A DNA stretch of 64,000 nucleotides from an uncultured Candidatus Kuenenia sp. (GTDB lineage: Bacteria; Planctomycetota; Planctomycetia; Pirellulales; UBA1268), in NCBI GenBank assembly GCA_964545915.1, contig CAZJHQ010000003.1, positions 25,582 to 89,581 of the forward strand, read 5' to 3'. Numbering within the stretch: position 1 is the first letter of the stretch; every line of letters begins with the position of its first letter. The notes under the pieces were generated by a model. It was not told the origin of the DNA and searched no databases. It worked only from the letters and a program-made list of their open reading frames with translations. This document shows positions 1 through 64,000 of this stretch, piece by piece. The position numbers were made by a program, and so were the translations under genes.

Positions 1-16
1 CCAGCTCATAGATGAA

Positions 17-385
17 ATGAAAACTCGTGATGGGAATCCTGAGGCCTTTAATAAGGCACTCGAGGAGTTTATGCAGACCTTCGAAACTCGTTGTATTGTT
101 GTTCATCCGGACTTCGCGTTACCCGAGCGTTATTTGGACATTCTTTCGCTCCGTGATGCATGGGTCATCACCAGCACCCGCGGAAACGACTTAGCCAAAA
201 AGAAGTTCCTAGCGCTCATCGCGCGCCTGCGATTGCGTTACGAAAAGCAATCCGATCGAGTGACGGTCAAATGGCTTGATCAAGTAGTCGAAAGCCCCGA
301 GCGTGCAACGGAGAAGCCAGAAGGGTGGGAAAAGCCGGAAAAAAAGCCGGAAAAAAAGCCGGAAAAGGACAGGCGTAATCCTTAA
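17..385 (+). CDS. hypothetical protein, low-GC, PEKK-repeat C-terminus (possibly 5' partial)
   Basis: ATG at 17, but the frame stays open back to base 2, so the start may lie upstream of the window. Bases 1-300 are visibly AT-richer than the rest. The C-terminus PEKKPEKKPEK is encoded by a short AGCCGGAAAAAA tandem and runs into the first copy of the 19-nt junction motif. No family recognised. Confidence 0.4.
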   Translation: MKTRDGNPEAFNKALEEFMQTFETRCIVVHPDFALPERYLDILSLRDAWVITSTRGNDLAKKKFLALIARLRLRYEKQSDRVTVKWLDQVVESPERATEKPEGWEKPEKKPEKKPEKDRRNP

Positions 386-412
386 ACAGCCGGAAAAGGA
401 CAGGCATAATCC
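363..412 (+). repeat. junction motif copies 1 and 2 (AAAAGGACAGGCRTAATCC at 363-381 and 394-412)
   Basis: Direct reading. Copy 1 has G for A at one position; copy 2 matches the consensus. Confidence 0.9.
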
Positions 413-725
413 TTGACGACCGGCCGCGGGAGCCGTAGGATACGGGCGTTCAGTGCCCCCGTATCCTGCAGGAGCCCCCGCGATGACGATGCCCAGGCGG
501 CAACTGGTGGACGTCGCGGTCACGCGCTACTACCACTGCATTTCCCGCTGCGTCAGGCGGGCCTTCCTCTGCGGCGAAGGCGTCACACACCGAAAGGCCT
601 GGATCGAAGCCCGCCTCGAAGTCCTCGCCAAGCACTTCGCCGTCTCCGTCTGCGGCTTCGCAATCCTCGACAACCACCTCCACGTCCTCTGCCGCCTCGA
701 CCCCGGCATCGCCGATGGCTGGAGC
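413..725 (+). mobile_element. 5' fragment (copy a) of the HUH-Y1 element: left-end hairpin plus first ~80 codons of the transposase
   Basis: Near-identical to 1761-2078 of the intact copy. ATG at 483 gives [23 protein letters not shown]...NHLHVLCRLDPGIADGWS, then breaks at another copy of the junction motif. Confidence 0.85.
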
Positions 726-733
726 AAAAACGG

Positions 734-750
734 AAAAGGACAGGCATAAT
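734..750 (+). repeat. junction motif copy 3 (lacks the terminal CC)
   Basis: AAAAGGACAGGCATAAT read directly. Confidence 0.85.
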
Positions 751-820
751 GTGTGCAAGGCAATCTGTTTTCAAGATGAGAGGAGTCCTCTCGTGATCGG
801 TTGACAGGGAAAGAAGCCGG

Positions 821-877
821 AAAAGGACAGGCATAATCCGTGACACCGACGCCGTCCGCCGCGCCACGGCCGCGGTG
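821..877 (+). repeat. junction motif copy 4 plus a 38-nt Rhs piece, duplicate of 1361-1417
   Basis: AAAAGGACAGGCATAATCC followed by GTGACACCGACGCCGTCCGCCGCGCCACGGCCGCGG, the same string as at 1361-1417. Confidence 0.9.
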
Positions 878-883
878 ACACAC

Positions 884-902
884 AAAAGGACAGGCATAAT
901 CC
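884..902 (+). repeat. junction motif copy 5
   Basis: Exact consensus. Confidence 0.9.
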
Positions 903-1100
903 TTGACGACCGGCCGCGGGAGCCGTAGGATACGGGCGTTCAGTGCCCCCGTATCCTGCAGGAGCCCCCGCGATGACGATGCCCAGGCGGCAACTGGTGG
1001 ACGTCGCGGTCACGCGCTACTACCACTGCATTTCCCGCTGCGTCAGGCGGGCCTTCCTCTGCGGCGCGGGCGTCACGCATCACGCACCGCAAGGCCTCGT
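903..1100 (+). mobile_element. 5' fragment (copy b) of the HUH-Y1 element
   Basis: Same left-end sequence and hairpin as 413-; ATG at 973. Similarity to the intact copy decays after about codon 40. Confidence 0.8.
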
Positions 1101-1136
1101 CGCAACGCTCCGGGCTTTCGACAGGCTGGTTGCTGC

Positions 1137-1355
1137 TCAGTAGGTGTCAATCTCGTCCGCCGCCACACCAAGCGTTTTGGCGATCATCCGGCGGGTATTG
1201 TCCCGAACGTGAGTAACCTTGCCCTGTTCGATTCGCCCGATCGTCTTTGCGGACAGCGGTCTAAAGTCTTCTCTGCGGAGCCCTCGTTGTTTCCGAAGGC
1301 GCCGTAGCGATGCGCCGAACGACTTTTCCGCCGCGATCCTCGCTTTGGACTGCAA
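1137..1355 (-). CDS. XRE-family helix-turn-helix protein (72 aa)
   Basis: [33 protein letters not shown] is a typical Cro/C1-type HTH. Wedged between Y1 fragment b and motif copy 6. Confidence 0.7.
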
Positions 1356-1360
1356 GCCGC

Positions 1361-1379
1361 AAAAGGACAGGCATAATCC
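1361..1379 (+). repeat. junction motif copy 6
   Basis: Exact consensus. Confidence 0.9.
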
Positions 1380-1733
1380 GTGACACCGACGCCGTCCGCC
1401 GCGCCACGGCCGCGGGGCTCAACCTCGCCACGGCCACCAGCGCCGCCGTCGCCCCGTTCGCGACCGATTTTTTTGCGTATGACTCCCAAAACCGCGTCAT
1501 CCGCCACGACGTCCAGGGCGCCGGCTGCTCTTCCTGCACCGGCGGCATCGGCACGTTTACCTACTCCTACGCCACCAATCCCAGGCCGGTCCTCGGCAGC
1601 AACCTCGACTGGCGCACAAAAACCACCGAGACCCGCCCCGACGGCACCGAGCGGATCGTCTACTCAAACGCCCGCACCCAGCCGATGCTCGAAGTGATTC
1701 GCACCACCGAAGGGGGCGTCACCAAGCAGCACC
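1380..1733 (+). pseudogene. Rhs/YD-repeat protein fragment
   Basis: Translation FAYDSQNRVIRHD, GTFTYSYATNP and ETRPDGTERIVYSNARTQPMLEV shows YD-repeat periodicity. Bounded on both sides by the junction motif, with no plausible start or natural end. Confidence 0.6.
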
Positions 1734-1752
1734 AAAAGGACAGGCATAATCC
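1734..1752 (+). repeat. junction motif copy 7 (followed by a TAATCCTT duplication)
   Basis: Exact consensus, then TTGTAATCCTTGACGACGG. Confidence 0.9.
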
Positions 1753-1832
1753 TTGTAATCCTTGACGACGGGCCGCGGGAGCCGTAGGATACGGGTGTTC
1801 AGTACCCCCCGAGTCCTGCAGGAGACCCCGCG

Positions 1833-2876
1833 ATGACGATGCCCAGGCGGCAACTGGTGGACGTCGCGGTCACGCGCTACTACCACTGCATTTCCCGCTG
1901 CGTCAGGCGGGCCTTCCTCTGCGGCGAAGGCGTGACGCACCGCAAGGCCTGGATCGAAGCCCGGCTCGAACTCCTCGCCAAGCACTTCGCCGTCTCCGTC
2001 TGCGGCTTCGCGATCCTCGACAACCACCTCCACGTCCTCTGCCGCCTCGACCCCGGCATCGCCGACGGCTGGAGCGACGAAGACGTCGTCCGCCGCTGGA
2101 TCGCCGTCTACCGCCCCTCCTGCCTCGACGTCGATAATCCGGCCACCGTTCAGGCCTGGATCGACAACCAGTGCCAAGACACCGCCCGCGTCGCCCGCTA
2201 CCGGGCGCGGCTCCAGGATCTCGGCTGGTTCATGAAGGCTCTCAAGGAACCGCTGGCCCGACTCGCGAACAAGGAAGACGACTGCAAGGGCACGTTCTGG
2301 GAAGCCCGCTACAAGTCGATCGCCATCCTTGATGAACAAGCCCTGCTCGCGACCTGCGCCTACATCGATTTGAACCCCTTCGCCGCCGGCATCGCCACAA
2401 CCCCCGAAGACGCCCCACACACCTCGATCAAGCAGCGGGTCGATCACGTCCGCGCGAACGGCAACCTCGACACACTCCAAGCCGCCGCCGCAGCCAAGTC
2501 GATCCCTGCCGCCCGAATCGAGTCCGACCTCGAACAATCCCACTGGCTCTGCCCGCTCCAAGATCGCAACGCCAACGGCGCAGCCCGCGAAGGCATGCTG
2601 CCCGGGTTTTCGCTGTCGAGCTATCTCGAACTCGTGGACTGGACGGCCCGGCTCTGCCGCATGGGCAAGCCACGGATCACGCAGGAAGTGACCAGCATCA
2701 TGACGCGGCTCGGCACGAGCCCCGAATACTGGCAGTCACATCTCCAAAAGCTCCTCGGCAAGACCCGCTGGCTCGGCAGCTACTGTGCGACCAGCGCCGA
2801 ACGACTCAAGGCAATCGCCACGAACCGCGGCGTCGATCACGTAGACAACGCCCTGGGCGGCTTGGCCACGGGGTGA
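1833..2876 (+). CDS. HUH-Y1 transposase, IS200-like / REP-associated (RayT-like) family, 347 aa
   Basis: HUH motif in ILDNHLHVLCRL; catalytic-Tyr region GTFWEARYKSIAILDEQALLATCAYIDLNPFAAGIA. Only full-length copy in the window. Confidence 0.8.
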   Translation: MTMPRRQLVDVAVTRYYHCISRCVRRAFLCGEGVTHRKAWIEARLELLAKHFAVSVCGFAILDNHLHVLCRLDPGIADGWSDEDVVRRWIAVYRPSCLDVDNPATVQAWIDNQCQDTARVARYRARLQDLGWFMKALKEPLARLANKEDDCKGTFWEARYKSIAILDEQALLATCAYIDLNPFAAGIATTPEDAPHTSIKQRVDHVRANGNLDTLQAAAAAKSIPAARIESDLEQSHWLCPLQDRNANGAAREGMLPGFSLSSYLELVDWTARLCRMGKPRITQEVTSIMTRLGTSPEYWQSHLQKLLGKTRWLGSYCATSAERLKAIATNRGVDHVDNALGGLATG

Positions 2877-2918
2877 TTCCGCGCAACCGCGGCGGCCTTC
2901 TGCTTGGGATCGTCCGAA

Positions 2919-3323
2919 TTACGGCCGCCAAATCCGTAATCGGCAGTGACGAGCTGCGTGGGCGAAGTCTCGGTCGGTAGTCAGGAGGGTCAGCTGATGT
3001 CGGATGCACAGTTGGGCGAGCAAGGCATCGATCGTTCCGATTTGAACCCCGCCACGGCGGCATGCCGTGCGCAGTGCGGTAGCATCTACATGGTCTTGTC
3101 GATCCGGCTGCACAAGCGGCAGCGATGAAAAGCGGTCAATGATCTGCGCTCGCGCCTTGGGGCCGGAAAAGCCCTGCAGCAATTCCTGGAGAACGAGGCC
3201 TGTGGTCACGACGGTCTGCGACCCGACTAAAGCCTGCTCCAGATACAGAACCTCCGGCTGCGCGCCGACCACATCCCGCCGGAGTGCCAACGACCATACG
3301 CTCGTATCGACCAAAAGCATCAT
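2919..3323 (-). CDS. vapC: PIN-domain toxin VapC
   Basis: MMLLVDTSVW start. Conserved acidic positions at VDTS, LQELLQG, TIDALL and LLTTDRDF. Its ATG overlaps the stop of the upstream antitoxin (ATGA). Confidence 0.85.
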   Translation of the reverse strand: MMLLVDTSVWSLALRRDVVGAQPEVLYLEQALVGSQTVVTTGLVLQELLQGFSGPKARAQIIDRFSSLPLVQPDRQDHVDATALRTACRRGGVQIGTIDALLAQLCIRHQLTLLTTDRDFAHAARHCRLRIWRP

Positions 3324-3523
3324 GAGCGACGCGTGCGTTCCGCCTTGTAGTCGAAGGCGGAATCCCACTCGAGTTTGCCGAGCAGCTCCGCCACCCGCCG
3401 CTGCTCCCGTCGTGCTATGAACTCGTGCAGGGCCTTTGTCACGGCCGCCTTCTTCGTGCGTTCACCACTGACTTGGACGGCTCGCTCCAAGAGATCTGGA
3501 TCGATGCCAAGATTTGTGGCCAT
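3320..3523 (-). CDS. vapB: type II antitoxin VapB (67 aa)
   Basis: MATNLGIDPDLLERAVQVSGERTKKAAVTKALHEFI is typical of small VapB antitoxins. Lies immediately upstream of, and is coupled to, the PIN gene. Confidence 0.8.
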   Translation of the reverse strand: MATNLGIDPDLLERAVQVSGERTKKAAVTKALHEFIARREQRRVAELLGKLEWDSAFDYKAERTRRS

Positions 3524-3694
3524 GTGTGACTCCTTGTGTAAGACTTCACACAAAATACCCGATCCAGTCAAGCGTGCCAAGAACCGGGTTTTGCGGCCCG
3601 TCATCGCGGCTTTTACGCCGCGGCCGACATCGAGCAGTACCCCGGATATCCAGGCACGACGCAGATCGTCTCCCAGCGGACGACGCTTCCTATC

Positions 3695-4048
3695 GTGACC
3701 ACCGCCCAAAACGGCCCCGGCACGGCGGTCGTGACGGATCAGGTGTTCGACGCGGTCGGCCGCGAGATCTGGTCGCGGGACGGCGACGGGTTTTTGCGGT
3801 ACACGCAGTACGACGCCCAGACCGGCGCCGTCGTGAAGAGCATCGTGGACGTAGACACATCCCGCACGAGCGACTTCCAGAATCGGCCATCGGGCTGGGC
3901 CACGCCCGCAGGCGGCGAACTGCACCTCGTGACGACCCACGAAGTGGACCAACTCGGCCGGATCACCAAAGCTGTTGGCGGTGGGCACCAAGCGGATTGG
4001 TCCGCTGGCGTTGCCGAAGAACGAGCGAAAACGAACAGGAAAGCGGGG
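3695..4048 (+). pseudogene. Rhs/YD-repeat protein fragment
   Basis: VFDAVGREIWSRDGDGFLRYTQYDAQTGAVV and THEVDQLGRITKAV are YD repeats. Ends at motif copy 8. Confidence 0.6.
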
Positions 4049-4067
4049 GAAAGGACAGGCGCAATCC
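4049..4067 (+). repeat. junction motif copy 8 (diverged: GAAAGGACAGGCGCAATCC)
   Basis: Followed by TTCAGTCCTTGACGCGACCGCTGGCCGC, a decayed version of the Y1 left end. Confidence 0.7.
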
Positions 4068-4221
4068 TTCAGTCCTTGACGCGACCGCTGGCCGCTCTTC
4101 TGGAGCGGCGGTCTCCGGCCGTCGAATCTGCGGCACGCCCCGCCACCGCGCACGACCGTTTCGCGATCGCCTCCCGTGACCTCAGGCGGGAGGGCTGCGC
4201 CGGCCGCCCGCCCCGCGTGCA

Positions 4222-6891
4222 TCAGGCGGCGCCGCCGGTCTCCCGCTTCCAGCGCCAGGCGGCAGCCGCGAGGAGCGCGAAGTTGAGGAGCAGAAACGCG
4301 AAGAACTCCGTCTGCCCACCCTGCCCGAAGCCATAGGAGTGCAGTCCGGCGCCGAGGAGGAAGTTGACGCCGTACCACGACATGCCGATCACGGCCGCGC
4401 CGATCACGCTCCCGGCCGCCAGGCCGAAGGTGCCGATCCAGCCGGCGTAGCGGCCATGGAGGATGGCGATGTAGGCCAAAAGCGACACCAGAGCCCAGAC
4501 CTCCTTCGGATCCCAGCCCCAGAATCGGCCCCAGGACACGTCGGCCCACAGGCCGCCGAGAATCGTGCCGGCCGCGAGGAGCAACACCGCGACCTGCATC
4601 GCCTTGTAGATGAAGCCCGCCAACGCCGTGCAGGCCTCCGGCGGCTTCCGCTTCCCCACGGCGCCGGCGCCGTAGCGGCCGAGCAGATAGTAGCCCAGCG
4701 ACAGGCAGCCGAGGCCCCAGGCCAGCGCGCCAGCGGCATAGCTCGACACGATCGTCAGCACGTGGATCGTGAGCCAGAAGTTGTCGCGCAGCACCGGCTG
4801 CAGCGGGCTGAACTGCTTGCCTGGAATGGGGAAAAACCAGGCGATGAACGTGCCCGCGAAGGCGACGGCCGTGACCACGAGGCCGAACGAGCGGCGGGCA
4901 TACGTCTCCGGCAACGCCGCGGCGAGATGGCCGCCGCGCCACGACAGCGGCACCACGCCGAGGCCGAGCAACGCGGCCAGGGCGAGCCGCGGCAGATACC
5001 AGGCGGCGGGGGCGAGCATGCCGAGGCCGACCAGCCAGACGACGAGGTTGTTGAGATTCGGCAGCGACCGATCGACGTCGGTCTGCGGCAGCAGGTTGAT
5101 GATCGTGCGGCCGCCGGCGGCGTAGGGAGCCATGGCGAGCACCCACACAACGAGGGCCGTGAGTGCGATTCGCGGCGCCAGCAACGCCCACGAGGCCAGG
5201 CTCCAGCCTCCCGCGCCGAGCAGGCTGCGGCGACGGTCGTCGAGCGGCGTCGCCTCGCCGGGAAGCAGCGCCCCGATGGGCGGCGGCAGGGCCGTCATCC
5301 GCCAGGCATCGGCCGCACCGCGGCGGCAGATCGGCGCCAACAGGAACCCGAGGCCGAGAATCGAGAGGAAGAATGGCACGTAGATCACGGTCTCGTACAT
5401 GTTCGTCACCGGTGCCCAGCCGGTGATCGCCACGCGCTGCGCGAAGGCGAAGGCCGTCCAGCCGATCTCGGCGGCGAGCAGCGCCACACCCAGCCAGAAC
5501 ATCGGCCCGCGGGCCCGGCCGAAGGCCAGCGCGAAGGCGAACAGCGCCAGCAGGCTCAACACCCAGGAGAGGCGGAACGGGTCGCTCTCGTTGTAGCGGA
5601 CTTCGCGGTGGGTGCTGCCCGGGGGCGGATAGGCCGTGTGCCGCAGGAGGTCGGCGTCGATCCGCTCGACCGGGAGCTTTGAACGCAGCGGTTCCACGCC
5701 CGCGCCGAGCGTTCGCAGGGCGGCGGCCAGCCGGCCACTGGCCGTCGCGGCATCGCGATCGCGGTTCTCGCCCGCCGGCTCCTTGGCGGCGGCGGTGAGC
5801 GCGGCGAAGGCGGATCGCACGTCCTCCACCGCCGTTTGTGGGTAAGCGGCGAGCACCTCGGATGGCGCGTCGAGGAGCGTGGCCAGGGCGATCCATGGTG
5901 GGGCGTCATCGTCGGCGTTGCGCTCCGCCTCCAATGGTCCCGCGTGGAGCGCGGGCACGACGAGGAGGCCGCCGCCATCGTCGTACAGCGCCTGGGAGAG
6001 CAGGCTGACCCGTTCGACGAGGCGAGACACGGTCCGCGTGGTGGTGGCGGGCATGTCGGGCACGGCGGCCAGCCGGCCGAGGGCGGCACCCAGGGCCGGA
6101 AGCTTCGCCGTTGCGTCGGCCGTGGCGAACCGCGTGGACTCTCCGACCGCCTCGGCGAGCCCGATGAAGGCGTCGTCCACGGCCCGCACCGCCGCGGCCG
6201 CCTCCTCGCTCCCGCTGGCCGCGACCCGACCGCGGGCCGCCCGCCACGCCCCGCTCGCCTGCTCCAAGAGCCGCACGAATCGCGAGCGGCCCATGTCGGT
6301 CGCCTCCGCCCGGAAGGTCAGCCGCCGCCAGGCCACGAACGCCCGCCACAACTGCTCGACTTTCGCATCCGCTCCCTCGAGGCGGAACTGGCCCCCCTGC
6401 GCCATCGCTTCCCGACGCCGCTCGTCGATAGCCATGAGCCGCGTTCGCAATTTCTCACAGTCTTCGACATCGGCGGGGGCCGCATGCTTGAGCCGCTCCT
6501 TGCCCGACGCGTCGGTGGTGAACAGCGGCAGGTCGAGGAGCGACCGCACTTCCTCGTGCTCGGCGGTCAGGAAGGGAATCTCCTGCCAGGCGGCCGGCCG
6601 GGCCAGCCAATCGAGAAGCAGCTCGTCGGGCTGCCAGCGGACGAGCGCCCCGCCCGGGCCGGTCGCCAGTTTCGGAGCCTGGGCGTGGCAGATCGTGTCG
6701 GCCATCCGCCGGGCGAACGTGTCGAGCGGCATGATGCGGCCGTCTTCGAGCACCGGAATCTCGCGCCAGTCGCGCAGGGCCGAGGACAGCCCCGGCTGCG
6801 GCAGCGCGGATGCGGGCACGGCCGTGATTTCAGGCGTGGCGGCGCCGGCGGTGACCGTCAGGGCGACGACGAGCAGAAAGGCGGGGCGCAT
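4222..6891 (-). CDS. ccsA: cytochrome c biogenesis protein CcsA/ResC with a long N-terminal periplasmic extension
   Basis: Signal peptide MRPAFLLVVALTVTAGA; W-rich heme-handling motif WADVSWGRFWGWDPKEVWA; polytopic C-terminal half. Confidence 0.9.
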   Translation of the reverse strand: MRPAFLLVVALTVTAGAATPEITAVPASALPQPGLSSALRDWREIPVLEDGRIMPLDTFARRMADTICHAQAPKLATGPGGALVRWQPDELLLDWLARPAAWQEIPFLTAEHEEVRSLLDLPLFTTDASGKERLKHAAPADVEDCEKLRTRLMAIDERRREAMAQGGQFRLEGADAKVEQLWRAFVAWRRLTFRAEATDMGRSRFVRLLEQASGAWRAARGRVAASGSEEAAAAVRAVDDAFIGLAEAVGESTRFATADATAKLPALGAALGRLAAVPDMPATTTRTVSRLVERVSLLSQALYDDGGGLLVVPALHAGPLEAERNADDDAPPWIALATLLDAPSEVLAAYPQTAVEDVRSAFAALTAAAKEPAGENRDRDAATASGRLAAALRTLGAGVEPLRSKLPVERIDADLLRHTAYPPPGSTHREVRYNESDPFRLSWVLSLLALFAFALAFGRARGPMFWLGVALLAAEIGWTAFAFAQRVAITGWAPVTNMYETVIYVPFFLSILGLGFLLAPICRRGAADAWRMTALPPPIGALLPGEATPLDDRRRSLLGAGGWSLASWALLAPRIALTALVVWVLAMAPYAAGGRTIINLLPQTDVDRSLPNLNNLVVWLVGLGMLAPAAWYLPRLALAALLGLGVVPLSWRGGHLAAALPETYARRSFGLVVTAVAFAGTFIAWFFPIPGKQFSPLQPVLRDNFWLTIHVLTIVSSYAAGALAWGLGCLSLGYYLLGRYGAGAVGKRKPPEACTALAGFIYKAMQVAVLLLAAGTILGGLWADVSWGRFWGWDPKEVWALVSLLAYIAILHGRYAGWIGTFGLAAGSVIGAAVIGMSWYGVNFLLGAGLHSYGFGQGGQTEFFAFLLLNFALLAAAAWRWKRETGGAA

Positions 6892-6924
6892 CGGGGTGCT
6901 TCCGTGGTTCGAGTGATCCGCTGG

Positions 6925-8949
6925 TCAGCGGCGGCGCGGTCCGAAGAAATAGGCCTTCATGTAGAACATCGTGAAAATGCCGATCACGATCAGGCCGCTC
7001 CCGGCATACTTCGTGCCGCGGCCGGGGTCGTGGTTGACGGTCAGCACCGAGGCCTCGAGCCGCTCGGGCTTCTCGCGGGCCGACGCCGTGAACCGCTCGT
7101 AGAGATCGTCTCCCGGGAGCCAGGGGCCCATGAAGCTCTCCTGGAAGAGACGGTAGGAGCGGCCCGTCAGCGGATCGGAGAAGTCGACCGGCGCGTTCAT
7201 CGTGATCGTCACCGGATCATTGACCAGCGGCCGGCCATCCTTGGTGAGGAACTCGACGATGCTGGAGAAGTGCGAGGCCTGGCTGGTGCCGGGATCGAGC
7301 CGCCGCTCGAAGTTGTCGAGCCGCACGTCGAAGCCCACGTCCACGGCCGTGGGCAGGAGCGTGATCGCGGCCGAGCGGGTCGGGCCCTCGACCACCTTGC
7401 GCTCGGCGGGGCCGGGCGGCTCCGCGATCGGCTGAATCGGCATCCCGGCGATCCAGAACTCTTCCGCCCGGCCGTCCACCGTGAGCCGCACCTTCGCGGC
7501 CCGGCGCTTGGCCGAGGGCGGCTTCGCCTTGTCGAAGGGGAGCGGCAGCGTGGCGATCTCGAGGGAGTCGGCGGGCAGGAAGCGATCGACCCGGAGCTCG
7601 AGCTTGGCCCGCGGCATCTCGAAGCCGGCCACTGGCCGGCCGTCGAGCGGCAGCACGCCCGCCGTCGCCGCCGGCGCCTGCCAGCGGCGGTAGAGCAGCG
7701 AAAACCCCGCGGCCGTGCGATCGGCCGTGACCGTGGAGGGGAGGCCTTTGGCCTGGATGACGTCGATCCGGCTCCGGGCCTTGCCCTGCATCCGCTCCGC
7801 GGCGTCGGCCGCCCGGCGCTCGATCCACAGCGTGCCGTAGACGCCCGTCCGCGGCGCGTGGATCGTGACCTCCGGGAGATCGGCGAGCACGACCATCTCC
7901 TCCGCCGGCCCATCCTTGCCGCGCCGCACCCGCACCCGCACGCCGGAAAGCCGCGGCTCGAAGTCGTGCACCTCGACGAACAGCGGCGCGGCGGCCGTCT
8001 CACCGGCGGGCGCGAACGCCGGCTTGCCGAGCACGTCGTCCACGAGCATGCGATGGGCCTTGCCGTCGCAGACGAGCACCAGTTGCCCCTTCTCCCCGTA
8101 GCCGAGCGCCGGCTCGGGCACGCCGGCCAGGAACGCCTCGGCCTCCGCGGCGGACCCGGCCTTCCAGAACACGACGGTGCCGCCGCCGGCCTGCTGGCGG
8201 TGCCGCACCTCCGTGGCCCGCAGCGGGTCGGGCTGCCAGGAGAGATCCACCGGAATCCACATCCTGCCCCCGGGCGCGCCATCGAAGGCATCGGTGCCCA
8301 GCCGCAGCTTCACGCCGGGGGCGAGGGCGGCGGACGAGTCGGCGTAGAAGTCGAGCACCTCCAGGCGGACGCCGTCGGCATCGTGAATGACGCCCGTGTC
8401 GCGTGGTGCGAGTCCCCACGGGAACCAGCTCCGCGTCGTGCCATATTCCGACCAGTTGAAGGGGCCGGAGCGAAACTCGATCGGGGCGACCACAGTGCGG
8501 TTTCCGCCGGTCTTGGACTCGAGATCGATGCGGAAGTGGTGCGCGTCCTCGTAGGCCAGGCTGCCCCGCTCCCCTTCCAGAAGCGGGATCTGGGCGTCGA
8601 TGCCGCCGCGCTGCGACATCAGGCAGCCGGCCAACAGCACGAGCAGGCCGATGTGGGTGATCACGAAGCCGGTCTGGTGACGCTTCCACGGGAAGCGGAT
8701 CGCGGCGGCGCAGAAGATGCTCACCGCCAGCAGGGCGTTGAGGAGCGTGAACCACCAGGTGTTCCAGACGCCGAACTTCACGGCCTCGGTGCCAAACCCG
8801 CTCTCCACGAACGTGCCCAGCCCGAGCACGACGGCCAGCAGGGCGATGAGCACGACGGCGAACTGGAGCGACGCGCAGAACTCGTAGGTCCCGAGCAGCG
8901 CCCGGACGACGGCCGGCTGGTCAGGCGTGGCGAGCCGGCGACGCGACAT
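6925..8949 (-). CDS. resB: cytochrome c biogenesis protein ResB/Ccs1
   Basis: N-terminal TM FAVVLIALLAVVLGLGTFVE, a large periplasmic domain and a C-terminal TM. Lies directly upstream of ccsA. ATG 8949 preferred; GTG 8994 is an alternative. Confidence 0.85.
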   Translation of the reverse strand: MSRRRLATPDQPAVVRALLGTYEFCASLQFAVVLIALLAVVLGLGTFVESGFGTEAVKFGVWNTWWFTLLNALLAVSIFCAAAIRFPWKRHQTGFVITHIGLLVLLAGCLMSQRGGIDAQIPLLEGERGSLAYEDAHHFRIDLESKTGGNRTVVAPIEFRSGPFNWSEYGTTRSWFPWGLAPRDTGVIHDADGVRLEVLDFYADSSAALAPGVKLRLGTDAFDGAPGGRMWIPVDLSWQPDPLRATEVRHRQQAGGGTVVFWKAGSAAEAEAFLAGVPEPALGYGEKGQLVLVCDGKAHRMLVDDVLGKPAFAPAGETAAAPLFVEVHDFEPRLSGVRVRVRRGKDGPAEEMVVLADLPEVTIHAPRTGVYGTLWIERRAADAAERMQGKARSRIDVIQAKGLPSTVTADRTAAGFSLLYRRWQAPAATAGVLPLDGRPVAGFEMPRAKLELRVDRFLPADSLEIATLPLPFDKAKPPSAKRRAAKVRLTVDGRAEEFWIAGMPIQPIAEPPGPAERKVVEGPTRSAAITLLPTAVDVGFDVRLDNFERRLDPGTSQASHFSSIVEFLTKDGRPLVNDPVTITMNAPVDFSDPLTGRSYRLFQESFMGPWLPGDDLYERFTASAREKPERLEASVLTVNHDPGRGTKYAGSGLIVIGIFTMFYMKAYFFGPRRR

Positions 8950-9018
8950 GGGGAGAAACTCTGGAGGAATGGTCGCAGATCGACCTGCGTCCACCCTTCA
9001 GTGTAGGACCGTGGCCGT

Positions 9019-10131
9019 TCACCGCCACCCGAAGGTTTCGGCCATGGCGTTCAGCAGCGGATTGGCCAGCGTCGGCCCTTCCGGCGCCCCGATCGTGCGG
9101 ACGAGGTCGTACATCACGAAGCCGCCGCACAGGAGCAGCAGCGAGCAGCACACCAGCCCGGTGATCTGCAGGGCGCTGAACGGCGTTTCGGTCGCGTACT
9201 CGCCGGGCTCGCCGCCGAGGATCACCGACGCACTGTCGCTCGTCAGGTCCTCCGAGAACGCGGAGCCCTCCCCTTCGATCGCCGCCCCGAAGAAGCTCGA
9301 GTCGCCCGTGTCCTCGGTGGCGATCACCACCGAGGCGCTCTCGTCGTCGACGGTGTCGCTGCCGAGTTGGAACTCGTCGCCGCCGAGTCCCGAGCCACCG
9401 CTGACCACCGACACGCCCGCCCCGCCGATCGCGGACCCGCCACCGAGGTCGATGCCGGACATCTGCACGTCACCGTCCTCGAGCGACAGGCCACTGTCGA
9501 GGGCGCCGGAGAGCGCCGCACCGGCGGCGGACAGGCCGGCAATGGATCCAAAATCGCCCGCCCCGCCATTGCCGCCGAGATCGATCGTCAGGCTGCTGCC
9601 GGCGGCCGAGCTGCCGCCCCTCGGGGCCGAGCCCCGGGCGAGTGATGGAGACGAGGCGCCGATGATCGATTCGAGCGCCAGGTCGTCTCCGTCGAGCACG
9701 CCGCCGCCCGTGTTGCCGACGACGACGTCCGCGCCGCCCAACGAGAGTCCCGAGGCGGCCGCCTGGCCGGCATCGCCGCGCACGATCGTCTGCGAGGCCC
9801 CTTTCGACTCCGGCAGATCCGTCGAGAAGATCGACTCTGTGCCGTCAAGCGGATCGCCCAGGGAGATCTCCTCGGCGGCGCCGCTGGCCGGCAAGTCGAG
9901 GTCGAGATCGAGCGCCAGGTCGTCCGACTGCGAGTTGTCGTCGCCGAGATCGCGGGCCACGCGGTCGATGTCGTCGGCCTTGAACTTCACCGTCGCGCCG
10001 TCGCGCATCGGAAAGAGCTTTTTCCGGTCGACGAGGCGATGGACCTCATCGACACTGACGCCCAACTGGCGGGCGGCTTCTTCGAGCGACAGAAATCTTC
10101 CGGCCATCACGGGAACGTCCCTCGGGGGCAT
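9019..10131 (-). CDS. HTH (excisionase/MerR-like) protein with acidic G/S/D-rich linker and C-terminal TM anchor
   Basis: LSLEEAARQLGVSVDEVHRLVDRKKLFP forms the HTH; the C-terminal TM is ITGLVCCSLLLLCGGFVMY. GGAGGAGG precedes the ATG at 10131. Confidence 0.75.
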   Translation of the reverse strand: MPPRDVPVMAGRFLSLEEAARQLGVSVDEVHRLVDRKKLFPMRDGATVKFKADDIDRVARDLGDDNSQSDDLALDLDLDLPASGAAEEISLGDPLDGTESIFSTDLPESKGASQTIVRGDAGQAAASGLSLGGADVVVGNTGGGVLDGDDLALESIIGASSPSLARGSAPRGGSSAAGSSLTIDLGGNGGAGDFGSIAGLSAAGAALSGALDSGLSLEDGDVQMSGIDLGGGSAIGGAGVSVVSGGSGLGGDEFQLGSDTVDDESASVVIATEDTGDSSFFGAAIEGEGSAFSEDLTSDSASVILGGEPGEYATETPFSALQITGLVCCSLLLLCGGFVMYDLVRTIGAPEGPTLANPLLNAMAETFGWR

Positions 10132-10315
10132 GGCAGCCTCCTCCCGGGATCGACAGGGGCCGCACCATCATTCTACGTCCAGCCGCCCCGGATCGTGCGA
10201 CCGGCACCCCCGGCACGACCGGACTCGGCAGGGGCTCGCCCGCCCGGCCGTCGCGCGGGGGGATTCCGCCGGTCCCCGCGCGAGCGGCGGGGGAACGGCT
10301 GGGAAACCCCGGGCC

Positions 10316-10729
10316 TCACCGCCGGGCCGGGGCCAGATCCAGCATCTTCTTGAGGTCGGCCGGCTTCGGCGCCTGAGCATTGAAGTCGCCCACCATGAGG
10401 TCGTAGCTGATGTCGCGGGTGCTCTTGAGCGTCAGCGCGCCCGTGGCGGCCTCCAGGTGATAGACCGCCGCATTCTTGAACTGTGGATCGATCACCAGGA
10501 GCAGGCGGCGGCTCTCGTCGAGCGGGCTGGCGGAGATCCACAGGCCGCCCGGGGCGACGGACTCCGGTGGGGCGGGCCGTTGGGCGGCGGTCTGGCCGCC
10601 CGCGAGCCAGAGCCAACCGGCGACGATGACGGCCGCCACGGCGAGCCCGCGACTGCAGGCGATCGAGTTCCAGGGGCGTTGCACGACGGATGCTCCGGAT
10701 CCTAGCGGCCCGTGGACAAAGCCCTCCAT
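10316..10729 (-). CDS. small secreted/anchored hypothetical protein
   Basis: Internal ATG at 10729 gives a hydrophobic segment LAVAAVIVAGWLWLAGG. Start choice is uncertain. Confidence 0.5.
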   Translation of the reverse strand: MEGFVHGPLGSGASVVQRPWNSIACSRGLAVAAVIVAGWLWLAGGQTAAQRPAPPESVAPGGLWISASPLDESRRLLLVIDPQFKNAAVYHLEAATGALTLKSTRDISYDLMVGDFNAQAPKPADLKKMLDLAPARR

Positions 10730-11094
10730 GGCCCCTGTCCACTTGGCCGACCGGTGGAAACGCCGAGGGTTTCCGCGGTCGGCATTCCTCGCATCCTGCT
10801 CGGGCAGACTTGTTCCACAGTCTGCGAAGCGGTCTGCGGGGAAGGAGGCGGAGCATAGGAAGGACGCAGGGGCGTCGCAAGGCTGCTCGTGTGCTGTGTC
10901 AATGCTGTGGAAGGAAGTCAGTGCGCGCTCGCCTGGCTTGCCTGGCTTCGCTCGTCGCCGGTGGCGAGCCGGTGTTTCGTCGTGCCGGATGTTTGGATTC
11001 AATCGCCTGCGCAAAGCGCACCGATAACGAGGGCGTGTCGTCGTCGGTCCGCGTCGTTCGCGGCGGCGATCGCAACCGTTTCGGGAGGTGTCCG

Positions 11095-12390
11095 GTGTCG
11101 AAGGTCAACGCCCTTTCCGCAGCCCTGCTCCGTTCGCCCCTGCTGTGGGGCGGCGCGCTGGCGTTCTGCTTCTTCGCGCTCATTCACGGCGGCGTGATCA
11201 CCGACGCGAACGTTCTCCGCTACCTCGCCGGCCACTGGGTTGAATACGTCGAGACGGCGATGTTCTGCGTGGGGCTCGCGGCCCTGGCCATCAAGGGCGT
11301 CGATTTGGCCCGGCAGCGCGCGCGGATGGGGGGCGAGCCGCTGCTGCCCGAGATTCCGCCCGGCGGCCAGGAGCCGGGCGAGGCCACGGCGCTCGTCGCG
11401 GCCTTGCCCCAGGGCGAGGCCGGCAACGACTACCTCGTCCGCCGGCTCCGCGAGGCTCTCGACCTCGTCATCCGCACCGGCTCGGCGGATGGCCTCGAGG
11501 ATCATGCCAAGTATCTCTCCGATCTCGACGCTGCCCGAGCCGCCCAGGGCTATGGCCTGGTGCGGTTCGTGATCTGGGCGATCCCGATCATGGGCTTTCT
11601 CGGCACGGTGATCGGCATCACGGTGGCGATCGCGAGCCTGTCGCCGACGCAATTGGAGAACATCTCCGGCGTGGTGGCGGGCCTGGGCACGGCCTTCGAC
11701 ACCACGGCCACGGCCCTCGCCCTGTCGATGGTCCTGATGTTCGTGCAGTTCGTCGTCGACCGCTCCGAGACGAAACTGCTCGCCGAGGTGGACGAGCAGG
11801 CCTGGACGGCGTTGGCCGGCCGGTTTCAGTCGCTATCCGGCGACGAGGGGACGGCGCTGGCGGTCGCCCGGCTTGGCGAGACGCTCGGCCGCGGCTCCGC
11901 CCGGCTGCTCGAGTCGCAGGAGCAGGCGTGGAAGTCGCTCGAGCGGACGGCCGCGGCCGGTATGCGGCAGCTGCTCGACGAAGCCGGCGAGCGGATTCAG
12001 GCCTCGCTTTCGCGATCGCTGGACGTGAGCCTTGGCCGGTGGGCCGAGTCGCTCGCCCAGGCCCACGACACGGTCGCCGCCCGCCGCGAGGCCCGCTGGG
12101 CCGAGGCGGCCGAGTCGCTGGCCGCGGCCGTCCAAGGCCTGGAACGGCAGCAGGATGCGCTGGCCGGCCAGACCGCCCTGCTTGGCGAGGTCGTGGGTGC
12201 GACCCGCGACATCGCGACTCTGGAGCGGGCGCTCGATGCCAACCTCACCGCATTGGCGGCGACGGGCCGGTTCGAGGAGACGCTCGCCACCCTGGCCGCC
12301 GCCGTGCAACTGCTCGCCGCCCGCACGACGGCCGCCGATCACCGCACCGTGGACCTCCAGGCGGCCCGTCGGGTCGGAAAGGCCGCATGA
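11095..12390 (+). CDS. MotA/TolQ/ExbB-family proton channel protein with ~170-aa helical C-terminal tail
   Basis: GTG 11095 preceded by GGGAGG. Four TM segments. Family signatures IMGFLGTVIGITVAIASL and GLGTAFDTTATALALSMVLMFV. The tail is rich in A/L/E/R heptad-like sequence. Confidence 0.85.
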   Translation: MSKVNALSAALLRSPLLWGGALAFCFFALIHGGVITDANVLRYLAGHWVEYVETAMFCVGLAALAIKGVDLARQRARMGGEPLLPEIPPGGQEPGEATALVAALPQGEAGNDYLVRRLREALDLVIRTGSADGLEDHAKYLSDLDAARAAQGYGLVRFVIWAIPIMGFLGTVIGITVAIASLSPTQLENISGVVAGLGTAFDTTATALALSMVLMFVQFVVDRSETKLLAEVDEQAWTALAGRFQSLSGDEGTALAVARLGETLGRGSARLLESQEQAWKSLERTAAAGMRQLLDEAGERIQASLSRSLDVSLGRWAESLAQAHDTVAARREARWAEAAESLAAAVQGLERQQDALAGQTALLGEVVGATRDIATLERALDANLTALAATGRFEETLATLAAAVQLLAARTTAADHRTVDLQAARRVGKAA

Positions 12391-14435
12391 GCCGTGCCCG
12401 CCCCGCATCGGGGGCCTCGATCTCGCTGTTCCCGTTCCTGGCCGTGCTTCTGTGCACGATGGGGGCGTTGCTCGTCCTGCTCGTGCTCTTCAGCCGCTCG
12501 GCCAAGGAGTCGGAGCGGGCCGCGACGGAGACGGCGCAGCGGCAGCGGGCGGACGACCTGCGGCTCGAGCAGGAGCAGCTCGCCTGGCGGCTGGCCCAGC
12601 TCCAGGACGTGCGCGACCGCACGCTCGCCGACCTGTCGCGGGCCCGGATGCAGCTGGCGGGCGTCGAGGACGACAACCGCACACTGGCCGACGAGCTCGA
12701 CGGCCTGGAGCGGGTGGCGGCGGCGCTGGCCGCGGACGCGAAGCCCGACCCGGCCGACGCCGTGACGCTGGCGGAACTGGACCGCAGGCTGAAGAACGCC
12801 CGCGAGTCGCTCGATGCAGCGAAGCGCGACCAGGCCAAGAAGCCGCCCGCCTACGCGGTGGTGCCCTACGAGGGTGTCAACGGCACCCATCGCCGCCCCC
12901 TGTATATAGAGTGCTGCATCGACGGCGTGTTCCTGCAGCCGGAGGGGATTCGGCTCGGCCCTGGCGACTTCGAGGGCCCCCCCGGCCCAGGCAATCCGCT
13001 GGCCAGCGCGCTGCGGGCCGCCCGCGAGCACATTGCCAAGGGGCCGCGCGAGTCGGGGGACCCGGCCGCGCAGCCCTACCCGCTGCTGCTCGTGCGGCCA
13101 TCGGGCGTGATGGCCTACTATGCCGCCCGCGAGGCGATCCAGTCATGGGGCAGCGAGTTCGGCTACCAGTTCGTGGACGAAGACTGGACGCTCGACTATC
13201 CCCCCCGTGATCCGGTGCTCGCCGACGCGGAGATGCGGGCCGTGGAGGAGTCGCGGCGCCGCATCGCCTGGCTTGGCGAGGTGCGGAAGTCGCGGCCGGC
13301 CAAGCCGGTGCAGCAGTACCGCGCCGCCACCACGCGCGGCGGCGTCGTGGCCGATGGCGGCCCGAGCGTGCTCGGCGACCAGTCGCGGTTCGATTGGACC
13401 GAGGAGCAGGCGGCTGGAGCCCAGCGCGGCGGGCCGGGCCGTGGCTTCGCGGCCGCCGCTGGCGCCGCGCGGCGTGAAGGCGGTCTCGTGAGCGGCGCCG
13501 CGTCGGGGGGGGATGCGATCCTCGGGGCCGGCGGTGGCGACGCTCGTGGCTTCGGTGGCAACGGGACCGGTCAAGCCGGCGGCGGCACGGGTGGCGGTGC
13601 CGGCGACACTGCATCCGGCTCGCACGCGAGCGATGCGGGGGCAGCGGGATCCGGCGGCCCGAACTCGGGCGGCAACGGCCTCGGCGATCGGTACGCGGGG
13701 CCGTCGAAGTTCTACGCGGCACATGGCGGCGATCATCCGGCAGGCGGCGATGCGTCCGCGGCCGGTGGGAGTGCGGCGGGGGGGGCATCCGGCGGGCAGT
13801 CGCCGGCGGGCGGGGCCACGGGCAACGCGGCGACCGGCGCGCCGGGGGCCGGTTCCCTTGCTGCCGGGAATGGCGCCGGCGGCCCGCAGACAGGGAAAGC
13901 GGGCGGCGCCGGCGGCTCCGCGGCGGGACCGGCGATGCCGGGGCTCGCCACGCCGGGCGGCGCCGCGGGAGGGATGCTGGAAGGGGCGAGCGACGCGCCA
14001 GCGGGCGGCTCGGCCACCGCGTCGTTGGCGGGCAAACGCGGCAGCAACTGGGCGAGCCTCGCGACCCATGACCGCCCGATCCCGCTGCGGCGACCGATCC
14101 GCCTGGAGTGCGCGGCGGATGAGTTTCGCATCCTTGACGACGGGGGGGGCCGCGTGGAGACCCGCATCCCGCTGGGGGCCGACACGGCCGACTCGATCGA
14201 CCTGCTCGTGACCGCCGTGCATGCGAAGGTGAATCGCTGGGGCATCGCTGGCGACCGCATGTATTGGAAGCCGGAACTCGTGCTCTCCGAAGCGCCCGAC
14301 GGCCGGGCCCGGCGCGAGGATCTGGAACGCCTGCTGGTCGACAGCGGCCTGGAGACCAGGCCGGCCGCGGGCCGCAGCACGGTGCGGCCGCTGCCCCCGA
14401 TCGAGCGCACCGGCGCCCTGCCGACCAAGCGGTGA
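12387..14435 (+). CDS. ExbD/TolR-like single-pass membrane protein (682 aa): coiled coil, two globular domains, G/A-rich linker
   Basis: ATGA overlap with the upstream gene. N-terminus ISLFPFLAVLLCTMGALLVLLVLF aligns with the TolR/ExbD TM (INIVPLLDVLLVLL), but Ala replaces the conserved Asp. Confidence 0.75.
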   Translation: MSRARPASGASISLFPFLAVLLCTMGALLVLLVLFSRSAKESERAATETAQRQRADDLRLEQEQLAWRLAQLQDVRDRTLADLSRARMQLAGVEDDNRTLADELDGLERVAAALAADAKPDPADAVTLAELDRRLKNARESLDAAKRDQAKKPPAYAVVPYEGVNGTHRRPLYIECCIDGVFLQPEGIRLGPGDFEGPPGPGNPLASALRAAREHIAKGPRESGDPAAQPYPLLLVRPSGVMAYYAAREAIQSWGSEFGYQFVDEDWTLDYPPRDPVLADAEMRAVEESRRRIAWLGEVRKSRPAKPVQQYRAATTRGGVVADGGPSVLGDQSRFDWTEEQAAGAQRGGPGRGFAAAAGAARREGGLVSGAASGGDAILGAGGGDARGFGGNGTGQAGGGTGGGAGDTASGSHASDAGAAGSGGPNSGGNGLGDRYAGPSKFYAAHGGDHPAGGDASAAGGSAAGGASGGQSPAGGATGNAATGAPGAGSLAAGNGAGGPQTGKAGGAGGSAAGPAMPGLATPGGAAGGMLEGASDAPAGGSATASLAGKRGSNWASLATHDRPIPLRRPIRLECAADEFRILDDGGGRVETRIPLGADTADSIDLLVTAVHAKVNRWGIAGDRMYWKPELVLSEAPDGRARREDLERLLVDSGLETRPAAGRSTVRPLPPIERTGALPTKR

Positions 14436-14457
14436 CCGCCGTCCCCGGAGCCCTGCC

Positions 14458-15450
14458 ATGCCCCGCCCCAAGCCCGAAGACATCGGCTCCGCCGGACAGG
14501 ACTCGTTCCTCGACGTCGTCACGAACATCGTCGGCATCCTCATCATCCTCGTGATGGTGATCGGGGGCCGCGTGCAGCAGGTCATGCTCCGGCCGCCGCA
14601 GCCCGCCGCCGAGACGTCCGCGATCGAGAAGGCCATCGAGGATCTGGACGAGACGGTGGCCTCGACCGAGGGCGAGATCGACCAGCTCCAGGCGCAGGCC
14701 CGCACGGTGGCCACGGCCGCCGCGTTTGCAGCCGACGCCCGCATCCAGCTGGCGACCGCCGTGTCGGCGGCGAAGGTGAGCATCGACCGCTGGAAGCAGG
14801 CCAGCGATGCCACGAAGGTGGCCGCGGCCGAAGCGGCGGCCCGGCGCCGCCAGCTGGAGGAGGAGATCCGCACGTGTACGCTCGAAGCCGAGGGGCTCGC
14901 CCATGTGCCCGCCACGACCAAGGAGGTGCTCGCCTATCCGACGCCGATCGGGCGGACGGTGAACGGCGAGGAGATCCACTTCCGGCTCGCCGGCGGACGG
15001 ATTGCCTACATTCCCCTCGAGGAACTCTTCGAGCTTGCCAAGAGCCACACCCAGCGGCAGGGCTCGTCGATCGCCCAGCTCGCCAACCGCGTGGAGACCG
15101 TGGGGCCCGAGCAGGGCTTCGCGCTCGACTACGTGATCGAGGCCAAGATCGACCAGGCCCGCGGGCAGGTGCTGATCCGCTCCCGCGAGTGGGTCGTGCG
15201 GCCGCAGCAGGTCGGTATCGGTGAGACGGCCGACGAGGCGCTCGGCAGCGGGTCGCGCTTCCGTCGCGTCCTCTCGGGGGCGAAGCCGGAAACGACCGTC
15301 ACGCTGTGGTGCTACCCGGACAGTTTTCCGGAATATCGGCGGCTCCGCGAAGAACTGCACCGCCTCGGGATCCCATCGGCCGGCCGGCCGATGCCGGAGG
15401 GGGCTCCGATCGGCGGGTCCACCGAGGGGAGCAAGAGCGTCGTGCAGTGA
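14458..15450 (+). CDS. ExbD/TolR-like single-pass membrane protein (330 aa) with coiled coil
   Basis: N-terminus DSFLDVVTNIVGILIILVMV keeps the conserved Asp-Val of the ExbD/TolR TM helix. Starts 22 nt after the previous stop. Confidence 0.75.
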   Translation: MPRPKPEDIGSAGQDSFLDVVTNIVGILIILVMVIGGRVQQVMLRPPQPAAETSAIEKAIEDLDETVASTEGEIDQLQAQARTVATAAAFAADARIQLATAVSAAKVSIDRWKQASDATKVAAAEAAARRRQLEEEIRTCTLEAEGLAHVPATTKEVLAYPTPIGRTVNGEEIHFRLAGGRIAYIPLEELFELAKSHTQRQGSSIAQLANRVETVGPEQGFALDYVIEAKIDQARGQVLIRSREWVVRPQQVGIGETADEALGSGSRFRRVLSGAKPETTVTLWCYPDSFPEYRRLREELHRLGIPSAGRPMPEGAPIGGSTEGSKSVVQ

Positions 15451-15601
15451 TCCCGGGCCGGTCTTTCCGGATCACCGGGAACGCGGCGTTCGCGCCGTCG
15501 CCTGCCAGCGACGGCCGCCGCTCCGCCTCCGATTGACTCGGAAAATAGACGCCTGTACACTCATCTCATGCGAGGGTCGAGTGTGATCCGGCGCGTCGAG
15601 G

Positions 15602-16507
15602 GTGGCGATGAACACATACCGCGTTTTCGAGGAACTCAAGGCATCGTTGGGTGAGCCCGCCGCCAAGGCGCTCGTCGAGACCCTCGGCGGAATGTTCGAG
15701 GAACTCAAGAACACCGTCACGAAAGAGGACTTCCGGCTCCTCGGGGAGTCCATCGACGCCAGCGTGTCGCGGCTCGATGGCGCCATGATTCGGCTCGCCG
15801 AGGCCCAGACCCGGACGGAGGAGCGCCTCAACGAGCTTGCCCAGGCTCAGACCCGGACGGAAGCAAGAATTGAGGAACTTGCCGAGGGGCAAGGGCGTCT
15901 GTTCGAGGCCCAGGCCCGGACGGAGGAACGTCTCAACGAGCTTGCGCAGGCCCAGACTCGGACGGAGGCGCGCCTCAACGAGCTTGCGCAGGCGCAGACT
16001 CGGACGGAGGAACGTCTCAATGAGCTTGCGCAGGCGCAGACTCGGACGGAGACAGAAGTCAAGTCGCTCGCGGTGGCGTTGGAGCGGCTCACGATCCGCA
16101 CCGACGCCGTCGTCGGCCGCACCTTCGAAATCCAGTTCCGGGACCGGCTCACGGCCTATCTGGGGCGGTTCCTCCGCCGCGGCAAGCTCCTGGCCAATGA
16201 CGAGCTGCTCGACCTGATCGAGCCGAAGGTGACGGAACGAGAGGCGGACGATTTCCTGCGGGCCGACGCCGTGGCGTCCGGATTGGTGGACGGCGTCAAG
16301 AGCTACGTCGTGGTCGAGGTCTCTTCCACCGGCGACATCGACGACATCCTTCGGGCCCAGCGGCGCGCCGACGTTCTCCGCAAGGCGGGCCTGGCGGCCA
16401 TTCCGCTGGTCGCCTGCGATGCGATTTCGCCCGAGTCGTTGGCCTTCGCCAAGCTTCGCGAGGTGCGGGTGTGGTGCAACGGTTCAATGGTCGAGGCGGC
16501 GGCCTGA
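15602..16507 (+). CDS. coiled-coil protein with 14-aa tandem repeats and a C-terminal globular domain (possible PD-(D/E)XK-like fold)
   Basis: Six units of [14 protein letters not shown]-type repeat. The C-terminus ...[10 protein letters not shown]...[15 protein letters not shown] resembles a D...EVK nuclease-fold core with Ser in place of Lys. Confidence 0.7.
15803..16052 (+). repeat. in-frame 42-nt tandem repeat (about 6 units)
   Basis: GCCCAGACYCGGACGGAGGARCGYCTCAAYGAGCTTGCSCAG repeated; one unit is interrupted by a longer variant. Confidence 0.85.
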
Positions 16508-16556
16508 CCGCCAGGCCGCGCCGACGCTGATCGATCCGGCCGACGGGTGGTGACCT

Positions 16557-19490
16557 TCAGCGTGCTGGTGCTTCGGCCCAGGCGGAGACGGGCACGCAAC
16601 TGCAAAACAGATTGCGGTCGCCGTGGACGTTGTCCACGCGGCCCACCGGCGGCCAGTATTTCGACCGCTTGAGCGTGGCGACGGGAAACGCCGCCGTCTC
16701 GCGCGGATAGGGATGCCGCCAGTCGGTCAATGCGACCGCGGCCGCCGTGTGCGGGGCGTTCTTGAGCGGGTTGTCGTCCTGCGGCCACTCGCCCGCCTCG
16801 ATGCGGGCGATTTCGCCGCGGATCGCGATCATCGCCTCGATGAAGCGGTCGAGCTCGGCCAACGGCTCGCTCTCCGTCGGCTCGACCATCAGCGTGCCGG
16901 GCACCGGGAAGCTCAGGGTCGGCGCGTGGAAGCCGTAGTCGATGAGCCGCTTGGCCACGTCTTCGGCCGTCACGCCGCTGGTCTCCTTGAGCGGCCGCAG
17001 GTCGAGGATGCACTCGTGGGCCACGCGGCCGTTCGCGCCGCTATACAGCGTGGGGAAGTGGCCGCGGAGTCGCACGCTCACGTAGTTGGCCGCGAGGATC
17101 GCGGCCTCGGTGGCGTGCTTTAGGCCCTCGGGCCCCATCATCCGGCAATACATCCAGCTGATCGGCAGCACCGCGGCGTTGCCCAGCGGCGCCGCCGATA
17201 CGGCGCCCACGGCCCCCGGCGGCAGGCCGCCCGTGGCGTGGCCGGGCAGGAACGGCACGAGGTCCTCGACCACGCACACCGGGCCCACGCCCGGCCCGCC
17301 GCCGCCGTGCGGGATGCAAAAGGTCTTGTGGAGGTTGAGGTGGCTGACGTCCCCACCGAAGCGGCCCGGCGCCGCCAGGCCCACCAACGCATTCATGTTC
17401 GCCCCGTCCACGTACACCCGGCCGCCGTGGCGGTGCACGATGGCGCACAGTTCCCCGATCGCCGTCTCGAACACGCCGTGCGTGCTCGGGTAGGTGATCA
17501 TCACCGCGGCCAGGCGGTCGGCATGCTCCCGGCACTTGGCCTCGAGGTCGGCGAGGTCGACGTTGCCGGCCGCATCGCAGGCGGTGACCACCACCTGCAG
17601 GCCGACCATCTGGGCGCTGGCGGGATTCGTGCCGTGGGCGCTGGCCGGAATCAGGCAGATGTCGCGGTGGCCTTGGCCGCGGGACCGCTGCCAGGCCTGG
17701 ATCGCGAGGAGGCCGGCATACTCCCCCTGGCTGCCGGCGTTGGGCTGGAGGCTGATGCCGGCATAGCCCGTGGCGGCCGTGAGCCACCCGCGGAGCTGGC
17801 GTTCGAGAACGGCATAGCCCTCGCGCTGGTCCGCCGGGGCGAAGGGGTGCACATGGGCGAACTCGGGCCAGGTGATCGGGATCATCTCGCTGGTGGCGTT
17901 GAGCTTCATCGTGCAGCTGCCCAGCGGGATCATGCTGCGGTCGAGGGCCAGATCCTTGTCGGAAAGCCCGCGGATGTACCGCAGCATCGCCGTCTCGGAG
18001 TGGTGCGAGTTGAAGACCGGATGGAGCAGGAGATCGCTTGTCCGCCGCAAGGCCGGCGGGATGAGCGGTTCCACGCCCCGGTCGAACGCGGTCCCGTCGG
18101 GCACCGCCTGGCCGGCCGGCGCGAACACGCCCCACAGCCGCGTGAGATCGTCGCGGGTGGTCGTCTCATCGAGCGTGATTGCCAGCGTGTGCGGATCGAG
18201 CGTGCGGAGATTCATCCCCTGCTCGCGGGCCCGGGCCGCGAAGGCCGCCGTGCGGTCGCCCGTGTCGAGGCTCACGGTGTCGAAGGCGTGGGCGTTGCGC
18301 ACCCGCACGCCGAGCCGCTTCAGGCCCTCCGCCAGGATGGACGCATAGGCCGCCACCCGTCCCGCGATCCGGGCCAGCCCGGCGGGCCCGTGGTAGACGG
18401 CGTACATGCTCGCCACGACGGCCGGCAGCACCTGGGCGGTGCAGATGTTGGAGGTCGCCTTCTCGCGGCGGATGTGCTGCTCGCGGGTCTGGAGGGAGAG
18501 CCGGTAGGCGGGCGCACCGTGGGCGTCGATGCTCACGCCGACGAGCCGGCCCGGCAGCGACCGCTTCAGTTCGTCGCGACAAGCCAGATAGGCGGCGTGC
18601 GGGCCGCCGCAGCCCATCGGCATGCCGAACCGCTGCGTGCTGCCGACGACGATGTCGGCTCCCCACTCACCCGGCGGCACCAGCAGCACCAGGGCCAGCG
18701 GGTCAGCTGCGACGCAGAGCAATGCCTGCCGCGCATGCACGCCATCGGCGAGGCCCCGCCAGTCGTCGACGGCGCCGTCGGTGGCCGGATACTGCACCAG
18801 CGCCCCGAAGCAGTCGCGGCTCTCGATCAGGCTGCCGACGTCGCCGACCACGACCTCGATGCCCAGCGGCGCGGCCCGCGTGGCCAGCACCTCGAGCGTC
18901 TGCGGATGGCAGCGGCGGTCGGCGAGGAACACGGTGCTCTTCGACCCCGCCGTCCGGCGGGCGAGCGTCATCGCCTCGGCGGCCGCAGTCGCCTCGTCGA
19001 GCATGGAGGCATTGGCGATCGGCATGCCGGTCAGGTCGCAGACCATCGTCTGGAAGTTGACCAGCGCCTCCATCCGCCCCTGGCTGATCTCCGCCTGGTA
19101 GGGCGTGTAGGCCGTGTACCAGGCGGGATTCTCCAGGATGTTCCGCAGGATCACGCCGGGCGTGAACGTGCCGTGGTAGCCCTGGCCGATGAAACTCTTG
19201 AGCAGCCGGTTGCGGGCCGCGATGCCCTGCAGCTCGGCAAGGGCGGCGGCTTCCGTGATCGCCGGCGGCAGGTCCATGCGGTCGTGCCGGGCGATGCCTG
19301 CCGGCACGATCTCGGCGATCAGCGCCGCGCGGGTGGTCGCGTTGACGGCGTCGAGCATGTGTCGCTCGTCGGCGGCGGACAGGCCGACGTGGCGGCCTTC
19401 GAACTCGGCAGGCTGCTCGAGCACTGCCAGCGGCAGGGCGGCGGAAGCGGCATCACGAACGGCCGCTGGGGACGCGAGGAGGTCGGACAT
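16557..19490 (-). CDS. gcvP: glycine dehydrogenase (decarboxylating), single-chain P protein
   Basis: [28 protein letters not shown] and the PLP-lysine region [22 protein letters not shown] at 19490 ([10 protein letters not shown]). Confidence 0.95.
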
Positions 19491-19538
19491 GGAAGGGCTC
19501 CACGAGCGGGGCGTCGGCGGTGCCGACACCGGGAACCC

Positions 19539-19697
19539 TGTTGTCCTGGAACCTGAGAGATTCGCCGCGGACCACGCCCGCGGTTTGCCCCTTCGGTGGA
19601 CGCATGCCATGCGGCCCGCGTCGCTCTCCAACAGTTGTTTCGTCAGTCCTTTTGCCTGAGCGTTCTGCCTTCGGCGGCCTTGCGGCTCTCTCCTGAC
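19539..19697 (-). promoter_or_regulatory. tandem glycine riboswitch
   Basis: Minus-strand aptamer 1: GUCAGGAGAGAGCCGCAAGGCCGCCGAAGGCAGAACGCUCAGGCAAAAGGACUGAC (P1 GUCAG/CUGAC). Aptamer 2: UGUUGGAGAGCG...CCACCGAAGGGGCAAACC...CUCUCAGGUUCCAGGACAACA (P1 UGUUG/CAACA). Lies about 50 nt upstream of the gcvP ATG. Confidence 0.9.
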
Positions 19698-20109
19698 GCC
19701 CAAAGTCTAGTCGTCCGCGCCGGGAACGACAACCGCGAGCCTCGGGCTCGGTGACCGTTGCGATCGCGGAGACGTGGTCGTTCGACGCGGTGCGGAGCTG
19801 CTGCCCCTTCGGGTATGATCTCCCGCTACGGAAGCGACGGCGTCTCGAAAGGCTCGGTCGGGGCTACCGCTGCCCGTCGAAAAACCGTTCATGGCCTTTT
19901 CCCAATTGATTCGGCTGCATGAAACCTCCCAGGCTTCGACTCGCTCGAGGCTGCGTGCGGTTCGCCATTCCTGGCTGCGCCGGTCAGCCACGCCGGCTGT
20001 CGGGCATGGGCAACCCCGCCCCGACCGTCTTTGCCCAGGCGCCGTTCGTGCGCGAGGCTCAAGTGTGAGCCGTATTGCGCGCCGCATTGTTTCGAGATCG
20101 CGGTGACCC

Positions 20110-21288
20110 ATGATGCGTAAGTCCATCCACTGCATCGGCTTGTTGGTGGCGGCGCTCGTGCCGGCTGCCGCCTGCGTCGGCCGCGAGCCGTTCACCCTCG
20201 CGGAAGGCGACCGCGTCGTCTTCCTGGGCAACGGCGTCATCGAGCAGGAACACGCCTGCGGCGAACTCGAAACCAGGCTCACCAGGCGCTGGCCGCAGGC
20301 TCACGTGATCTTTCGCAACATGGGCTGGAGCGGCGATACCGTCCGGGGGATGGCCCGCACCGGGGGCTACGAGCAGCCCGATGGCTTTGCCCGGCTGCTC
20401 AAGGAAATCAACACCCAGAAGCCGACGGTGATCTTCGTCGGCTATGGCCTCAACGAGTCCTTCGCCGGCCCGTCGGGGCTCGCGGGCTTCGACGGCGATT
20501 ACCGCAAGCTCGTCGACCAGCTCGCGCCGCTTGGGGCCAGGCTGGTGCTGCTCTCACCGACATGGCACGAAGACCTGGGCCGGCCCCTGCCCGACCCGGC
20601 CGGGCACAACAAAGACATCGAAACCTACGCCGCGGCGATCGCACGGATCGCGGGTGAGCGGCAGGCGGCCTATGTGGACGTCTTCGCGCCGCTGCGTGAC
20701 GCCAAGGCTCGTCGCCCGACGCCGCTGACGACCAACGGCATCCAGCTCAACCCCCGGGGCTATGCGGAGTTCGCCGCCGCCATCGAGCACGGGCTGGGGG
20801 TGGCTCCGCCGCCCTGGGAGATGCAGCTCGGCGATCGGGGCGTGAAGGCGACGGGCTGCACCGTCAAGCAACAGGCGCCGGCAGGCGGGGGCTGGAAGGT
20901 CGTCGTCGTCGACGACGTGGTGCGGGTTCCGGGAGAGCCGCTGCGGTTCACATGGGCTGGTGCTCGCGGCGGCGACTACGAGATCGCATGCGACGGCGAG
21001 ATCGCGGCTACCGTGCCGGCGGCGAAGCTGGCCGCTGGCGTCGTCCTGGAGGGGTCGATCGTCTGTCCGGAAGGCGAGAAGCTGCGCCGGGCGATCGTCA
21101 AGAAAGGTGAGCTCTTCTATCGCCGGTGGCGTCCGTTCAACGACCACTCGCGACACTGGAACTACATCCGCGGAGACTTCGCGCTCTACGACGAAGAAAT
21201 CGCGGCACTCGAGAAGACGATCGCGGAACTCCGCGTGCCGCGGGAGCGAACCATCGAGGTCCGACCAGTAAAGAGGAACTCACGATGA
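20110..21288 (+). CDS. SGNH/GDSL-fold protein, catalytic residues apparently substituted
   Basis: Signal/lipobox-like MMRKSIHCIGLLVAALVPAAAC. SGNH blocks FRNMGWSGDT and GYGLNES are present, but block I reads FLGNGV and block V reads NGIQLN. Confidence 0.75.
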   Translation: MMRKSIHCIGLLVAALVPAAACVGREPFTLAEGDRVVFLGNGVIEQEHACGELETRLTRRWPQAHVIFRNMGWSGDTVRGMARTGGYEQPDGFARLLKEINTQKPTVIFVGYGLNESFAGPSGLAGFDGDYRKLVDQLAPLGARLVLLSPTWHEDLGRPLPDPAGHNKDIETYAAAIARIAGERQAAYVDVFAPLRDAKARRPTPLTTNGIQLNPRGYAEFAAAIEHGLGVAPPPWEMQLGDRGVKATGCTVKQQAPAGGGWKVVVVDDVVRVPGEPLRFTWAGARGGDYEIACDGEIAATVPAAKLAAGVVLEGSIVCPEGEKLRRAIVKKGELFYRRWRPFNDHSRHWNYIRGDFALYDEEIAALEKTIAELRVPRERTIEVRPVKRNSR

Positions 21289-24200
21289 GCCGTGCTCGAT
21301 CACGAGACGCCGGCAGTGCGCCGCGAGGTGACGCAGCCGCGAAACGCCGCCTGTCGGGTGTCGTTTTCACGGCTCTGGTCGCCGGAGCATGGCTCTGCCA
21401 TGGGGCGGCGGTTCACGCGCAGCCGGCGAACATGGACGACGACCCAGCGGCGCTCATCGCGGTCACAACGCTGCCGGACAACTACGAGCTGCAACTCGTG
21501 GCGATGGAGCCGGACGTCATCAACCCCATCCAGATCAACTTCGACACGCGGGGCCGGCTGTGGGTACTGTGCGCGCCCAGCTATCCGCAGCTCCTGCCGG
21601 GGCAGTCACCGCAGGACTACGTGGTCGTGCTCGAAGATTTCGGACCGGATGGGCGGGCGAAGAAGGTGCGGAAAGTCGTCACGGGGCTCACGGTTCCCAC
21701 CGGGATGATGCCGGGCGACGGCGGCGTCTACGTCGGCCAGGGGGAAACTCTGCTGTTTTTTCCCGAACATGAGGGCGGCGTCGAGAAACGGGTCGTGCTC
21801 ACCGGCTTCGGCACCAACGACACGCATCACACCATCAACACGTTTCGCTGGGGGCCGGAGGGCCGGCTGTATTTCAATCAGGGTTTGTACATCCGCAGTA
21901 CCGTGGAGACGCCGTACGGCCCACGGCAGCACTTCGGTGGCGGCATCTGGCAGCTCCGCACCGATCGCCTGAAACTCGAGCTCTTCGACCGCTCGATCCT
22001 GTTGAACAACACCTGGGGCCACGACTTCGACGCCTGGGGCCGGTCGTTCATCGCCAGCGCCTGGCCGGGTCGTCTCAACCAGGTGCTCCCCGACTCGCCG
22101 CTGCAGCGGACGAACGATCCAGCGACCGTGCCGCCGCTGGCCATCACGCAGATCGGAGGCGATCGTCATTGCGGGCTCGAGATCGTCGGCGGCCGCCACC
22201 TGCCGGACGACATACAGGGCAACTTCATCACCGGCGATTTCATGTCGCATCACATATATCGCTACGACGTGGAGGATATCGGCAATCGCTTTGTGGCCAC
22301 GCGGCTGCCGTCGCTGGCGCAGTCGAAGCATCCGCGCTTCCGCCCGGTCGACATCCGCATGGGCCCCGACGGTGCGATCTATGTGGCGGACCTCTTCCAG
22401 CGGATCATCCAGCACAATCAGGTGAACTTCCGCGATCCACGCCGCGATCACACCCGCGGCCGGGTCTGGCGGATCGTCCGCAAGGATCGCCCGCTCGTCG
22501 AGATTCCGCAGCTCGTCGGCGTGCCGGCGAAGCAGGTCGTCGCCCGGCTGAAGGATCCGGAGCCCTGGACGCGGCTGCACGCCCGGCGGGCACTCATGGA
22601 AGGCGACGCCAGCGCGGCGAAGGCCGCGCTCGATGCGTTCGTAGCCACGCTCGACGAGCGGGATGCCGCGACGCCGCAGGCGCTCCTGGAGGCCTTGTGG
22701 ACCTACCAGGCGCTCGACGAAGTCGCGGCCGACCTGCTCCGCCGACTCCTGAAGTCGCCCGATCCGCGGATTCGCGGCGCTGCCACCAAGGTGATCGGCG
22801 AGTGGCATGAACGCCTCCCCGAAGCGGTCGCCTGGCTGGCGACACTGGCCGCCGATCCACATCCGCGGGTGCGACTGGAGGCGGTGCTCGCGGCCACGCA
22901 CATTCCCTCGGCCTCTGCCATCGAATCAGCCCTCGTCGCTCTCGACCATCCGCTGGACCCGCTGCTGGAGTTCTCTCTGCGTAAGGCGGCGATCGTGCTC
23001 GCGCCCTACTGGCGACCGGCCTTCCAGGCCGGACAGCTGCCGTTCGACGGCAAGTCGAACCGACTTACGTTCGTCCTCCAGGCGGTCAAGGCCCCGGACG
23101 CCAGTCCGCGGCTCGCCGATCTTGTGAGCCGCGGGGCCGTGACCGGAGACGACGCCGCGAACATTCTCGTGCTCCTCGCGTCGACCAAGGACTATCGCGA
23201 GTTGTCGCTCGAGCGGGCCGTGGTGGCGGAGGGTGGGTTGTCGGCCGCCCAACGAGCCCGGGTCGTTGAGGCGATCGAGCGGTCGCTGCCGTCGCAGTTC
23301 AAGCCGAGTGAGAAGCAGGTGGCGGCGGTCAAGAAACTCATCGACGATCCGTCATCGGCTGTCGCCGCCGCGGGTCTGCGTCTGGCAGCGGCCATGCGGG
23401 CGACCGATCCGGGCACCGTTGAGGCGATCGCGACCGCCTCGCAGACCGACGCGGTTCGTCGCCAGGCCGCGATCGTGGCCCTCGGGCGGCTCCAGGGGAA
23501 GGCCGCGGCGCCGGCGTTGATTGCCCTGGCCTCGGCGGACCGACCGGCCGAGACGCGGCTCGCCGCGATCGCGGGGCTCATCGCCGTCGACGTGCAGGCG
23601 GCCGCGGATCAGGCCGCCTCGCTGCTGGAGCGACCGGCCGGCGGCGGCGTGGATCTGGAGCCGTTGTTCACGGTTTTCCTGCAGACCAAGGGGGCCGCCG
23701 AGGCCTTGGCGACCGCGCTCCAGGCCAAGAAACCCGACGCCGACGCCGCCCGGGTCGGGATGCGGACGCTCGCAGCGCTGGGCGTATCGCCCCCGTCGCT
23801 CACCGCCGTCCTCGAGGGTGCCTCGGCCGCCGCCGCACGGCAACGTGTGCTGGATGCCGCCGAATCGAAGCGGCTGCTCGGCCTGGTTTCGAAGGAAGGC
23901 GACCCGGCCCGCGGTGAAGCGGTCTTCCGCCGGTCCGCGCTCGCCTGCCTGAGCTGCCATGCGATCGGCGGCGCCGGCGGTATCGTCGGCCCCGATCTGT
24001 CCGGCATCGGCACCAGTGCCCAGCCGGATTACCTCCTCGAATCGATCGTGATGCCCAGCAAGAAAGTGCGGGAGGGCTACAACACCGCTAACGTCGTCAC
24101 CACCTCCGGAAAGGTGATCCGCGGCATCGTTCAGCGGGAGTCGGCGAAGGAGCTGCTGATTCGCGATCCGAAGGGCGCGGACGTCGTCGTCGCCGCCGAC

Positions 24201-24770
24201 GACATCGAGGAGAAATCGCTCGGCGGGTCGCTGATGCCCGACGGGCTCGACCGCTCGCTCACCGACGCGGAGCTGGTCGATCTGGTCCGCTTCCTGTCGG
24301 AGGTCGGCCGCCCCGGACCGTACAGCGTTTCGCATGTGCCCGTCGCGCGGCGCTGGGAGGTGCTCACCGATCCGCCCGCAACGTTCCGCGGGCTCGATGC
24401 CCGCGAGCTGGGCCGCACGTTGAGGGAGAACGCCGGCCTGGCCTGGAAGGCCGCCTTCAGCCGGGTCGCCGGCGGCATCCCGCTCGACGAGTTCGCAAAT
24501 CCGCCCGACGTCGTGTTTCTCCGCACGCAGATCGAGATGATCACGCCGGGCAGGATCGGGTTTGACATCGGTTCACCGGACGGTGTGCAGGTCTGGGCCG
24601 ACGATGCTCCCGTCGCAGCGTCGGAGCGGACGACCTGCACGCTCTCGGCAGGCTTCCACGCGATCACGTTTCGCATCGACTTGCAGCGACGAGCCAATCC
24701 CCTGCTGCGGTGCGAGCTCGTGGACGTGCCCGGCGGCGGGCGGGCCCGATTCGTCTCGCAGGCGCCGTAG
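21285..24770 (+). CDS. PVC-type heme-binding protein (membrane-bound dehydrogenase-like propeller + HEAT repeats + C-terminal cytochrome c)
   Basis: ATGA overlap with the SGNH gene. N-terminal signal. DVINPIQINFDTRGRLWV propeller-type start. C-terminal CLSCH heme motif. Confidence 0.85.
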   Translation: MSRARSRDAGSAPRGDAAAKRRLSGVVFTALVAGAWLCHGAAVHAQPANMDDDPAALIAVTTLPDNYELQLVAMEPDVINPIQINFDTRGRLWVLCAPSYPQLLPGQSPQDYVVVLEDFGPDGRAKKVRKVVTGLTVPTGMMPGDGGVYVGQGETLLFFPEHEGGVEKRVVLTGFGTNDTHHTINTFRWGPEGRLYFNQGLYIRSTVETPYGPRQHFGGGIWQLRTDRLKLELFDRSILLNNTWGHDFDAWGRSFIASAWPGRLNQVLPDSPLQRTNDPATVPPLAITQIGGDRHCGLEIVGGRHLPDDIQGNFITGDFMSHHIYRYDVEDIGNRFVATRLPSLAQSKHPRFRPVDIRMGPDGAIYVADLFQRIIQHNQVNFRDPRRDHTRGRVWRIVRKDRPLVEIPQLVGVPAKQVVARLKDPEPWTRLHARRALMEGDASAAKAALDAFVATLDERDAATPQALLEALWTYQALDEVAADLLRRLLKSPDPRIRGAATKVIGEWHERLPEAVAWLATLAADPHPRVRLEAVLAATHIPSASAIESALVALDHPLDPLLEFSLRKAAIVLAPYWRPAFQAGQLPFDGKSNRLTFVLQAVKAPDASPRLADLVSRGAVTGDDAANILVLLASTKDYRELSLERAVVAEGGLSAAQRARVVEAIERSLPSQFKPSEKQVAAVKKLIDDPSSAVAAAGLRLAAAMRATDPGTVEAIATASQTDAVRRQAAIVALGRLQGKAAAPALIALASADRPAETRLAAIAGLIAVDVQAAADQAASLLERPAGGGVDLEPLFTVFLQTKGAAEALATALQAKKPDADAARVGMRTLAALGVSPPSLTAVLEGASAAAARQRVLDAAESKRLLGLVSKEGDPARGEAVFRRSALACLSCHAIGGAGGIVGPDLSGIGTSAQPDYLLESIVMPSKKVREGYNTANVVTTSGKVIRGIVQRESAKELLIRDPKGADVVVAADDIEEKSLGGSLMPDGLDRSLTDAELVDLVRFLSEVGRPGPYSVSHVPVARRWEVLTDPPATFRGLDARELGRTLRENAGLAWKAAFSRVAGGIPLDEFANPPDVVFLRTQIEMITPGRIGFDIGSPDGVQVWADDAPVAASERTTCTLSAGFHAITFRIDLQRRANPLLRCELVDVPGGGRARFVSQAP

Positions 24771-24969
24771 AGGCCACCGCCCCCTGCGGCGCCCGCCGCT
24801 GCCCGCCCTCGCATGCTCGTGCCCGTTACCGCCGCCGCCCGCGAGGGCCGGCCCCCGCGGCCTCGCGAATCCCGGGAAATCCTCCCCATCCGTTACCGAA
24901 ACGCCGGTTTCTGTCATCTTCTCCATGAGGGCGAAAGTGCGCCCTCCCCGCCCCTTCCCGCCCCGCACG

Positions 24970-26814
24970 ATGCGAACCATCCTGACCCCCGCGGTGGCAG
25001 CAGCCATGACCCTGGCCGTCGTGGCCATGCCCGCCCGGGCGGCCGCCAACGACCTGCTCTGGGACGGCCTGTTCGCCGATGGAAGCCGGGTTTCCGGCAC
25101 GATCGCCGGATGGAACACGCCGGCCTCGCAGCCGCAGATCGACGGCAAGCCGATGTTCGACGCCGCCAACCCCGTGCGGTGGGTCGTGCGGCAGCGGCCG
25201 CCCACATCGACGCCCTTCCGCCAGCCGTTCGTCGAGCTCGCCTGCGGCGATCGGCTCCCGGGCCTGGTCGAAGGCCACGTGAGCGGTCTCGATGACTGGC
25301 GCCGCACGACGCGGCCGCACCTGCTCGTGCAGCCGCTCTCGTCTGTCGACCTTCCCGGAAAAAAGCCGCGGCCGCATGTCCGTGTGGCGAGCGAGTTCGT
25401 CCGCAGGATCGTGCTTGTGCCGCGGCGCGGCCGGCCCCTGCCCCCCGCCGCGATCCTCACGCGGGATGGCCGCGAGGTCGGATTTCGGTCGCTGCGGTTC
25501 GTCGGCGCGGGCGTGATCATTCTCGTCGATGGCGGTCCTCAGCGGCTCTCGTTCGACGAGATCGCCGAGATCCGTCTGGCAGACCGCGATCCGTGGGAGA
25601 TGTATGCGCGAATGGTCGCGTGGCTTGCGCCGCAGCCCGCGACATCGCCGGCCGATGCGGCGGCGGCCCGGCTCATGCGTGCCGAAACCGACGACGGTCT
25701 CGTGGCCACCACGGCCGTCGATCCGCTGCACGGCACGGGCGACCCGAGGAACCAGCGATCCTGGCACATCCTTGCCCAGCCCGCCTGGAGTCTCGACCCG
25801 CTCTGGCTGCCGCATGCAGGCGTGCGGCGGCGGATCGTCTTTTCGGCGACCGAGGTGCCGCTTTCGCTCGTCGAGCCGACGGCGGTCGATCGCAAGGCCA
25901 CCTTCGGTGGCAGCTGGACATGGGAGATCGATCGCAACGTGCAGGGCGGACCGCTGTCCGCCAAGGGGCTCCCCTACGGCTGGGGATTCGGCACGCAGGC
26001 CACCTCGGTGATGACGTTTTGCCTGCCCCCGTTCGCGACGGCGTTTCGCGCCGGCGCCGCCCTCGACGACGCGGCCGGCTCCGGCGGCTGCGTGAAGGCG
26101 TCGGTGCATCTCGGCGACGCGGCCGCGAAGCCGCTCTGGCAGAGCGACTTTCTCGTCGGCACTCGGGAACCCGCGGATACGGGGAGCCTCGCGATGCCCC
26201 CCGCGGCCACCGCCGCTGCCGGCCCGCGGATGCTCGTGCTCGTCGCCGACGCCGCCCACGAGGGCCGGCCCCGGGATGCCGACCCCGATGACATTCGCGA
26301 TGTCTTCGACTGGCTCGATCCGGTGGTGTCGCTCGCTCCGGAAGGCCTCGCCGCCGCGGTCCGTGACCGGCTGCCCGCCACGATGGCCCCGTGGCGCGAC
26401 TGGGAGATCGTGGGGCAGCCCACGATCCGCACGCTCGTCGATCCGCTGTCGGCCCGCGAGTCGCCGCACACGCTCCGGCAGTCGCTCGCTGCCGGAGCCG
26501 AGACCGTGCTCCGCCGCAAGCTCGAGGTTTCCAAGGAAACCACGCACCTCGTCGTCGGGGTGAGCCGCACCGCAGCGTCGGCGAGCCGCATCGAAATCCG
26601 CATCGACGGCGAGGCGGTGGCCGAGGCCGACGTGCCCGAGCGGAAGGCCGGCCCGGCCGTGCTGCCGTTCGTCGTGCCGCTCGAGCGTTACGTCGGCCGG
26701 AGCATCCTCGTCGAGGTCGCCCATCGCGGCAGCGACGACCAGAGCTTCGTCGAGTGGGCCGCCCTCGGCCCGACGAGTGCGCCCGAGGCCCGCGCCGCGT
26801 CCCCCTCGAAGTGA
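24970..26814 (+). CDS. secreted hypothetical protein, possible NPCBM-like carbohydrate-binding module
   Basis: Signal peptide MRTILTPAVAAAMTLAVVAMPARAAA. The central GLPYGWGFGTQATSVMTFCLP...GGCVKASVHLGD resembles NPCBM/NEW2 modules (weak). Confidence 0.65.
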   Translation: MRTILTPAVAAAMTLAVVAMPARAAANDLLWDGLFADGSRVSGTIAGWNTPASQPQIDGKPMFDAANPVRWVVRQRPPTSTPFRQPFVELACGDRLPGLVEGHVSGLDDWRRTTRPHLLVQPLSSVDLPGKKPRPHVRVASEFVRRIVLVPRRGRPLPPAAILTRDGREVGFRSLRFVGAGVIILVDGGPQRLSFDEIAEIRLADRDPWEMYARMVAWLAPQPATSPADAAAARLMRAETDDGLVATTAVDPLHGTGDPRNQRSWHILAQPAWSLDPLWLPHAGVRRRIVFSATEVPLSLVEPTAVDRKATFGGSWTWEIDRNVQGGPLSAKGLPYGWGFGTQATSVMTFCLPPFATAFRAGAALDDAAGSGGCVKASVHLGDAAAKPLWQSDFLVGTREPADTGSLAMPPAATAAAGPRMLVLVADAAHEGRPRDADPDDIRDVFDWLDPVVSLAPEGLAAAVRDRLPATMAPWRDWEIVGQPTIRTLVDPLSARESPHTLRQSLAAGAETVLRRKLEVSKETTHLVVGVSRTAASASRIEIRIDGEAVAEADVPERKAGPAVLPFVVPLERYVGRSILVEVAHRGSDDQSFVEWAALGPTSAPEARAASPSK

Positions 26815-26828
26815 CCCGAGCCCGCAGG

Positions 26829-27458
26829 ATGCCCGGCGTGCCACCAACTCCCGACAACCCGATGCTCGTGAGCGAGGCCGCGGATGACGCGCGGCTCCTG
26901 GCCGCGGCGCAGCGGGGCGACCATGCCGCCTTCACCGCGATCATCGAGCGGCACGCCCGCCTCGTCCACGGCTACCTGCGGGCCCGCCTCGCGCGGCTGG
27001 CGGATGCCGAGGATCTCGGTCAGGAGGTCTTCCTGCGGGTCTACACCGCGAAGGCGGTGCCACGGGAGGGCGCGGGCGTGGCGATGCGGCCATGGCTGAT
27101 CGGCATCGCCCGCAACGTGCTCCGCGAGCACGCCCGCTCCACGCGGCGCCGGCGGGAGTCGGCATGGACGGAGCTCTGCCTCGACATCGAGGATCTCGCA
27201 GGCTCCGGAGCGGGCGACGACGGCACGTTCGACGACGTGATGGGGAAGCTGCCCCGCTGCCTCGAGGCGCTCGGCCCCAGCGCCCGGCAGGCGCTCGACC
27301 TCTACTACCACGACGACCTGCGGATGCAGGAGATTGCGACGCGGTTCAAGCGGAGCGAGGGGGCGGTGAAGCTGCTCGTGCATCGGGCGCGGCAGGCCGT
27401 GAGGCGGTGTCTCGAGAGCGGGCAGGCCGTGGCGGCCGAAGGTGGAGAGGAGGCATGA
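26829..27458 (+). CDS. ECF-type RNA polymerase sigma factor
   Basis: Region 2 AEDLGQEVFLRVY; region 4 RMQEIATRFKRSEGAVKLLVHRARQAV. Confidence 0.85.
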   Translation: MPGVPPTPDNPMLVSEAADDARLLAAAQRGDHAAFTAIIERHARLVHGYLRARLARLADAEDLGQEVFLRVYTAKAVPREGAGVAMRPWLIGIARNVLREHARSTRRRRESAWTELCLDIEDLAGSGAGDDGTFDDVMGKLPRCLEALGPSARQALDLYYHDDLRMQEIATRFKRSEGAVKLLVHRARQAVRRCLESGQAVAAEGGEEA

Positions 27459-30400
27459 CCATGACCGACGACGAACTGCGGAAGCTCATCGAGGAGAAGT
27501 CGCCCGCCGACCTCACGCCCGAGGAGTGCGCGGCCCTCCGAGCGGCGATCCGCAGGTCGCCGCAACTGTTGCGTGACGTGGCCGATCGGATCGAGATCGA
27601 GGAGTACCTCGCGCGGGCGCTCGGCCGGCCGCAGGTGACGGTGGAGCGGGTGCTCGCCAGGCTTTCCGCGCGGCGTTCGTGGTCCGGCGGCGCGTGGACG
27701 CGGTATGGCCTCGTCGTCTGCGGTGTGGTCGCGGCGGTGCTCGGGGCCCTCGTCGCGAGCCGCGGCTGGCGGGATCGACCGCCGCCGCAGGAGCTGACGC
27801 GGAGCGAGGCCCAAGCACCACCGGCCGCTCCGATCGAGCAGACGGTCGCGGCGAAGCAGAACGCCGAGCAGCGCAAGACGGCGGCCGTGGCTGCCGAGCC
27901 GGCGGCCGCGGACGCCGCCGCCCCGCCACCGCCGGCCGACATGGTCGTCGAGCCGACAGCGGCTGCCCCGCCGCTCCGTGAGGTCGGCCTCTTCGAGCCG
28001 CCGGGGGCCGATGACGCGACGCCCGACGACAAATCGCTTGCCCGTTGGTTCGCCGCGGTCAAGAACCTGCCGCTGAAGCTGTCGTCGCAGCCAATCGACC
28101 GCAATCCCTGCGGCCGGCTCGAAGGGATCGCACGGCTGCGGCAGCCGCTTGTGGAGGGGGCGGCGCTGCGGATGAACTCACCCGACTTCACGGGCCTGCG
28201 GATCCACGTCTGGAGCGGGGAAAAGGGGATTTCATTCGACGCCTTTGCGAGGCCGCTGCAGTGGCAGGTCTACGCGACCGTGCGATCCGGGAGCGGGCCG
28301 CTCCCCACGGGCTATGTCACGCTCGGCCGCGACGACGGCCGGATGATCCGCACGAATCCCGTCGGCTTTCACGGGCTCGAGCTGTGGTACGCCGACGGCC
28401 TGGTGACCCTGGCCCGTGGCGACGTCCGGCTCGTCGAGGCTCCGCTCGATGCCCCGCCGACCGACATCGTCTTCGAAGGGGCCGTGACGTTTCGCGACCT
28501 GAGCCTCGTCGCCGCCGTGCCGATCCCGCCACTGCGAGAAGCCGCGGAGCGGCCTGCGGCCGACCTGCTCGCTGCCGCCCGCGAAAGATGGGTCCGCGGC
28601 GGTGATCCATCCGCGACGTTCACGCTGCGCGACGATGGCAGCGCGGCGCTCGCCGTCAAGGAAAACAAGCAGCCTGCCTGGGCGCTGCTGCCGCTGCCGA
28701 AATCGACCGGCCTGCGGGAGATCGTCGTGCGGCTCGAAGGCCTGATGCCCGGCACGGGGCTCGTCTTCGGTGACGGCGGCGTCAAGCAGCAATCGGTGCT
28801 CATGGTTGTCGCCAACAGGAACCTGCCGGGCGTGTTGCAGCTCCAGCGGATGCCGCCAAACAATGCAGCGATCGAGTCGGCGGAACAAATCACCTCCCAG
28901 CCGCTCGTGTTGGTCAAGGACAGGCTCTGGCTGCGGATTCGCCAGTGCGGCGGTGTGCAGCGGGTCGACATGAGCGAGGACGGCACGCGCTGGTTCGCGA
29001 CCGCCGAGCCGCAGCCCGCCTTCTCGGCGATCGGCCTGTATGCCGTGCCGCACTCCTCCGCCCGGTCGATCACGCTGGCCGCTCTGCAAGAGGCACCGTT
29101 TTCGCGGCTCGAGTCGCTCTGCCCTGCCGACCTCCGCGCGGCCGCCGTCGAACTGCCGCCGCGGGGACCGCTCGCCGCCTGGCTCGCCGCCGCCGATGCG
29201 GCCAAGCCACCGACCGCCGACGCCGACGCATGGCGGCGGTCCTGCGGGCTCGAGGCCCTTTCCGGCAACGCGTCGAAGGACCTCGCGGTCGACCTGCTCG
29301 GGCTGCTCTTCCGCGAGAGCCTCGGCATGGAGATGACCCGCGCGGCACGGCAGGACCTGCTCGACGACATCCTCGCGGTCGCGCCCGTCGTCGACGATCC
29401 GGCCGCCGCGGGCAGGATCGTTTCGCTCTTCGACGACCTCGGGGTACGGATGGCGATGGAAGGGGAGGAGCGGTGCTATTCCGCGATCAGTCACGCGCAA
29501 CTGACGGCGCCGCTTCGCGTCGGCCAGCCATGCGGGGCGTTTTTCGAGCCGCTCGCGCGGCGCGAGATCGTCGGGCTCGTCTGCCGCCGCGAGTGGGACT
29601 CCCTCACCAGCCTCGGGCGGCGGCTGGAGTTTTTCGGCTTTTTCGCGAAGCCGAAAAACGATGCCTTCTTCAACTGGGCTGCCGCCGTCGCTCGGAGCGG
29701 CAGCGAAGGCAGGCCGTGGCTCATCGCCGCGGCAGCGCGACATCCCCTGCTCGTCGCCCCGAGCAAGGAGAGCCTGAGCGTGGAGGCCGAGTTCGAGGCG
29801 GCCCTCGACGGCGACGATCCGCAGGATGCCTTCCGGCTCATCGACGCTGCGGTGGCGGACGGACAGATCGATCTCATGCGGGATCGCCGCGACGCCGATC
29901 TCTTCCTGTCGGTGCCGGCCGCGGTGGCGACGGTGATGCGGGACGAACCCCGGCTCCTGGAGGCGATGCGGCAGGACCGCGAGCGGGTCGCCGGCCTTCG
30001 CCTGCTCGAGGCGACGGCCGCCGCCGACGAGGCGATCGTGGAGGCGACGACCGTGCAGTTCCACGGAACCGGCGCCGCGGCGCAGGCCCACGTCTGGCTC
30101 GGCGACCGGAGCATGGCCGCCGGCCGGTTCGTGGCCGCCCGGCGACACTACGAGGCGGCCTTGGCCTCGATGCCCGAAGACGACGGCCCGCAGCGGAATC
30201 GGACAATCGTCGCCATCAATCTGGCACGCAAGCTCGCCGCGGCGCTGGTGGCATCCGCGGCTGCGAGGGGGCCATCGATCGTGCAGGCGGCCACCATCAC
30301 GGCCACGCTCCAGGCGCGTCTCGAGGGGGACGTTGGCGGCAATCCCGCCAGACTTCCGCCACCGCTTTCGCAAGGGGGCGTGGACTGGCCGCCGCACGCG

Positions 30401-31537
30401 ATCGACTGGGCTGCCAGGCAAATCGCCGTCCTGCCGCTCGACGACCGGCTGCTCGTCTCGAACCAGTTCCAGCTGGCGAGTCACGACCCCGAGACCGGTG
30501 CCGTGCAATGGCGGGCCGGCCTCGGTGGCGACGCGGCGGGCGCCCACGACTGGCACGGCCAGGCCATGCGGCCATGCGTCGATGCCACGCGGGTCTACGT
30601 GCGTCGGCTCCGCAAGGCGGGGCCGGCGGTCGCGGCCATCGACCGGGCCGACGGGGCCGTCGTCTGGGAGCTGCCATCGACGCACGATCGGCAGTTCGTG
30701 TCGGATCCGTTGCCGGGCGACGGCGGCACGCTTGCGATCTGCCTTTCACGCAGGGTGGAAGACTCCTTCGTGCTGGCGATCGTGTTGCTCGACGCCGCCA
30801 CCGGGAGCGTGCTCCGCGAGACCCCGCTGGCGACGTTCGCCGGCGGGGTCCGGTGCCAGATCGCCGAGATCGACGGTGGCTTCGCCATCACGGGCGGCGG
30901 TGCGGTCATCGCCTGCGACGAGCGGGGGCGGCTGCGGTGGGTGCGCCGTGAGCCCTGGCTTCCGCCGCCGGCCGACGGGTTTTCGACGCTCGTGGCCCAT
31001 GCGCCGATCGTTGCTCAAGACGGCCGCATGTATGTCGTGCAGCCGGGCGTGCCGGGGGTCGTCGCCGTCGAGGCCGCGAGTGGCCGAGTGCTTTGGAGGC
31101 TCGGCGACGTCGCCGTGAGTCGTCTGCGGGGAATCTCGCGGGGGCGGCTGGTCGTCGAGCGGATCGGAAAGACGCTGGCAGCGGGATCGACGGAGTCGGG
31201 CCATGCCGACCTCGTCGGAGTCGATGCGGCGACGGGCAAGGTGGCGTGGCGGTACGGCCCGGCCGATCTGCTCGACGCGAGCCTCGTCGCCGATGTGGGG
31301 GTGCTCGCGGCGGTGCGGGAGCCGGTGGCCGGGAAGAACGCCCGCGTGGCGACGCTCGTGAATCTCGATCCGGCGACCGGCCGGGAGATGGGGCGGTGGC
31401 CGCTGGCGGCCTGCGAGGATCCCCACCCCTTCCTCGGGCCGCTCGTGCCCGCGGCGGCCGGCCTGCGGGTGTTTTTCGGCCGCGGTCCCGCCGAGGCGAC
31501 ACGCGACCTCATGCTGCTCGAGGCTGCCGCGCCGTAA
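27455..31537 (+). CDS. anti-sigma-like single-pass membrane protein with large extracytoplasmic region ending in PQQ-like beta-propeller repeats (1360 aa)
   Basis: ATGA overlap with the sigma gene. TM YGLVVCGVVAAVLGALVA. Repeated motifs GAVQWRAG, GAVVWEL, GRVLWRLG and GKVAWRYG. Confidence 0.75.
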   Translation: MTMTDDELRKLIEEKSPADLTPEECAALRAAIRRSPQLLRDVADRIEIEEYLARALGRPQVTVERVLARLSARRSWSGGAWTRYGLVVCGVVAAVLGALVASRGWRDRPPPQELTRSEAQAPPAAPIEQTVAAKQNAEQRKTAAVAAEPAAADAAAPPPPADMVVEPTAAAPPLREVGLFEPPGADDATPDDKSLARWFAAVKNLPLKLSSQPIDRNPCGRLEGIARLRQPLVEGAALRMNSPDFTGLRIHVWSGEKGISFDAFARPLQWQVYATVRSGSGPLPTGYVTLGRDDGRMIRTNPVGFHGLELWYADGLVTLARGDVRLVEAPLDAPPTDIVFEGAVTFRDLSLVAAVPIPPLREAAERPAADLLAAARERWVRGGDPSATFTLRDDGSAALAVKENKQPAWALLPLPKSTGLREIVVRLEGLMPGTGLVFGDGGVKQQSVLMVVANRNLPGVLQLQRMPPNNAAIESAEQITSQPLVLVKDRLWLRIRQCGGVQRVDMSEDGTRWFATAEPQPAFSAIGLYAVPHSSARSITLAALQEAPFSRLESLCPADLRAAAVELPPRGPLAAWLAAADAAKPPTADADAWRRSCGLEALSGNASKDLAVDLLGLLFRESLGMEMTRAARQDLLDDILAVAPVVDDPAAAGRIVSLFDDLGVRMAMEGEERCYSAISHAQLTAPLRVGQPCGAFFEPLARREIVGLVCRREWDSLTSLGRRLEFFGFFAKPKNDAFFNWAAAVARSGSEGRPWLIAAAARHPLLVAPSKESLSVEAEFEAALDGDDPQDAFRLIDAAVADGQIDLMRDRRDADLFLSVPAAVATVMRDEPRLLEAMRQDRERVAGLRLLEATAAADEAIVEATTVQFHGTGAAAQAHVWLGDRSMAAGRFVAARRHYEAALASMPEDDGPQRNRTIVAINLARKLAAALVASAAARGPSIVQAATITATLQARLEGDVGGNPARLPPPLSQGGVDWPPHAIDWAARQIAVLPLDDRLLVSNQFQLASHDPETGAVQWRAGLGGDAAGAHDWHGQAMRPCVDATRVYVRRLRKAGPAVAAIDRADGAVVWELPSTHDRQFVSDPLPGDGGTLAICLSRRVEDSFVLAIVLLDAATGSVLRETPLATFAGGVRCQIAEIDGGFAITGGGAVIACDERGRLRWVRREPWLPPPADGFSTLVAHAPIVAQDGRMYVVQPGVPGVVAVEAASGRVLWRLGDVAVSRLRGISRGRLVVERIGKTLAAGSTESGHADLVGVDAATGKVAWRYGPADLLDASLVADVGVLAAVREPVAGKNARVATLVNLDPATGREMGRWPLAACEDPHPFLGPLVPAAAGLRVFFGRGPAEATRDLMLLEAAAP

Positions 31538-31549
31538 CCGACCGGCCAA

Positions 31550-31652
31550 GGATAAGACGGTCAACGGCGGTTCCGCAATCGATTCGATGGTGTCGGCCAG
31601 CCTTTGACCGGGCGTGGGGCCGTCGCTGATCCAGTGATTGTGTCCGACGTCG
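31550..31652 (-). repeat. A-type IS91-family terminus, solo copy A1
   Basis: GGATAAGACGGTCAACGGCGGTTCCGCAATCG... is shared with 38136, 53801 and 57826. Starts 12 nt after the stop at 31537. Confidence 0.8.
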
Positions 31653-31696
31653 TCGCAACCTGACGCAAAACAGTCGGGGCGAAGGATAGTCCGAGG

Positions 31697-31729
31697 GATA
31701 GTCCGGCCAATGGCACTCCCGCAACAGGC
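31697..31729 (-). repeat. B-type IS91-family terminus, 33-nt remnant (B5)
   Basis: GGATAGTCCGGCCAATGGCACTCCCGCAACAGG matches the outermost part of the terminus at 38217, 40770 and 45170. Preceded by a partial repeat GGATAGTCCGAG. Confidence 0.7.
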
Positions 31730-31795
31730 GTCAGCCGGAACGCGTGACGGTCGCCAATCCCGCGCGGGCACTCGGCGGGTAGCGAGGCATAGGGT

Positions 31796-32893
31796 TCACG
31801 CCAGGCGGTAGCTCGTGCTCCGGCCGCCGGCAGCGTTTCTGACGAGCAGCCCGCGATCGACGAGGTCGCCGATGTCGCGGAGGGCGGTATCCGTCGAACA
31901 CTTGGCAATCTTCGCATACTTCGACGTTGTCAGGAAACCCTCGAAGCCATCGAGCAGCCTGTTGATCACCCGTTGCTGCCGCTCGTGCACCGGCGGCCCC
32001 TCGTGGATCCGCCGCCATATGGTCGCCTTGCGAAGCACGCCGGACGTGAGCGAATCAGAATGGTCCACCGCCCGCTCGAGGCAGCCGACAAACCAGGTCA
32101 TCCAGGGCGTTATGTCGACATCACCGCGCTGCGTGCGTTCGAGCGTTGTGTAGTAGTCTTTTCGCTCCGCTTCGATGCGGGTCGACATGCTGTAAAAGCG
32201 ATCAGGGCAGCCGTCTCCGCGGGTCAAGAACAGATCGGCCAGCCCACGGGCCAGCCTGCCGTTTCCGTCCTCGAACGGATGAATCGTGACGAACCAGAAG
32301 TGCGCGATCGCGGCCCGGAGCACCGGATCAACGCCGTCGTCGGCGTCGCACCACTCGATGAATCTCGCCATCTCCTCGGGAACCCGCCGTGCGGAGGGCG
32401 CCTCGAAGTGAATCCGCTCCCGGCCAATCGGCCCCGAAACGACCTGCATCGGGTCGGTCTCGACGGGCCGCCACGCGCCGACGGCGATTGGCCGCGTGCC
32501 GCTGTAGCCGACCGGAAAAATCGCCGCGTGCCAGCCGCACAACCGTTGCTCGGTCACGGGCTCCATGGCATTTCTCGTGGCGTCGAGCAATACCTCGACG
32601 ATCCCCTCCACATCGCGATTCGCCCGACGGGCGTTCGCGTGGGGCCGGCCGAGACGACGCGCGATCGAGGAGCGAACGTCCGCCTGGTCGAGCCGCTCCC
32701 CCTCGATGGCCGAACTGCGGACGACGTCGCTCGTGAGCACTTCGACCGAGGCGTCGGCCCGAAGCGCGAATCCCAGCTGCTGCATGCGGCCGAGGAGCAG
32801 CCCCTGTTTGTGCCGCGCTCGAACGAGGCCCGGGGAGACCGCTCCGGCATCCCAGGTGAAGTCTGGCCAACCCTTCTTTTCGTGGACGTACAT
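31796..32893 (-). CDS. Fic family protein (AMPylase-type) with in-cis inhibitory motif and C-terminal winged-helix
   Basis: Active site IHPFEDGNGRLARGL. N-terminal (S/T)xxxE(G/N) motif SSAIEG. Start taken at MYVHEKKGWPDFTW (ATG 32893); the track ORF extends to 32932. Confidence 0.85.
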   Translation of the reverse strand: MYVHEKKGWPDFTWDAGAVSPGLVRARHKQGLLLGRMQQLGFALRADASVEVLTSDVVRSSAIEGERLDQADVRSSIARRLGRPHANARRANRDVEGIVEVLLDATRNAMEPVTEQRLCGWHAAIFPVGYSGTRPIAVGAWRPVETDPMQVVSGPIGRERIHFEAPSARRVPEEMARFIEWCDADDGVDPVLRAAIAHFWFVTIHPFEDGNGRLARGLADLFLTRGDGCPDRFYSMSTRIEAERKDYYTTLERTQRGDVDITPWMTWFVGCLERAVDHSDSLTSGVLRKATIWRRIHEGPPVHERQQRVINRLLDGFEGFLTTSKYAKIAKCSTDTALRDIGDLVDRGLLVRNAAGGRSTSYRLA

Positions 32894-32896
32894 TCT

Positions 32897-32940
32897 ATTC
32901 ACCGCACTTCTTGCGGTGATTATATCCCCCATTCACCGCA
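32897..32940 (-). promoter_or_regulatory. candidate Fic promoter/operator
   Basis: Minus strand reads TGCGGTGAAT-GGGGGA-TATAAT-CACCGCAAGAAGTGCGGTGAATAGA-ATG. It contains a perfect TATAAT (32919-32924), a 7-bp inverted repeat (32900-32906/32912-32918) and a 10-nt direct repeat. Confidence 0.5.
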
Positions 32941-32961
32941 CGGGAAATGGCTGGTTTCAGG

Positions 32962-33125
32962 GGATAGTCCGGCCTATGGCACTTCCGCAACGGTTTTCGG
33001 GCTGAAGAGCGGCTCGGGAGCCTCGGGGAGAGCGGCCTCGGCGTCCTGAGGCGGTTCCCCGAAACACCACTCAAGCCCACTGCGATGGTGATTTTCTCGC
33101 GTCGCGGCTGCTGACGCGGGTGCTC
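32962..33125 (-). repeat. B-type IS91-family terminus, diverged ~165-nt copy (B4)
   Basis: GGATAGTCCGGCCTATGGCACTTCCGCAACGGTTTTCGGGCTGAAGAGCGGCTCGGGAGCC... aligns with 38217-38380 at roughly 80 percent by eye. Confidence 0.7.
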
Positions 33126-33275
33126 ATTGGCTTAACGAGCGGATCGGCTTTCCTCGCGATGCTCGGCGTCGATCCCGCCGCCGGCAAGAACTTCGTGTCC
33201 GTGGACTGGGTGTCGTCGGCGATCGTCCATGCGATGTGCATGCCGGCCGCGCCGCGACGGCAAACCCGAACCAAT

Positions 33276-33353
33276 CAAAACTGTCGAGTAAACTCGACCG
33301 AATCAACTCTGTCGAGCAAACTGGACACAGCAAAACTGTCGAGTAAACTCGAC
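33276..33353 (+). promoter_or_regulatory. three 23-nt direct repeats (iteron/operator-like) upstream of the ATPase gene
   Basis: CAAAACTGTCGAGTAAACTCGAC occurs at 33276 and 33331, with a degenerate copy at 33304. Each contains the palindrome GTCGAG-N4-CTCGAC. The last ends 3 nt before the ATG at 33357. Confidence 0.6.
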
Positions 33354-33356
33354 GGA

Positions 33357-34544
33357 ATGGATTCCGCCGCGTTTTTACGGGTCGCCGCCGATTGGAGCCA
33401 CTGGGATGCCCCGCCCGGGCGGTCCGTGCCGCGGTCGGTGCGGCTGCCGATCGAGTTCCGGCCGGATCTCGCCCTCGTCGTGCAGGGGGTTCGACGGTCG
33501 GGGAAATCGACGCTCCTGCGGCAGTTGATCGACCGCTACCGGCTCGATCGCACGCGGTGTCTCTTCGTCAACTTCGAGGATCCCCGGCTGGCAAGCGCGC
33601 TTGATCACGCCACGCTCGACATGATGGTCGAGGCGTTCGAGGCCGACCGCGGCCCCGGCTGCACCTACATGCTCGACGAGATCCAGTGGGTGGATGGATG
33701 GCAGCGGTGGCTGCGGTCGCAGCTGGACCGGCCCCGCGGCAGGCGGTTCGTCGTCACCGGTTCCAACGCACAACTTTTGTCGGGAGAGCTTGGGTCATCG
33801 CTCACCGGTCGTCATCACGCGGTGGAGGTCTTCCCGTTCGACCTTGCAGAGTTCCGCCTCGCCAGGCCGGCCGCGAAGCTCGGCGACTACCTCGACTGCG
33901 GAGGCTTTCCCGCGGTCGTGAAGTCGCCCGACCGCGACATGCTCCTGCGGGGATATTTTCAGGACATCGTCGAACGCGACATGCGCGATCGGGTGGCGGC
34001 GCGTTCGAGCCTGCCGCTGCGGCAGCTCGTGCAGATGCTCTATGAATCGGCCGGCGCCGAGACGAGCGTTCGACGGGCCGCCGCCGCCCTCGGCATCTCC
34101 GTCGATACTGCCGGCCTCTACCTGGAGGCTGCCGAGAGTGCGTATCTTGCGATGGCCTGTCCCTTCTTCGCCTGGTCGTCCCGCAAGCGGCTCGCGCGGA
34201 ACCGGAAGTTCTATCCGGTCGATACGGGCCTGCGACGCGTGGCCGTGACGGCGACGGGCCGCGACCGGGGCAAGCAGCTCGAGTGTGCGACGTTTCTCCT
34301 CTTGCGGCGGCGGTTCGGCCGCGTCTCCTACTGGCGGGGGCGGGGGGAGGTCGATTTCGTCGTCGAGGGGCCGCGCGGGCCGATCCCGGTGCAGGTGAGC
34401 TGGGACGAGACCACGGAACGGGCGCAGCGGGCGGTGGACGAGTTTCACGCCGCCCATCCGACGGCCGCCGAGGCCGTGTTCGTCACGGCCGCATCATTCG
34501 AGGCGGGCGTTCCAGAGCTGGCCGGGCCGGAATTCGACGGCTGA
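33357..34544 (+). CDS. AAA-family ATPase with DUF4143-like C-terminal domain
   Basis: Walker A GVRRSGKST; Walker B TYMLDEIQ. The C-terminal half has a restriction-endonuclease-like core typical of this family (EVDFVVE). Confidence 0.8.
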   Translation: MDSAAFLRVAADWSHWDAPPGRSVPRSVRLPIEFRPDLALVVQGVRRSGKSTLLRQLIDRYRLDRTRCLFVNFEDPRLASALDHATLDMMVEAFEADRGPGCTYMLDEIQWVDGWQRWLRSQLDRPRGRRFVVTGSNAQLLSGELGSSLTGRHHAVEVFPFDLAEFRLARPAAKLGDYLDCGGFPAVVKSPDRDMLLRGYFQDIVERDMRDRVAARSSLPLRQLVQMLYESAGAETSVRRAAAALGISVDTAGLYLEAAESAYLAMACPFFAWSSRKRLARNRKFYPVDTGLRRVAVTATGRDRGKQLECATFLLLRRRFGRVSYWRGRGEVDFVVEGPRGPIPVQVSWDETTERAQRAVDEFHAAHPTAAEAVFVTAASFEAGVPELAGPEFDG

Positions 34545-34551
34545 TCGCAAT

Positions 34552-36216
34552 TCAGAGGGCGATTGAGAGGCCGACGTCGTCGTTGCCCTCGGGCTTTTCG
34601 ACGCCCGGAGCGGGCGGGCCGCCGTCGTCCTCGCCGTCGAGGCCGACGGAGTAGACCACGAGTCTGCCGTCGTCGGTTCGTCGCGAGCGAAGCGGGGCAT
34701 CGTCCGTAAACGGGTCGCGGGGCACCGCGGGGAGGTGTGCCGGCACGAGCGAGGCCGCAGACTCGGGGAGCGTGGCGGTGGCGATCCGGTATCGCGTGGC
34801 GGCGACGAGCACCTCGGCCGCGCGATGGGTGGCCGCGGCCTTGATGATCTGGGTCCGGAACGTGCCACCGAGCGCGCGCACCAGGCTGCCGAACAGCCCG
34901 GCCTGCCGCTGCTGCACGTCACGTTCGATCGCCGCCACCTGCTCCTTGATCTGCGGGTAGCCTAACGTCGTGTCACTGGCGACGTCCTGATACCGCCACA
35001 GCATGCTTTGGTACGCTGCCAATTCGGACGGCATGAGGAACCAGCGAAAGATCTCCGCGAACCTCTTTTTGAACGATGGCCAACGGGTCACCGTTCCAGT
35101 CATGTCCCCCATGTCCTCTACACCGTATTTACCGTCCGCGAGATCGGCCATCGCGCACAGCCCAAACGCCTCCTCGCCGTAGAAGTTCCGTTGGAGCGAC
35201 GGCATCGTGCCGAGGAAATCTGTCGAAGACGGTTCGTCGAGCAGCGGCAGGTCGGTCGCCCTGATCGCGGGTAGCACGGCGGCGAGTGTCTCGATCGCGA
35301 CGGTATCGATCGCGGTACCCATCCAGCCGGCGATCAGGACCGGTTCGTCCGCGAAGTGCATTCCGAGGCGATGGATGCGGACGACGTCGCGCAGGGCCGC
35401 GGCCACGTCGCCGTCGGCAGCCGCACAGCGGGCGGCGAGGGCGAGGAGTTTCGCCCCCATCCGCAGCGAGGCGAATTCCGGCAGACGCATGCTGAACGAC
35501 GGTCGTGACCAGTCGCGGACGAACCGGCAGCCCGGCCTGTCGGCCGCCCGGCGCAGGAGGTCGAGCGTCGGGGCGTGGCGGGCGAGGATCGCCTGCACGT
35601 CGGCGGCGGCGACGTCGGCCGCGAGCGGTTCGGAAAGCGGCGACTTCTCTCCGGAAAGCGTCTTGTCGGCCTCGATCGCCGCGAACGCCCGCCGATAGAG
35701 CGGCGCAGCGTCGTCGTCGGCCGCCGGCGCCGGCGGCAGGCTCGCCTGCATGAGTTGCGCCGCCTCTGCCCGCAGGGCCCGGCTGCGCGCGAGCGATTCG
35801 TGGTCGATCGAGACGAGCGTGCCGTATGTCACGGCCTCCGCGATGAGGTGCATCGCCGCGAGGCCGAAGAGGGGCCAGGCCGCCGCCACGAAGCCACCGC
35901 CCGATCCGCCGAGCCCCGCCGTGGCCCGCGACAGGCCGGCCCGACGAATCCACAGGCCGCCGATGAGGGCCGAGAGGAAGGCCGTGAGCGTCAGTCCGAA
36001 CAAGTTCCCGGTGTTCGCCGGCATCTGCCCCGAGAATGCCAGGTAGCCCGTGAGGACGAGCCACGGCAGCAGCAAAAGCAGCGGCAGGAGCACGCCCACC
36101 GCCGCGAGCAGCCGCCGCAGCCAGCGCCGCTCGGTGCGGGCCGCCGCCGCGACGCACGCGGCCGTCCAGAACAGGCAGGCGGCGATAGCGGCCGCAAAGA
36201 ACAGCCCATGAGCCAT
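34552..36216 (-). CDS. membrane protein of unknown function (N-terminal polytopic segment + large soluble domain)
   Basis: ATG 36216 (MAHGLFFAAAIAACLFW), with 3-4 hydrophobic helices. Its start overlaps the stop of the anti-sigma-like gene by 1 nt. Confidence 0.7.
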   Translation of the reverse strand: MAHGLFFAAAIAACLFWTAACVAAAARTERRWLRRLLAAVGVLLPLLLLLPWLVLTGYLAFSGQMPANTGNLFGLTLTAFLSALIGGLWIRRAGLSRATAGLGGSGGGFVAAAWPLFGLAAMHLIAEAVTYGTLVSIDHESLARSRALRAEAAQLMQASLPPAPAADDDAAPLYRRAFAAIEADKTLSGEKSPLSEPLAADVAAADVQAILARHAPTLDLLRRAADRPGCRFVRDWSRPSFSMRLPEFASLRMGAKLLALAARCAAADGDVAAALRDVVRIHRLGMHFADEPVLIAGWMGTAIDTVAIETLAAVLPAIRATDLPLLDEPSSTDFLGTMPSLQRNFYGEEAFGLCAMADLADGKYGVEDMGDMTGTVTRWPSFKKRFAEIFRWFLMPSELAAYQSMLWRYQDVASDTTLGYPQIKEQVAAIERDVQQRQAGLFGSLVRALGGTFRTQIIKAAATHRAAEVLVAATRYRIATATLPESAASLVPAHLPAVPRDPFTDDAPLRSRRTDDGRLVVYSVGLDGEDDGGPPAPGVEKPEGNDDVGLSIAL

Positions 36217-36686
36217 CAGAGCATCTCCTTGAGAAGGCGTTGGGTTTCCTGGACATGCGACACGGGGCGGCGCGGTGGGATGTCGTGCTGCGTGCGGACT
36301 GGCGCGGCGACGGCGTTGCGCCGCTCCGGACCGGCAACCGCGGCCAGTAGCGATTCGTCGGCCACGCCGGCGGCCCGCAGCCGCGCGACGATCGTCGGCC
36401 GCGGCGCTCGGTACACGGCATCCACACTCGCCACGACAGGCACCGTGAGCGCGAGCCCCAGGGCCGCAGCGACCGCCCACTCCCAGGCGGGGATCCACAC
36501 GTCATCGTCGTCGCGGCGCGGGCTCGGTCGCGGCGGCGCGACTGCGTCGTCCACCGCCATCAAGACGCGGCTGAGCAGGGCGGCGGGCGGGTCGGCGGCG
36601 ATGCGCTGCGCGAGCCGTCGCTCGACCGCGGCGAGGTGTGGGCCGAGATTCGGGGTCGGATCAGGTTGCATGGCTCGATCGTTCAT
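36216..36686 (-). CDS. anti-sigma-like single-pass protein
   Basis: Position between the ECF sigma gene and the membrane protein. TM WEWAVAAALGLALTVPVVA. ATGA overlap with the sigma gene. Confidence 0.6.
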   Translation of the reverse strand: MNDRAMQPDPTPNLGPHLAAVERRLAQRIAADPPAALLSRVLMAVDDAVAPPRPSPRRDDDDVWIPAWEWAVAAALGLALTVPVVASVDAVYRAPRPTIVARLRAAGVADESLLAAVAGPERRNAVAAPVRTQHDIPPRRPVSHVQETQRLLKEML

Positions 36687-37216
36687 CGGCGGATCTCCTC
36701 GGCGAGGGCGGCGCGGAGCTTTTCGAGGGCGTAGCGATAGCGGCTGGCGGCTGTGTTGGCCGAGATGCCGATCACGGCCGCGATCTCGGCGAACGTGAGG
36801 CCGCCGTCGATCTTGAGGGCGATCACCTCCCGCTGCGCGATGGGCAACGCCGCGACCGCCGCGGCGAGCGCCTCATCCTCGATCTCGGCCGGCTGGCTGG
36901 TGAAGCCTCCGGCGTCGAGCCGCTCCTGGCCAAGCCGGTCGATCGATCGCCTCGCGAGCGACGCCCGCCGGCTTTGACGGCCGACCGCGTGGCGGAGCAT
37001 CGTGAAGACGTAGCCGTCGAGATCGGTGACACGAGCGAGCTTCTGACGGTGGCGGGCGAGATCCACAAACAGGTCGTGGACGACGTCTTCGGCTTCGGCG
37101 GTGGAGGCCAGCATGGTGAGGGCCGTGCGGTAGAGGCGGACTCCGAGCCGGTCGTAGAGGGCGGCGAAAGCCTCCCGGTCGCCGTCCGCCAGGGATTGTG
37201 TGAGCGGCGTGGGCAC
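36683..37216 (-). CDS. ECF-type RNA polymerase sigma factor
   Basis: Region 2 AEDVVHDLFVDLAR; region 4 LTFAEIAAVIGISANTAASRYRYALEKLR. Confidence 0.85.
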   Translation of the reverse strand: MPTPLTQSLADGDREAFAALYDRLGVRLYRTALTMLASTAEAEDVVHDLFVDLARHRQKLARVTDLDGYVFTMLRHAVGRQSRRASLARRSIDRLGQERLDAGGFTSQPAEIEDEALAAAVAALPIAQREVIALKIDGGLTFAEIAAVIGISANTAASRYRYALEKLRAALAEEIRR

Positions 37217-37339
37217 CGTCTGACTCCGCCACTTGTTCCCAGCGACTGTTGTCCAACTTCAAGGAGCCGCCGGGCCGGGAATTTTGTCTGGCGGATTTTT
37301 GGCCAGCCCTCCTGTCCTAATTTCTCCGCGGCACCCAGC

Positions 37340-38131
37340 ATGCAAACCAGCCTCGTCCAACAGATCGCGCTCACGACGTATGGCAACGCCCACCTCCGCT
37401 ACGCTCCCGGCGTGGACTGGACGGCGTTCTATCCGTCGAACAGCTCGTTTTCCTACTGCGAATTCGTCCGATTCGTGGATCGTGGCGGCCGCGAAGCCGA
37501 CGCAACCGTCGCGCCGTATGCCTCGGATCCCGTCGGCTGGTTTGAACGGCTTGCTCACGACGGCGTTTCGCGGCTGCGGCTCGCCTGCGGCATTCTGCCG
37601 GGCGATCGCCATCCCCGATGGTTCAACGAGGCGATCACGCCGAAGGGGGTCGACATCTGGGATGCCCGCTGGGAAATCGGTGATCAAAGCCGCGCGGATA
37701 AGAAGATCTGGCGGGTCACCTATGCCCGGGTCGAGTCGGATCAGCCGATGACGCAACTGCCGCCCATCGACGCGGCCGATCTCGTTCGCCGCTTCACCGC
37801 CAGCCTCGTGGAATGCGGCGACCTCGCCCGCAGGCACGGCATGGACTGGTTTGCCAAGGCGTTCGACAACGGTCGGGCGGCGCTCGAAGGAACACCGACA
37901 GACACGGTCGGCTACGAGCTCGTGCCGGAATCGATCCTGCCAGCCGACGCGCGGCAGCTGCTCGCGGCCGTGCAATCGTCGTGGGTCTTCGGCGGCATGG
38001 GCTCGTGGAACGACGTGAGCTTCGAGGGAGCCGATCACGAGATCTATCAGCGGTCGTCTCAGGAACTCTATCGGGCTCTCAACGAGGCCTTGATCGTGGC
38101 CGTGAATCCCCTCCCGCATTCCGGCGGCTGA
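37340..38131 (+). CDS. hypothetical protein (263 aa)
   Basis: ATG 37340, divergent from the ECF operon, with normal amino-acid composition. Contains VFGGMGSWNDVSF. No family recognised. Confidence 0.6.
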   Translation: MQTSLVQQIALTTYGNAHLRYAPGVDWTAFYPSNSSFSYCEFVRFVDRGGREADATVAPYASDPVGWFERLAHDGVSRLRLACGILPGDRHPRWFNEAITPKGVDIWDARWEIGDQSRADKKIWRVTYARVESDQPMTQLPPIDAADLVRRFTASLVECGDLARRHGMDWFAKAFDNGRAALEGTPTDTVGYELVPESILPADARQLLAAVQSSWVFGGMGSWNDVSFEGADHEIYQRSSQELYRALNEALIVAVNPLPHSGG

Positions 38132-38135
38132 AAAA

Positions 38136-38215
38136 GGATAAGACGGTCAACGGCGGTTCCGCAATCGATTCGATGGTGTCGGCCAGCCTTTGACCGGGCG
38201 TGGGGCCGTCGCTGA
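38136..38215 (-). repeat. A-type IS91-family terminus, 80-nt copy A2, cut by the B-type element
   Basis: Same sequence as 31550-31629. Ends at GCTGA, directly abutting the B-type terminus at 38217. Confidence 0.8.
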
Positions 38216-38216
38216 A

Positions 38217-39685
38217 GGATAGCCCGGTCAATGACACTTCCTCAACGGTCTTCCGGCCGATGAGCGACTCGTGAGCCTCGGGAGGAGCGGCCCGGGCGTC
38301 CGGAGCGGGTTTCTCGAAACGCCCCGCACCCGCTTCGGTGGCGTTTTTCTCGCGTCTCTAGCAGACCGCGTCCCCGTTCGCAGTTTCCCGACAGTCGTGG
38401 GTCGCGTCCGGCACCGCTCAGAGGCTGTGAATATCGATCGCGGGCAGTTCGTCTATCCGTCGCTTGAAAGACGTCGCGATCGTCATGGATCTGCACGAGC
38501 TCGCCCCAGTCGGTGGGCGGTCCACGAGCGGGTGACACCGGTGGTGGCTCGAGCGGTTCGCCACTCTGTTTGAAGCAACACGGGCGTGAGGATTTTCCGG
38601 ATCGGCCCTGGCTCCGTGATGAAGGCAATGAGCCGGATGTCGCCACCGCAGTTCGGGCACGCGAGTGGAAACTCCTCCCCGACCCTCGCCATCAGCTTGG
38701 CCCAGGCAATCCGTGACGTGTCGTGGGAGCGGGGCTTTTGATTCGGATTCGCGTCACAACAGCCCCCCGTGGCGCGACCGCCGGCCGCATGCCCACCGGT
38801 CACAGCCTCGCGCCGCTTGCCGACGTTCCCGATCGCGAGCGACGTGACGGCGGGCCTGAGCTTGTGGTTGGGTGCAAAGACGCCGTGATACCGATGCCGG
38901 TGCTTGCGCGGCGGCGGAACGAGATCGGCGAGCCGGTCGAGGAACTCAAACGGCGTGAGTTCGACAACTCCATTGGCTCCTGGCCGCTTGGACTTCCGCC
39001 CACGACCCCGCCCGACCCAGTTGGCCGCCTTGTGCCGCGGGAGCACGTAGCGCACTTGGGTGATGCGGCCGGCTGGGCCGCGGATCACGGACAGTCGCTC
39101 CAATGCAAAAGGGGGCCGGGCGCAGTATCGGAGAAGATGCTCGAGACTCTGAAAATAGCTCGGCACGTCGCGGTCGATGAGCGTGATCCTGACGCTCGCA
39201 TCGACTGAAAACCCGCTGTTCTCCCAGGCGAGCATATCGGCGGTGGCCGCGGCGTCGAGCAGGCGAGCAAGCCTGAACCACCGGATCACGCGGCGACGCA
39301 CCCGCCCGGTAAGCGCGGCCAGGTCAGCCTGGATGATTGGCCGCGTCGCCAGGAACGCCGGCGGGGCGGCACCGCCTGCCCCGTTGGCCGACGGCATGAA
39401 GACGCCGTCGGTCACGCAGGCGTGGAGATGCACATGATGGTTGAGCGCCGAGCCGAAGCGGTGGAGCCCGCACTCGAGATAGCCGCCGAGTTCGTCCTCG
39501 ACGTATGCCGGCACGAGCCGCTCGGCGGCTTCCCGCCAGGCGAGCCAGCTCTCGAGGTTCTCCGAGACCAACTTATGGAGCGGTGTCTTCTCGGGGCGAC
39601 GCCGCTGGTAACGGCGGGACGGCGCGGGGCCTCCGTGCGGTCGGCGTCGGCTTCGTGCGGGAAACCCTGTGACCGCGGCGACCAT
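38217..39685 (-). mobile_element. degenerate IS91-family (rolling-circle, HUH-Y2) element, B-type terminus plus decayed transposase
   Basis: Terminus GGATAGCCCGGTCAATGACACTTCC... at 38217. About 200 nt of conserved non-coding end, then the transposase reading frame(s). Confidence 0.8.
38483..39685 (-). pseudogene. IS91-family transposase, internally deleted and C-terminally frameshifted
   Basis: RFGSALNHHVHLHACVTDGVF (HUH) and LLRYCARPPFALERL (Tyr motif) are present. The Zn-binding segment seen in the 58012-58524 copy (CTRCGH...CKGRGVCPSC) is missing. The C-terminal GEPLEPPPVSPARGPPTDWGELV and IDIHSL are found in two other frames. Confidence 0.8.
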
Positions 39686-40018
39686 GGGCGGACCGGCAGG
39701 TGGACGGCAAGAGGAAACAGTCGTACACCATCCGCGGGACGGGGCGGTTCGCCACCAGCCGAGCGCAAGGCTCGGAGGCCGAGCAAACGAATCGGGGGCA
39801 TGCCGAGGCGGCGGCGTGTCGCTTAGGGACGGTGGAGGACTACCTCGCGAACGGGACGACTACCGGCGCTGAAAGCGCCCTGATCGTCACCCGTCGCTTC
39901 GGCGCACAACCGTGCAGTTTTCTGCAAGGGGAGGATCGGGGCGATAGCCCCGACCACCCCCCCCTACAGAGAGAGGCTCGCGAGTCGCTCATCAGCCGGA
40001 AGACCGTTGCCGAAGTGC

Positions 40019-40770
40019 CGGGGGCCAATGGCGTCGTCGAACTCACGCCGTTTGAGTTCCTCGACCGGCTCGCCGCTCTCGTCCCCCCGCCGCGGAAGCA
40101 CCGGCACCGATATCACGGAGTATTCGCGCCGAACCACAAGCTCAGGCGGGCAGTCACGGCGCTGGCGGTCGGGAATGTCGGCCAGCAACGCGAGGCCACG
40201 GCCGGCGGGTATGCGAGCGACGACCATGCCACGGGAGGCTGCTGCGACGCGAATCACTTGACCCTAAAACCCCGCTCGCACGACACGTCACGGATTGCCT
40301 GGGTAAAGCTGATGGCCCGGGTGGGTCAGGAGTTTCCACTCGCGTGCCCGAACTGCAGTGGCGACATCCGCCTGATCGCGTTCATCACGGAGCCGGGCCC
40401 GATCCGGAAGATTCTCACACACCTTGGCGAACCGCTCGACCCGCCGCCAGTCTCACCGGCCCGGGGACCGCCCACCGACTGGGGCGAGCTTGTCCAGGCT
40501 GATGAAGACCGCGAAGCGGTTCAGGGGTCGCCCCACGAGCTGCCCGTGATCGACATCCACAGCCTCTGAGCGGTGCCAGACGCGACCCGCGCATGCCGGG
40601 AAACTGCGAACTGGGACGCGGTCTGCTAGAGACGCGAGAAAAAAGCCACCGAACCGGGTGCGGGAAGTTTCGAGAAACCCGCTCCGGAAGCCCGGGCCGC
40701 TTCTCCCGAAATCCACGAGTCGCTCATCAGCCCGAAAACCGTTCCGGAAGTGCGATTGACCGGACTATCC
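40019..40770 (+). mobile_element. IS91-family 3' fragment: C-terminal ~180 codons of the transposase plus B-type terminus (B2)
   Basis: PGANGVVELTPFEFLDRLAALVPPPRKHRHRYHGVFAPNHKL...ACPNCSGDIRLIAFITEPGPIRKIL...VIDIHSL, stop at 40569. Terminus ...CGATTGACCGGACTATCC ends at 40770. Confidence 0.85.
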
Positions 40771-41125
40771 TTTCACGCCGGTGTTCTTCGTGTCGATGGC
40801 GATCGGCGAGGATTTCCTCGCCGGCTTCGACCTGTGGCTCGTCGTCCTGGTCACGGCCGTCGCCTTCCTGGGAAAGATCTGCGGCGTGTTCATCGGCGGG
40901 CGGATGGCGGGGATGAACGGCCGGCAGTCGCTCGCGGTGGGCTGCGGCCTCAACGCCCGGGGAATCCTCGGCATCGTGATGGCCACGGCCGCCCACGACG
41001 CCCGGCTCATCGATCTGCGGCTGTTCGTGGCCTGCGTGCTGATGTGCGTGCTGACCACCATGGCCGCCGGGCCGGCCTTGCAACTGATCATCGGCAGCGA
41101 CGACCGCGAGCCGGCGCCCGCCTGA
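40771..41125 (+). pseudogene. C-terminal fragment of a cation:proton antiporter (CPA-type)
   Basis: GEDFLAGFDLWLVVLVTAVAFLGKICGVFIGGRMAGMNGRQSLAVGCGLNARG is typical of the last TM helices of Kef/NhaP-type exchangers. Begins exactly at the IS terminus. Confidence 0.65.
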
Positions 41126-41155
41126 CAAGCCCCCGGCTCGGGCGACGCCCCTCGC

Positions 41156-44100
41156 TCATCCGCCGGTCGTCGCCGTCGGCCGCCCGCCCGGCTCGCCTCC
41201 CGAACGTCCGGTCGGCGGCGGCTGGGACTCGGCGGCCGGCGAGGGGTCGCGGATCCAGGCCAGGATGTCGGCGACATCCTGGGGCGTGAGCACCCTGGCG
41301 AGCGAATCCGGCATCAGCGACACCTGGCTCGCCGAAAGCTCCTCGATGTCCTTCCGCAGCACGGTCTGCGACTTTCCTTCCTGCTGCTTGAGCGTCACGC
41401 TCGAGGCCGTTTCGGCCGCCAGCAGCCCCGTGAACACCTGGCCGCCCGTGGTGACGAGGGTGTAGGAGGTGTAGCCGCCGGAGATCTGCGCGCTGGGAGC
41501 GAGGATCGAAAGCAGGAGGGACTGCTCGGGCTGCTGCGCCTCGGCCGTCAACGACGGTCCCACCGCCACGCCCTGTCCGTGGGCCTGGTGGCAGACGCCG
41601 CAGTGTTGCTTGAACAGCATGCCGCCGCGGGTCCGGTCCCGCGGCTTCGCCAGGGCCTGCGAATACACGGTGATCCGCCCGTCGAGGTTCGCCACCAGCT
41701 TGGCGAATTGGGCGTGAGCCCGCCGGGCGAGCGTCGTGTCGGGGTGCCGCTCGAGGGCCGTCCGCTGCATGGCCGAGCACGCCGATGCCGGCAGGGCCCC
41801 CGCCTCCAGCGCATCGACGACCGCGGGCATCCGGTCGGTGCGGGCGAAGCAGGCCTGGAGGATCGCCTCGCGGACGACCGGCGTGGCCCCCTCGAAATTG
41901 CGAATCAACGCCGCCGTGACCGCGGGATCACTTTCGGCGGCGAGTTCCCGCACGGCCGCCAGCCGCAGCTCCGGTTCCGCGAGGGTTTCACCGACCCGGT
42001 CCGTCAGCGTGGCGATCCGCCGCTCCCGCTCGGCGGCGGTCTCGATCCTCATCAGCCGGACCAGGTCGCGGGCGGACGCGGCGACGACCGGGTCGGCGTC
42101 ATCCGTCGCCGCCCGCACGGCCGCCACGGTCCCCGCCTCCAGCTTCACGGCGACGGGCCCGCTGAACGCGCTGCACAGCCCTCGCCAGGCCGCCTGACGC
42201 AACGCGTCGTCGGGGCACCGGGCCAGCGCGGCGATGCCCGCCGCGAACTCGTCGGGATCCCGGCGGGCGGCGATGGCGGTGGCCAGCGGGCCCACGAGCG
42301 GGCCGGCCTTGCCGATCGCGGCCGGCTTGGCCAGCAGGGCTTCGAGCATCCGGCCGGCACGGCCCGAAAGCCCCGTCATCACGGCCGCGTCCATCCAGGG
42401 AACGTCGCCCGCGCGACGGGCGATATCCGCCAGCGTCTCGAGCACACGTGGGTCGTCCGTGCCTCCCAGGGCGATCGCCACCCGCCGCACGACGTCCGCG
42501 TCGGGATCATTCGCCAGGGCGTGAACCGCCGCGAAGAGTTCCCGGTCGCCGAGCTGCGGCTCGGCGATGGCCAGGGCATGGATCCGGACCGCAGCCTCGG
42601 GATGTCGGAGCCCGACGAGGACGTCCTGCGGGGCCGCCCGGCCTAGGGACTCGAGCGTCCTGAGGGCGTTGATGGCAGTGGTGCGGGCCGCAGTCGGCGT
42701 GATCAGCCGGCGAATGAGCGGTACCGCGGTCGCGACGTCGCCACGCTCCACCAGCAGCCGACGGGCGGTCTGCCGTCGCCAGAAACGCTCGCTCGCGAGT
42801 TCCTGCACCAGGGCGGGCGTGTCCAGCCCGTCGATGTCGGCCGCGGCCTGCGGGGCCCGCCTTTCGGGCACGATCTTCCAGATCCGACCGCGGTCCTTGC
42901 CATGGTCGAGTTCGTACTGCTGCTGCAGGTAACGCGGAATCGCCGAGTAGTCCTCGATGATCTCGCGGTAGAAGTCCACGACGGCCATGCCGCCGTCGGG
43001 TGCGTGAGCCAGGGCGATGGCATGGAACCAGACGTCCGTGGAGGTGAAGAACTCGCTCTCGGCCTCGGCGGGGATGCGGGTAAACTTCATCTTCCCGTCG
43101 TCGCGGACGAGCGCCCCCCGGGTGATGATGTTCTGCGACGGCTCGCAGGCGAAGCACTGACCGGCCAGGCCGGGAAGCGCCGTGTCGTCGTAGAACAGCG
43201 GGCCGCACAACGAGGTGAAGTAACCGTTGGCGGCCGATTCCGCGAGGCCATACCGCTGCCGGTAGAAATCGGCGAACTCCGCATTCTCGGCCCGCTTGGT
43301 CCGCCAGGGATGCGGGCGGCTCGTGGGATACGCCCGTTCGTCACGCGTGGCCTTCTGCTGGACCGATGCGAGAGCGTAGTCGCGGTTGCGGGCCAAGGCC
43401 TGCCAGGGGATGGGGGCCGTGAGGATCGCGGGGGTGGTGGTGTTGATGACCAGCCGCTCGCCCCGGTCGGTGAACGTGAGACCGAAGGTCTGGGTGAAGC
43501 CCACCAGGGGTTCGATGGCGGACCCGTCGGCCTTGAAGCGGAAGTCGCACCTGGGGAGATCGACCGGCGCGGCGAGCCGCGGCCCGGTTATCCGCCCGCC
43601 GCCGGCGCCGCTGGCCCCCGCGTAGATCCAGTCGTCATGCCCCCATTGCGGCTGACTGACGCCCCGCTCGAAAATCCCGGAGGGGAGGCCTTCGTAGAGC
43701 ACCTCCCGCACCTCGGCCACGCCGTCGCCATCGCGATCGGCCAGGAAGACGATCTGCGGCGCGGCGACGGCGATGATGCCGTCGCGGGCGGGGCAGATGC
43801 CGTAGCAGCCCGGCAGCCGGTCGGCGAACACGGTCGCCTTGTCCATGCGGCCATCGCCGTCGGTGTCGGCGAGCAGCTTGACGGTGCCGTGGGTCGCCGC
43901 GGCGGCCTTCTGCCTGGCCTCCGGGCCGGCGCTGATCCGCCTGACCTGCGTGTCCAGCCGCCCGGTCTTGTTCAACTCCTCGATGTCGAACTGTCCCTCC
44001 AGGTTGTAGCCGTGCAATTCCGAGACGAAGAGGCGGCCACGGGCATCCCAGCACACGCCGGACGGCTCGTTGATGAGCGGCTCGGCGGCGACCAGTTCGA

Positions 44101-44287
44101 CGGTCAGGCCGTCGGGCAGGCGGAAGGTCTGCCGGGACGCCGCCGGGGCGAGCGGCTGCGGCGCGTCGTCGGGGCGCGGAATGTCGCCGCGACCGTGCGA
44201 GCCGGCGACGGCGAGGACCAGCAGCAGGGCGGGCAGCGTGCGACCACCCTTGCGGACCGTGGACGCGATGAGCGAGCCAGGAGTCAT
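41156..44287 (-). CDS. PVC-type heme-binding protein, paralog 2
   Basis: Start MTPGSLIASTVRKGGRTLPALLLVLAVAG. Same architecture as 21285-24770. C-terminal CGVCH. Confidence 0.85.
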   Translation of the reverse strand: MTPGSLIASTVRKGGRTLPALLLVLAVAGSHGRGDIPRPDDAPQPLAPAASRQTFRLPDGLTVELVAAEPLINEPSGVCWDARGRLFVSELHGYNLEGQFDIEELNKTGRLDTQVRRISAGPEARQKAAAATHGTVKLLADTDGDGRMDKATVFADRLPGCYGICPARDGIIAVAAPQIVFLADRDGDGVAEVREVLYEGLPSGIFERGVSQPQWGHDDWIYAGASGAGGGRITGPRLAAPVDLPRCDFRFKADGSAIEPLVGFTQTFGLTFTDRGERLVINTTTPAILTAPIPWQALARNRDYALASVQQKATRDERAYPTSRPHPWRTKRAENAEFADFYRQRYGLAESAANGYFTSLCGPLFYDDTALPGLAGQCFACEPSQNIITRGALVRDDGKMKFTRIPAEAESEFFTSTDVWFHAIALAHAPDGGMAVVDFYREIIEDYSAIPRYLQQQYELDHGKDRGRIWKIVPERRAPQAAADIDGLDTPALVQELASERFWRRQTARRLLVERGDVATAVPLIRRLITPTAARTTAINALRTLESLGRAAPQDVLVGLRHPEAAVRIHALAIAEPQLGDRELFAAVHALANDPDADVVRRVAIALGGTDDPRVLETLADIARRAGDVPWMDAAVMTGLSGRAGRMLEALLAKPAAIGKAGPLVGPLATAIAARRDPDEFAAGIAALARCPDDALRQAAWRGLCSAFSGPVAVKLEAGTVAAVRAATDDADPVVAASARDLVRLMRIETAAERERRIATLTDRVGETLAEPELRLAAVRELAAESDPAVTAALIRNFEGATPVVREAILQACFARTDRMPAVVDALEAGALPASACSAMQRTALERHPDTTLARRAHAQFAKLVANLDGRITVYSQALAKPRDRTRGGMLFKQHCGVCHQAHGQGVAVGPSLTAEAQQPEQSLLLSILAPSAQISGGYTSYTLVTTGGQVFTGLLAAETASSVTLKQQEGKSQTVLRKDIEELSASQVSLMPDSLARVLTPQDVADILAWIRDPSPAAESQPPPTGRSGGEPGGRPTATTGG

Positions 44288-44398
44288 GGGGAGTTTCCTG
44301 CGGACGGCGATCCGAGAGCACCGTGCAAAATCATAGCACGATCGCGTGAGCGATGGGTGCATGCGGCGGCGGCCGGCCCGGCTGCCGCGGCGCCCGGA

Positions 44399-44948
44399 TC
44401 AGAGAACGATGTCGCGGACCACGTGGCCCTCGACGTCCGTGAGGCGAAACGCCCGGCCCTGGTGCTGGAACACGAGTTCCCGGTGGTCGAAACCCAGCAG
44501 GTGCAGCAGCGTGGCGTGCAGGTCGTGGACGGTGACCGGCGCGGCGGTGACGGCCATGCAGAAGTCGTCGGTGGCCCCGTGCACGTGGCCGCCGCGAATG
44601 CCGCCCCCGGCCAGCACCATCGAGAAGGCGTCGCGATGGTGGTCGCGTCTGACGTCGCCGCTCGTCGGCAACTGGGCCAGCGGCGTGCGGCCGAACTCGC
44701 CTCCCACGATCACCAGGGTCTGCTCTAGCAGCCCGCGCTCCTTCAGGTCGCGGATCAGCGCCGCGAACGCCTGATCCATCCGCGGCACCCGCACCGGGTA
44801 CGACTTGTAGATGTTCGTGTGGTGATCCCATCCGGAATCGAAGATCTGCACGAACCGCACGCCCCGCTCCACCAGGCGGCGGGCGATCAGGCAGTTTCGC
44901 GCCAGCGAGGGCTGATCGGGCTTCGCCAGAACAGGGCGTTCTTGCGGT
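44399..44948 (-). pseudogene. DUF1501 (sulfatase-like) protein, C-terminal fragment
   Basis: CLIARRLVERGVRFVQIFDSGWDHH...VIVGGEFGRTP...VTVHDLHATLLHLLGFDH. The upstream part is replaced by an IS terminus. Confidence 0.8.
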
Positions 44949-45170
44949 ATCGACATCTCCAGCCTCTGACCGGTGCCGGACGCGAGCTGCCGAAGCCCCG
45001 GGAACGGCGACCTGGGACGCGGTCTGCGCAGACGCGGGAAAAACGCCACCGAACCGGGTGCGGGAAGTTTCGAGAAACCCGCTCCGGAAGCCCGGGCCGC
45101 TTCTCCCGAAATCCACGAGTCGCTCATCAGCCCGAAAACCGTTCCGGAAGTGCCATTGACCGGACTATCC
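44949..45170 (+). mobile_element. solo B-type IS91 terminus (B3), including the last 6 transposase codons
   Basis: ATCGACATCTCCAGCCTCTGA...GTGCCATTGACCGGACTATCC; colinear with 40549-40770. Confidence 0.85.
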
Positions 45171-45172
45171 TT

Positions 45173-45315
45173 AAGGCCGAGTGGAAGCTCGGGAGCGGCG
45201 AGGTGTTTCTCCTCGGCGACTTCCCGTCCGGCAGCGTCGACTCCCGGCAGTTCGGCCCGGTCTCGTACAGATCCTTGCGGCACCGCGTGAACGCCGCGGG
45301 CCGTGTGAAGATCGC
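45173..45315 (+). pseudogene. signal peptidase I (S26) C-terminal fragment
   Basis: GEVFLLGDFPSGSVDSRQFGPV matches the GDNRxxSxDSRxxGxV box. Starts right at the IS terminus. Confidence 0.55.
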
Positions 45316-46128
45316 TCATTTTCCCCGCGGAAGCAGGGCGAGGATCTCGGCCGGCACGTCCACGTCGGCGCCTGCCGTCGGCACATCGATCTTGGCTGCC
45401 CAGAGGATGCCGTTGACGATCATCCGCCGGAACGATTCGATTTCGAAGTTCTTGTAGGGATGGCCCAGGGTGGTCGCGAAGGATCGCCCTCCGTCGGGGC
45501 GATCGAACACCCAGCCCACGATCACGTCCTTGCCTCCTTTCTCCGTCACCTGCAACAGCGGCCGGGCGTCCGCCACTTTGGGATCGAGGTAGTACTCGTC
45601 GTCGATCTCCCATTCCTTCCAGCCGCGGCATACCGGATGGTCGGGAATCAGTTGCCGGAGCATCGACCTGCCGCCGCTGCGGCCGCCCTTGCTGACCCAC
45701 GTTCCGCCCAGGTACCCCAGCCAGGCCGGCCCGAGCCGCTCGAGGTTCGCCGGTTCCACCGATGACGCCCAGTGGATGGTGACGAGTCCGCAGCCGTTCT
45801 TCATCAGGGCCTCGACGCCGCTGCGATGCTCGCCGTTGAGGAGCAGTTCCGCCGCCGGAGGCGAGTAGGCGACGATCGCCCGCACGTCGCGCGATGCCTC
45901 AGGGTCGGCGGGCCAGCCGTTGGACACCACCGTTTTCACGCCGGGCGTCCGCTCGGCGCAATGGGCCAGCACCCCGAGGGCGTGCATGTACATGTGCTCG
46001 CCGTACCCGTGATCCGGTTTCGCACCGATGAAGAGAATCTTCGCCGACGGCTCCGCGGCGCGGCCGGCGTGGGCTGCGAACACGAGGCCCACGACAAGCA
46101 GCAGCCGTCGTGCGCGGAACAGGTTCAT
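45316..46128 (-). CDS. ThuA-like (trehalose-utilisation domain) protein, secreted
   Basis: Signal MNLFRARRLLLVVGLVFAAHAGRA. ...GCGLVTIHWAS...DDEYY...GGRSFATTLGHPYKNFE...NGILWAA. Confidence 0.8.
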   Translation of the reverse strand: MNLFRARRLLLVVGLVFAAHAGRAAEPSAKILFIGAKPDHGYGEHMYMHALGVLAHCAERTPGVKTVVSNGWPADPEASRDVRAIVAYSPPAAELLLNGEHRSGVEALMKNGCGLVTIHWASSVEPANLERLGPAWLGYLGGTWVSKGGRSGGRSMLRQLIPDHPVCRGWKEWEIDDEYYLDPKVADARPLLQVTEKGGKDVIVGWVFDRPDGGRSFATTLGHPYKNFEIESFRRMIVNGILWAAKIDVPTAGADVDVPAEILALLPRGK

Positions 46129-46351
46129 GCTGGGTCTCCTTTTGTCTGAATGCCTCGCGGGCCGACACCCGGTCCTGCCGCGGTCCGCATCCAGATCGGT
46201 TATACGGTCCCGATCGAGGTTCGCCCGCAGTTTCCGCGCCGCCCAGACGCCGTCGCCGCTCCCATCCAGTTCGCCGCCGCCCTCGCACAAGCAGCGGCCT
46301 TGGCAGAGCCTGTACAGTCGGTCGGAGAACATTTCCCCGGGTACCGTCACG

Positions 46352-47221
46352 ATGAAGATCGGCATCGACAGCTACTGCTACCACCGCTTCCTCGGCGAGG
46401 TCTATCCGGAGCAGCAGCCGCCGGCCGCCCCGCTCACCATGGACCGGGTCATGGACCGGGCCCACGAGCTCGGCTGCGAGGGCATCTCGCTCGAGTCGTG
46501 CTTCTTTCCCAGTTTCGATGCCGGCTACCTCGCCGACGTTCGGGCCCGGCTCGACGCCTACGCCTTCGACCGCGTCTATGCCTGGGGACATCCCGACGGG
46601 CTGGAGGCGGGCCGCAGCCCGCGGGCCAGGGACGACATGATCCGCCACATCCACCATGCCAAGGCGATCGGCGCGACCGTGATGCGGGTGGTCGGCAGCA
46701 GTTTCAGTTTCGTGCGCGAGCCGCACGAGCCGCAGATCCGCATCCTCGGTGGATGGTTCAAGGAGGCCGTGCGGGTGGCTGCCGGCGAGGGCGTCTCGCT
46801 GGCCGTAGAAAACCACATCGACTACGACGCCGACGAGATCCTGCGACTGATCGCCGAGGTCGATTCGCCGTTCTTCGGCGTCAATCTCGACACCGCCAAC
46901 TTCCTCCGGGTCCAGGACGACCCGGTCGAAGCGACCGCGAAGCTCGCCCAGCACGTGCTCGCCACCCACGTCAAGGACATCGCGCCCGTGAAGGGCCGCA
47001 GCGTTCGTGCCTGGAACTACTTCGCCTGCGTGGCCGCCGGCGAGGGTCTCGTCGAAATCGACAAGATCGTGGCCATCCTCGCCCGCACGGGCTACCGCGG
47101 GTTGCTCGCCTTCGAGGTGGACATGCCGGCCCCGCAGTGGCTCGGCCGCGAGGACGAGATGGTGGAGCGGAGCATCGAGTATCTGAAGCGGCTGGCGGCC
47201 GCGGAGTCGGTCCATGCCTGA
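46352..47221 (+). CDS. sugar phosphate isomerase/epimerase (xylose-isomerase-like TIM barrel)
   Basis: MKIGIDSYCYHR..., LAVENHIDY, GVNLDTANF, LLAFEVD. Confidence 0.8.
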   Translation: MKIGIDSYCYHRFLGEVYPEQQPPAAPLTMDRVMDRAHELGCEGISLESCFFPSFDAGYLADVRARLDAYAFDRVYAWGHPDGLEAGRSPRARDDMIRHIHHAKAIGATVMRVVGSSFSFVREPHEPQIRILGGWFKEAVRVAAGEGVSLAVENHIDYDADEILRLIAEVDSPFFGVNLDTANFLRVQDDPVEATAKLAQHVLATHVKDIAPVKGRSVRAWNYFACVAAGEGLVEIDKIVAILARTGYRGLLAFEVDMPAPQWLGREDEMVERSIEYLKRLAAAESVHA

Positions 47222-48413
47222 TGTCTCACCGCTGCGGATCGGCATCGCCGGCACGAGCTTCATGGGCCGGGCGCACTCCAACGCCTGGCTGCAGGCCCCG
47301 CGGTTCTTCGACCTGCCGCGAACGATCGAGCTGCGGGCGGCCTGCGGCCGCGATCGCACCGCGGCGGAGGATTTCGCCCGCCGCTGGGGCTGGCAGAGCG
47401 TGGAGACCGACTGGCGGGCGCTCGTGGCCCGCGACGACGTCGACGTGATCGACGTCTGCGTGCCGCAGGCGCTGCATGCGCCGGTCGCGATCGCGGCGGC
47501 CCGGGCGGGGAAGCATGTCTTCTGCGAGAAGCCCCTGGCGCTCACCCGCGCCGACGCGGAGGCGATGCTCGCGGCCGTGCAGCAGGCGGGCGTGCGGCAT
47601 GTCGTGAATCACAACTACCGCCGCGTCCCGGCCATCCAGTTGGCGAAGCGACTGATCGACGAGGGACGGATCGGCCGTATCTTCCACTGGCGGGCGACGT
47701 ATCAGCAGGACTGGATCATCGACCCCGAGTTCCCGCTCACCTGGCACCTGCAGCGGGAGCACGCCGGCTCCGGCCCGCACGGCGACCTCAACTCGCACAG
47801 CATCGACCTGGCCCACTTCCTCGTGGGGAGGATCGAGACCGTCTCCTGCCTGACCGCGCGGTTCATCGGCGAGCGGCCGCTGCCGGGCGCCGGAGCAGCC
47901 ACCTTCTCTGCCGGCACCGGAACGGCCACCGCGGCCCGCGGAGCGGTGACCGTGGAAGACGCCGCGCTCCTGCACGTGCAGTTCGCCGACGGCGCGGTCG
48001 GCTCCTTCGAGGCCACCCGCTTCGCCGCCGGCCGCAAGAATCGCAACCGCTTCGAGATCTACGGCAGCGAGGGCAGCCTGGCCTTCGACCTGGAGCGGAT
48101 GAACGAGCTGGAGTTCTACTCGCGGGGCGATCCAGAGCATGCCCGCGGTTTCCGCACGATCCTCGTCACCGAGGCCTGCCATCCGTACGTCGGGCGGTGG
48201 TGGCCACCGGGACACACGATCGGCTACGAGCACACGTTCGTCCATGCCGTCGCCGACTTCGTCACCGCCGTCCACACGGGCGCGGCCGTCCATCCCGACT
48301 TCTCCGACGGCCTGCGGGTGATCGCCGTCCTCGAGGCGGCCCTCGAGTCGGCGGCCAGCGGCCGACGGATCACGGTCCCCCCCTTCCATTCCCCTTCAGG
48401 AGGCTCGACATGA
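47214..48413 (+). CDS. Gfo/Idh/MocA-family oxidoreductase
   Basis: Rossmann start RIGIAGTSFMGRAH; VFCEKPLA motif. Overlaps the previous gene by 8 nt. Confidence 0.85.
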   Translation: MPDVSPLRIGIAGTSFMGRAHSNAWLQAPRFFDLPRTIELRAACGRDRTAAEDFARRWGWQSVETDWRALVARDDVDVIDVCVPQALHAPVAIAAARAGKHVFCEKPLALTRADAEAMLAAVQQAGVRHVVNHNYRRVPAIQLAKRLIDEGRIGRIFHWRATYQQDWIIDPEFPLTWHLQREHAGSGPHGDLNSHSIDLAHFLVGRIETVSCLTARFIGERPLPGAGAATFSAGTGTATAARGAVTVEDAALLHVQFADGAVGSFEATRFAAGRKNRNRFEIYGSEGSLAFDLERMNELEFYSRGDPEHARGFRTILVTEACHPYVGRWWPPGHTIGYEHTFVHAVADFVTAVHTGAAVHPDFSDGLRVIAVLEAALESAASGRRITVPPFHSPSGGST

Positions 48414-49294
48414 CCCCGAGACAGGAGCAGTTCGCCCGCGATGGATTCGTGCTCGAGCGGGTGCTCACCGACGCCGAGGTCGAGGACTTCCGCCGCCTGA
48501 TGGCCGAATTGCTCGACCCGACCACGCGGACGGCCGCGAACGAGGTGGCCTGCTCGTCGATGCAGCACCTCGGCGATCCGCTGGAGTCGTTCGGAACCCG
48601 CGCGAAGCAGTACTACATCCACATGCTCGGCACCCCCCGGGCCACGTCGATCCTGCACGCCTACCACATCCCGGCCATGCTCGAGATCGTGGAAGAGCTG
48701 CTCGGGCCGCACCCGATCATCAACAACGCGTCGATCTTCGCGACGAACCCGGGCGTCACCTACAACCTCGGCTGGCACCGCGACGTGATCCAGATTCCGC
48801 CGGACGAGATCCGCGACGAGCTGTTTTCGACGGCCTGGCCGCACAACAGCGTGCAGATCAACCTGCCGCTCTACGAGGAGCAGAGCCTGTGGGTGGTGCC
48901 CGGCAGCCACCAGCGACCCAACACCCCGGCGGAGGATGCGGCATTCGCCGGATCGAAGCACTACGCTCCCGTCGACGCGGCGATGCCGGGCGGGATCCCC
49001 GTGAAGATTCCCGCCGGCCACGCCCTGCTCTACAACAACAACCTCATCCATCGCGGCTACAACGCCGGCATGGAGACCCCGCGGCGGACGCTGCACATGG
49101 GGTACCACAGCGCCGCGCGGAAGCCGACCTGGCATTTCTACCTGCTGCCGCTGGCGCCGATTTCCGACCCTGCCTACCAGGCCCGCCTGCAGCCCCGGAT
49201 CAGGGGTATGGTCGAGGAATACATCGCCCTGCGGCACCGCTACCCGCGGATGGAAGACACCTGGCAGCCTGGCTGGCCGGGGCCGGCGGCGTAG
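48410..49294 (+). CDS. phytanoyl-CoA dioxygenase (PhyH)-family Fe(II)/2-oxoglutarate oxygenase
   Basis: ATGA overlap; AGGAGG 7 nt upstream. GWHRDV (HxD) and distal LIHRGYN. Confidence 0.75.
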   Translation: MTPRQEQFARDGFVLERVLTDAEVEDFRRLMAELLDPTTRTAANEVACSSMQHLGDPLESFGTRAKQYYIHMLGTPRATSILHAYHIPAMLEIVEELLGPHPIINNASIFATNPGVTYNLGWHRDVIQIPPDEIRDELFSTAWPHNSVQINLPLYEEQSLWVVPGSHQRPNTPAEDAAFAGSKHYAPVDAAMPGGIPVKIPAGHALLYNNNLIHRGYNAGMETPRRTLHMGYHSAARKPTWHFYLLPLAPISDPAYQARLQPRIRGMVEEYIALRHRYPRMEDTWQPGWPGPAA

Positions 49295-49326
49295 CGATCG
49301 TGGGAGCGGTCTCGCCCGGCGGGCCG

Positions 49327-50127
49327 TCAGCGTTTCGGCGGTACCCCGCGTTTCGGCGGCAACCAGCTTTTCGGCGGCAACTCGGGGGCTGCCCCGCCGC
49401 CCTGCTGCTTGCGGTACTCGCCCGGCGACAGGCCGTACTCGCGGCGGAACTCGCGGACGAAGTGGCTCTGGTCGCAAAAGCCGTGGGCCGCGCTGATGGC
49501 GGCGAGCGGGCGGCGGGTGGTCGTCAGCTCGCGGCATGCCAGCCGCAGACGCAGCCGCCGCAGGAACTGCTGCGGCGTTGCCTGCATGTGCCGGCGAAAC
49601 ATCCGTTCGAAGGCCCGCACGGAGCGGCCGGCGATCCGTGCCAGCTCGGTGTTCGCAAGCGGCGCGGCGAAGTTTTTCCGCATGTGGACGAGCACCAGGC
49701 CGAGGGCCGCGTCGGCGTCGCCCGCATGCACGGCGTCGGCATCGACCACCCGCGTCATCCCCAGCGTGCCCACGATCCTGCCGCGGGCGTCACGCAGCGG
49801 CCTCTTCGTGGTCAGCGACCAGACGGCGGTGCGGTCGAAGCGGCCCACGAGTTCGATCCGGCCGTCGACCGTCTCGCCTACCAGCGCCCGTTCGTCGTCG
49901 AGCCGGTACTGATCGGCGAGGTGATGCGGCGAGAGGTCGTAATCGGTGCGTCCGACGACCTGCTCCGACCGCTCGAGGGCGTAGTTCAGCAGGAAGCCGC
50001 GGTTCACCCAGGCATAGCGGCCCTGCCGATCCTTGATCCAGCACTGCACGGCCTCGATCTGGTCGAGCAGGCCGGCCAGGCCGGCCGCCAGCGGTTCGAG
50101 GGGCTGCAGGTCGCGAGCGCCGTCCAT
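49327..50127 (-). CDS. PAS-domain AraC-family transcriptional regulator
   Basis: PAS-like WIKDRQGRYAWVNRGFL...VVGRTDYDL. C-terminal AraC HTH AAHGFCDQSHFVREFRREYGLSPGEYR. Confidence 0.8.
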   Translation of the reverse strand: MDGARDLQPLEPLAAGLAGLLDQIEAVQCWIKDRQGRYAWVNRGFLLNYALERSEQVVGRTDYDLSPHHLADQYRLDDERALVGETVDGRIELVGRFDRTAVWSLTTKRPLRDARGRIVGTLGMTRVVDADAVHAGDADAALGLVLVHMRKNFAAPLANTELARIAGRSVRAFERMFRRHMQATPQQFLRRLRLRLACRELTTTRRPLAAISAAHGFCDQSHFVREFRREYGLSPGEYRKQQGGGAAPELPPKSWLPPKRGVPPKR

Positions 50128-50319
50128 GCGAGTGAGTCCGGGGGGCGGTGCGTGATCACCCGAAAGTATCCCGCGCCAGGGCGGCCGCTGCACGCCGGTC
50201 TGATTCCAGCCAACGCCGCTCGCGGTGTCGCGCCCCCCCGGGATGCTAAAGTGCTGGTGGAAAACAGAGACGTCGCGCGTCTCGGGCGGTGAATCGATTC
50301 CGGCTCTCGGAGCTGCATC

Positions 50320-53300
50320 ATGAAGACGGTTTTCCTGGCCCGCATGGGCTGCCTCCTCGGCCTGTGCGTGATCGGCTTCACCGGCCGCGCGCATGCGGAC
50401 GAGAAGCCTCTTCCGGAAGAGGTCCGCAAGCCTGAGTCGACCATTCGCCCCCCGCCGGCCGGCCTGAAGGGCATGGTCGATGCGGGAAAAAACGATCCCG
50501 ATCTCGCGGGTTTGAAGGTGCCGGAAGGGGTCCGGGTCGAGATCGTCGCCTGCGAACCAAACGTCATCAATCCCGTGGCCATGCGGTTCGAGGCGGATGG
50601 CTCTCTGCTCTGGATCCGCTGGGTAGCCGGTGCCGGCAACGGCCAGGAAACAATCACGTATCGCGATGGAACGAAGAGGAACATGCCCCGCTGGATGCGT
50701 GCCACGCCCGATCCGCTCTCAATCCTGCGTGACACGAACGGCGATGGCCGGTGGGACCGATCGGAAACGCTGATGGACGACCTCTTCATGCCGCCCTCGC
50801 TGCTCCGCGTGGACGAGTGGCTCTACTTCACCACCCGCGGCAGCGTCATCCGTCGCAAGCGGAGCATGCCCCAGGGGCCCTTCGACGTGCAGGAGCGGCT
50901 CGTGCAGGGCTTGGCCGCATGGCACATGCACCAGACGTCGGGATTGTCCCGCTCGCTCGACAACTGGATCTACGTGACCTGCGGCGACGAGGACAGCCAC
51001 GCCGAGGGGGCGGATGGCACGCGGATCGACCTCTTCCGCAATGGCGGTGTCTGGCAGATGCGGCCCGACGGCTCGCGGCTCGGCCTGTTCGCCAACGGGT
51101 TTCGCAATCCGTATCGCGACGTGATCTTCGACGACTTCGGCAACATGTTTCACGTCGACAACGACAACGAGGACGGCTCGAAGTTCATGGGCTGCCGGCT
51201 GCTCCACATCCAGGAGGAGGCCGATTACGGATGGCGTCTCCTGGACGGCGTCCATTGTTGCAGCCCCGATCATCATCGGGGCAGCGTTTCGGGAGAGAAG
51301 GCGGGGCGGATGCCATGCCTCGTCAAGACGGGGCGTGGCGGCCCCGCCGGACTGGCCCGTTACGACAGCGACCGCTTTCCCCCGTTCTTCCAAGGGCTTC
51401 TCCTCTATCCGGACGTGCTCCAGCAGAACGTGCGGGCGTACAAGGTCGTTCGCCAAGGATCGACGTTCGCCGTCGTCGAGCAATTCACGCTTCTCGACGG
51501 CAGTTCTGCCGGTCGCTTCAAGCCGATCCAGGCGGTCGTGGGGCCCGATGGAGCCGTCTACGTCGCCGACATGCGTACGGGTTCGTGGGGCGACTTTGTG
51601 GAAGGCAAGGAGGGCCGCATCCTCCGCCTGAGCTGGTCGGGAACCGAGGAGCATCCGGCCATGCCGCTCGCGCCGCTCGATCGCTGGGCGAAGCGTGCCA
51701 TGGGCACGGACGACGAACTCGTGGATTCCCTAGAGCAGCCCGAACACGAGTGGCGACTGCTCGCGCTTGACGCGCTCGAGCGGCGTGGCGATGCGGCGCG
51801 GCCGCGGCTGATCGCCCTGGCCTTGGACGCCAAGGCGGAGCCCCGAGCCCGCAGCGCGGCGATGAGCGGGGCGGGTCGGCTCTGGAACGACGCGGTCGAG
51901 GATGCCATGGTGGGATTGCTCGGGGATGGCCACCTCGAACTGCGGCGGCTGGCCGCCGAGCTGCTGGGACGCAACGCCGGGGGCGGTCGTGTCCGGGAAA
52001 CGTCGCTGGCCGCACTGACACGAGTGCTGACCGAGGATCGTGAACCAGCCGTGCGGCGTGCGGCGGCCTTGTCGCTCGGCCGACTGGCCTCCCTTCTCCC
52101 CGAGGAGCATGCCGACCGCCGCGCCGCCGCCCGGAGCCTGTGGACGAACTACCGTGCGAGCGACGGGAGCGACCAATTTCTGCACGATGGCATGCTGCGG
52201 GCGCTGGAACGCCTGGGCGGAGCGGGCCTCGCTCCGATCGGCGAACTGGCGCGTTCGACCCAGTCCGACGATCGGGCGTTCGCCGTCGGGGCTCTGGAGG
52301 CCCTGCGGACCCGGGCGGGAGCCGAGCTTGTGGCCGCGGCCCTCCGGGACGACGACGGATGGACTCCCGAGCAGGCCCGGCGGCTGCTCGCCGCATTCCG
52401 CGGGTTTCAACTGGAGCCTCCGCTCGATCCCACACCCGTGGGAACCTGGCTCGAAAAGCATCCTCGAGCCCCGGTCGAGGTCCAGGTGGAGGCGCTCGTG
52501 ACGCTCGGCCTGATGGCGACCGCCGATTCCGCGAGGGTCGTGCCCGTGGTGCTGCGGATCCTGCAGCATCCCGAATCGTCGCTGCGGCGGGCGGCAATCC
52601 AGGCGATCAAGGACCAGCGGATCCTCGCGGCCGCCCGGCCGCTGGCGGAAGCCCTGCGCAGCTCCGGCAAAGACGCCGCGGAACGGCTCGACATCGTCGC
52701 CGCCCTGGCGGCCCTGCAGCCTGGCGGGCGGTTCGCCCAGTTCCGGAGCGATCCAGGCGTCCGCGGAGTCGTCGCGGAACTCTTCGAGCTCTATCCTCGC
52801 GAGACCGACGCGAAGGTGCGGAATGACCTGCTCGGCTTGCTGGGTCAGCTCGATTTCAAGCGGGCCAAGCCCTTGGCCGAGGAAGCCCTGGCGAGCAGGG
52901 ATCCGGCCACGCAGTCGGCCGCCCTGCAGGTGCTCTCCGCCGACCCCGAGAGCGTTCGGCAGGTGGCCGGGCAGTTCCTGGAAGGGAAGCTTCCCGAGCC
53001 GTTCCTGCCGCAGGTGACCGCCGCCCTGGAGCGGCATCTCGCCGGCGATAAAACTGGGGAGCTGGCGAAGCTCCGCGAACGCATCCTCGCGGACGCCCTG
53101 GTCGTGAAGAGCGAAGCGGATCTCAACAGGCTCGCGGCGCTCGTAGAGGCGCAGGGGAATGCCGACCGCGGCCGGGCCGTGTTCCTCGATCAGCGTCGCT
53201 CCCACTGCATGAAGTGCCACGGCCTGGAGGGCAAGGGAGGCAAGATCGGCCCCGACCTCTCCGGTCTGCACAAGACGATGTCCGCCGGAAAGTTTCTCGA

Positions 53301-53592
53301 GGCGATTCTCGAGCCCTCCAAGGAGATCAAGGAAAATTTCGAGACGTACGTGGTCACCACCACGGACGGCAAGATCTACTCCGGCTTGAAGATCAGCGAC
53401 GACGGCAAGCGGTACGTGCTCCGCGATGCCGAAGGGAAGGACATCCCGCTCGCGGCCGAGGACGTGGAGGAGTTCAGCCGCTCGAAGACGAGCCTCATGC
53501 CCGCGGGCGTGACCGCCGCGCTGAAACTGCAGGAGCTCCTTGATCTCGTGGCCTTCCTGCGGGACGGGGCCGCCCAGGCCCGGCTGCGGTAG
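50320..53592 (+). CDS. PVC-type heme-binding protein, paralog 3
   Basis: Signal MKTVFLARMGCLLGLCVIGFTGRAHA; NVINPVAMRFEADGSL; HEAT-like repeats; C-terminal CMKCH. Confidence 0.85.
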   Translation: MKTVFLARMGCLLGLCVIGFTGRAHADEKPLPEEVRKPESTIRPPPAGLKGMVDAGKNDPDLAGLKVPEGVRVEIVACEPNVINPVAMRFEADGSLLWIRWVAGAGNGQETITYRDGTKRNMPRWMRATPDPLSILRDTNGDGRWDRSETLMDDLFMPPSLLRVDEWLYFTTRGSVIRRKRSMPQGPFDVQERLVQGLAAWHMHQTSGLSRSLDNWIYVTCGDEDSHAEGADGTRIDLFRNGGVWQMRPDGSRLGLFANGFRNPYRDVIFDDFGNMFHVDNDNEDGSKFMGCRLLHIQEEADYGWRLLDGVHCCSPDHHRGSVSGEKAGRMPCLVKTGRGGPAGLARYDSDRFPPFFQGLLLYPDVLQQNVRAYKVVRQGSTFAVVEQFTLLDGSSAGRFKPIQAVVGPDGAVYVADMRTGSWGDFVEGKEGRILRLSWSGTEEHPAMPLAPLDRWAKRAMGTDDELVDSLEQPEHEWRLLALDALERRGDAARPRLIALALDAKAEPRARSAAMSGAGRLWNDAVEDAMVGLLGDGHLELRRLAAELLGRNAGGGRVRETSLAALTRVLTEDREPAVRRAAALSLGRLASLLPEEHADRRAAARSLWTNYRASDGSDQFLHDGMLRALERLGGAGLAPIGELARSTQSDDRAFAVGALEALRTRAGAELVAAALRDDDGWTPEQARRLLAAFRGFQLEPPLDPTPVGTWLEKHPRAPVEVQVEALVTLGLMATADSARVVPVVLRILQHPESSLRRAAIQAIKDQRILAAARPLAEALRSSGKDAAERLDIVAALAALQPGGRFAQFRSDPGVRGVVAELFELYPRETDAKVRNDLLGLLGQLDFKRAKPLAEEALASRDPATQSAALQVLSADPESVRQVAGQFLEGKLPEPFLPQVTAALERHLAGDKTGELAKLRERILADALVVKSEADLNRLAALVEAQGNADRGRAVFLDQRRSHCMKCHGLEGKGGKIGPDLSGLHKTMSAGKFLEAILEPSKEIKENFETYVVTTTDGKIYSGLKISDDGKRYVLRDAEGKDIPLAAEDVEEFSRSKTSLMPAGVTAALKLQELLDLVAFLRDGAAQARLR

Positions 53593-53647
53593 TCCGGTCG
53601 TGCTCCCGTCGCGGCCGGGTCGGTCACGGGCGACCTGCCTCGTCGCC

Positions 53648-53800
53648 TCAGGCGAGCACGTCCTGCACCACCTTGCCGTGCACGTCGGTGAGCCGGTAGT
53701 CGCGGCCCTGGAAGCGATAGGTGAGCCGCTCGTGGTCGATGCCCGGGCAGTGGAGGAGCGTGGCGTTCAGGTCGTGAATGTGCATCGGCTTGTCGATGAA
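53648..53800 (-). pseudogene. DUF1501 protein, last ~50 codons only
   Basis: [49 protein letters not shown], paralogous to the end of 44399-44948. Cut by the A-type terminus. Confidence 0.7.
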
Positions 53801-54602
53801 GGATAAGACGGTCAACGGCGGTTCCGCAATCGATTCGATGGTGTCGGCCAGCCTTTGACCGGGCGTGGGGCCGTCGCTGATCCAGTGATTGTGTCCGACG
53901 TCGCTTCGCCAGACGCGGATAAAGCGGGATGCGGGGGCGATTTTCAGGCTGTGCGCAGACACGCCTCGAATCCGCCCGTCATGCGGATGGTTCAGAGGCT
54001 GCGGATGTCGATCACCGGCGGGTCATCCGGCGACGCTTGGATCGCGTCGCGGTCGTCATGCACCTGCACGAGCTCGTCCCAACTGGTGGGCGGGCCTCGG
54101 GCCGGGGCCAGCGGCGTCGGCTCGAGCGGTTCACCGAGATGGAGCAGGATCTTCCTGATCGGCGCCGGGTCGGTGATGAAGGCGATGAGGCGGATGTCGC
54201 CGCCGCAGGCGGGGCACGCGAGCGGGAAGGCTTCGGCGATTCGCGCGACGAGCTTGGCCCATGCAATTCTCGAGGTGTCGTGGGAACGGCCCGGGGCATC
54301 GGGGGCACCCTCACCCCGGCCCCTCCCGGAGGGAGAGGGAGAGAGGAAGCGTTGGCGATCGCCAGCGCCGTGACGGCGGGCCTGAGCGGGTGGTTCGGCG
54401 CGAAGACACCGTGGTAGCGATGGCGATGCCTTCTCGGCGGGGGCACGAGATCTGCCAGCCGGTCGAGAAACTCGCAGGGCGAGAGATCGACTACGCCGTG
54501 CCGTCCGGGGTTGGTGGCCTTGCGCTTCCGACCGGGGCCGACCCACTGGCCGCGCTTGTGGCGCGGGAGTGAGTAGCGGATGCGTTCGGGGCCGCCGTTC
54601 CC
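53801..54602 (-). mobile_element. IS91-family 3' fragment with A-type terminus (A3, 53801-53987) and frameshifted transposase C-terminus (53992-54602)
   Basis: GPERIRYSLPRHKRGQW...PPPRRHRHRYHGVFAPNH...DTSRIAWAKLVARIAEAFPLACPACGGDIRLIAFITDPAPIRKIL...VIDIRSL, stop at 53992, spread over at least two frames. Confidence 0.8.
54306..54346. repeat. small palindromic REP-like element (CCCTCCCGGAGGGAGAGGG core)
   Basis: Second copy at 58638-58674. Sits where other transposase copies have coding sequence. Confidence 0.6.
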
Positions 54603-54797
54603 TCGAACTGCACGTTGACGACCTCCTGCGCCGCAGCAGCCAGGCGTGGGGCGAGCAGGCAGAGAAATGCCAATGCCGCCAGCATTCCCATACGTACGTT
54701 CTGTCGGATCTTGGTCATCAATGTGGCTCTCATGGTCTTTTCCTTTCGGGTGGTATTAGTGAAGTTCACCTTTCGCCGATGCAGTACAGGAAGGCCG
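54603..54797 (-). repeat. 195-bp duplicate of the promoter-proximal region and first 43 codons of the 54974-57550 gene
   Basis: Differs from 57420-57614 at 2 positions by eye. Fused at 54603 to the IS91 transposase fragment. Confidence 0.9.
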
Positions 54798-54867
54798 GGG
54801 TTTGGATGAGCAGGCGTTTGCCGACCGTGTCGTGGATTGCGATTCCGGTCTGCAAGTTCCTGTCTCG

Positions 54868-54973
54868 TCAGTACTGCGCCGTCACGGCCACTTGGCCCGT
54901 CAGGCCCTTCAGGGTGATGGTTTCCTTGTCCTAGTTGAACTCGGTCCACGGCTTGCCGTTGACGATGACACTC
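54868..54973 (-). pseudogene. orphan C-terminal tail (ESVIVNGKPWTEFN-TAG-DKETITLKGLTGQVAVTAQY)
   Basis: Lies in the +1 frame relative to the stop of the upstream gene. Contains an in-frame TAG at 54931-54933. Confidence 0.5.
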
Positions 54974-57550
54974 TCATGGCTTCCCGGCGGTCAGCCGCGA
55001 GTAATCAATCAGACGATTGGCCGCCTCGATCATGTCATAGGTGTGGCCGCCCGTGGTGTCTGCCGTGACACGCAGGAAGTTGTATGCGAGTCCCCCATCC
55101 ACCGGGTCCTGAGTAACCAGGATGCTCTGAGCGAGGGCATCAGCCTTGGCCTTCCAGAGCGGGTTCTTGGTCTCCTGCCACAGCCGCGTCCAGACATAGA
55201 CCAGGCTGCCAGCCGTGCGAATGCCGGTACCCGCGGCGCGGCTCCAGCCCCAGCAGGACGGGCGCGACTCCAAGGGTTTGTAGGGGTCGAGTTTGCGATC
55301 CCAGTTCACATGCCGCTCCTCGCACCAGCGGGCGATCTCCATCACCAGCTTCAGGTCCCTTTCCTTGGCGTCGGCGTAATCCAACTGCCAGGTGCAGTAG
55401 GACAAAGCGTGGGGCGCAACGGTGTCCTGTACGAGGATCATCTCCAGGCTGTGATAACCCACATTCTGCCAGAACATCTCCGGCAGACAGTAGGTCTGCA
55501 CCCATTTGTTGGCCCGGGCCTCGTTCTGAATGAACTCCTCAACGCCCAGTTCCTTGCGCACCCGCCCGAGGAACCAGAGCACAGCCTCCCCGCCATTGGT
55601 GCGCTGCTCGGAGGGGCCGAACACTCCTCCCGGCCATAGTTTCTCACCGTTCTTCTTATCCCGGCCGGGCCAGGCGCCGTCCTCGGGGTCCTGGGCGGCG
55701 GCGAATGCTCCGGCCAGGTCAAGGGCGGCGTCGCGGAACCGCGGGTCTTTGCCGACAGCGTAGACGTCCAGATAGGCCAGGCCGATCCAAGTCATCAGGG
55801 ATACATTGCCTTTGTAGACCACGGGTAGCCGGCCGCCGCGATGCGTGCCGTACGCCATCCAGGCCGCGCGCTCGGCCAGCGCCAGGGCGTCGCGGCGCTC
55901 CTCCGGGTTGTCGGACCAGACCGCGATCGCCGCGCAGGCGCGGGTAAACGAAACGATTGGTATGAGCACTCCGCCGTCGCCGGCGGTCATGTTGCCCCAG
56001 GTCCAAAGGTTCCGCCACAACAAGGCACCGTCCTCGTCCCGCACCGCTCGGGCGGCGGCCAGGGCGCCTTCTTTGGCGGTCCGGTTCGGGGCCCAGTACG
56101 GCCCGGCGAAGGTGGCCATCTTCGTCACTGCAACCAAGTTTCTTTCTGGCCCGGGCACTTCCTTCTTGCCATCTTTCGGCACTCTGCCCGCGCGGATTCT
56201 CCAGGCTTCTTGCGCCAGCGGATCGCCGCCGATGAACTTGTACGCCTTGCCCGGGAATTCGGCCTGGCCGATATCCTTGCCTGCCGCATCCAACCCCGTC
56301 GCGATGATCCACAACTGGCCAGCGGACGCCTCTTTCCAGAGCGGGGTCAATGGCATCCAAGGTTTCTCGATTTCGCAGGACACCGCACCGGGGCCTTTCT
56401 CATTCCAAACCAGCTCGCGTTCCCGGCGGATCTCCCGCAAAGCCGTGATGCGATACTTGACCGCCCCCGGCACCTCGTTGAAGGCAATGGTGGGCGTGTG
56501 CAACGCGTAGTACTTGTTCAGGTGGATCGGACGCGTGTTGTAGAACGGTTGTTTGCCCGGTTCGCCGGGCCGGATCGGCTGGAGCGATTCCTCCTTGGCC
56601 TTGGCGGCCAAAACGCCATCAGCCTCCAACGGCTTGCCGTTGGGCTCCCAGGTGCGATCCGCGGCCTGGAGTGACGGGAAGGGCTGGTGGCGACTGACGT
56701 GGGCCCGGAAGGCGGTTTCCTCGGTCGTGCCGCCGGATTCCCACTTGGCCAGGCCGACCGCGTAATCGCCAATGATGGTGCCTTCGAAACTGACGATGCC
56801 GTCCACTGGTGACTTGTCGGCCTTGGTCAGCGTGATCGCACCCTTGAGCGTGTTGCCCGCGACGATCGCCTGGCCGACCGCCGCGGGAACCTCGAAGGGT
56901 TTTGCTGTAAGAACTTTGACCCGGTCAATCTTGCCCGCGCTTACCCGCATGCGCACGAGAATGCCTCCACGGAGTTCACCAGACTCCATAGCCGAGCGGC
57001 CACTGAAACCGACGCCGAAAGGAACCCAGTCGATCAGCGACTCGGTCGCGGGCGTCTGGGGATATACGGTGCCCCGAACCGCGACTGGATCAGCCTTGCC
57101 CAGCAAGACGGAACTGGCCTTGGCGGGTTTGACCGTGCCCTCGACCTTGCCGCCCTTGGGGACCACATCGAGCGACACGTCGTCGGTCAGGACAGGGGGG
57201 GCCTTGGCATCCTTATTTCCGCCGCGCAGGCTCAGGAGGGTCAGCAGGTCGGGGGTCTGCGTGAGGCTGATCGTGCCGGTGATCCGGCCGTCGGTCGCCA
57301 CCGTGAGCTGGTCGGTCTTCGCCAGCCACGGGGTGTTGCGCTGGGTCTCGAGGGCGAACGCCGAGACGATCTTGTTGCCGTCGCGCAGCAGTTGCAGATC
57401 GACGATGCCGGTAGCGTTATCGAACTGCACGTTGACGACCTCCTGCGCCGCAGCAGCCAGGCGTGGGGCGAGCAGGCAGAGAAATGCCAATGCCGCCAGC
57501 ATTCCCATACGTACGTTCTGTCGGATCTTGGTCATCAATTTGGCTCTCAT
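54974..57550 (-). CDS. secreted hypothetical protein (858 aa), C-terminal half possibly an (alpha/alpha)6-barrel glycosidase/lyase-like domain
   Basis: Signal MRAKLMTKIRQNVRMGMLAALAFLCLLAPRLAAAAQ. GC noticeably lower than the neighbours. W/Y-rich helical C-terminal half. Function not recognised. Confidence 0.75.
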   Translation of the reverse strand: MRAKLMTKIRQNVRMGMLAALAFLCLLAPRLAAAAQEVVNVQFDNATGIVDLQLLRDGNKIVSAFALETQRNTPWLAKTDQLTVATDGRITGTISLTQTPDLLTLLSLRGGNKDAKAPPVLTDDVSLDVVPKGGKVEGTVKPAKASSVLLGKADPVAVRGTVYPQTPATESLIDWVPFGVGFSGRSAMESGELRGGILVRMRVSAGKIDRVKVLTAKPFEVPAAVGQAIVAGNTLKGAITLTKADKSPVDGIVSFEGTIIGDYAVGLAKWESGGTTEETAFRAHVSRHQPFPSLQAADRTWEPNGKPLEADGVLAAKAKEESLQPIRPGEPGKQPFYNTRPIHLNKYYALHTPTIAFNEVPGAVKYRITALREIRRERELVWNEKGPGAVSCEIEKPWMPLTPLWKEASAGQLWIIATGLDAAGKDIGQAEFPGKAYKFIGGDPLAQEAWRIRAGRVPKDGKKEVPGPERNLVAVTKMATFAGPYWAPNRTAKEGALAAARAVRDEDGALLWRNLWTWGNMTAGDGGVLIPIVSFTRACAAIAVWSDNPEERRDALALAERAAWMAYGTHRGGRLPVVYKGNVSLMTWIGLAYLDVYAVGKDPRFRDAALDLAGAFAAAQDPEDGAWPGRDKKNGEKLWPGGVFGPSEQRTNGGEAVLWFLGRVRKELGVEEFIQNEARANKWVQTYCLPEMFWQNVGYHSLEMILVQDTVAPHALSYCTWQLDYADAKERDLKLVMEIARWCEERHVNWDRKLDPYKPLESRPSCWGWSRAAGTGIRTAGSLVYVWTRLWQETKNPLWKAKADALAQSILVTQDPVDGGLAYNFLRVTADTTGGHTYDMIEAANRLIDYSRLTAGKP

Positions 57551-57658
57551 GGTCTTTTCCTTTCGGGTGGTATTGGTGAAGTTCACCTTTCGCCGATGCA
57601 GTACAGGAAGGCCGTGGTCTGGGAACTATTGTCAAGAGTTGCGTTTAGAGGTCCTGGA

Positions 57659-57825
57659 TCAGGCGGCGTTCTGCAGGACTCCGTCGGTGAAAACTTTTCC
57701 TTCGAGAACAAGAACGATCTGGTGATGCCCGTTGAGTCGTCGCCAACGTCGGCTTGCTGACTGAGCGAGCTTGAACATCATGGTGAGGCTGGCCTTCCTC
57801 GAGCCGCTCCCCTTAGTGCGTCGAA
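57659..57825 (-). pseudogene. C-terminal remnant of a transposase, possibly IS256/Mutator-like
   Basis: ...ASLTMMFKLAQSASRRWRRLNGHHQIVLVLEGKVFTDGVLQNAA, stop at 57659. Family assignment is from memory of similar tails and is weak. Confidence 0.35.
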
Positions 57826-58524
57826 GGATAAGACGGTCAACGGCGGTTCCGCAATCGATTCGATGGTGTCGGCCAGCCTTTGACCGGGCGTGGGGCCGTC
57901 GCTGATCCAGTGATTGTGTCCGACGTCGCTTCGCCAGACGCGGATAAAGCGGGATGCGGGGGCGATTTTCAGGCTGTGCGCAGACACGCCTCGAATCCGC
58001 CCGTCATGCGGGGGGCCGACCGCGTCGTCGAGCAACCGCTCGATCTCGGCGAGGAAGATCCGGGCGAGAGCGGTGACGGCTGCGGGCCGGTCGGCGAGGA
58101 AGCCCCGCAGCCGCTTGGGCACCGAGATCACCCACTGCCGGACAGGCACCGGCGGGATGACGCGGTCGGCAAGATGCGCCGCCGTCTGGGCCATGTGGCG
58201 GCCCGTGCAGGATGGGCAGACGCCCCTGCCCTTGCAGGAGAAGGCCACGAGAAACCCGTGACCGCAGCGAGTGCAGCGAGCGCGGGCGAAGCCGAAGCAG
58301 AGGATGCCGCAGCCGAGATACTCCCGAAACTCCCCCTCGACGTGTGTCGGGACGGGCCTCTCGCCAAGGCTGCGAGCGGCAAGCCAGGTCTCCAGGTGCC
58401 GGCTGATGAACCGATGAAGCGGCGTCTTCTCGGGACGACGGCGTTCGTAGCGATCCACTCGCCCTGGCCGCCACGGACCAGCATGGAGGCACGCTCGAGG
58501 CCGAGGTGTGCAGAGCGTGACCAC
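57826..58524 (-). mobile_element. internally deleted IS91-family derivative: transposase codons 1-~171 (58012-58524) fused to the 186-nt A-type terminus (A4, 57826-58011)
   Basis: RYERRRPEKTPLHRFISRHLETW...YLGCGILCFGFARARCTRCGHGFLVAFSCKGRGVCPSCTGRHMAQ...VRQWVISVPKRLR is the Zn-binding N-terminal domain. It then continues straight into sequence identical to 53801-53987. Confidence 0.8.
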
Positions 58525-58637
58525 GAGCGCATCCGCCGCCGGGAGAGTTCCCGGTAGTGAAGACGGATGCGGAGGCGGTCAGGGGCAGCGGACAACGCGA
58601 CATGCGGCGGGAGGTGCCAAGGCGAGCCGCGTCCGAG

Positions 58638-58674
58638 CACCCTCACTCCGGCCCTCTCCCGGAGGGAGAGGGAG
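58638..58674. repeat. small palindromic REP-like element, copy 2
   Basis: CCCTCTCCC-GGA-GGGAGAGGG gives a 9-bp stem (58652-58660/58664-58672). Confidence 0.6.
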
Positions 58675-58768
58675 CCAGCGCGAGGAGCGACCGGTTCGTT
58701 CAGGACCCGGGGGGCACGCCGTTCCTGTACGGCAGCTGGCGGGGCAAGAGACCGACGGGGGCGAGTGA

Positions 58769-59441
58769 CGCCCGAACTGCCACGCCGAGTCACACGAGAA
58801 AAAGAACGGCCGCGTCACTCGCTTTCGCGGGTGGCACGGCCGTTGCCGGATCCAGCCCACCGGCCGGTTCCACTGGGGCAACTCCTTCGGCGCTATCCGC
58901 CAATACATCGATCTCCAGCCGGGGGGCGGCCATCAGGCGGCCGACGAGGCCTACTACTGCATCGCCGGCCTGCACGCGCTGACGACCGTCCGCGACCCGG
59001 CCCGGCTGCGGGCGCTGGTGCACGCGGCGTCCGTAGACCTCGTGGCGCTCGGGCTCGACCCCGAGCGGGCGGTGCTCGTCGTGCAGTCCGACGTGCCCGA
59101 GGTGACGGAGCTCACCTGGCTGCTGATGACCGTTTGCCCGATGGGCCTGCTCGAGCGGTGCCACGCCGATAAGGACAAGAAGACCCGCGGGCTGCCGGCC
59201 GACGCGGGGCTGTTCACGTATCCCGTGCTCATGGCCGCCGACATTCTCGCCTACGACGCCACGGTCGTGCCGGTGGGCGAGGACCAGGTGCAGCACATCG
59301 AGGTCTGCCGCGATCTGGCCGGCACGTTCAATCACCTCTACGGCGAGGTGTTTACTTGCCCAGGCCGCCGCTCGTCGAGGGGGGCGCGAAGGTGCCCGGC
59401 ACCGACGGGCAGAAGATGAGCAAGAGCTACGAGATCACGAT
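58769..59441 (+). pseudogene. trpS: tryptophan--tRNA ligase, truncated at both ends with one frameshift
   Basis: [11 protein letters not shown] (HIGH-type), [54 protein letters not shown]. After a 1-nt frame change near 59355 it continues [29 protein letters not shown]. No start codon between the stop at 58766 and the HIGH motif. The C-terminal third is absent. Confidence 0.8.
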
Positions 59442-59636
59442 CGCTCGTGAATCTCGATCCGGCGACCGGCCGGAAGACGCGGCGGTGGCCGCTGCCGGCC
59501 TGCGAGGATCCGCATCCCTTCCTCGGGCCGCTCGTGCCCGCGGCGGGCGGCCTGCGGGTCTTTTTCGGCCGCGGTTCCGCCGACGCGACACGCGAACTCA
59601 TCCTGCTCGAGGCTGCCGCGATGTAACCGACCGGCC
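59442..59636 (+). pseudogene. 3' remnant of a paralog of the PQQ-propeller anti-sigma-like gene
   Basis: Colinear with 31353-31547 (about 14 mismatches by eye). Translates LVNLDPATGRKTRRWPLPACEDPHPFLGPLVPAAGGLRVFFGRGSADATRELILLEAAAM, then a stop. Confidence 0.8.
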
Positions 59637-59659
59637 GGGAATGCCATACAAAGGACGTC

Positions 59660-60856
59660 ATGGTTTCCTCGCCCCACTCGTTTCGGCTCGGATTTGGCCT
59701 CCTCGCGGTGGTGGCGGCGGCCATGGTCGTCGTCGTCGCCGTCGTGTGCATGACTCCGTCCGCTGCGGCGGCCGGCGTCGATGACGGCGACTGGGAGATC
59801 ACGGCGGAGAGCGAGGCGGCCGTCGAGCGGGGCCTGCGGTGGCTCGCCGCCAACCAGGGGCCCGAGGGGAACTGGGGGTCGGACGATCTCGGCCTCGTGG
59901 CGGTCGGCGGCCTCGCCTTCCTCTCCGCCGGCCACCTGCCGGGGATCGGTGAGCATGGGGAGGCGTGCGAGCGGGCCCTCGCCTACGTCGTCAAGAACGC
60001 GAAGCCGAGCGGCCTGCTCAACATCGCCGGGCCGAAGCGCGACACGTACAACCACGGCCTTTCGACGTTCGTCCTCGGCCAGGCCTACGGCATGACGGGC
60101 GATGCCCGCGTCGGCAAGGCGCTCGACCGCGCGCTCAAGCTCATTGCCCGCACGCAGGGGCCGATCGGCGGCTGGGACTACGAAGCCAGGCCGATGGATG
60201 GCGACTTGAGCCTGAGCGTGATGCAGGCCAAGGCCCTGCGGAGTGCCGTCGACAGCGGCTTCGAGATTCCGCCGTCGGTGATCGAGAAGGCGATCGCGAA
60301 CGTCCGGCAACACTACGCGCCGCAAGGGGGCAACCCGAAGATGCCCGAGGCCGAACAGAAAAAACTTCCCGGTCAGTTCACCTATGCCAAGGGGGGCGGC
60401 AAGGCCACGGTGGCCATGGCGGCAGCGGGCGTCGTCTGCCTGCAGGAGTTCGGTCAGTACGACGACTGGCGGATCGCCAAGAGCATGGAGCGGGTCAATG
60501 CCGAGATCGCCAAGGTCAAGCCGCAGCAGGCCCACAACGGCAAGATGCCCTTCGACGCCTACACGCTCAACTACGTCGGCCAGTCGCTCTACCAGGTGGG
60601 CGGCCCCGGCTGGAAGCGGCACTACCCCGCGCTCCGCGATGCGATCGTCGGCTCGCAGGTGATCGATCCCAAGAACCCGGCCAACGACGGCAAGTGGGCG
60701 GCCGGCAGCCATGTGGTCGGCAAGTCGGGCGACCTCTACGGCACCGCCGTCGCCGTCTTCGTGCTTTCGATTCCCAACCGCTATCTGCCGATCCTCCAAA
60801 AGGGGAACACCGACCCGGAGAGCACCGACGAGAAGACCGGAGGGCCGCGGCCATGA
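59660..60856 (+). CDS. prenyltransferase/squalene-oxidase-repeat (terpenoid-cyclase-like) secreted protein
   Basis: TM/signal FGLLAVVAAAMVVVVAVV. RGLRWLAANQGPEGNWG, ARTQGPIGGWDYE, DLSLSVMQAKALRSA. Confidence 0.75.
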   Translation: MVSSPHSFRLGFGLLAVVAAAMVVVVAVVCMTPSAAAAGVDDGDWEITAESEAAVERGLRWLAANQGPEGNWGSDDLGLVAVGGLAFLSAGHLPGIGEHGEACERALAYVVKNAKPSGLLNIAGPKRDTYNHGLSTFVLGQAYGMTGDARVGKALDRALKLIARTQGPIGGWDYEARPMDGDLSLSVMQAKALRSAVDSGFEIPPSVIEKAIANVRQHYAPQGGNPKMPEAEQKKLPGQFTYAKGGGKATVAMAAAGVVCLQEFGQYDDWRIAKSMERVNAEIAKVKPQQAHNGKMPFDAYTLNYVGQSLYQVGGPGWKRHYPALRDAIVGSQVIDPKNPANDGKWAAGSHVVGKSGDLYGTAVAVFVLSIPNRYLPILQKGNTDPESTDEKTGGPRP

Positions 60857-63213
60857 TCGCGTTTCCTCCCGGGGCCCTGCCCCTCGCCATCGCTGGCGTG
60901 GCCGCGGCCGCCGCGCCGATCATCATCCACCTCTTCAACAGGTCACGGTTTCGTGAGATCGACTGGGGGGCGATGGATTTCCTCTTGGAGGCGGTGAAGC
61001 GGAGCCGCTCGCTCCTGCGGTTTCGCGACCTCTTGCTGCTCGTGCTGCGAACGGCCGCCGTGGTTCTCTTCGGCCTCGCGGTGGCGCGGCCGTTCCTGCG
61101 TCTCGGCGCGGCCGCGACCGCCGGACGCGGCCCGCTCCACGCGATCCTCGTCGTCGACAACAGCATGAGCATGGGCCGCGAGCGGCTCGGCGGCCGCACG
61201 CTGCTCGACGATGCGAAGGACCGCGCCAAGGACGCCCTCGAGCAGCTGCCCCCCGGCAGCCGGGCGACCGTCGTCCCGCTCTGCGGGCCGGCCGGCAGCT
61301 ACAGCCTCGACCCGCTCCGCACGCAGGAAGACGCCGTCGAGGCGATCGACGCGATCCGCGTGATCGACAGGGCCGGCACCGTCGCGCAGGCGGTCGATCT
61401 CGCGACGCAGGCCGCCGAGCGGGTGGTGGACCTCGCCGACAAGCGGATCGTGTTCATCGGCGACCAGCAGGTTGCCGCGTGGCCGGCGGATCCGAAGCCG
61501 CTCCTCGCCGGAAGCGCAGGCCCCGGCGACGGGCTGCCGCTCGACATGCAGGCTGTCGCCGTCGCCGTGCCCGAGCCCGACAACACCTGGGTCGAGTCGT
61601 TCGCGGTGGCCGATGGCGTGGCCGACGTCGACCTTCCCGCCACGCTCACGGCCGTGGTCCGCCACGAGGGCCGCGAGCCGCGGCGGCACGTGCAGGTGTC
61701 GCTCGTGATCGACGACGCCGAAGTGGCGACGGAGACGATCGATCTCGAACCGGGCCAGGCCCGTGAGGTGAGCTTCGCGCACCTCTTCGACGCCGCTCCC
61801 GAGCCGGACCGGCCCGCCTGGTCCACCGCGATGGTCGTGCTGCCGGAAGACGCGGTTCCGCAGGATGACCGCCGCTGTATCGTCGTGCCCGTGGTGTCGT
61901 CGCTGCCGGTCGTGTTCGTCGATCAATACGGGGCCGGCGACGAGGATCCGCGCCGGGGCCGCCTGGGCGAGACGCTCAGCGTGCGGCGGCTGCTGGCGCC
62001 GGTGACGACCCGCGACACGACGCAGAAACATCTCGTGCGGGTGCGGCACGTCTCCGGCGAAAAGCTCGACGAGGAGACGCTTCAAGGCGTGGGCCTGGCG
62101 GTCGTTGCGGGCGTCCGCGGTCCCGGCGCGACCGTGCCGCTGCTGCGGTCGTTCGTCGACCGCGGCGGGCAGCTCGTCATCGCTGCCGGCGGCGACTTCG
62201 ATCCCGCCGTGTGGACCGCCGCCGCCTGGCTCGACGGAGACGGCATCCTCCCCGCGCCGCTCGGCGGCACGTCCGGCCGTCTGCCCGACGAGACCGGCCG
62301 GCTCGAGCCGCGGCGGCTGTCGTGGAACAGCATGCGGGATGAGCCGCTCTTTCGCGTGCCCGACGTGCCGGCGGACGAACTCGCCGATCTCTACGGCGGT
62401 CCGCTCTTTTTCAAGACGGTCGTCACCGACATGGCCGCCGCCGGAGCCGACACGGTCGACGATCCCGCTTTCCGGCCGCGGGTGCTCGCCGCGTTCGACG
62501 ACGGCACGCCGTTTCTCGTCACCCGCCGCATCGGCAAGGGGAGCGTCGCGTGGCTGGCCAGCGGACTCACCGGCTCGTGGAACACGCTCGCCAAGACCAA
62601 CGCGATGCTCCTCTGCGACCGGCTGCTCAGGGGCATGCTCGCCGAAACGCTGCCGGCCCACACGATCCCCACGGCCGACCGCTTCACGCTTCCCATCGCC
62701 GCGGGCGACCGCCGCGCCACGCTCACGCTCATGCGGCCCGACGAAAACGGCTCGCCCGCGGGCCCCGTCGAATCGCTCACCGTCGAGGCCGTCGGCGGCG
62801 ATGCCTACGCCGCCACGCTTCGCGACCTCTCCGGCCGCGGCATCTACATGGTGACCGCGACCAAGGTCAACGAGGCGGCGACCCGTGACGACCCCGCCGC
62901 GGTGCGGGCCGAGGAACCCGGCTCCGCCGCCGCAGCGGGCCGAAGACCGGCCGAGGAACTGCTCTGGCGGCGGCCGCTGGCGGTGAATGGCCCGGCTCGC
63001 GAGTCGGAGCCCGCGGTCTTCGACGCCGAATCATTCGCGGCCCGGCATGCGGGCATCGACGGCCTGCGGTGGACCGGCCCGGACGACGCGATCGAGTTCA
63101 CCGGTGCCCGGGTCGTCGGCCACGACGCCTGGTGGTGGATGCTCGCGGCCTGCGGCCTGTGCCTTGTCGGGGAGTCGCTCCTGCTCGCCAAGCCGCGGGA
63201 GGACCGGCCATGA
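60853..63213 (+). CDS. BatA-domain (aerotolerance regulator N-terminal) membrane protein with vWA-like region
   Basis: ATGA overlap. LPLAIAGVAAAAAPIIIHLFNRSR is the characteristic N-terminus. ILVVDNSMSM is MIDAS-like. Confidence 0.8.
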   Translation: MIAFPPGALPLAIAGVAAAAAPIIIHLFNRSRFREIDWGAMDFLLEAVKRSRSLLRFRDLLLLVLRTAAVVLFGLAVARPFLRLGAAATAGRGPLHAILVVDNSMSMGRERLGGRTLLDDAKDRAKDALEQLPPGSRATVVPLCGPAGSYSLDPLRTQEDAVEAIDAIRVIDRAGTVAQAVDLATQAAERVVDLADKRIVFIGDQQVAAWPADPKPLLAGSAGPGDGLPLDMQAVAVAVPEPDNTWVESFAVADGVADVDLPATLTAVVRHEGREPRRHVQVSLVIDDAEVATETIDLEPGQAREVSFAHLFDAAPEPDRPAWSTAMVVLPEDAVPQDDRRCIVVPVVSSLPVVFVDQYGAGDEDPRRGRLGETLSVRRLLAPVTTRDTTQKHLVRVRHVSGEKLDEETLQGVGLAVVAGVRGPGATVPLLRSFVDRGGQLVIAAGGDFDPAVWTAAAWLDGDGILPAPLGGTSGRLPDETGRLEPRRLSWNSMRDEPLFRVPDVPADELADLYGGPLFFKTVVTDMAAAGADTVDDPAFRPRVLAAFDDGTPFLVTRRIGKGSVAWLASGLTGSWNTLAKTNAMLLCDRLLRGMLAETLPAHTIPTADRFTLPIAAGDRRATLTLMRPDENGSPAGPVESLTVEAVGGDAYAATLRDLSGRGIYMVTATKVNEAATRDDPAAVRAEEPGSAAAAGRRPAEELLWRRPLAVNGPARESEPAVFDAESFAARHAGIDGLRWTGPDDAIEFTGARVVGHDAWWWMLAACGLCLVGESLLLAKPREDRP

Positions 63214-64000
63214 CCGCTCCCTTTTCCGGCACCCTCGCCCGATGGCTGGGCGGCCTGTTCGGCGTCGAGAGCCTGGAGCGGGTCGATGCGTGGAAGGTGT
63301 CGCTGGCGGCGCCGTGGGCGATCCGGTTTCCGATTCTGGTGGCGGTGCTCGTCGCGGTCGCCGCGGCGGCGGGCGCGTGGTTCTATCTCCGCTGGCAGCC
63401 GGCCATGCATCGCCGGACGCGGTCGTTGCTCGCGGTCGTGCGGGGGGCGGCGGGGGCCGTGCTCGTGCTCTTGCTCGCGGATCCGGTGCTCCAGCTCTCG
63501 GTGCGCAATTCGCCGCGGCCGCTGCTCTGGCTGCTCTTCGACGGCAGCGAGAGCATGGCGATCGAGGATCAGGCCGATGGAAAAAAGACGTCGCGCAGGG
63601 ACCTCGTCGCCGAGTGGTTGAAGCAGAAGACCGACAACGTGGTCGACGCGTTGGGGGAGAAGTTTCGGCTGCGGGCGTTCTCCATCGACGCCGCCGACGG
63701 CGTGCGGCCGATCGAAGCGGCGGACGACGACGCCCCCGACGTGATCGACGGCGAGAAGCTCGCGGAAGGCCTGTCGACGGCCGGGCAGGTGACGGCGATC
63801 GGACGGGCGCTCGAGGATCTCTCGCTGCGACACTCGGCCGCGAACCTGCAGGGGGTCGTGCTCGTGAGCGACTTCGACCAGAACGCCGGCCCGCCCGCGA
63901 CGGCGGCGGCCCGGAGGCTCGGCGTGCCGTTCTACTGCGTGGGTGTCGGCCCCAAGCTCGCGGCCAACGTGGCGATCGACGTGCAGCCCCCGCCGGTGAT
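63210..64000 (+). CDS. membrane protein with vWA-like domain, 3' partial (runs off the window)
   Basis: ATGA overlap at 63210-63213. My hand translation (MTAPFSGTLARWLGG...WLLFDGSESMAIED...) stays open to base 64000. Not in the supplied ORF track, presumably because it has no stop. Confidence 0.6.
   Translation, partial: MTAPFSGTLARWLGGLFGVESLERVDAWKVSLAAPWAIRFPILVAVLVAVAAAAGAWFYLRWQPAMHRRTRSLLAVVRGAAGAVLVLLLADPVLQLSVRNSPRPLLWLLFDGSESMAIEDQADGKKTSRRDLVAEWLKQKTDNVVDALGEKFRLRAFSIDAADGVRPIEAADDDAPDVIDGEKLAEGLSTAGQVTAIGRALEDLSLRHSAANLQGVVLVSDFDQNAGPPATAAARRLGVPFYCVGVGPKLAANVAIDVQPPPV

Follow-up and report, generated by a model that had tools for sequence, protein, structure and literature searches.

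The window, which is the whole 64,000-nt stretch of DNA analysed, from an uncultured Candidatus Kuenenia sp., was found to contain a complete gene for a single-tyrosine (HUH/Y1) protein, together with a vapBC toxin-antitoxin pair that forms its constant downstream neighbours in the window's population. Around the gene, and downstream of an Rhs toxin gene, lies an array that is a fast-changing mix of end copies, filler and captured gene pieces (Table 1). Rhs fragments A and B are not contiguous; about 390 nt of the ancestral gene were replaced by motif copy 7, the Y1 gene and vapBC.

Table 1. Features of the array and its neighbourhood, in window coordinates
Feature	Position	Strand	Remarks
5' stutter, AAAGCCGG then two AAAAAAAGCCGG units	331–362	+	Repeat family D2; directly 5' of motif copy 1; the upstream ORF (17–385) takes its C-terminal KPEKKPEKKPEK from it
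Motif copy 1, AAAAGGACAGGCGTAATCC	363–381	+	1 mismatch
12-nt spacer TTAAACAGCCGG			After motif copy 1; repeats the flank GCCGG
Motif copy 2, left end and first 83 Y1 codons	394–725	+	Left-anchored, 3'-truncated; 96% identical to the resident Y1 gene; filler AAAAACGG next
Motif copy 3 (variant ...CATAATGT), 68 nt of second conserved element P2, filler AAAGAAGCCGG	734–820	+	
Motif copy 4, first 38 nt of Rhs fragment A, filler TGACACAC	821–883	+	Truncated copy of 1361–1417
Motif copy 5, left end and about the first 36 Y1 codons	884–1097	+	Joined to the HTH gene block at ...caaggcct/cgtcgcaacg; same junction in L005, L012 and L071
Captured 72-aa helix-turn-helix (HTH_31) gene	1137–1355	-	Part of a longer block in L012
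Motif copy 6 and Rhs fragment A	1361–1733	+	1402–1728 has 93% DNA identity to L002 1–327 (5' region of the upstream Rhs gene, which is intact)
Motif copy 7 and 3' stutter	1734–1761	+	9-nt unit TAATCCTTG duplicated
Left-end leader of the resident gene	1762–1832	+	Promoter-like TTGACG-N17-TAGGAT, then conserved block TAGGATACGGG(C/T)GTTCAGTAC, then GGAG before ATG
Complete 347-aa Y1 HUH gene	1833–2876	+	
Toxin-antitoxin pair	2919–3523	-	vapC 2919–3323, vapB 3320–3523
Rhs fragment B	3638–3977	+	Paralogous copy of L002 ~725–996
A/G-rich filler (…GAACGAGCGAAAACGAACAGGAAAGCGGGG), decayed motif copy 8, decayed left end (TTCAGTCCTTGACGCGACCGCTGGCCGC…)	3978–4130	+	Copy 8 at 4049–4067

Motif copies in the window

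An earlier note on this DNA had described eight co-oriented copies of a 19-nt motif. All eight were recovered on the + strand, a copy being defined as a match to AAAAGGACAGGCATAATCC with at most 3 mismatches. The chance expectation is zero (no match in 100 dinucleotide-preserving shuffles), and no further copies at this threshold were found in the other 60 kb of the window. The GGACAGGCA sequence at 58140 is located inside a coding sequence and looks like a chance occurrence. The motif is non-palindromic, as had been claimed (z = -0.66), and is itself unstructured. The contrast drawn with the 4–5 nt targets of IS200/IS605 is a fair one, since the motif belongs to the element and is not a target.

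The duplicated blocks were present as described. The motif with the Y1 left end was found at 394–725, 884–~1097 and 1734–2876, followed by the decayed motif and left end after 4049, and the motif with 38 nt of Rhs sequence at 821–877 and 1361–1417 was 98% identical over 62 nt. The statement that the blocks begin exactly at the motif did not hold, since the duplicated units usually take in a few 5' bases, namely AGCCGG at copies 1, 2 and 4 and GACACAC at copy 5. The upstream sequence, said to differ at each copy, was found to consist for the most part of A-rich filler in micro-tandem units, such as (AAAAAAAGCCGG)n at 331–362. Copy 3 is the start of the separate conserved element P2 rather than a damaged copy. 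In the window, P2 contains a promoter-like site on the - strand, TTGAAA-N17-CATTAT (774–746). P2 is also present in another species (L064), where it is longer and lies between an Rhs immunity gene and a Y1 gene. Copy 8 is the oldest end copy and abuts a ccsA-like gene.

Window positions 1–5004 matched contig L002, an independent metagenome assembly of another sample, with 99.86% identity and no gaps. The array is real and not an assembly artefact, as it recurs in this independent sample and a complete Pseudoalteromonas replicon has an array of the same type.

The motif in the Y1 gene unit

The carrier family consists of widespread, uncharacterised single-tyrosine (HUH/Y1) transposase genes, and we can say with high confidence that in the 347-aa Y1 gene unit no conserved sequence lies further out than the motif. 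In 53 distinct gene-proximal loci, whose proteins were 35–100% identical, the core GGACAGGC(A/G) started 77–103 nt 5' of the ATG on the gene strand and was placed just 5' of the TTGACG-N17-TAGGAT promoter-like site. The A-run was 77–96% conserved in these 53 contexts and nothing further 5' was conserved. Conservation sets in at (GG)AAAA. The conserved unit extends from (GG)AAAAGGACAGGCATAATC, followed 1–2 nt later by the promoter-like site, to the Y1 stop codon, where between-species nucleotide homology stops; in Pseudoalteromonas the homology begins at the core. Among 69 loci screened, 34 contained at least one gene-strand motif within 800 nt upstream, and none contained an opposite-strand motif there. 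In the 63–65% identical relatives the motif was far better conserved than the remaining leader. Relatives at 35–52% identity contained the cores GGACACCCA, GGACATCCA or GACACCCA, located 4–9 nt before a TTGACA-like box, with locus-specific stutter.

An inverted motif copy was found 198–273 nt after the stop codon in 16 loci (36–75% identity), at 198–231 nt in 13 of them, which gives the unit terminal inverted repeats (GGACAGGCAATGTAAACC / GGACATGCAATGTGAACC in L101). The two-ended loci contained stutter on the outer side of both ends. The window's clade has the left end only and has lost the right one. The motif is very probably the cognate end of the Y1 unit. The earlier reading, in which a RayT/IS200-like element has the motif at its extreme left end and this end was abortively copied inside the Rhs locus, is supported by the fixed distance to the Y1 gene in dozens of loci, the inverted terminal repeats in distant relatives and the predominance of left-anchored 3'-truncated copies.

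The 347-aa protein contained the HUH motif NHLH (H65, H67) and the tyrosine motif YIDLNP (Y177); the HUH histidines and the YxxxNP tyrosine were invariant in 28 homologues. It reached 30.1 bits with Pfam Y1_Tnp (cut-off 23) and 39 bits with NCBIfam REP_Tyr_transpos (cut-off 80 bits). The C-terminal 100 residues had pLDDT <50 in the predicted structure and no relatives in Pfam or PDB, so a DNA-binding domain for the core is assumed here.

Stutter, truncated copies and turnover

The stutter was found to consist of a locus-specific flank of 4–12 nt plus a partial motif start, repeated 2–4 times 5' of motif copies; the repeated flank length had a mode of 8–10 nt. The 5-mer left of the A-run recurred within 25 nt in 77 of 208 contexts (37%), versus 5–6% in two controls. 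About 30 distinct copies were anchored at the motif and ended 25–495 nt in, versus 4 copies truncated at the 5' side (~7:1), at least one of which is a gene split by insertion. In half of the anchored truncated copies, filler and the next motif followed directly. The L083 array contained 11 copies in 530 nt, its units being the motif plus 9, 27... nt of left end.

Contigs from different samples with an identical protein and shared downstream genes differed in their arrays, (CA)n lengths and upstream genes. Within the window's population, motif copies 5 and 7 mark the haplotype breakpoints, which lie at 877 and 1756. The window is homologous to haplotypes L003, L004 and L005 from 877 onwards, 7 nt before copy 5, and to haplotype L001 from 1756 onwards.

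Origin of the array

The best explanation, to which we give even chances, is that a Y1 (RayT-like) unit, mobile now or in the past, has the motif as its terminal recognition sequence, and that the array would arise because DNA strands are repeatedly broken and copied at the left end of this unit. As the mechanism we tentatively propose nick-primed abortive copying. The Y1 enzyme would bind the GGACAGGCA core and nick the motif-bearing strand at the A-run or up to about 12 nt outside it. The freed 3'-OH would be extended into the element, synthesis would abort after 4 to several hundred bases, and the displaced or nascent strand would be resealed, re-inserted or template-switched beside the same end. 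Each such event would leave, directly 5' of the resident end, one more left-anchored 3'-truncated copy, sometimes together with a few flank bases. Occasional template switches could capture nearby DNA (Rhs pieces, the HTH gene), and short tandem units could later grow and shrink by ordinary slippage.

Several observations speak against this explanation. Known Y1 transposases recognise hairpins, whereas the left-end hairpin here was not conserved and did not show covariation. The repeated flank unit differs between loci, which implies that the nick position would be set by distance and not by sequence, and to our knowledge HUH nucleases do not usually work in this way. Some 50% of the truncated copies border on unrelated DNA instead of a new motif, a pattern that deletion could also give. 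The two truncated Y1 copies of the window were 94–96% identical to the resident gene but 97–99% identical to each other, with the first 54 nt identical, and they are thus no recent copies of the resident gene.

Replication-fork stalling, without any nick, could also give rise to tandem duplications anchored close to a tightly bound protein. The motif would then be a tight binding site, e.g. an operator of the Y1 promoter, where nascent-strand slippage and template switching produce stutters and partial duplications and homologous recombination between the 19-nt copies does the remainder. We consider this unlikely, although the motif lies operator-like directly upstream of the -35 box and short tandem duplications of 8–15 nt straddle both of its edges. 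The (CA)n and (AAAG)n lengths also vary between samples like ordinary microsatellites, and L060 differs from L054 by the loss of one motif-to-motif unit. However, stalling does not predict the ~7:1 excess of copies that start from one fixed outside point and reach up to 495 nt inward, nor that both inverted ends behave alike on their outer sides. The first slippage step moreover requires microhomology, which is rare in GC-rich flanks.

Integron-like cassette exchange, in which Y1 cuts two motif copies and swaps their partners, is still less probable. Circles of payload plus motif would be excised and inserted at the gene-proximal motif, and the array would be a store that includes Rhs tip and immunity modules. 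For the related reading of the earlier note, a cleavage/joining site with which the enzyme assembles cassettes and perhaps shuffles Rhs tips, the evidence points both ways. The co-orientation of all copies, the position of the enzyme gene at the fixed edge of a variable array and the haplotype-specific segments bounded by motif copies fit such a scheme. So does the presence of Rhs upstream of Y1 or the motif array, which was seen independently in at least six loci (that of the window, L013, L026, L053, L064 and L070/L071), and L002 and L004 carry different Rhs C-terminal/immunity modules just left of the array. The breakpoints, however, do not lie at one exact crossover position but include filler and flank bases that vary, and most of the payload consists of truncated enzyme-gene copies or scraps of 5–30 nt and not of intact functional cassettes. 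The Rhs pieces in the window's array come from the N-terminal part instead of toxin tips, and many loci lack any Rhs gene.

It is very improbable that the motif is a pre-existing planctomycete repeat, 3' of which an IS200-like element always lands. IS608 lands 3' of TTAC, and in some copies a hairpin follows the ...ATAATCC/TTGACG junction at a distance of about 26 nt, which resembles the geometry of IS608; motif copies away from any Y1 gene were also present in L009, L019, L025, L029 and L036. Against a host target, the motif varies with the protein clade (GGACAGGCA to GGACACCCA, with clade-specific 3' halves), forms inverted terminal repeats around the gene and is low-copy, the 64-kb window having none outside the array. 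The hairpin is not conserved, and inverted pairs of the motif that stand alone, as in L036, resemble miniature forms derived from the element.

An IS91-type terminus remnant, as the earlier note had also considered, or an assembly artefact has a negligible probability: IS91-like transposase fragments with ...CTATCCTTT lie near 39.9–40.8 kb in the window and repeats can mislead short-read assemblers, but the resemblance covers about 5 bases, the motif is kept with a Y1 (not Y2) gene in IS91-free loci, and identical arrays were recovered from independent samples and the architecture from complete genomes.

Comparison with known systems

The protein resembles TnpA-Y1 subclasses 2.3 and 2.1 (RAYT group 1) in its length (347 aa versus a median of 325; PMC6006769, PMC5581495) and in its NHxH, WE and Y(I/V)DLNP motifs. 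The distance from the HUH histidines to the catalytic tyrosine is 110–112 residues, versus a subclass 2.3 median of 110, and subclass 2.3 prevails in Alteromonadales, home of the closest relatives in finished replicons (34–38% identity). Membership is suggested by signature and not by tree placement. Quentin et al. (2018; PMC6006769) and Bertels et al. (2017; PMC5581495) found no REP-like sequence beside 2.1 or 2.3 genes, whereas throughout the present clade there is a terminal motif that is conserved and non-palindromic, has stutter arrays and often recurs in inverted form at the other end.

As in REPtrons (RayT plus REP/REPIN), the Y1 gene is flanked by several short cognate repeats, often with constant downstream neighbours; many relatives have inverted flanking copies, and small inverted repeat pairs are present elsewhere (L036, L029, L019). 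Unlike REP sequences, the repeat is no palindrome with a GTAG foot and is low-copy and clustered instead of dispersed in hundreds, and the arrays are direct and gene-oriented, with truncated Y1 gene copies among their contents. With IS200/IS605 (IS608 model) the elements share a single-tyrosine HUH transposase, strictly orientation-specific ends and the lack of a target-site duplication around whole elements, as judged by eye from the printed flanks. They differ in having no conserved subterminal hairpins, in the inverted-repeat ends of two-ended members, in partial end copies in tandem, and in a conserved terminus of 16–19 nt that replaces the 4–5 nt target and guide.

Copying from one defined end, imprecise termination and capture of adjacent DNA are shared with one-ended rolling-circle elements (IS91/ISCR, Helitrons). 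Replitron-1 has a Y1 Rep, 'fuzzy' ends and variable-length target duplications, but Replitrons are eukaryotic and have direct terminal repeats (PMC10288648). IS91 and Helitrons have enzymes with two tyrosines, and they normally over-run the terminus rather than stop early. We know of no case in which IS91/ISCR, Helitrons or Replitron-1 stack truncated copies beside their own end. AAV Rep belongs to a viral, eukaryotic-host system, has a helicase domain and may be compared as a mechanistic analogy only; at AAVS1 this HUH enzyme binds a motif in duplex DNA and makes a nick close to it, and nick-primed synthesis with template switching leads to nick-anchored partial duplications in which foreign DNA is captured.

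Organization of the motif array

In our study, the window was searched for AAAAGGACAGGCATAATCC with up to three mismatches, and the eight co-oriented copies of this 19-nt motif claimed by the earlier note were all found in the + strand, at nucleotides 363, 394, 734, 821, 884, 1361, 1734, and 4049 (copies 1–8). No match occurred in 100 shuffled sequences, and no true copy was present in the other 60 kb of the window, where relaxed cores were searched. The duplicated blocks described in the same note were borne out by repeat analysis and tblastn. They include the left end (motif, leader, and gene start) of the Y1 gene, which encodes the resident single-tyrosine HUH transposase. An intact Rhs gene lies just outside the window on its upstream side, and both Rhs fragments were paralogous copies of its 5' part. 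The contig L002, from a different sample, carried the same array with 99.86% identity and no gaps; therefore, the array is not an assembly accident. In the window, partial copies anchored at the element end are stacked with captured fragments, forming a mosaic at the 3' edge of an Rhs locus, and the original observation is real and more general than a first reading from the sequence could show.

Features of the motif array and positions of the composite block in the window and in related loci (L handles)
Feature	Sequence	Position	Strand
Motif + Y1 left end, three copies	window	394-725, 884-~1097, 1734-2876	+
Motif + Y1 left end, fourth copy, decayed	window	after 4049	+
Motif + 38 nt of Rhs, two copies	window		
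Rhs fragments	window	~1380-1733, ~3638-3977	
Unknown ORF, 3' end	window	17-385	+
HTH_31 gene	window	1137-1355	-
Complete Y1_Tnp gene, 347 aa	window	1833-2876	+
vapC/vapB	window	2919-3523	-
ccsA-like gene	window	4222-6891	-
Composite motif/Y1 left end/HTH	window	884-1355	
Composite motif/Y1 left end/HTH	L012	1859-1400	-
Composite motif/Y1 left end/HTH	L005		
Composite motif/Y1 left end/HTH	L071	2779-	

In L002, Rhs is followed by a 360-aa gene that may be an immunity gene, and the unknown ORF at the beginning of the window is its C-terminal part. The ORF runs through motif copy 1 and the stutter beside it (a locus-specific flank plus a partial motif start, directly repeated), ending in ...KPEKKPEKKPEKDRRNP and the stop; therefore, the array provides its final ~17 codons and stop codon. 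The composite of the motif, ~206 nt of Y1 left end, and the HTH gene recurs, identically joined at caaggcct|cgtcgcaacg, among several different MAGs and metagenomes, and seems to have been inherited or moved as one unit. L012 contained ~1 kb more beyond the HTH gene, which was absent from the window.

Other sequences were also found behind the motif. A second conserved element, P2 (window 734-820; 2671-~3000 in the related locus L064), opens with the motif variant AAAAGG[A/G]CA[G/C]GCATAATGT of copy 3 and continues GTGCAAGGCAATCTGTTTTCAAGATGAG.GGAG..CCTCTCGTGATCGG.TGACAGG; it was found both in the window and in a species with only 69% Y1 identity. P2 contained a small hairpin (GAGAGGA/CCTCTC) and, overlapping the motif, a promoter-like TTGAAA-N17-CATTAT in the - strand, and its window part had no match in Rfam. 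Another payload family follows the motif in three genomes (L001 8433-8610; L039 ~2300, - strand; L035 ~500), reading TTCGGAAATCC(G/A)GGGCGGGAGCCGATTTCTGCGACG..., sharing GCGGGAGCCG with the Y1 left end and followed by a protein-coding fragment (...GQGTVTIPDGKSSVS...). Successive small ORFs downstream of the L001 Rhs gene ended in a common ~45-nt segment (L001 7330-7385 and 7860-7905; ...gttgcgagaa[c/t]gg.ttgaactgaagag...), which differs from the motif and may mark cassette boundaries as a repeat of its own.

The motif as the end of the Y1 gene unit

The exact 19-mer was found in 35 stretches among the species-representative genomes; reading of the contexts by eye assigned ~27 to Planctomycetota MAGs and ~7 to apparent chance matches in unrelated phyla. 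The Y1 protein family comprised 4,621 proteins at an E-value of 1e-5 or below. A metagenome scan with a protein alignment as query yielded 80 loci of 35–98% identity, and 69 of them were screened for the motif. A gene-strand motif was present within 800 nt upstream of the start codon in 34 of the 69, nearly all with homologues of at least ~53% identity, whereas the opposite-strand motif was found in none of the 69 over the same distance. The largest array among them contained 11 copies.

The distance from the start of the core GGACAGGC(A/G) to the ATG downstream was 77–103 nt in 53 distinct contexts close to the gene. Four A nucleotides 5' of the core were conserved (77–96%), preceded by GG (40–53%), and no conservation was found further 5'. 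A promoter-like TTGACG-N17-TAGGAT begins 1–2 bases past the motif; the promoter scan placed it in each of the three left ends that the window contains, with 6 sites in the region against 0.3 expected. When eight full copies, taken from different species, were aligned, nucleotide homology was lost at the stop codon. The conserved unit therefore runs from the motif through promoter and leader to the gene. The motif is very probably the cognate end of an uncharacterised family of Y1 elements.

The motif itself was rejected as a promoter: only the copy at 394 had an upstream hexamer, which is chance level, the promoter-like site being just inside the motif. Sigma-54-like and tRNA-end-like readings were dropped by eye, as consistent partners were absent. 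Rfam gave no match in nucleotides 1-5000 of the window at E-values up to 1, and in the searchable library, which need not cover all databases and papers, the motif and the core GGACACCCAC retrieved nothing relevant, the matches being primers.

Stutter and filler beside the motif

A-rich, low-complexity DNA was found directly 5' of nearly every motif copy. This filler is built from a locus-specific flank of 4–12 nt and the first motif bases, repeated 2–4 times; ahead of copy 1 the window reads AAAGCCGG AAAAAAAGCCGG AAAAAAAGCCGG. The flank units at other loci were AACGG, ACTGA, ACACGAT, AATCC, GACACAC, etc., followed by AAAA, AAAAGG, AAAAGGAC, or longer. The 3' edge of the motif also contained short tandem duplications: in the window ATAATCC TTG TAATCC TTG ACG carries the 9-nt unit TAATCCTTG twice, and the units in other loci were 8–15 nt. 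Of 208 distinct contexts, 77 (37%) had another occurrence of the 5-mer left of the A-run no more than 25 nt away; the corresponding rates were 4.9% for random positions and 5.7% for other A-runs. The repeated flank was mostly 8–10 nt long. Upstream of the gene for P0012, a Y1 protein, a truncated Y1 copy is separated from the next motif by a (CA)n microsatellite (L054, L055, L057, L059, and L060); the microsatellite clearly varies in length among samples, which is unusual in a genome of ~63% GC.

Polarity and turnover of the truncated copies

The truncated copies were measured by comparing a single full left end and its gene with all loci in blastn, as indels defeat an ungapped measure of prefix length. 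About 30 distinct motif-anchored copies ended 25–495 nt in, none of them bounded by a contig end, whereas only four copies were truncated on the 5' side, at least one of which (L084) was a gene split by an unrelated insertion. In L084 a single Y1 gene (1813-2112 and 3554-4376) is interrupted by ~1.4 kb, and its left end is devoid of the motif, unrelated sequence joining exactly at TTGACG. Half of the anchored copies lead directly into filler and the next motif, and the arrays of L083, L077, and L070 stack units of motif, 5–30 nt of left end, and flank.

The Y1 proteins P0044 and P0012 were each found in many samples; their genes had constant downstream neighbours, and the upstream arrays varied in unit number, in (CA)n microsatellite length, and even in the upstream gene; the contigs often break at this array. 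The process therefore seems current, as arrays vary among samples with an identical protein. Homology of the window with L003, L004, and L005 begins at 877, 7 nt ahead of copy 5, and with L001 at 1756, inside the stutter of copy 7. To the left of both breakpoints, the Rhs C-terminal and immunity modules differ between strains; the Rhs core of L004 is 87% identical to that of L002 until the tip and unrelated beyond. Six-frame ORF maps of loci with only the motif were uninformative in this GC-rich DNA.

Ends of the element in distant relatives

The homologues at 35–52% identity belong to other phyla, with genomes of 38–65% GC. GGACAGGCA was absent from them; instead they carried GGACACCCA(C), GGACATCCACA, GACACCCA, or GGCCACCCAC, 4–9 nt ahead of a TTGACA-like box. 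Stuttered flanks were also present, with the units AAATTCGA (L127), AGTAACAAAG (L126), and AAAGGAACGCA (L101). In 16 loci (36–75% identity), an inverted motif copy was found 198–273 nt past the stop codon (198–231 nt in 13 of them), so that the gene is bracketed by terminal inverted repeats of 16–18 nt, such as GGACAGGCAATGTAAACC / GGACATGCAATGTGAACC in L101. Stutter and extra end copies were present on the outer side at both ends of these two-ended relatives, and no direct repeats indicative of target-site duplication were seen in the flanks checked by eye. In a finished replicon, the chromid of Pseudoalteromonas piscicida, the left side contained (TTAAATTGC)n and GACACCCACCACTAAT, and the right side (GAAAATAAGAG)n and two end copies; between two Pseudoalteromonas copies, homology starts at the core.

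In the clade of the window (at least 80% identity), no inverted copy was found within 900 nt downstream; therefore, this clade is one-ended. The alignment of eight full copies likewise contained no conserved right end. A common tail of ~100–150 nt after the stop (...CTGACGAATCCGTTCGAA...) was present in L022, L038, and L054. A hairpin, CCGAATTACGG/CCGTAATCGG, containing ...AAATCC|GTAATCGG, is present at nucleotides 2908-2940 of the window, just past the Y1 stop and overlapping the end of vapC; it and the common tail were not generalisable and may be right-end remnants. Small inverted motif pairs without the gene were found in L036 (64-nt hairpin, z = -5.9), L029, and L019, and resemble miniature derivatives. 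In L010 (1595-3262), a contig binned as Candidatus Kuenenia, the exact motif and a divergent left-end-like leader lead straight into Rhs-like repeats, and the Y1 gene is absent.

The Y1 enzyme

The window protein belongs to Y1_Tnp (Pfam PF01797) with 30.1 bits against a cut-off of 23. Its 347 residues contain NHLH, FWE, and YIDLNP, with 110–112 residues between H65/H67 and Y177, and a long C-terminal tail; H65, H67, and Y177 (YIDLNP) were invariant across 28 homologues. Its closest relatives in finished replicons were Alteromonadales proteins of 34–38% identity. The structure predicted from the 28-sequence alignment had a mean pLDDT of 58, with the C-terminal third below 50. Pfam searches with the C-terminal 150 residues of three homologues (E-value up to 10) and a PDB sequence search with the family profile returned nothing; because of this, a DnaA-box-like HTH domain that reads the core is still a guess.

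Proposed mechanism and alternatives

The arrays require a process with a fixed starting point, either at the motif or just beyond its outer edge, which runs inward on the motif-bearing strand and stops at variable positions. The simplest agent of array growth would be the encoded HUH enzyme, the catalytic residues of which are invariant. The enzyme would bind the core and nick at or near the A-run, and the 3'-OH would be extended with displacement of the original strand. Then either the enzyme would reseal the displaced 5' end to the extended 3' end, or the polymerase would switch template. Resealing would give partial end copies without flank between them, as in L030, L043, and L053, and template switching would produce copies accompanied by flank units, filler, or captured DNA. 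The outcome would formally equal a truncated copy inserted beside the resident end with a short, variable flank duplication. Beyond the fixed start, inward polarity, and variable stop, all of this is what we infer, and we consider such nick-primed abortive copying possible, at somewhat less than an even chance. It is weakened by the repeated flank unit, which is not conserved between loci, by the lack of a conserved hairpin for a Y1 enzyme to read, by a C-terminal domain without model or assignment, and by the truncated copies of the window, which are 4–6% diverged from the resident gene.

Stalling of replication forks by a bound protein, combined with slippage, would account for the micro-duplications that straddle the motif edges and for the microsatellite behaviour, but it leaves the strong left-anchored polarity and the symmetry at inverted ends unexplained, and we regard it as unlikely. 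We give still less weight to integron-like exchange at the motif copies, a very unlikely process that matches the topology and the breakpoints but agrees poorly with the imprecise junctions and with a payload made up mostly of scraps from the element. That the motif is a host target is highly improbable, being contradicted by motif-protein co-variation, the inverted-repeat arrangement, and the low copy number. The IS91-terminus reading of the earlier note rests on ~5 bases and is contradicted by the distribution of the motif; the IS91 material it cited, at 39826-40780, is unrelated to the motif. That region contained a short Rhs fragment with 85% amino-acid identity to residues 1845–1871 of the L001 Rhs, followed by an apparent C-terminal part of an IS91-type transposase and the end ...GGACTATCCTTTCAC.

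Returning to nick-primed copying, a broader and quite unlikely reading is that this Y1 clade is a resident end-anchored copying machine and not a conventional IS. Nicking next to the enzyme's own terminal motif, followed by abortive strand-displacement synthesis with template switching, would continually rebuild the DNA just upstream and capture and reshuffle neighbouring genes; in planctomycetes the machine would recurrently reside at the 3' edge of Rhs loci, helping to swap toxin-tip and immunity modules between strains. If true, this would be the bacterial counterpart of the target-site duplication that AAV Rep drives, or of an integron that uses HUH chemistry.

Significance and comparison with known systems

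In two published surveys of Y1/RayT proteins, no cognate DNA could be assigned to the largest groups, namely RAYT group 1 and subclasses 2.1/2.3 (PMC6006769, PMC5581495), and their function was thereby left open. Automatic and manual searches detected no REP-like sequences beside 2.1 and 2.3 genes (PMC6006769), and the flanking 16-mers of RAYT group 1 were only modestly repeated (Bertels et al., PMC5581495). Subclass 2.3 of TnpA-Y1 is common in Alteromonadales and is described by ~325 aa, NHYH, WE, YVDLNP, ~110 residues from HuH to Y (a 55-aa insert), and a specific C-terminal domain (PMC6006769). By signature, the window protein is a candidate member of subclass 2.3/2.1 (RAYT group 1). The terminal motif, with its core GGACA-SS-CA, fixed position, inverted-repeat arrangement, and clade-specific variants, offers those enzymes a testable candidate substrate. 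No footprint like that of the stutter and the stacked, left-anchored truncated copies has been described in IS200/IS605 or REP systems, and it points to nick-primed synthesis as a copying step in a family regarded as restricted to single-strand cut-and-rejoin. The turnover, which seems current, could be tracked by long reads, and the recurrent siting beside Rhs toxin genes may bear on the diversification of Rhs loci.

IS200/IS605 elements contain conserved subterminal hairpins at both ends, whereas here a hairpin (GGATACGGG/CCCGTATCC, z = -2.6) was found in two fragment copies and the consensus fold of 18 left ends was -1.3 kcal/mol with essentially zero covariation. They also insert 3' of a 4–5 nt target outside the element, without target duplication; at this locus, the behaviour of the 19-nt motif is that of an element component. 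In the REPtron/RAYT system, the REPs are palindromic, with a conserved 5' tetranucleotide, and dispersed in many copies, unlike the motif, which is unstructured (z = -0.66) and flanks the gene in inverted copies only in the more distant relatives; the protein scored 39.2 bits against the equivalog cut-off of 80 (NCBIfam NF047646), over residues 129–196 only. IS91, ISCR, and Helitron elements encode Y2 Rep-type enzymes and have ori and ter ends, whereas only a Y1_Tnp match with a single conserved tyrosine motif was found here. Integrons possess the tyrosine recombinase IntI, attI, and attC with R''/R' inverted cores, unlike this locus: no such recombinase gene was present in nucleotides 1-5500 of the window, and the motif does not form an imperfect inverted repeat. 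The proposed outcome resembles the partial duplication that Rep drives at AAVS1. The Y1 element Replitron-1, with fuzzy ends and variable duplications, is similar to the proposed partial-copy outcome (PMC10288648). In its working, the element is most like a one-ended HUH element.

Follow-up and report, generated by a model that had tools for sequence, protein, structure and literature searches.

A conserved gene trio of Planctomycetota that may encode an asymmetric, proton-driven envelope motor of the MotA/ExbB/TolQ superfamily

The window (the whole 64,000-nucleotide stretch of DNA that was analysed) has a uniform composition of about 70% GC and contains three co-directional genes on the plus strand that are closely joined (Table 1). 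The TGA stop codon of gene 1 and the ATG start codon of gene 2 overlap in the tetranucleotide ATGA (12387-12390), and a gap of 22 nt (14436-14457) separates gene 2 from gene 3. Re-reading of the coordinates confirmed the translational linkage of the three genes that an earlier note on this DNA had described, and the peptides SFLDVVTNIVGILIILV (gene 3) and LFPFLAVLLCTMGALLV (gene 2) were found exactly as quoted there. The start of gene 1 is shared by its orthologues, at MSK(V/L)NALSAALL. Relatives of gene 2 number 1201. For gene 3, a word-indexed search found 1121 relatives at E ≤ 1e-3, and an exhaustive search found 1321 clusters at 50% identity, of which 504 reach E ≤ 1e-30. Because their relatives are so numerous, genes 2 and 3 are real genes and not open reading frame artefacts of high-GC DNA.

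Table 1. Positions in the window of the three genes and of the features recognised in and near them
Feature	Positions	Strand	Basis or remark
Shine-Dalgarno-like GGGAGG	11083-11088	+	6 nt 5' of the gene 1 GTG start (11095); read directly
Gene 1, MotA/TolQ/ExbB-family channel subunit, 431 aa	11095-12390	+	Pfam PF01618, hydropathy
Gene 1 channel core, residues 121-228, motifs PIMGFLGTVIGI and AFDTTATAL	11455-11778	+	TolQ/ExbB alignment
Gene 1 C-terminal tail, residues 229-431, putatively cytoplasmic	11779-12387	+	Composition
Gene 2, bitopic protein, 682 aa	12387-14435	+	Start overlaps gene 1 stop
Gene 2 membrane helix LFPFLAVLLCTMGALLVLLVLF, Ala19 at the position of the ExbD/TolR proton-binding Asp	12426-12491	+	Conservation, profile alignment
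Gene 2 predicted periplasmic stalk helices, residues 36-151, continuing the membrane helix	12492-12839	+	AlphaFold2
Gene 2 globular domain D1, residues 155-300	12849-13286	+	AlphaFold2; order bbb-a-b-a-bb-a
Gene 2 disordered linker, residues 325-548	13359-14030	+	pLDDT <50; 33% Gly, 24% Ala
Gene 2 distal globular domain D2, residues 565-660, duplicate of D1	14079-14366	+	pLDDT ~89-95; hhalign
Gene 3, bitopic protein, 330 aa	14458-15450	+	22 nt 3' of gene 2
Gene 3 membrane helix DSFLDVVTNIVGILIILVMV, conserved Asp19	14500-14574	+	Motif census
Gene 3 predicted single long periplasmic helix, residues 51-148	14608-14901	+	AlphaFold2, pLDDT ~73-94
Gene 3 globular alpha/beta domain, residues 165-330	14950-15447	+	AlphaFold2, pLDDT mostly 81-97

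The product of gene 1 matches the Pfam family MotA_ExbB (PF01618) over residues 121-228 with 40 bits (cutoff 22.9, E 3.9e-10). Its orthologues in two related loci (L084 and L091) score 46-56 bits against the same model, and a search of PDB sequences gave weak matches to ExbB and PomA. Hydropathy marks four hydrophobic segments (residues 17-35, 54-72, 162-180 and 203-221), so that the earlier description of gene 1 as a MotA/ExbB-family channel with four transmembrane segments is upheld by both the Pfam score and the hydropathy. In an alignment with TolQ and ExbB of E. coli (sequences from NC_000913.3), P164, T171, A205 and L208 are invariant; T171 lies within the GTVxGI motif common to TolQ and ExbB, and the threonine positions of TTA are conserved as well. 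Judged by these alignments, gene 1 is a true member of the MotA/TolQ/ExbB family that keeps the channel threonines. Beyond the core is a tail that was correctly called unusual and rich in Ala, Leu, Arg and Glu, but its length is 203 aa and not the ~170 aa first given. It contains 24% Ala, 14% Leu, 10% Arg and 9% Glu and is free of Pro, a composition from which we infer that it is helical. Distant orthologues keep a tail of 200-270 aa that ends in ..HLLxAR..KAA.

Genes 2 and 3 match no known family in Pfam, NCBIfam, PADLOC, PHROG or the PDB (for gene 3, by sequence and by profile). Each has one hydrophobic segment, at identical residues (17-35), and the two helices align in register with A19 of gene 2 opposite D19 of gene 3 (hhalign, E 4e-4). 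The strict gene 3 motif with Asp is present in 253 of 284 family sequences, and the non-matching entries (n = 29) are mostly truncated at the N terminus or have the Asp within a variant motif; the exceptions at residue 19 are Asn in P0013, P0373 and P0383 and Val in P0387. In the gene 2 family, residue 19 is Ala in 233 sequences, Val in about 5, and Asp in lineage L087 only, where the helix reads FPFLDVLL and matches the TolR-type motif. Thus, the asymmetry noticed earlier at this one locus, with Asp in gene 3 and Ala in gene 2, holds across the family by census of the residue. The Asp of gene 2 in L087 may be the ancestral state, and we count it toward the motor reading developed below. The helix of gene 2 is conserved far beyond this residue: 15 of the 19 positions from 14 to 32 are at least 90% conserved among 34 sequences, against a mean column identity of 41%. 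This conservation extends to all faces of the helix, as expected for a helix that is buried on all sides.

Past the membrane, both proteins are predicted to continue as long helices that lead to globular domains. The AlphaFold2 model of gene 2, for which the input alignment was built from search hits, has helices at residues 15-117 and 122-151, with pLDDT of ~72-96 over residues 21-150 and lower values around 111-130. D1 and D2 are homologous to each other (hhalign probability 91%, E 9e-7), and D1 gave weak Foldseek matches to uS11, RuvC and sugar-kinase folds. The linker between them differs in length by lineage; for example, the L090 protein has 1053 aa compared to 682 here, and nearly all of the excess is linker. 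Gene 3, which is 56-96% identical among Pirellulales MAGs, ends in the invariant motif ..RP(L/M)PxGxPIGGSxxGSKSxxQ, and its model gave no significant Foldseek match in the PDB, only weak ones to RNase-H-like folds. Homology between the gene 3 domain and the gene 2 domains is not significant (hhalign, E 0.05-0.09); the local alignments land on the same strand-helix element. From the models, the periplasmic domains of both proteins could have an RNase-H/uS11-like topology, for which the indication is weak.

A possible likeness of genes 2 and 3 to ExbD and TolR concerns the N-terminal helix. The best alignments with an ExbD/TolR profile (12 annotated sequences from E. coli K-12 and plasmid records) place D19 of gene 3 and A19 of gene 2 on the Asp, and they are not significant (hhalign, E 0.017-0.7, probability ≤3%; E 0.017 for the gene 2 helix). 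Of the ExbD/TolR-type helix that had been proposed, the single helix and a best alignment in register with the Asp therefore stand, and statistical significance does not. Pfam gave no match to ExbD/TolR (PF02472) at E ≤ 10 for the full proteins or for isolated N-terminal or domain fragments, nor did it detect ExbD/TolR in diverse members of the two families (41 for gene 3, 34 for gene 2), where it returned only coiled-coil noise. Searches of the PDB with single sequences and with profiles found only coiled coils, and ExbD/TolR is absent among the 50 Foldseek matches listed per model, none of which reaches E ≤ 1e-3. The globular domains compare with ExbD/TolR at E 0.1-0.7 (hhalign). An ExbD-like nature of the periplasmic domains is thus not supported by Pfam, profile-profile comparison or Foldseek, and neither is the resemblance of their beginnings to ExbD that the earlier note had seen. 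A regular-expression scan of the window and of ~0.9 Mb of related loci found no ExbD-type motif, and therefore no local canonical ExbD partner. The lack of statistical support for gene 2 or gene 3 as ExbD/TolR counts against the motor reading.

The three genes occur together throughout the loci that we compared. The order gene 1-gene 2-gene 3 is kept in 51 of the 53 loci having enough upstream sequence, including relatives of only 32-40% identity, and where the MotA gene adjoins the gene 2-gene 3 pair, overlaps of stop and start codons are frequent. At least 568 GTDB species genomes contain the family. The 80 loci that were kept come from 80 different MAGs, with the module once per locus, and all taxon-labelled relatives in the gene 2 and gene 3 families are Planctomycetota. 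Here the trio is flanked by housekeeping genes, as previously stated; they were identified as ResB (6925-8994) and GcvP (16557-19703), both on the minus strand, and a GDSL lipase. Flanking genes in related loci are variable and again housekeeping. A housekeeping context, rather than a defence island, is supported. The gene that follows the trio (gene 4, 15602-16507, a possible nuclease) was considered as a fourth component and rejected, with no homologue in the related loci compared and its own promoter-like site; co-conservation covers the trio and leaves gene 4 out.

The lengths of the gene 2 and gene 3 stalks vary together. Between the D/A site and the first globular domain lie 140/142, 141/144, 140/141, 145/140, 149/142, 181/169, 189/189, 205/194 and 280/289 residues (gene 2/gene 3), which gives a Pearson r of 0.99 for nine lineages that are not phylogenetically independent. 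Genes 2 and 3 probably form a long paired periplasmic stalk. As far as sequence comparison can speak to it, a heterodimeric axle gains new support from this covariation, from the shared position of the two helices, and from the conservation of gene 2 on all faces.

We favor, at a probability of roughly 0.55, the interpretation that the trio is a housekeeping envelope machine found across Planctomycetota, driven by the proton motive force, that belongs to the MotA/ExbB/TolQ "5:2" superfamily and has an asymmetric, heterodimeric axle with a single Asp. Gene 1 would form the ring of the membrane channel, presumably a pentamer, and its helical tail of ~200 aa would project into the cytoplasm. Inside the ring, genes 2 and 3 would each place an N-terminal helix, the two together forming the axle, and the proton-carrying Asp would come from gene 3 only. 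From the axle, the two proteins would extend next to each other, ~100-135 residues each, in a helical stalk that is matched in length and capped by the novel alpha/beta domains. The Gly-rich, flexible tether of gene 2 and its second domain copy could reach the cell wall or the outer membrane. Driven by the flow of protons, the axle would rotate or ratchet relative to the ring and so perform mechanical work on a distal partner. The 5:1:1 stoichiometry, the place of gene 2 in the pore, the topology, the rotation and the physiological role are those that we infer for such a machine. Flagella and the Ton and Tol systems are powered by ion-driven motors, of which the module appears to be a so far undescribed variant. 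Within the curated libraries and the literature searched the trio has no description, in agreement with the earlier note, which knew of no described system with this architecture.

A different arrangement of the same parts would resemble Tol and Ton more closely. A homodimer of gene 3, with two Asp, would be the axle, and gene 2 would be a TolA/TonB-like transducer bound outside the ring and reaching the outer layers. We regard this as possible but rather unlikely. It preserves the canonical two-Asp mechanism, the lack of Asp in gene 2 fits a transducer, and gene 2 has the three-part outline of TolA and TonB, with an N-terminal anchor, a helical and disordered span, and a small globular domain at the C terminus. 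However, direct reading of gene 2 residues 12-36 finds no His and no motif of the SHLS type, the Ser-His-Leu-Ser motor-binding motif defined for the TonB/TolA helix (PMC12204202). Conservation of the gene 2 helix on all faces, and not on one, also counts against a transducer, as does its ExbD/TolR-like motif PFL(A/D)VLL, with Asp in L087. Pfam and NCBIfam gave no TonB_C or TolA match for gene 2, and TonB and TolA are absent among its 50 Foldseek matches listed. Lastly, the matched position of the helices and the covariation of the stalks argue that genes 2 and 3 pair side by side from the membrane onward.

Some lineages depart from the common layout. In L086 and L090 the gene 2-gene 3 pair is present but no MotA gene adjoins it, and gene 3 of L090 has Asn in place of Asp; both observations weigh against the motor reading. 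L087 combines intact genes 2 and 3 with a gene 1 homologue whose channel core is degenerate, which indicates that the pair can persist where the motor seems weakened. Such loci would suit genes 2 and 3 as a motor-independent periplasmic scaffold, a bitopic coiled-coil heterodimer like PilN/PilO or assemblies of the FtsB/FtsL type, in which the MotA-like protein would assist or regulate and would not supply energy. Two other sequences share the Asn of L090, and among the conserved parts the globular domains stand out most. We nonetheless doubt this explanation and think it improbable, since the Asp of gene 3 is nearly always kept, the conservation of the gene 2 helix is extreme, and the MotA gene adjoins the pair in all but two of the loci surveyed, frequently with overlapping codons. 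The MotA gene of L086 and L090 could lie elsewhere in those genomes.

We find it very improbable that the trio is a Zorya-like anti-phage system, in which a tailed MotA-like sensor-motor and its partners would signal to the nuclease-like gene downstream: like ZorA, gene 1 carries a long tail at its C terminus, and it has weak PADLOC ZorA matches (E ~1e-5), but these are confined to the shared MotA core (NCBIfam ZorA2, 8.5 bits against a cutoff of 700); genes 2-4 have no match to ZorB, ZorC, ZorD or ZorE and no peptidoglycan-binding domain in Pfam, PADLOC or NCBIfam, so the cluster lacks the combination expected of Zorya, in which ZorA and ZorB occur in one cluster with one or more of ZorC, ZorD and ZorE; and gene 4 has no homologue in the related loci compared. 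The phylum-wide module, once per locus, in housekeeping contexts, with uniform composition and without a PHROG match, also argues against it. Neither synteny nor family models bear out the resemblance to Zorya that the earlier note had drawn with the help of the nuclease gene, and this reading is rejected because the fourth gene is not conserved.

The trio can be compared with several known systems. With ExbB-ExbD and TolQ-TolR it shares the Pfam family and the channel threonines of gene 1, bitopic partners with an N-terminal helix, which in gene 3 has an Asp at what would be the equivalent depth, and genes that are adjacent and translationally coupled. In contrast to ExbD and TolR, which are ~140 aa, the partners here are two distinct proteins of 330 and 682 aa, one with the Asp, and their periplasmic domains are not of the ExbD/TolR fold. 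TonB, TolA, TolB and Pal are not found nearby, and further differences are the four hydrophobic segments of gene 1 and its tail of 200 aa. A parallel from the literature that favors the motor reading is provided by the TolQ-like rings with heterologous pairs proposed in 2025 (PMC12204202), in which an ExbD-like pore helix is fused to large periplasmic domains. There, too, a MotA/TolQ gene without a canonical tolR adjoins a pair of large heterologous proteins, and since each protein starts with an ExbD-like pore helix, the cargo is fused directly to the axle. The cargo there is a vWA domain, whereas none was found here by Pfam or by Foldseek among the 50 matches listed per model, and the trio has long coiled-coil stalks and novel alpha/beta domains instead. 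Both helices of the vWA pairs are reported to have Asp, compared to one here, and the vWA pairs occur mainly in Proteobacteria and Verrucomicrobia (PMC12204202), compared to Planctomycetota for the trio.

GldL-GldM and PorL-PorM provide a working analogy, with a tailed ring subunit around a dimer that has an elongated, periplasm-spanning shaft. GldL and GldM have no sequence or Pfam kinship to the trio (genes 1-3 match no GldL or GldM model in Pfam or NCBIfam), and the periplasmic domains differ. In the GldM axle, which is a homodimer, Arg/Glu pairs are used in place of Asp. AglR-AglQ-AglS of Myxococcus gliding resembles the trio in that a single MotA/TolQ-like protein is encoded together with a pair of dissimilar TolR-like proteins. 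Whereas genes 2 and 3 are large, outside the family model, and asymmetric in Asp, AglQ and AglS are canonical TolR-family proteins of small size. ZorA-ZorB has in common with the trio a MotA-family subunit that is extended at the C terminus by a long helical tail; it differs in that the Zorya effectors and a ZorB-type peptidoglycan-binding partner are absent here, and in that the trio is phylum-wide rather than in patchy islands.

In canonical 5:2 motors two Asp work alternately, and mechanistic models of these motors rest on two ion-binding sites that alternate. To our knowledge, all of the solved 5:2 motors (MotAB, PomAB, ExbBD, TolQR, GldLM and ZorAB) have a symmetric, homodimeric axle, and we know of no experimentally characterised precedent for an axle with a single Asp, which counts against our interpretation. 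What appears to be a phylum-wide heterodimeric axle with one Asp would be a ready-made natural test of the model of two-site alternation.

Planctomycetota divide without FtsZ, have an enlarged periplasm and take up macromolecules, and as far as we know the machinery for this cell biology is still to be identified. One might speculate that an asymmetric 5:1:1 single-Asp motor with a heterodimeric coiled-coil shaft of ~15-20 nm is the missing proton-powered envelope machine of Planctomycetia, which could, for example, remodel or constrict the outer layers in FtsZ-independent division or drive uptake across the enlarged periplasm; we hold this to be a long shot. If it were so, the two-Asp alternation of the solved motors would not be obligatory. 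The trio does put a concrete, conserved and predicted energy-coupled envelope complex at hand for Planctomycetota. Its genes 2 and 3 further represent two large protein families new to Pfam, NCBIfam and the PDB, one of them with more than 1300 clusters at 50% identity.

We favor the view that genes 1, 2 and 3 (the trio) encode a MotA/ExbB-superfamily machine of the cell envelope, in which a ring of the channel subunit (gene 1) encloses one helix from each of its two large single-helix partners (genes 2 and 3). We put the probability of this reading at about 0.55.

Features of the window and of three exceptional related loci (loci in their own coordinates)
Feature	Position	Strand	Description
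Spurious ORF	5836-9006	+
Divergent gene	9019-10131	-
Divergent gene	10316-11014	-
Gene 1	GTG 11095 to TGA 12388-12390	+	431 aa; GGGAGG six bases 5' of start
Gene 2	ATG 12387 to 14435	+	682 aa
Gene 2 D1	residues 155-300		globular domain, AlphaFold2 model
Gene 2 disordered stretch	residues 325-548		33% Gly, 24% Ala
Gene 2 D2	residues 565-660		globular domain, AlphaFold2 model
Gene 3	14458 to 15450	+	330 aa
Promoter-like site of gene 4	15533-15561
Gene 4	15602-16507	+	coiled-coil protein; unclassified C-terminal domain, ~130 aa
Gene 4 tandem repeat	15906-16051		42-nt (14-aa) unit, 3.5 copies, 90% match
L086	3915-8990
L087	4516-8972
L090	4714-8987

The earlier note described three linked, co-directional genes, and the DNA bears this out: the gene 1 stop and gene 2 start share an ATGA, and a 22-nt gap separates genes 2 and 3. 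The locus is ~70% G+C with long ORFs in every frame, and since such DNA breeds long spurious ORFs, ORF length alone is not evidence for a gene in the window. Genes 1-3 are real despite the high G+C, judging from the relatives of genes 2 and 3 and the Pfam match of gene 1. A word-indexed search found 1121 relatives of gene 3 and an exhaustive HMMER scan 1321 clusters at 50% identity (504 with E<=1e-30); a homology search found 1201 relatives of gene 2. Spurious ORFs of great length, the tabulated one and others in many frames within 7000-21000, reach 1056 aa and overlap real genes on other frames or strands, as is typical of 70% G+C DNA.

The three genes are co-conserved, a point that the earlier note had raised. 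Of 53 loci that extend at least 4.2 kb upstream of gene 3, 51 have the order gene 1-gene 2-gene 3 on one strand, and the order is kept where gene 3 identity is only 32-40% (L084, L089, L091 and L094). When one genome per GTDB species was scanned, at least 568 genomes encoded a gene 3 relative. The 80 loci kept for comparison come from 80 different MAGs, the majority labeled Pirellulales, Planctomycetaceae, Planctomycetia or Planctomycetota, and a minority Candidatus Kuenenia, Planctomicrobium, Chitinophaga or Chitinophagaceae. Gene 2 relatives with a named source are all labeled Pirellulales, Pirellulaceae, Thermoguttaceae, Planctomycetales, Planctomycetaceae, Planctomycetia or Planctomycetota. 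Neighbors of the trio vary by lineage and are ordinary metabolic or translation genes; in the window they include ResB, GcvP and GDSL lipase genes, in agreement with the housekeeping flanks reported earlier, and base composition revealed no island. Several loci (L006, L021, L027, L050, L069, L070, L076 and others) carry a Pirellulales-type trio, with gene 3 57-76% identical, under the label Candidatus Kuenenia, Chitinophaga or Chitinophagaceae; these labels look like taxonomic bin mislabels.

Gene 1 belongs to the MotA/TolQ/ExbB family, as had been proposed. It matches Pfam MotA_ExbB with 40 bits (threshold 22.9), has weak PDB sequence matches to ExbB and PomA, and has the four hydrophobic segments expected from the earlier reading (17-35, 54-72, 162-180 and 203-221, by hydropathy). 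When gene 1 and distant orthologues are aligned with TolQ and ExbB from the E. coli K-12 record, P164, T171, A205 and L208 are invariant; T171 sits within a GT(V)xGI motif, and a TTA motif aligns with the second pore threonine of TolQ and ExbB. Beyond the last hydrophobic segment is a 203-aa tail, rich in Ala, Leu, Arg and Glu and devoid of proline, that is probably helical and cytoplasmic. Orthologues with only 30-37% identity keep this tail at a length of 200-270 aa, with a conserved end (..HLLxAR..KAA).

Genes 2 and 3 each have a single hydrophobic segment at residues 17-35. Their N-terminal family profiles align in register (E 4e-4), with Ala19 of gene 2 matched to Asp19 of gene 3. The contrast at this position noted earlier for the two proteins proved to be family-wide: the gene 3 Asp is found by strict motif in 253 of 284 family sequences, and at the gene 2 site 233 sequences have Ala and about five have Val. 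Most gene 3 sequences outside the strict motif are N-terminally truncated or have the Asp in a variant motif; Asn replaces it in P0013, P0373 and P0383, and Val in P0387. Against a reference profile of 12 annotated ExbD/TolR proteins (from E. coli K-12 and diverse plasmid records), the best local alignments place DSFLDIV of gene 3 and SLFPFLAVL of gene 2 on INVTPLIDVML, so that residue 19 lands on the proton-binding Asp, at non-significant scores (E 0.017-0.19, probability <=3%). Because of these scores, we read the resemblance as a consistent register rather than as demonstrated homology.

The main rival is a Tol-like arrangement, in which gene 3 forms a homodimeric axle and gene 2 is a peripheral transducer resembling TolA or TonB. 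TonB and TolA bind the ring exterior through an SHLS-type motif (PMC12204202), and inspection of the gene 2 helix found no His and no SHLS-type motif. This helix is the most conserved part of gene 2, with 15 of 19 consecutive positions at least 90% conserved, compared to a mean column identity of 41% for the protein, a pattern that fits all-round packing better than a one-faced peripheral anchor. In lineage L087, gene 2 reads FPFLDVLL, a TolR-type motif that includes the Asp. The Asp motif of L087, the conservation of the helix and the absence of His and SHLS strengthen the ExbD/TolR register, and we consider the Tol-like arrangement rather unlikely.

The two partners match no family that we searched. 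The full proteins matched no family in Pfam, NCBIfam, PADLOC, PHROGs or the PDB sequence set, isolated fragments matched no Pfam family, and a Pfam scan of 41 gene 3 and 34 gene 2 diverse family members found none; scattered coiled-coil matches were the sole returns. AlphaFold2 models are confident except in the gene 2 linker. The gene 3 model (mean pLDDT 84) has a membrane helix (15-39), a long helix (51-148) and an alpha/beta domain (165-330). In gene 2, the membrane helix is continuous with helices 15-117 and 122-151, followed by two domains, D1 and D2, that are homologous (hhalign probability 91%, E 9e-7). In Foldseek searches of the PDB, neither model had a match at E<=1e-3. The weak top matches were to uS11, RuvC, integrase or PIWI domains and sugar-kinase domains, and the strand/helix order common to them tentatively suggests an RNase-H-like fold. 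No ExbD, TolR, TonB, TolA, OmpA-like or vWA structure was among the matches listed, so the earlier idea of ExbD-like globular parts is not supported. Residues 310-330 of gene 3, RP(L/M)PxGxPIGGSxxGSKSxxQ, are near-invariant even at ~35% identity; this C-terminus may dock on a partner or donate a strand to one.

The stalks of the two partners covary in length across nine lineages.

Stalk length, in residues from the Asp/Ala site to the first conserved globular-domain motif
Lineage	Gene 2	Gene 3
Window	140	142
L001	141	144
L087	140	141
L090	145	140
L086	149	142
L094	181	169
L089	189	189
L091	205	194
L084	280	289

Across these nine non-independent lineages the correlation is 0.99 by Pearson r and 0.84 by Spearman rho, the lengths agree in at least four distinct classes, and a proline-rich insert past the membrane helix is gained by both proteins in the same lineages. 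Such matching is what a parallel, length-matched heterodimeric stalk would predict.

The data show the family membership of gene 1, the gene linkage, the Asp/Ala contrast, the architecture of the partners and the length covariation; from these we infer the stoichiometry, the helices that occupy the pore, the topology, the motion and the role in the cell. In the machine that we favor, a gene 1 ring, pentameric by analogy, would surround one gene 2 and one gene 3 helix. Protons would pass by Asp19 of gene 3 and the gene 1 threonines, and a helical stalk, paired and some 15-20 nm long, would carry the movement to three alpha/beta domains that look related. The flexible Gly-rich tether of gene 2 would extend the reach of its distal domain. 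Like the ZorA and GldL tails, the gene 1 tail might bundle or dock a partner in the cytoplasm.

More doubtful than the Tol-like arrangement is a motor-independent scaffold built from genes 2 and 3. Exceptional lineages count in its favor: no MotA gene adjoins the gene 2-gene 3 pair of L086 or L090, Asn replaces the gene 3 Asp in L090, and the GT(V)xGI and TTA motifs are gone from the L087 homologue of gene 1.

These loci differ in other ways. In L086, a 607-aa FHA-domain adenylate/guanylate cyclase lies directly upstream of gene 2-gene 3, in the usual MotA-like position. Gene 2 of L090 has 1053 aa (682 in the window), its extra length lying in a Gly/Ser-rich linker that is much longer; upstream are a 73-aa ORF and a divergent 392-aa gene, with no MotA-family gene, and FHA-domain genes lie ~5 kb downstream. 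L087 reverses the usual pattern, keeping an Asp in gene 2 and lacking channel motifs in its gene 1 homologue, which is shortened to 356 aa.

A Zorya-like defense system, of which the trio and the fourth gene after it had seemed loosely reminiscent, is highly improbable: ZorA-model matches of gene 1 are confined to the shared channel core and far under curated cutoffs, and gene 4, putatively nuclease-like, has no homologue in the related loci checked for it. We rejected gene 4 as a module component because of this absence, its own promoter-like site and its tandem repeat, which lies upstream of the C-terminal domain. Pfam, PADLOC and PHROGs returned only coiled-coil-type matches for it.

Only the motor family is known already, and not the partner families or the proposed heterodimeric arrangement with one Asp. 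The closest published idea is a 2025 proposal of TolQ-like rings with heterologous protein pairs, in which an ExbD-like pore helix is fused to vWA domains (PMC12204202). The trio follows the same logic of a ring with a heterologous pore-helix pair. Unlike those pairs, it has no vWA domain, has long coiled-coil stalks, unclassified domains and a single Asp, and occurs in a different phylum. A 2025 review of Planctomycetota mentions no MotA, ExbB or TonB system (PMC12673574).

Two genes are divergent from the trio. The product of one is an HTH_17 DNA-binding protein whose middle is of low complexity and whose C-terminal part has a hydrophobic segment; the other encodes a small protein with conservation confined to its C-terminal ~90 aa. 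The pair is missing near the trio in L084, L089, L091 and L094 and is syntenic with it in 46-47 related loci, the distant L087 among them; it is possibly a lineage-specific regulator.
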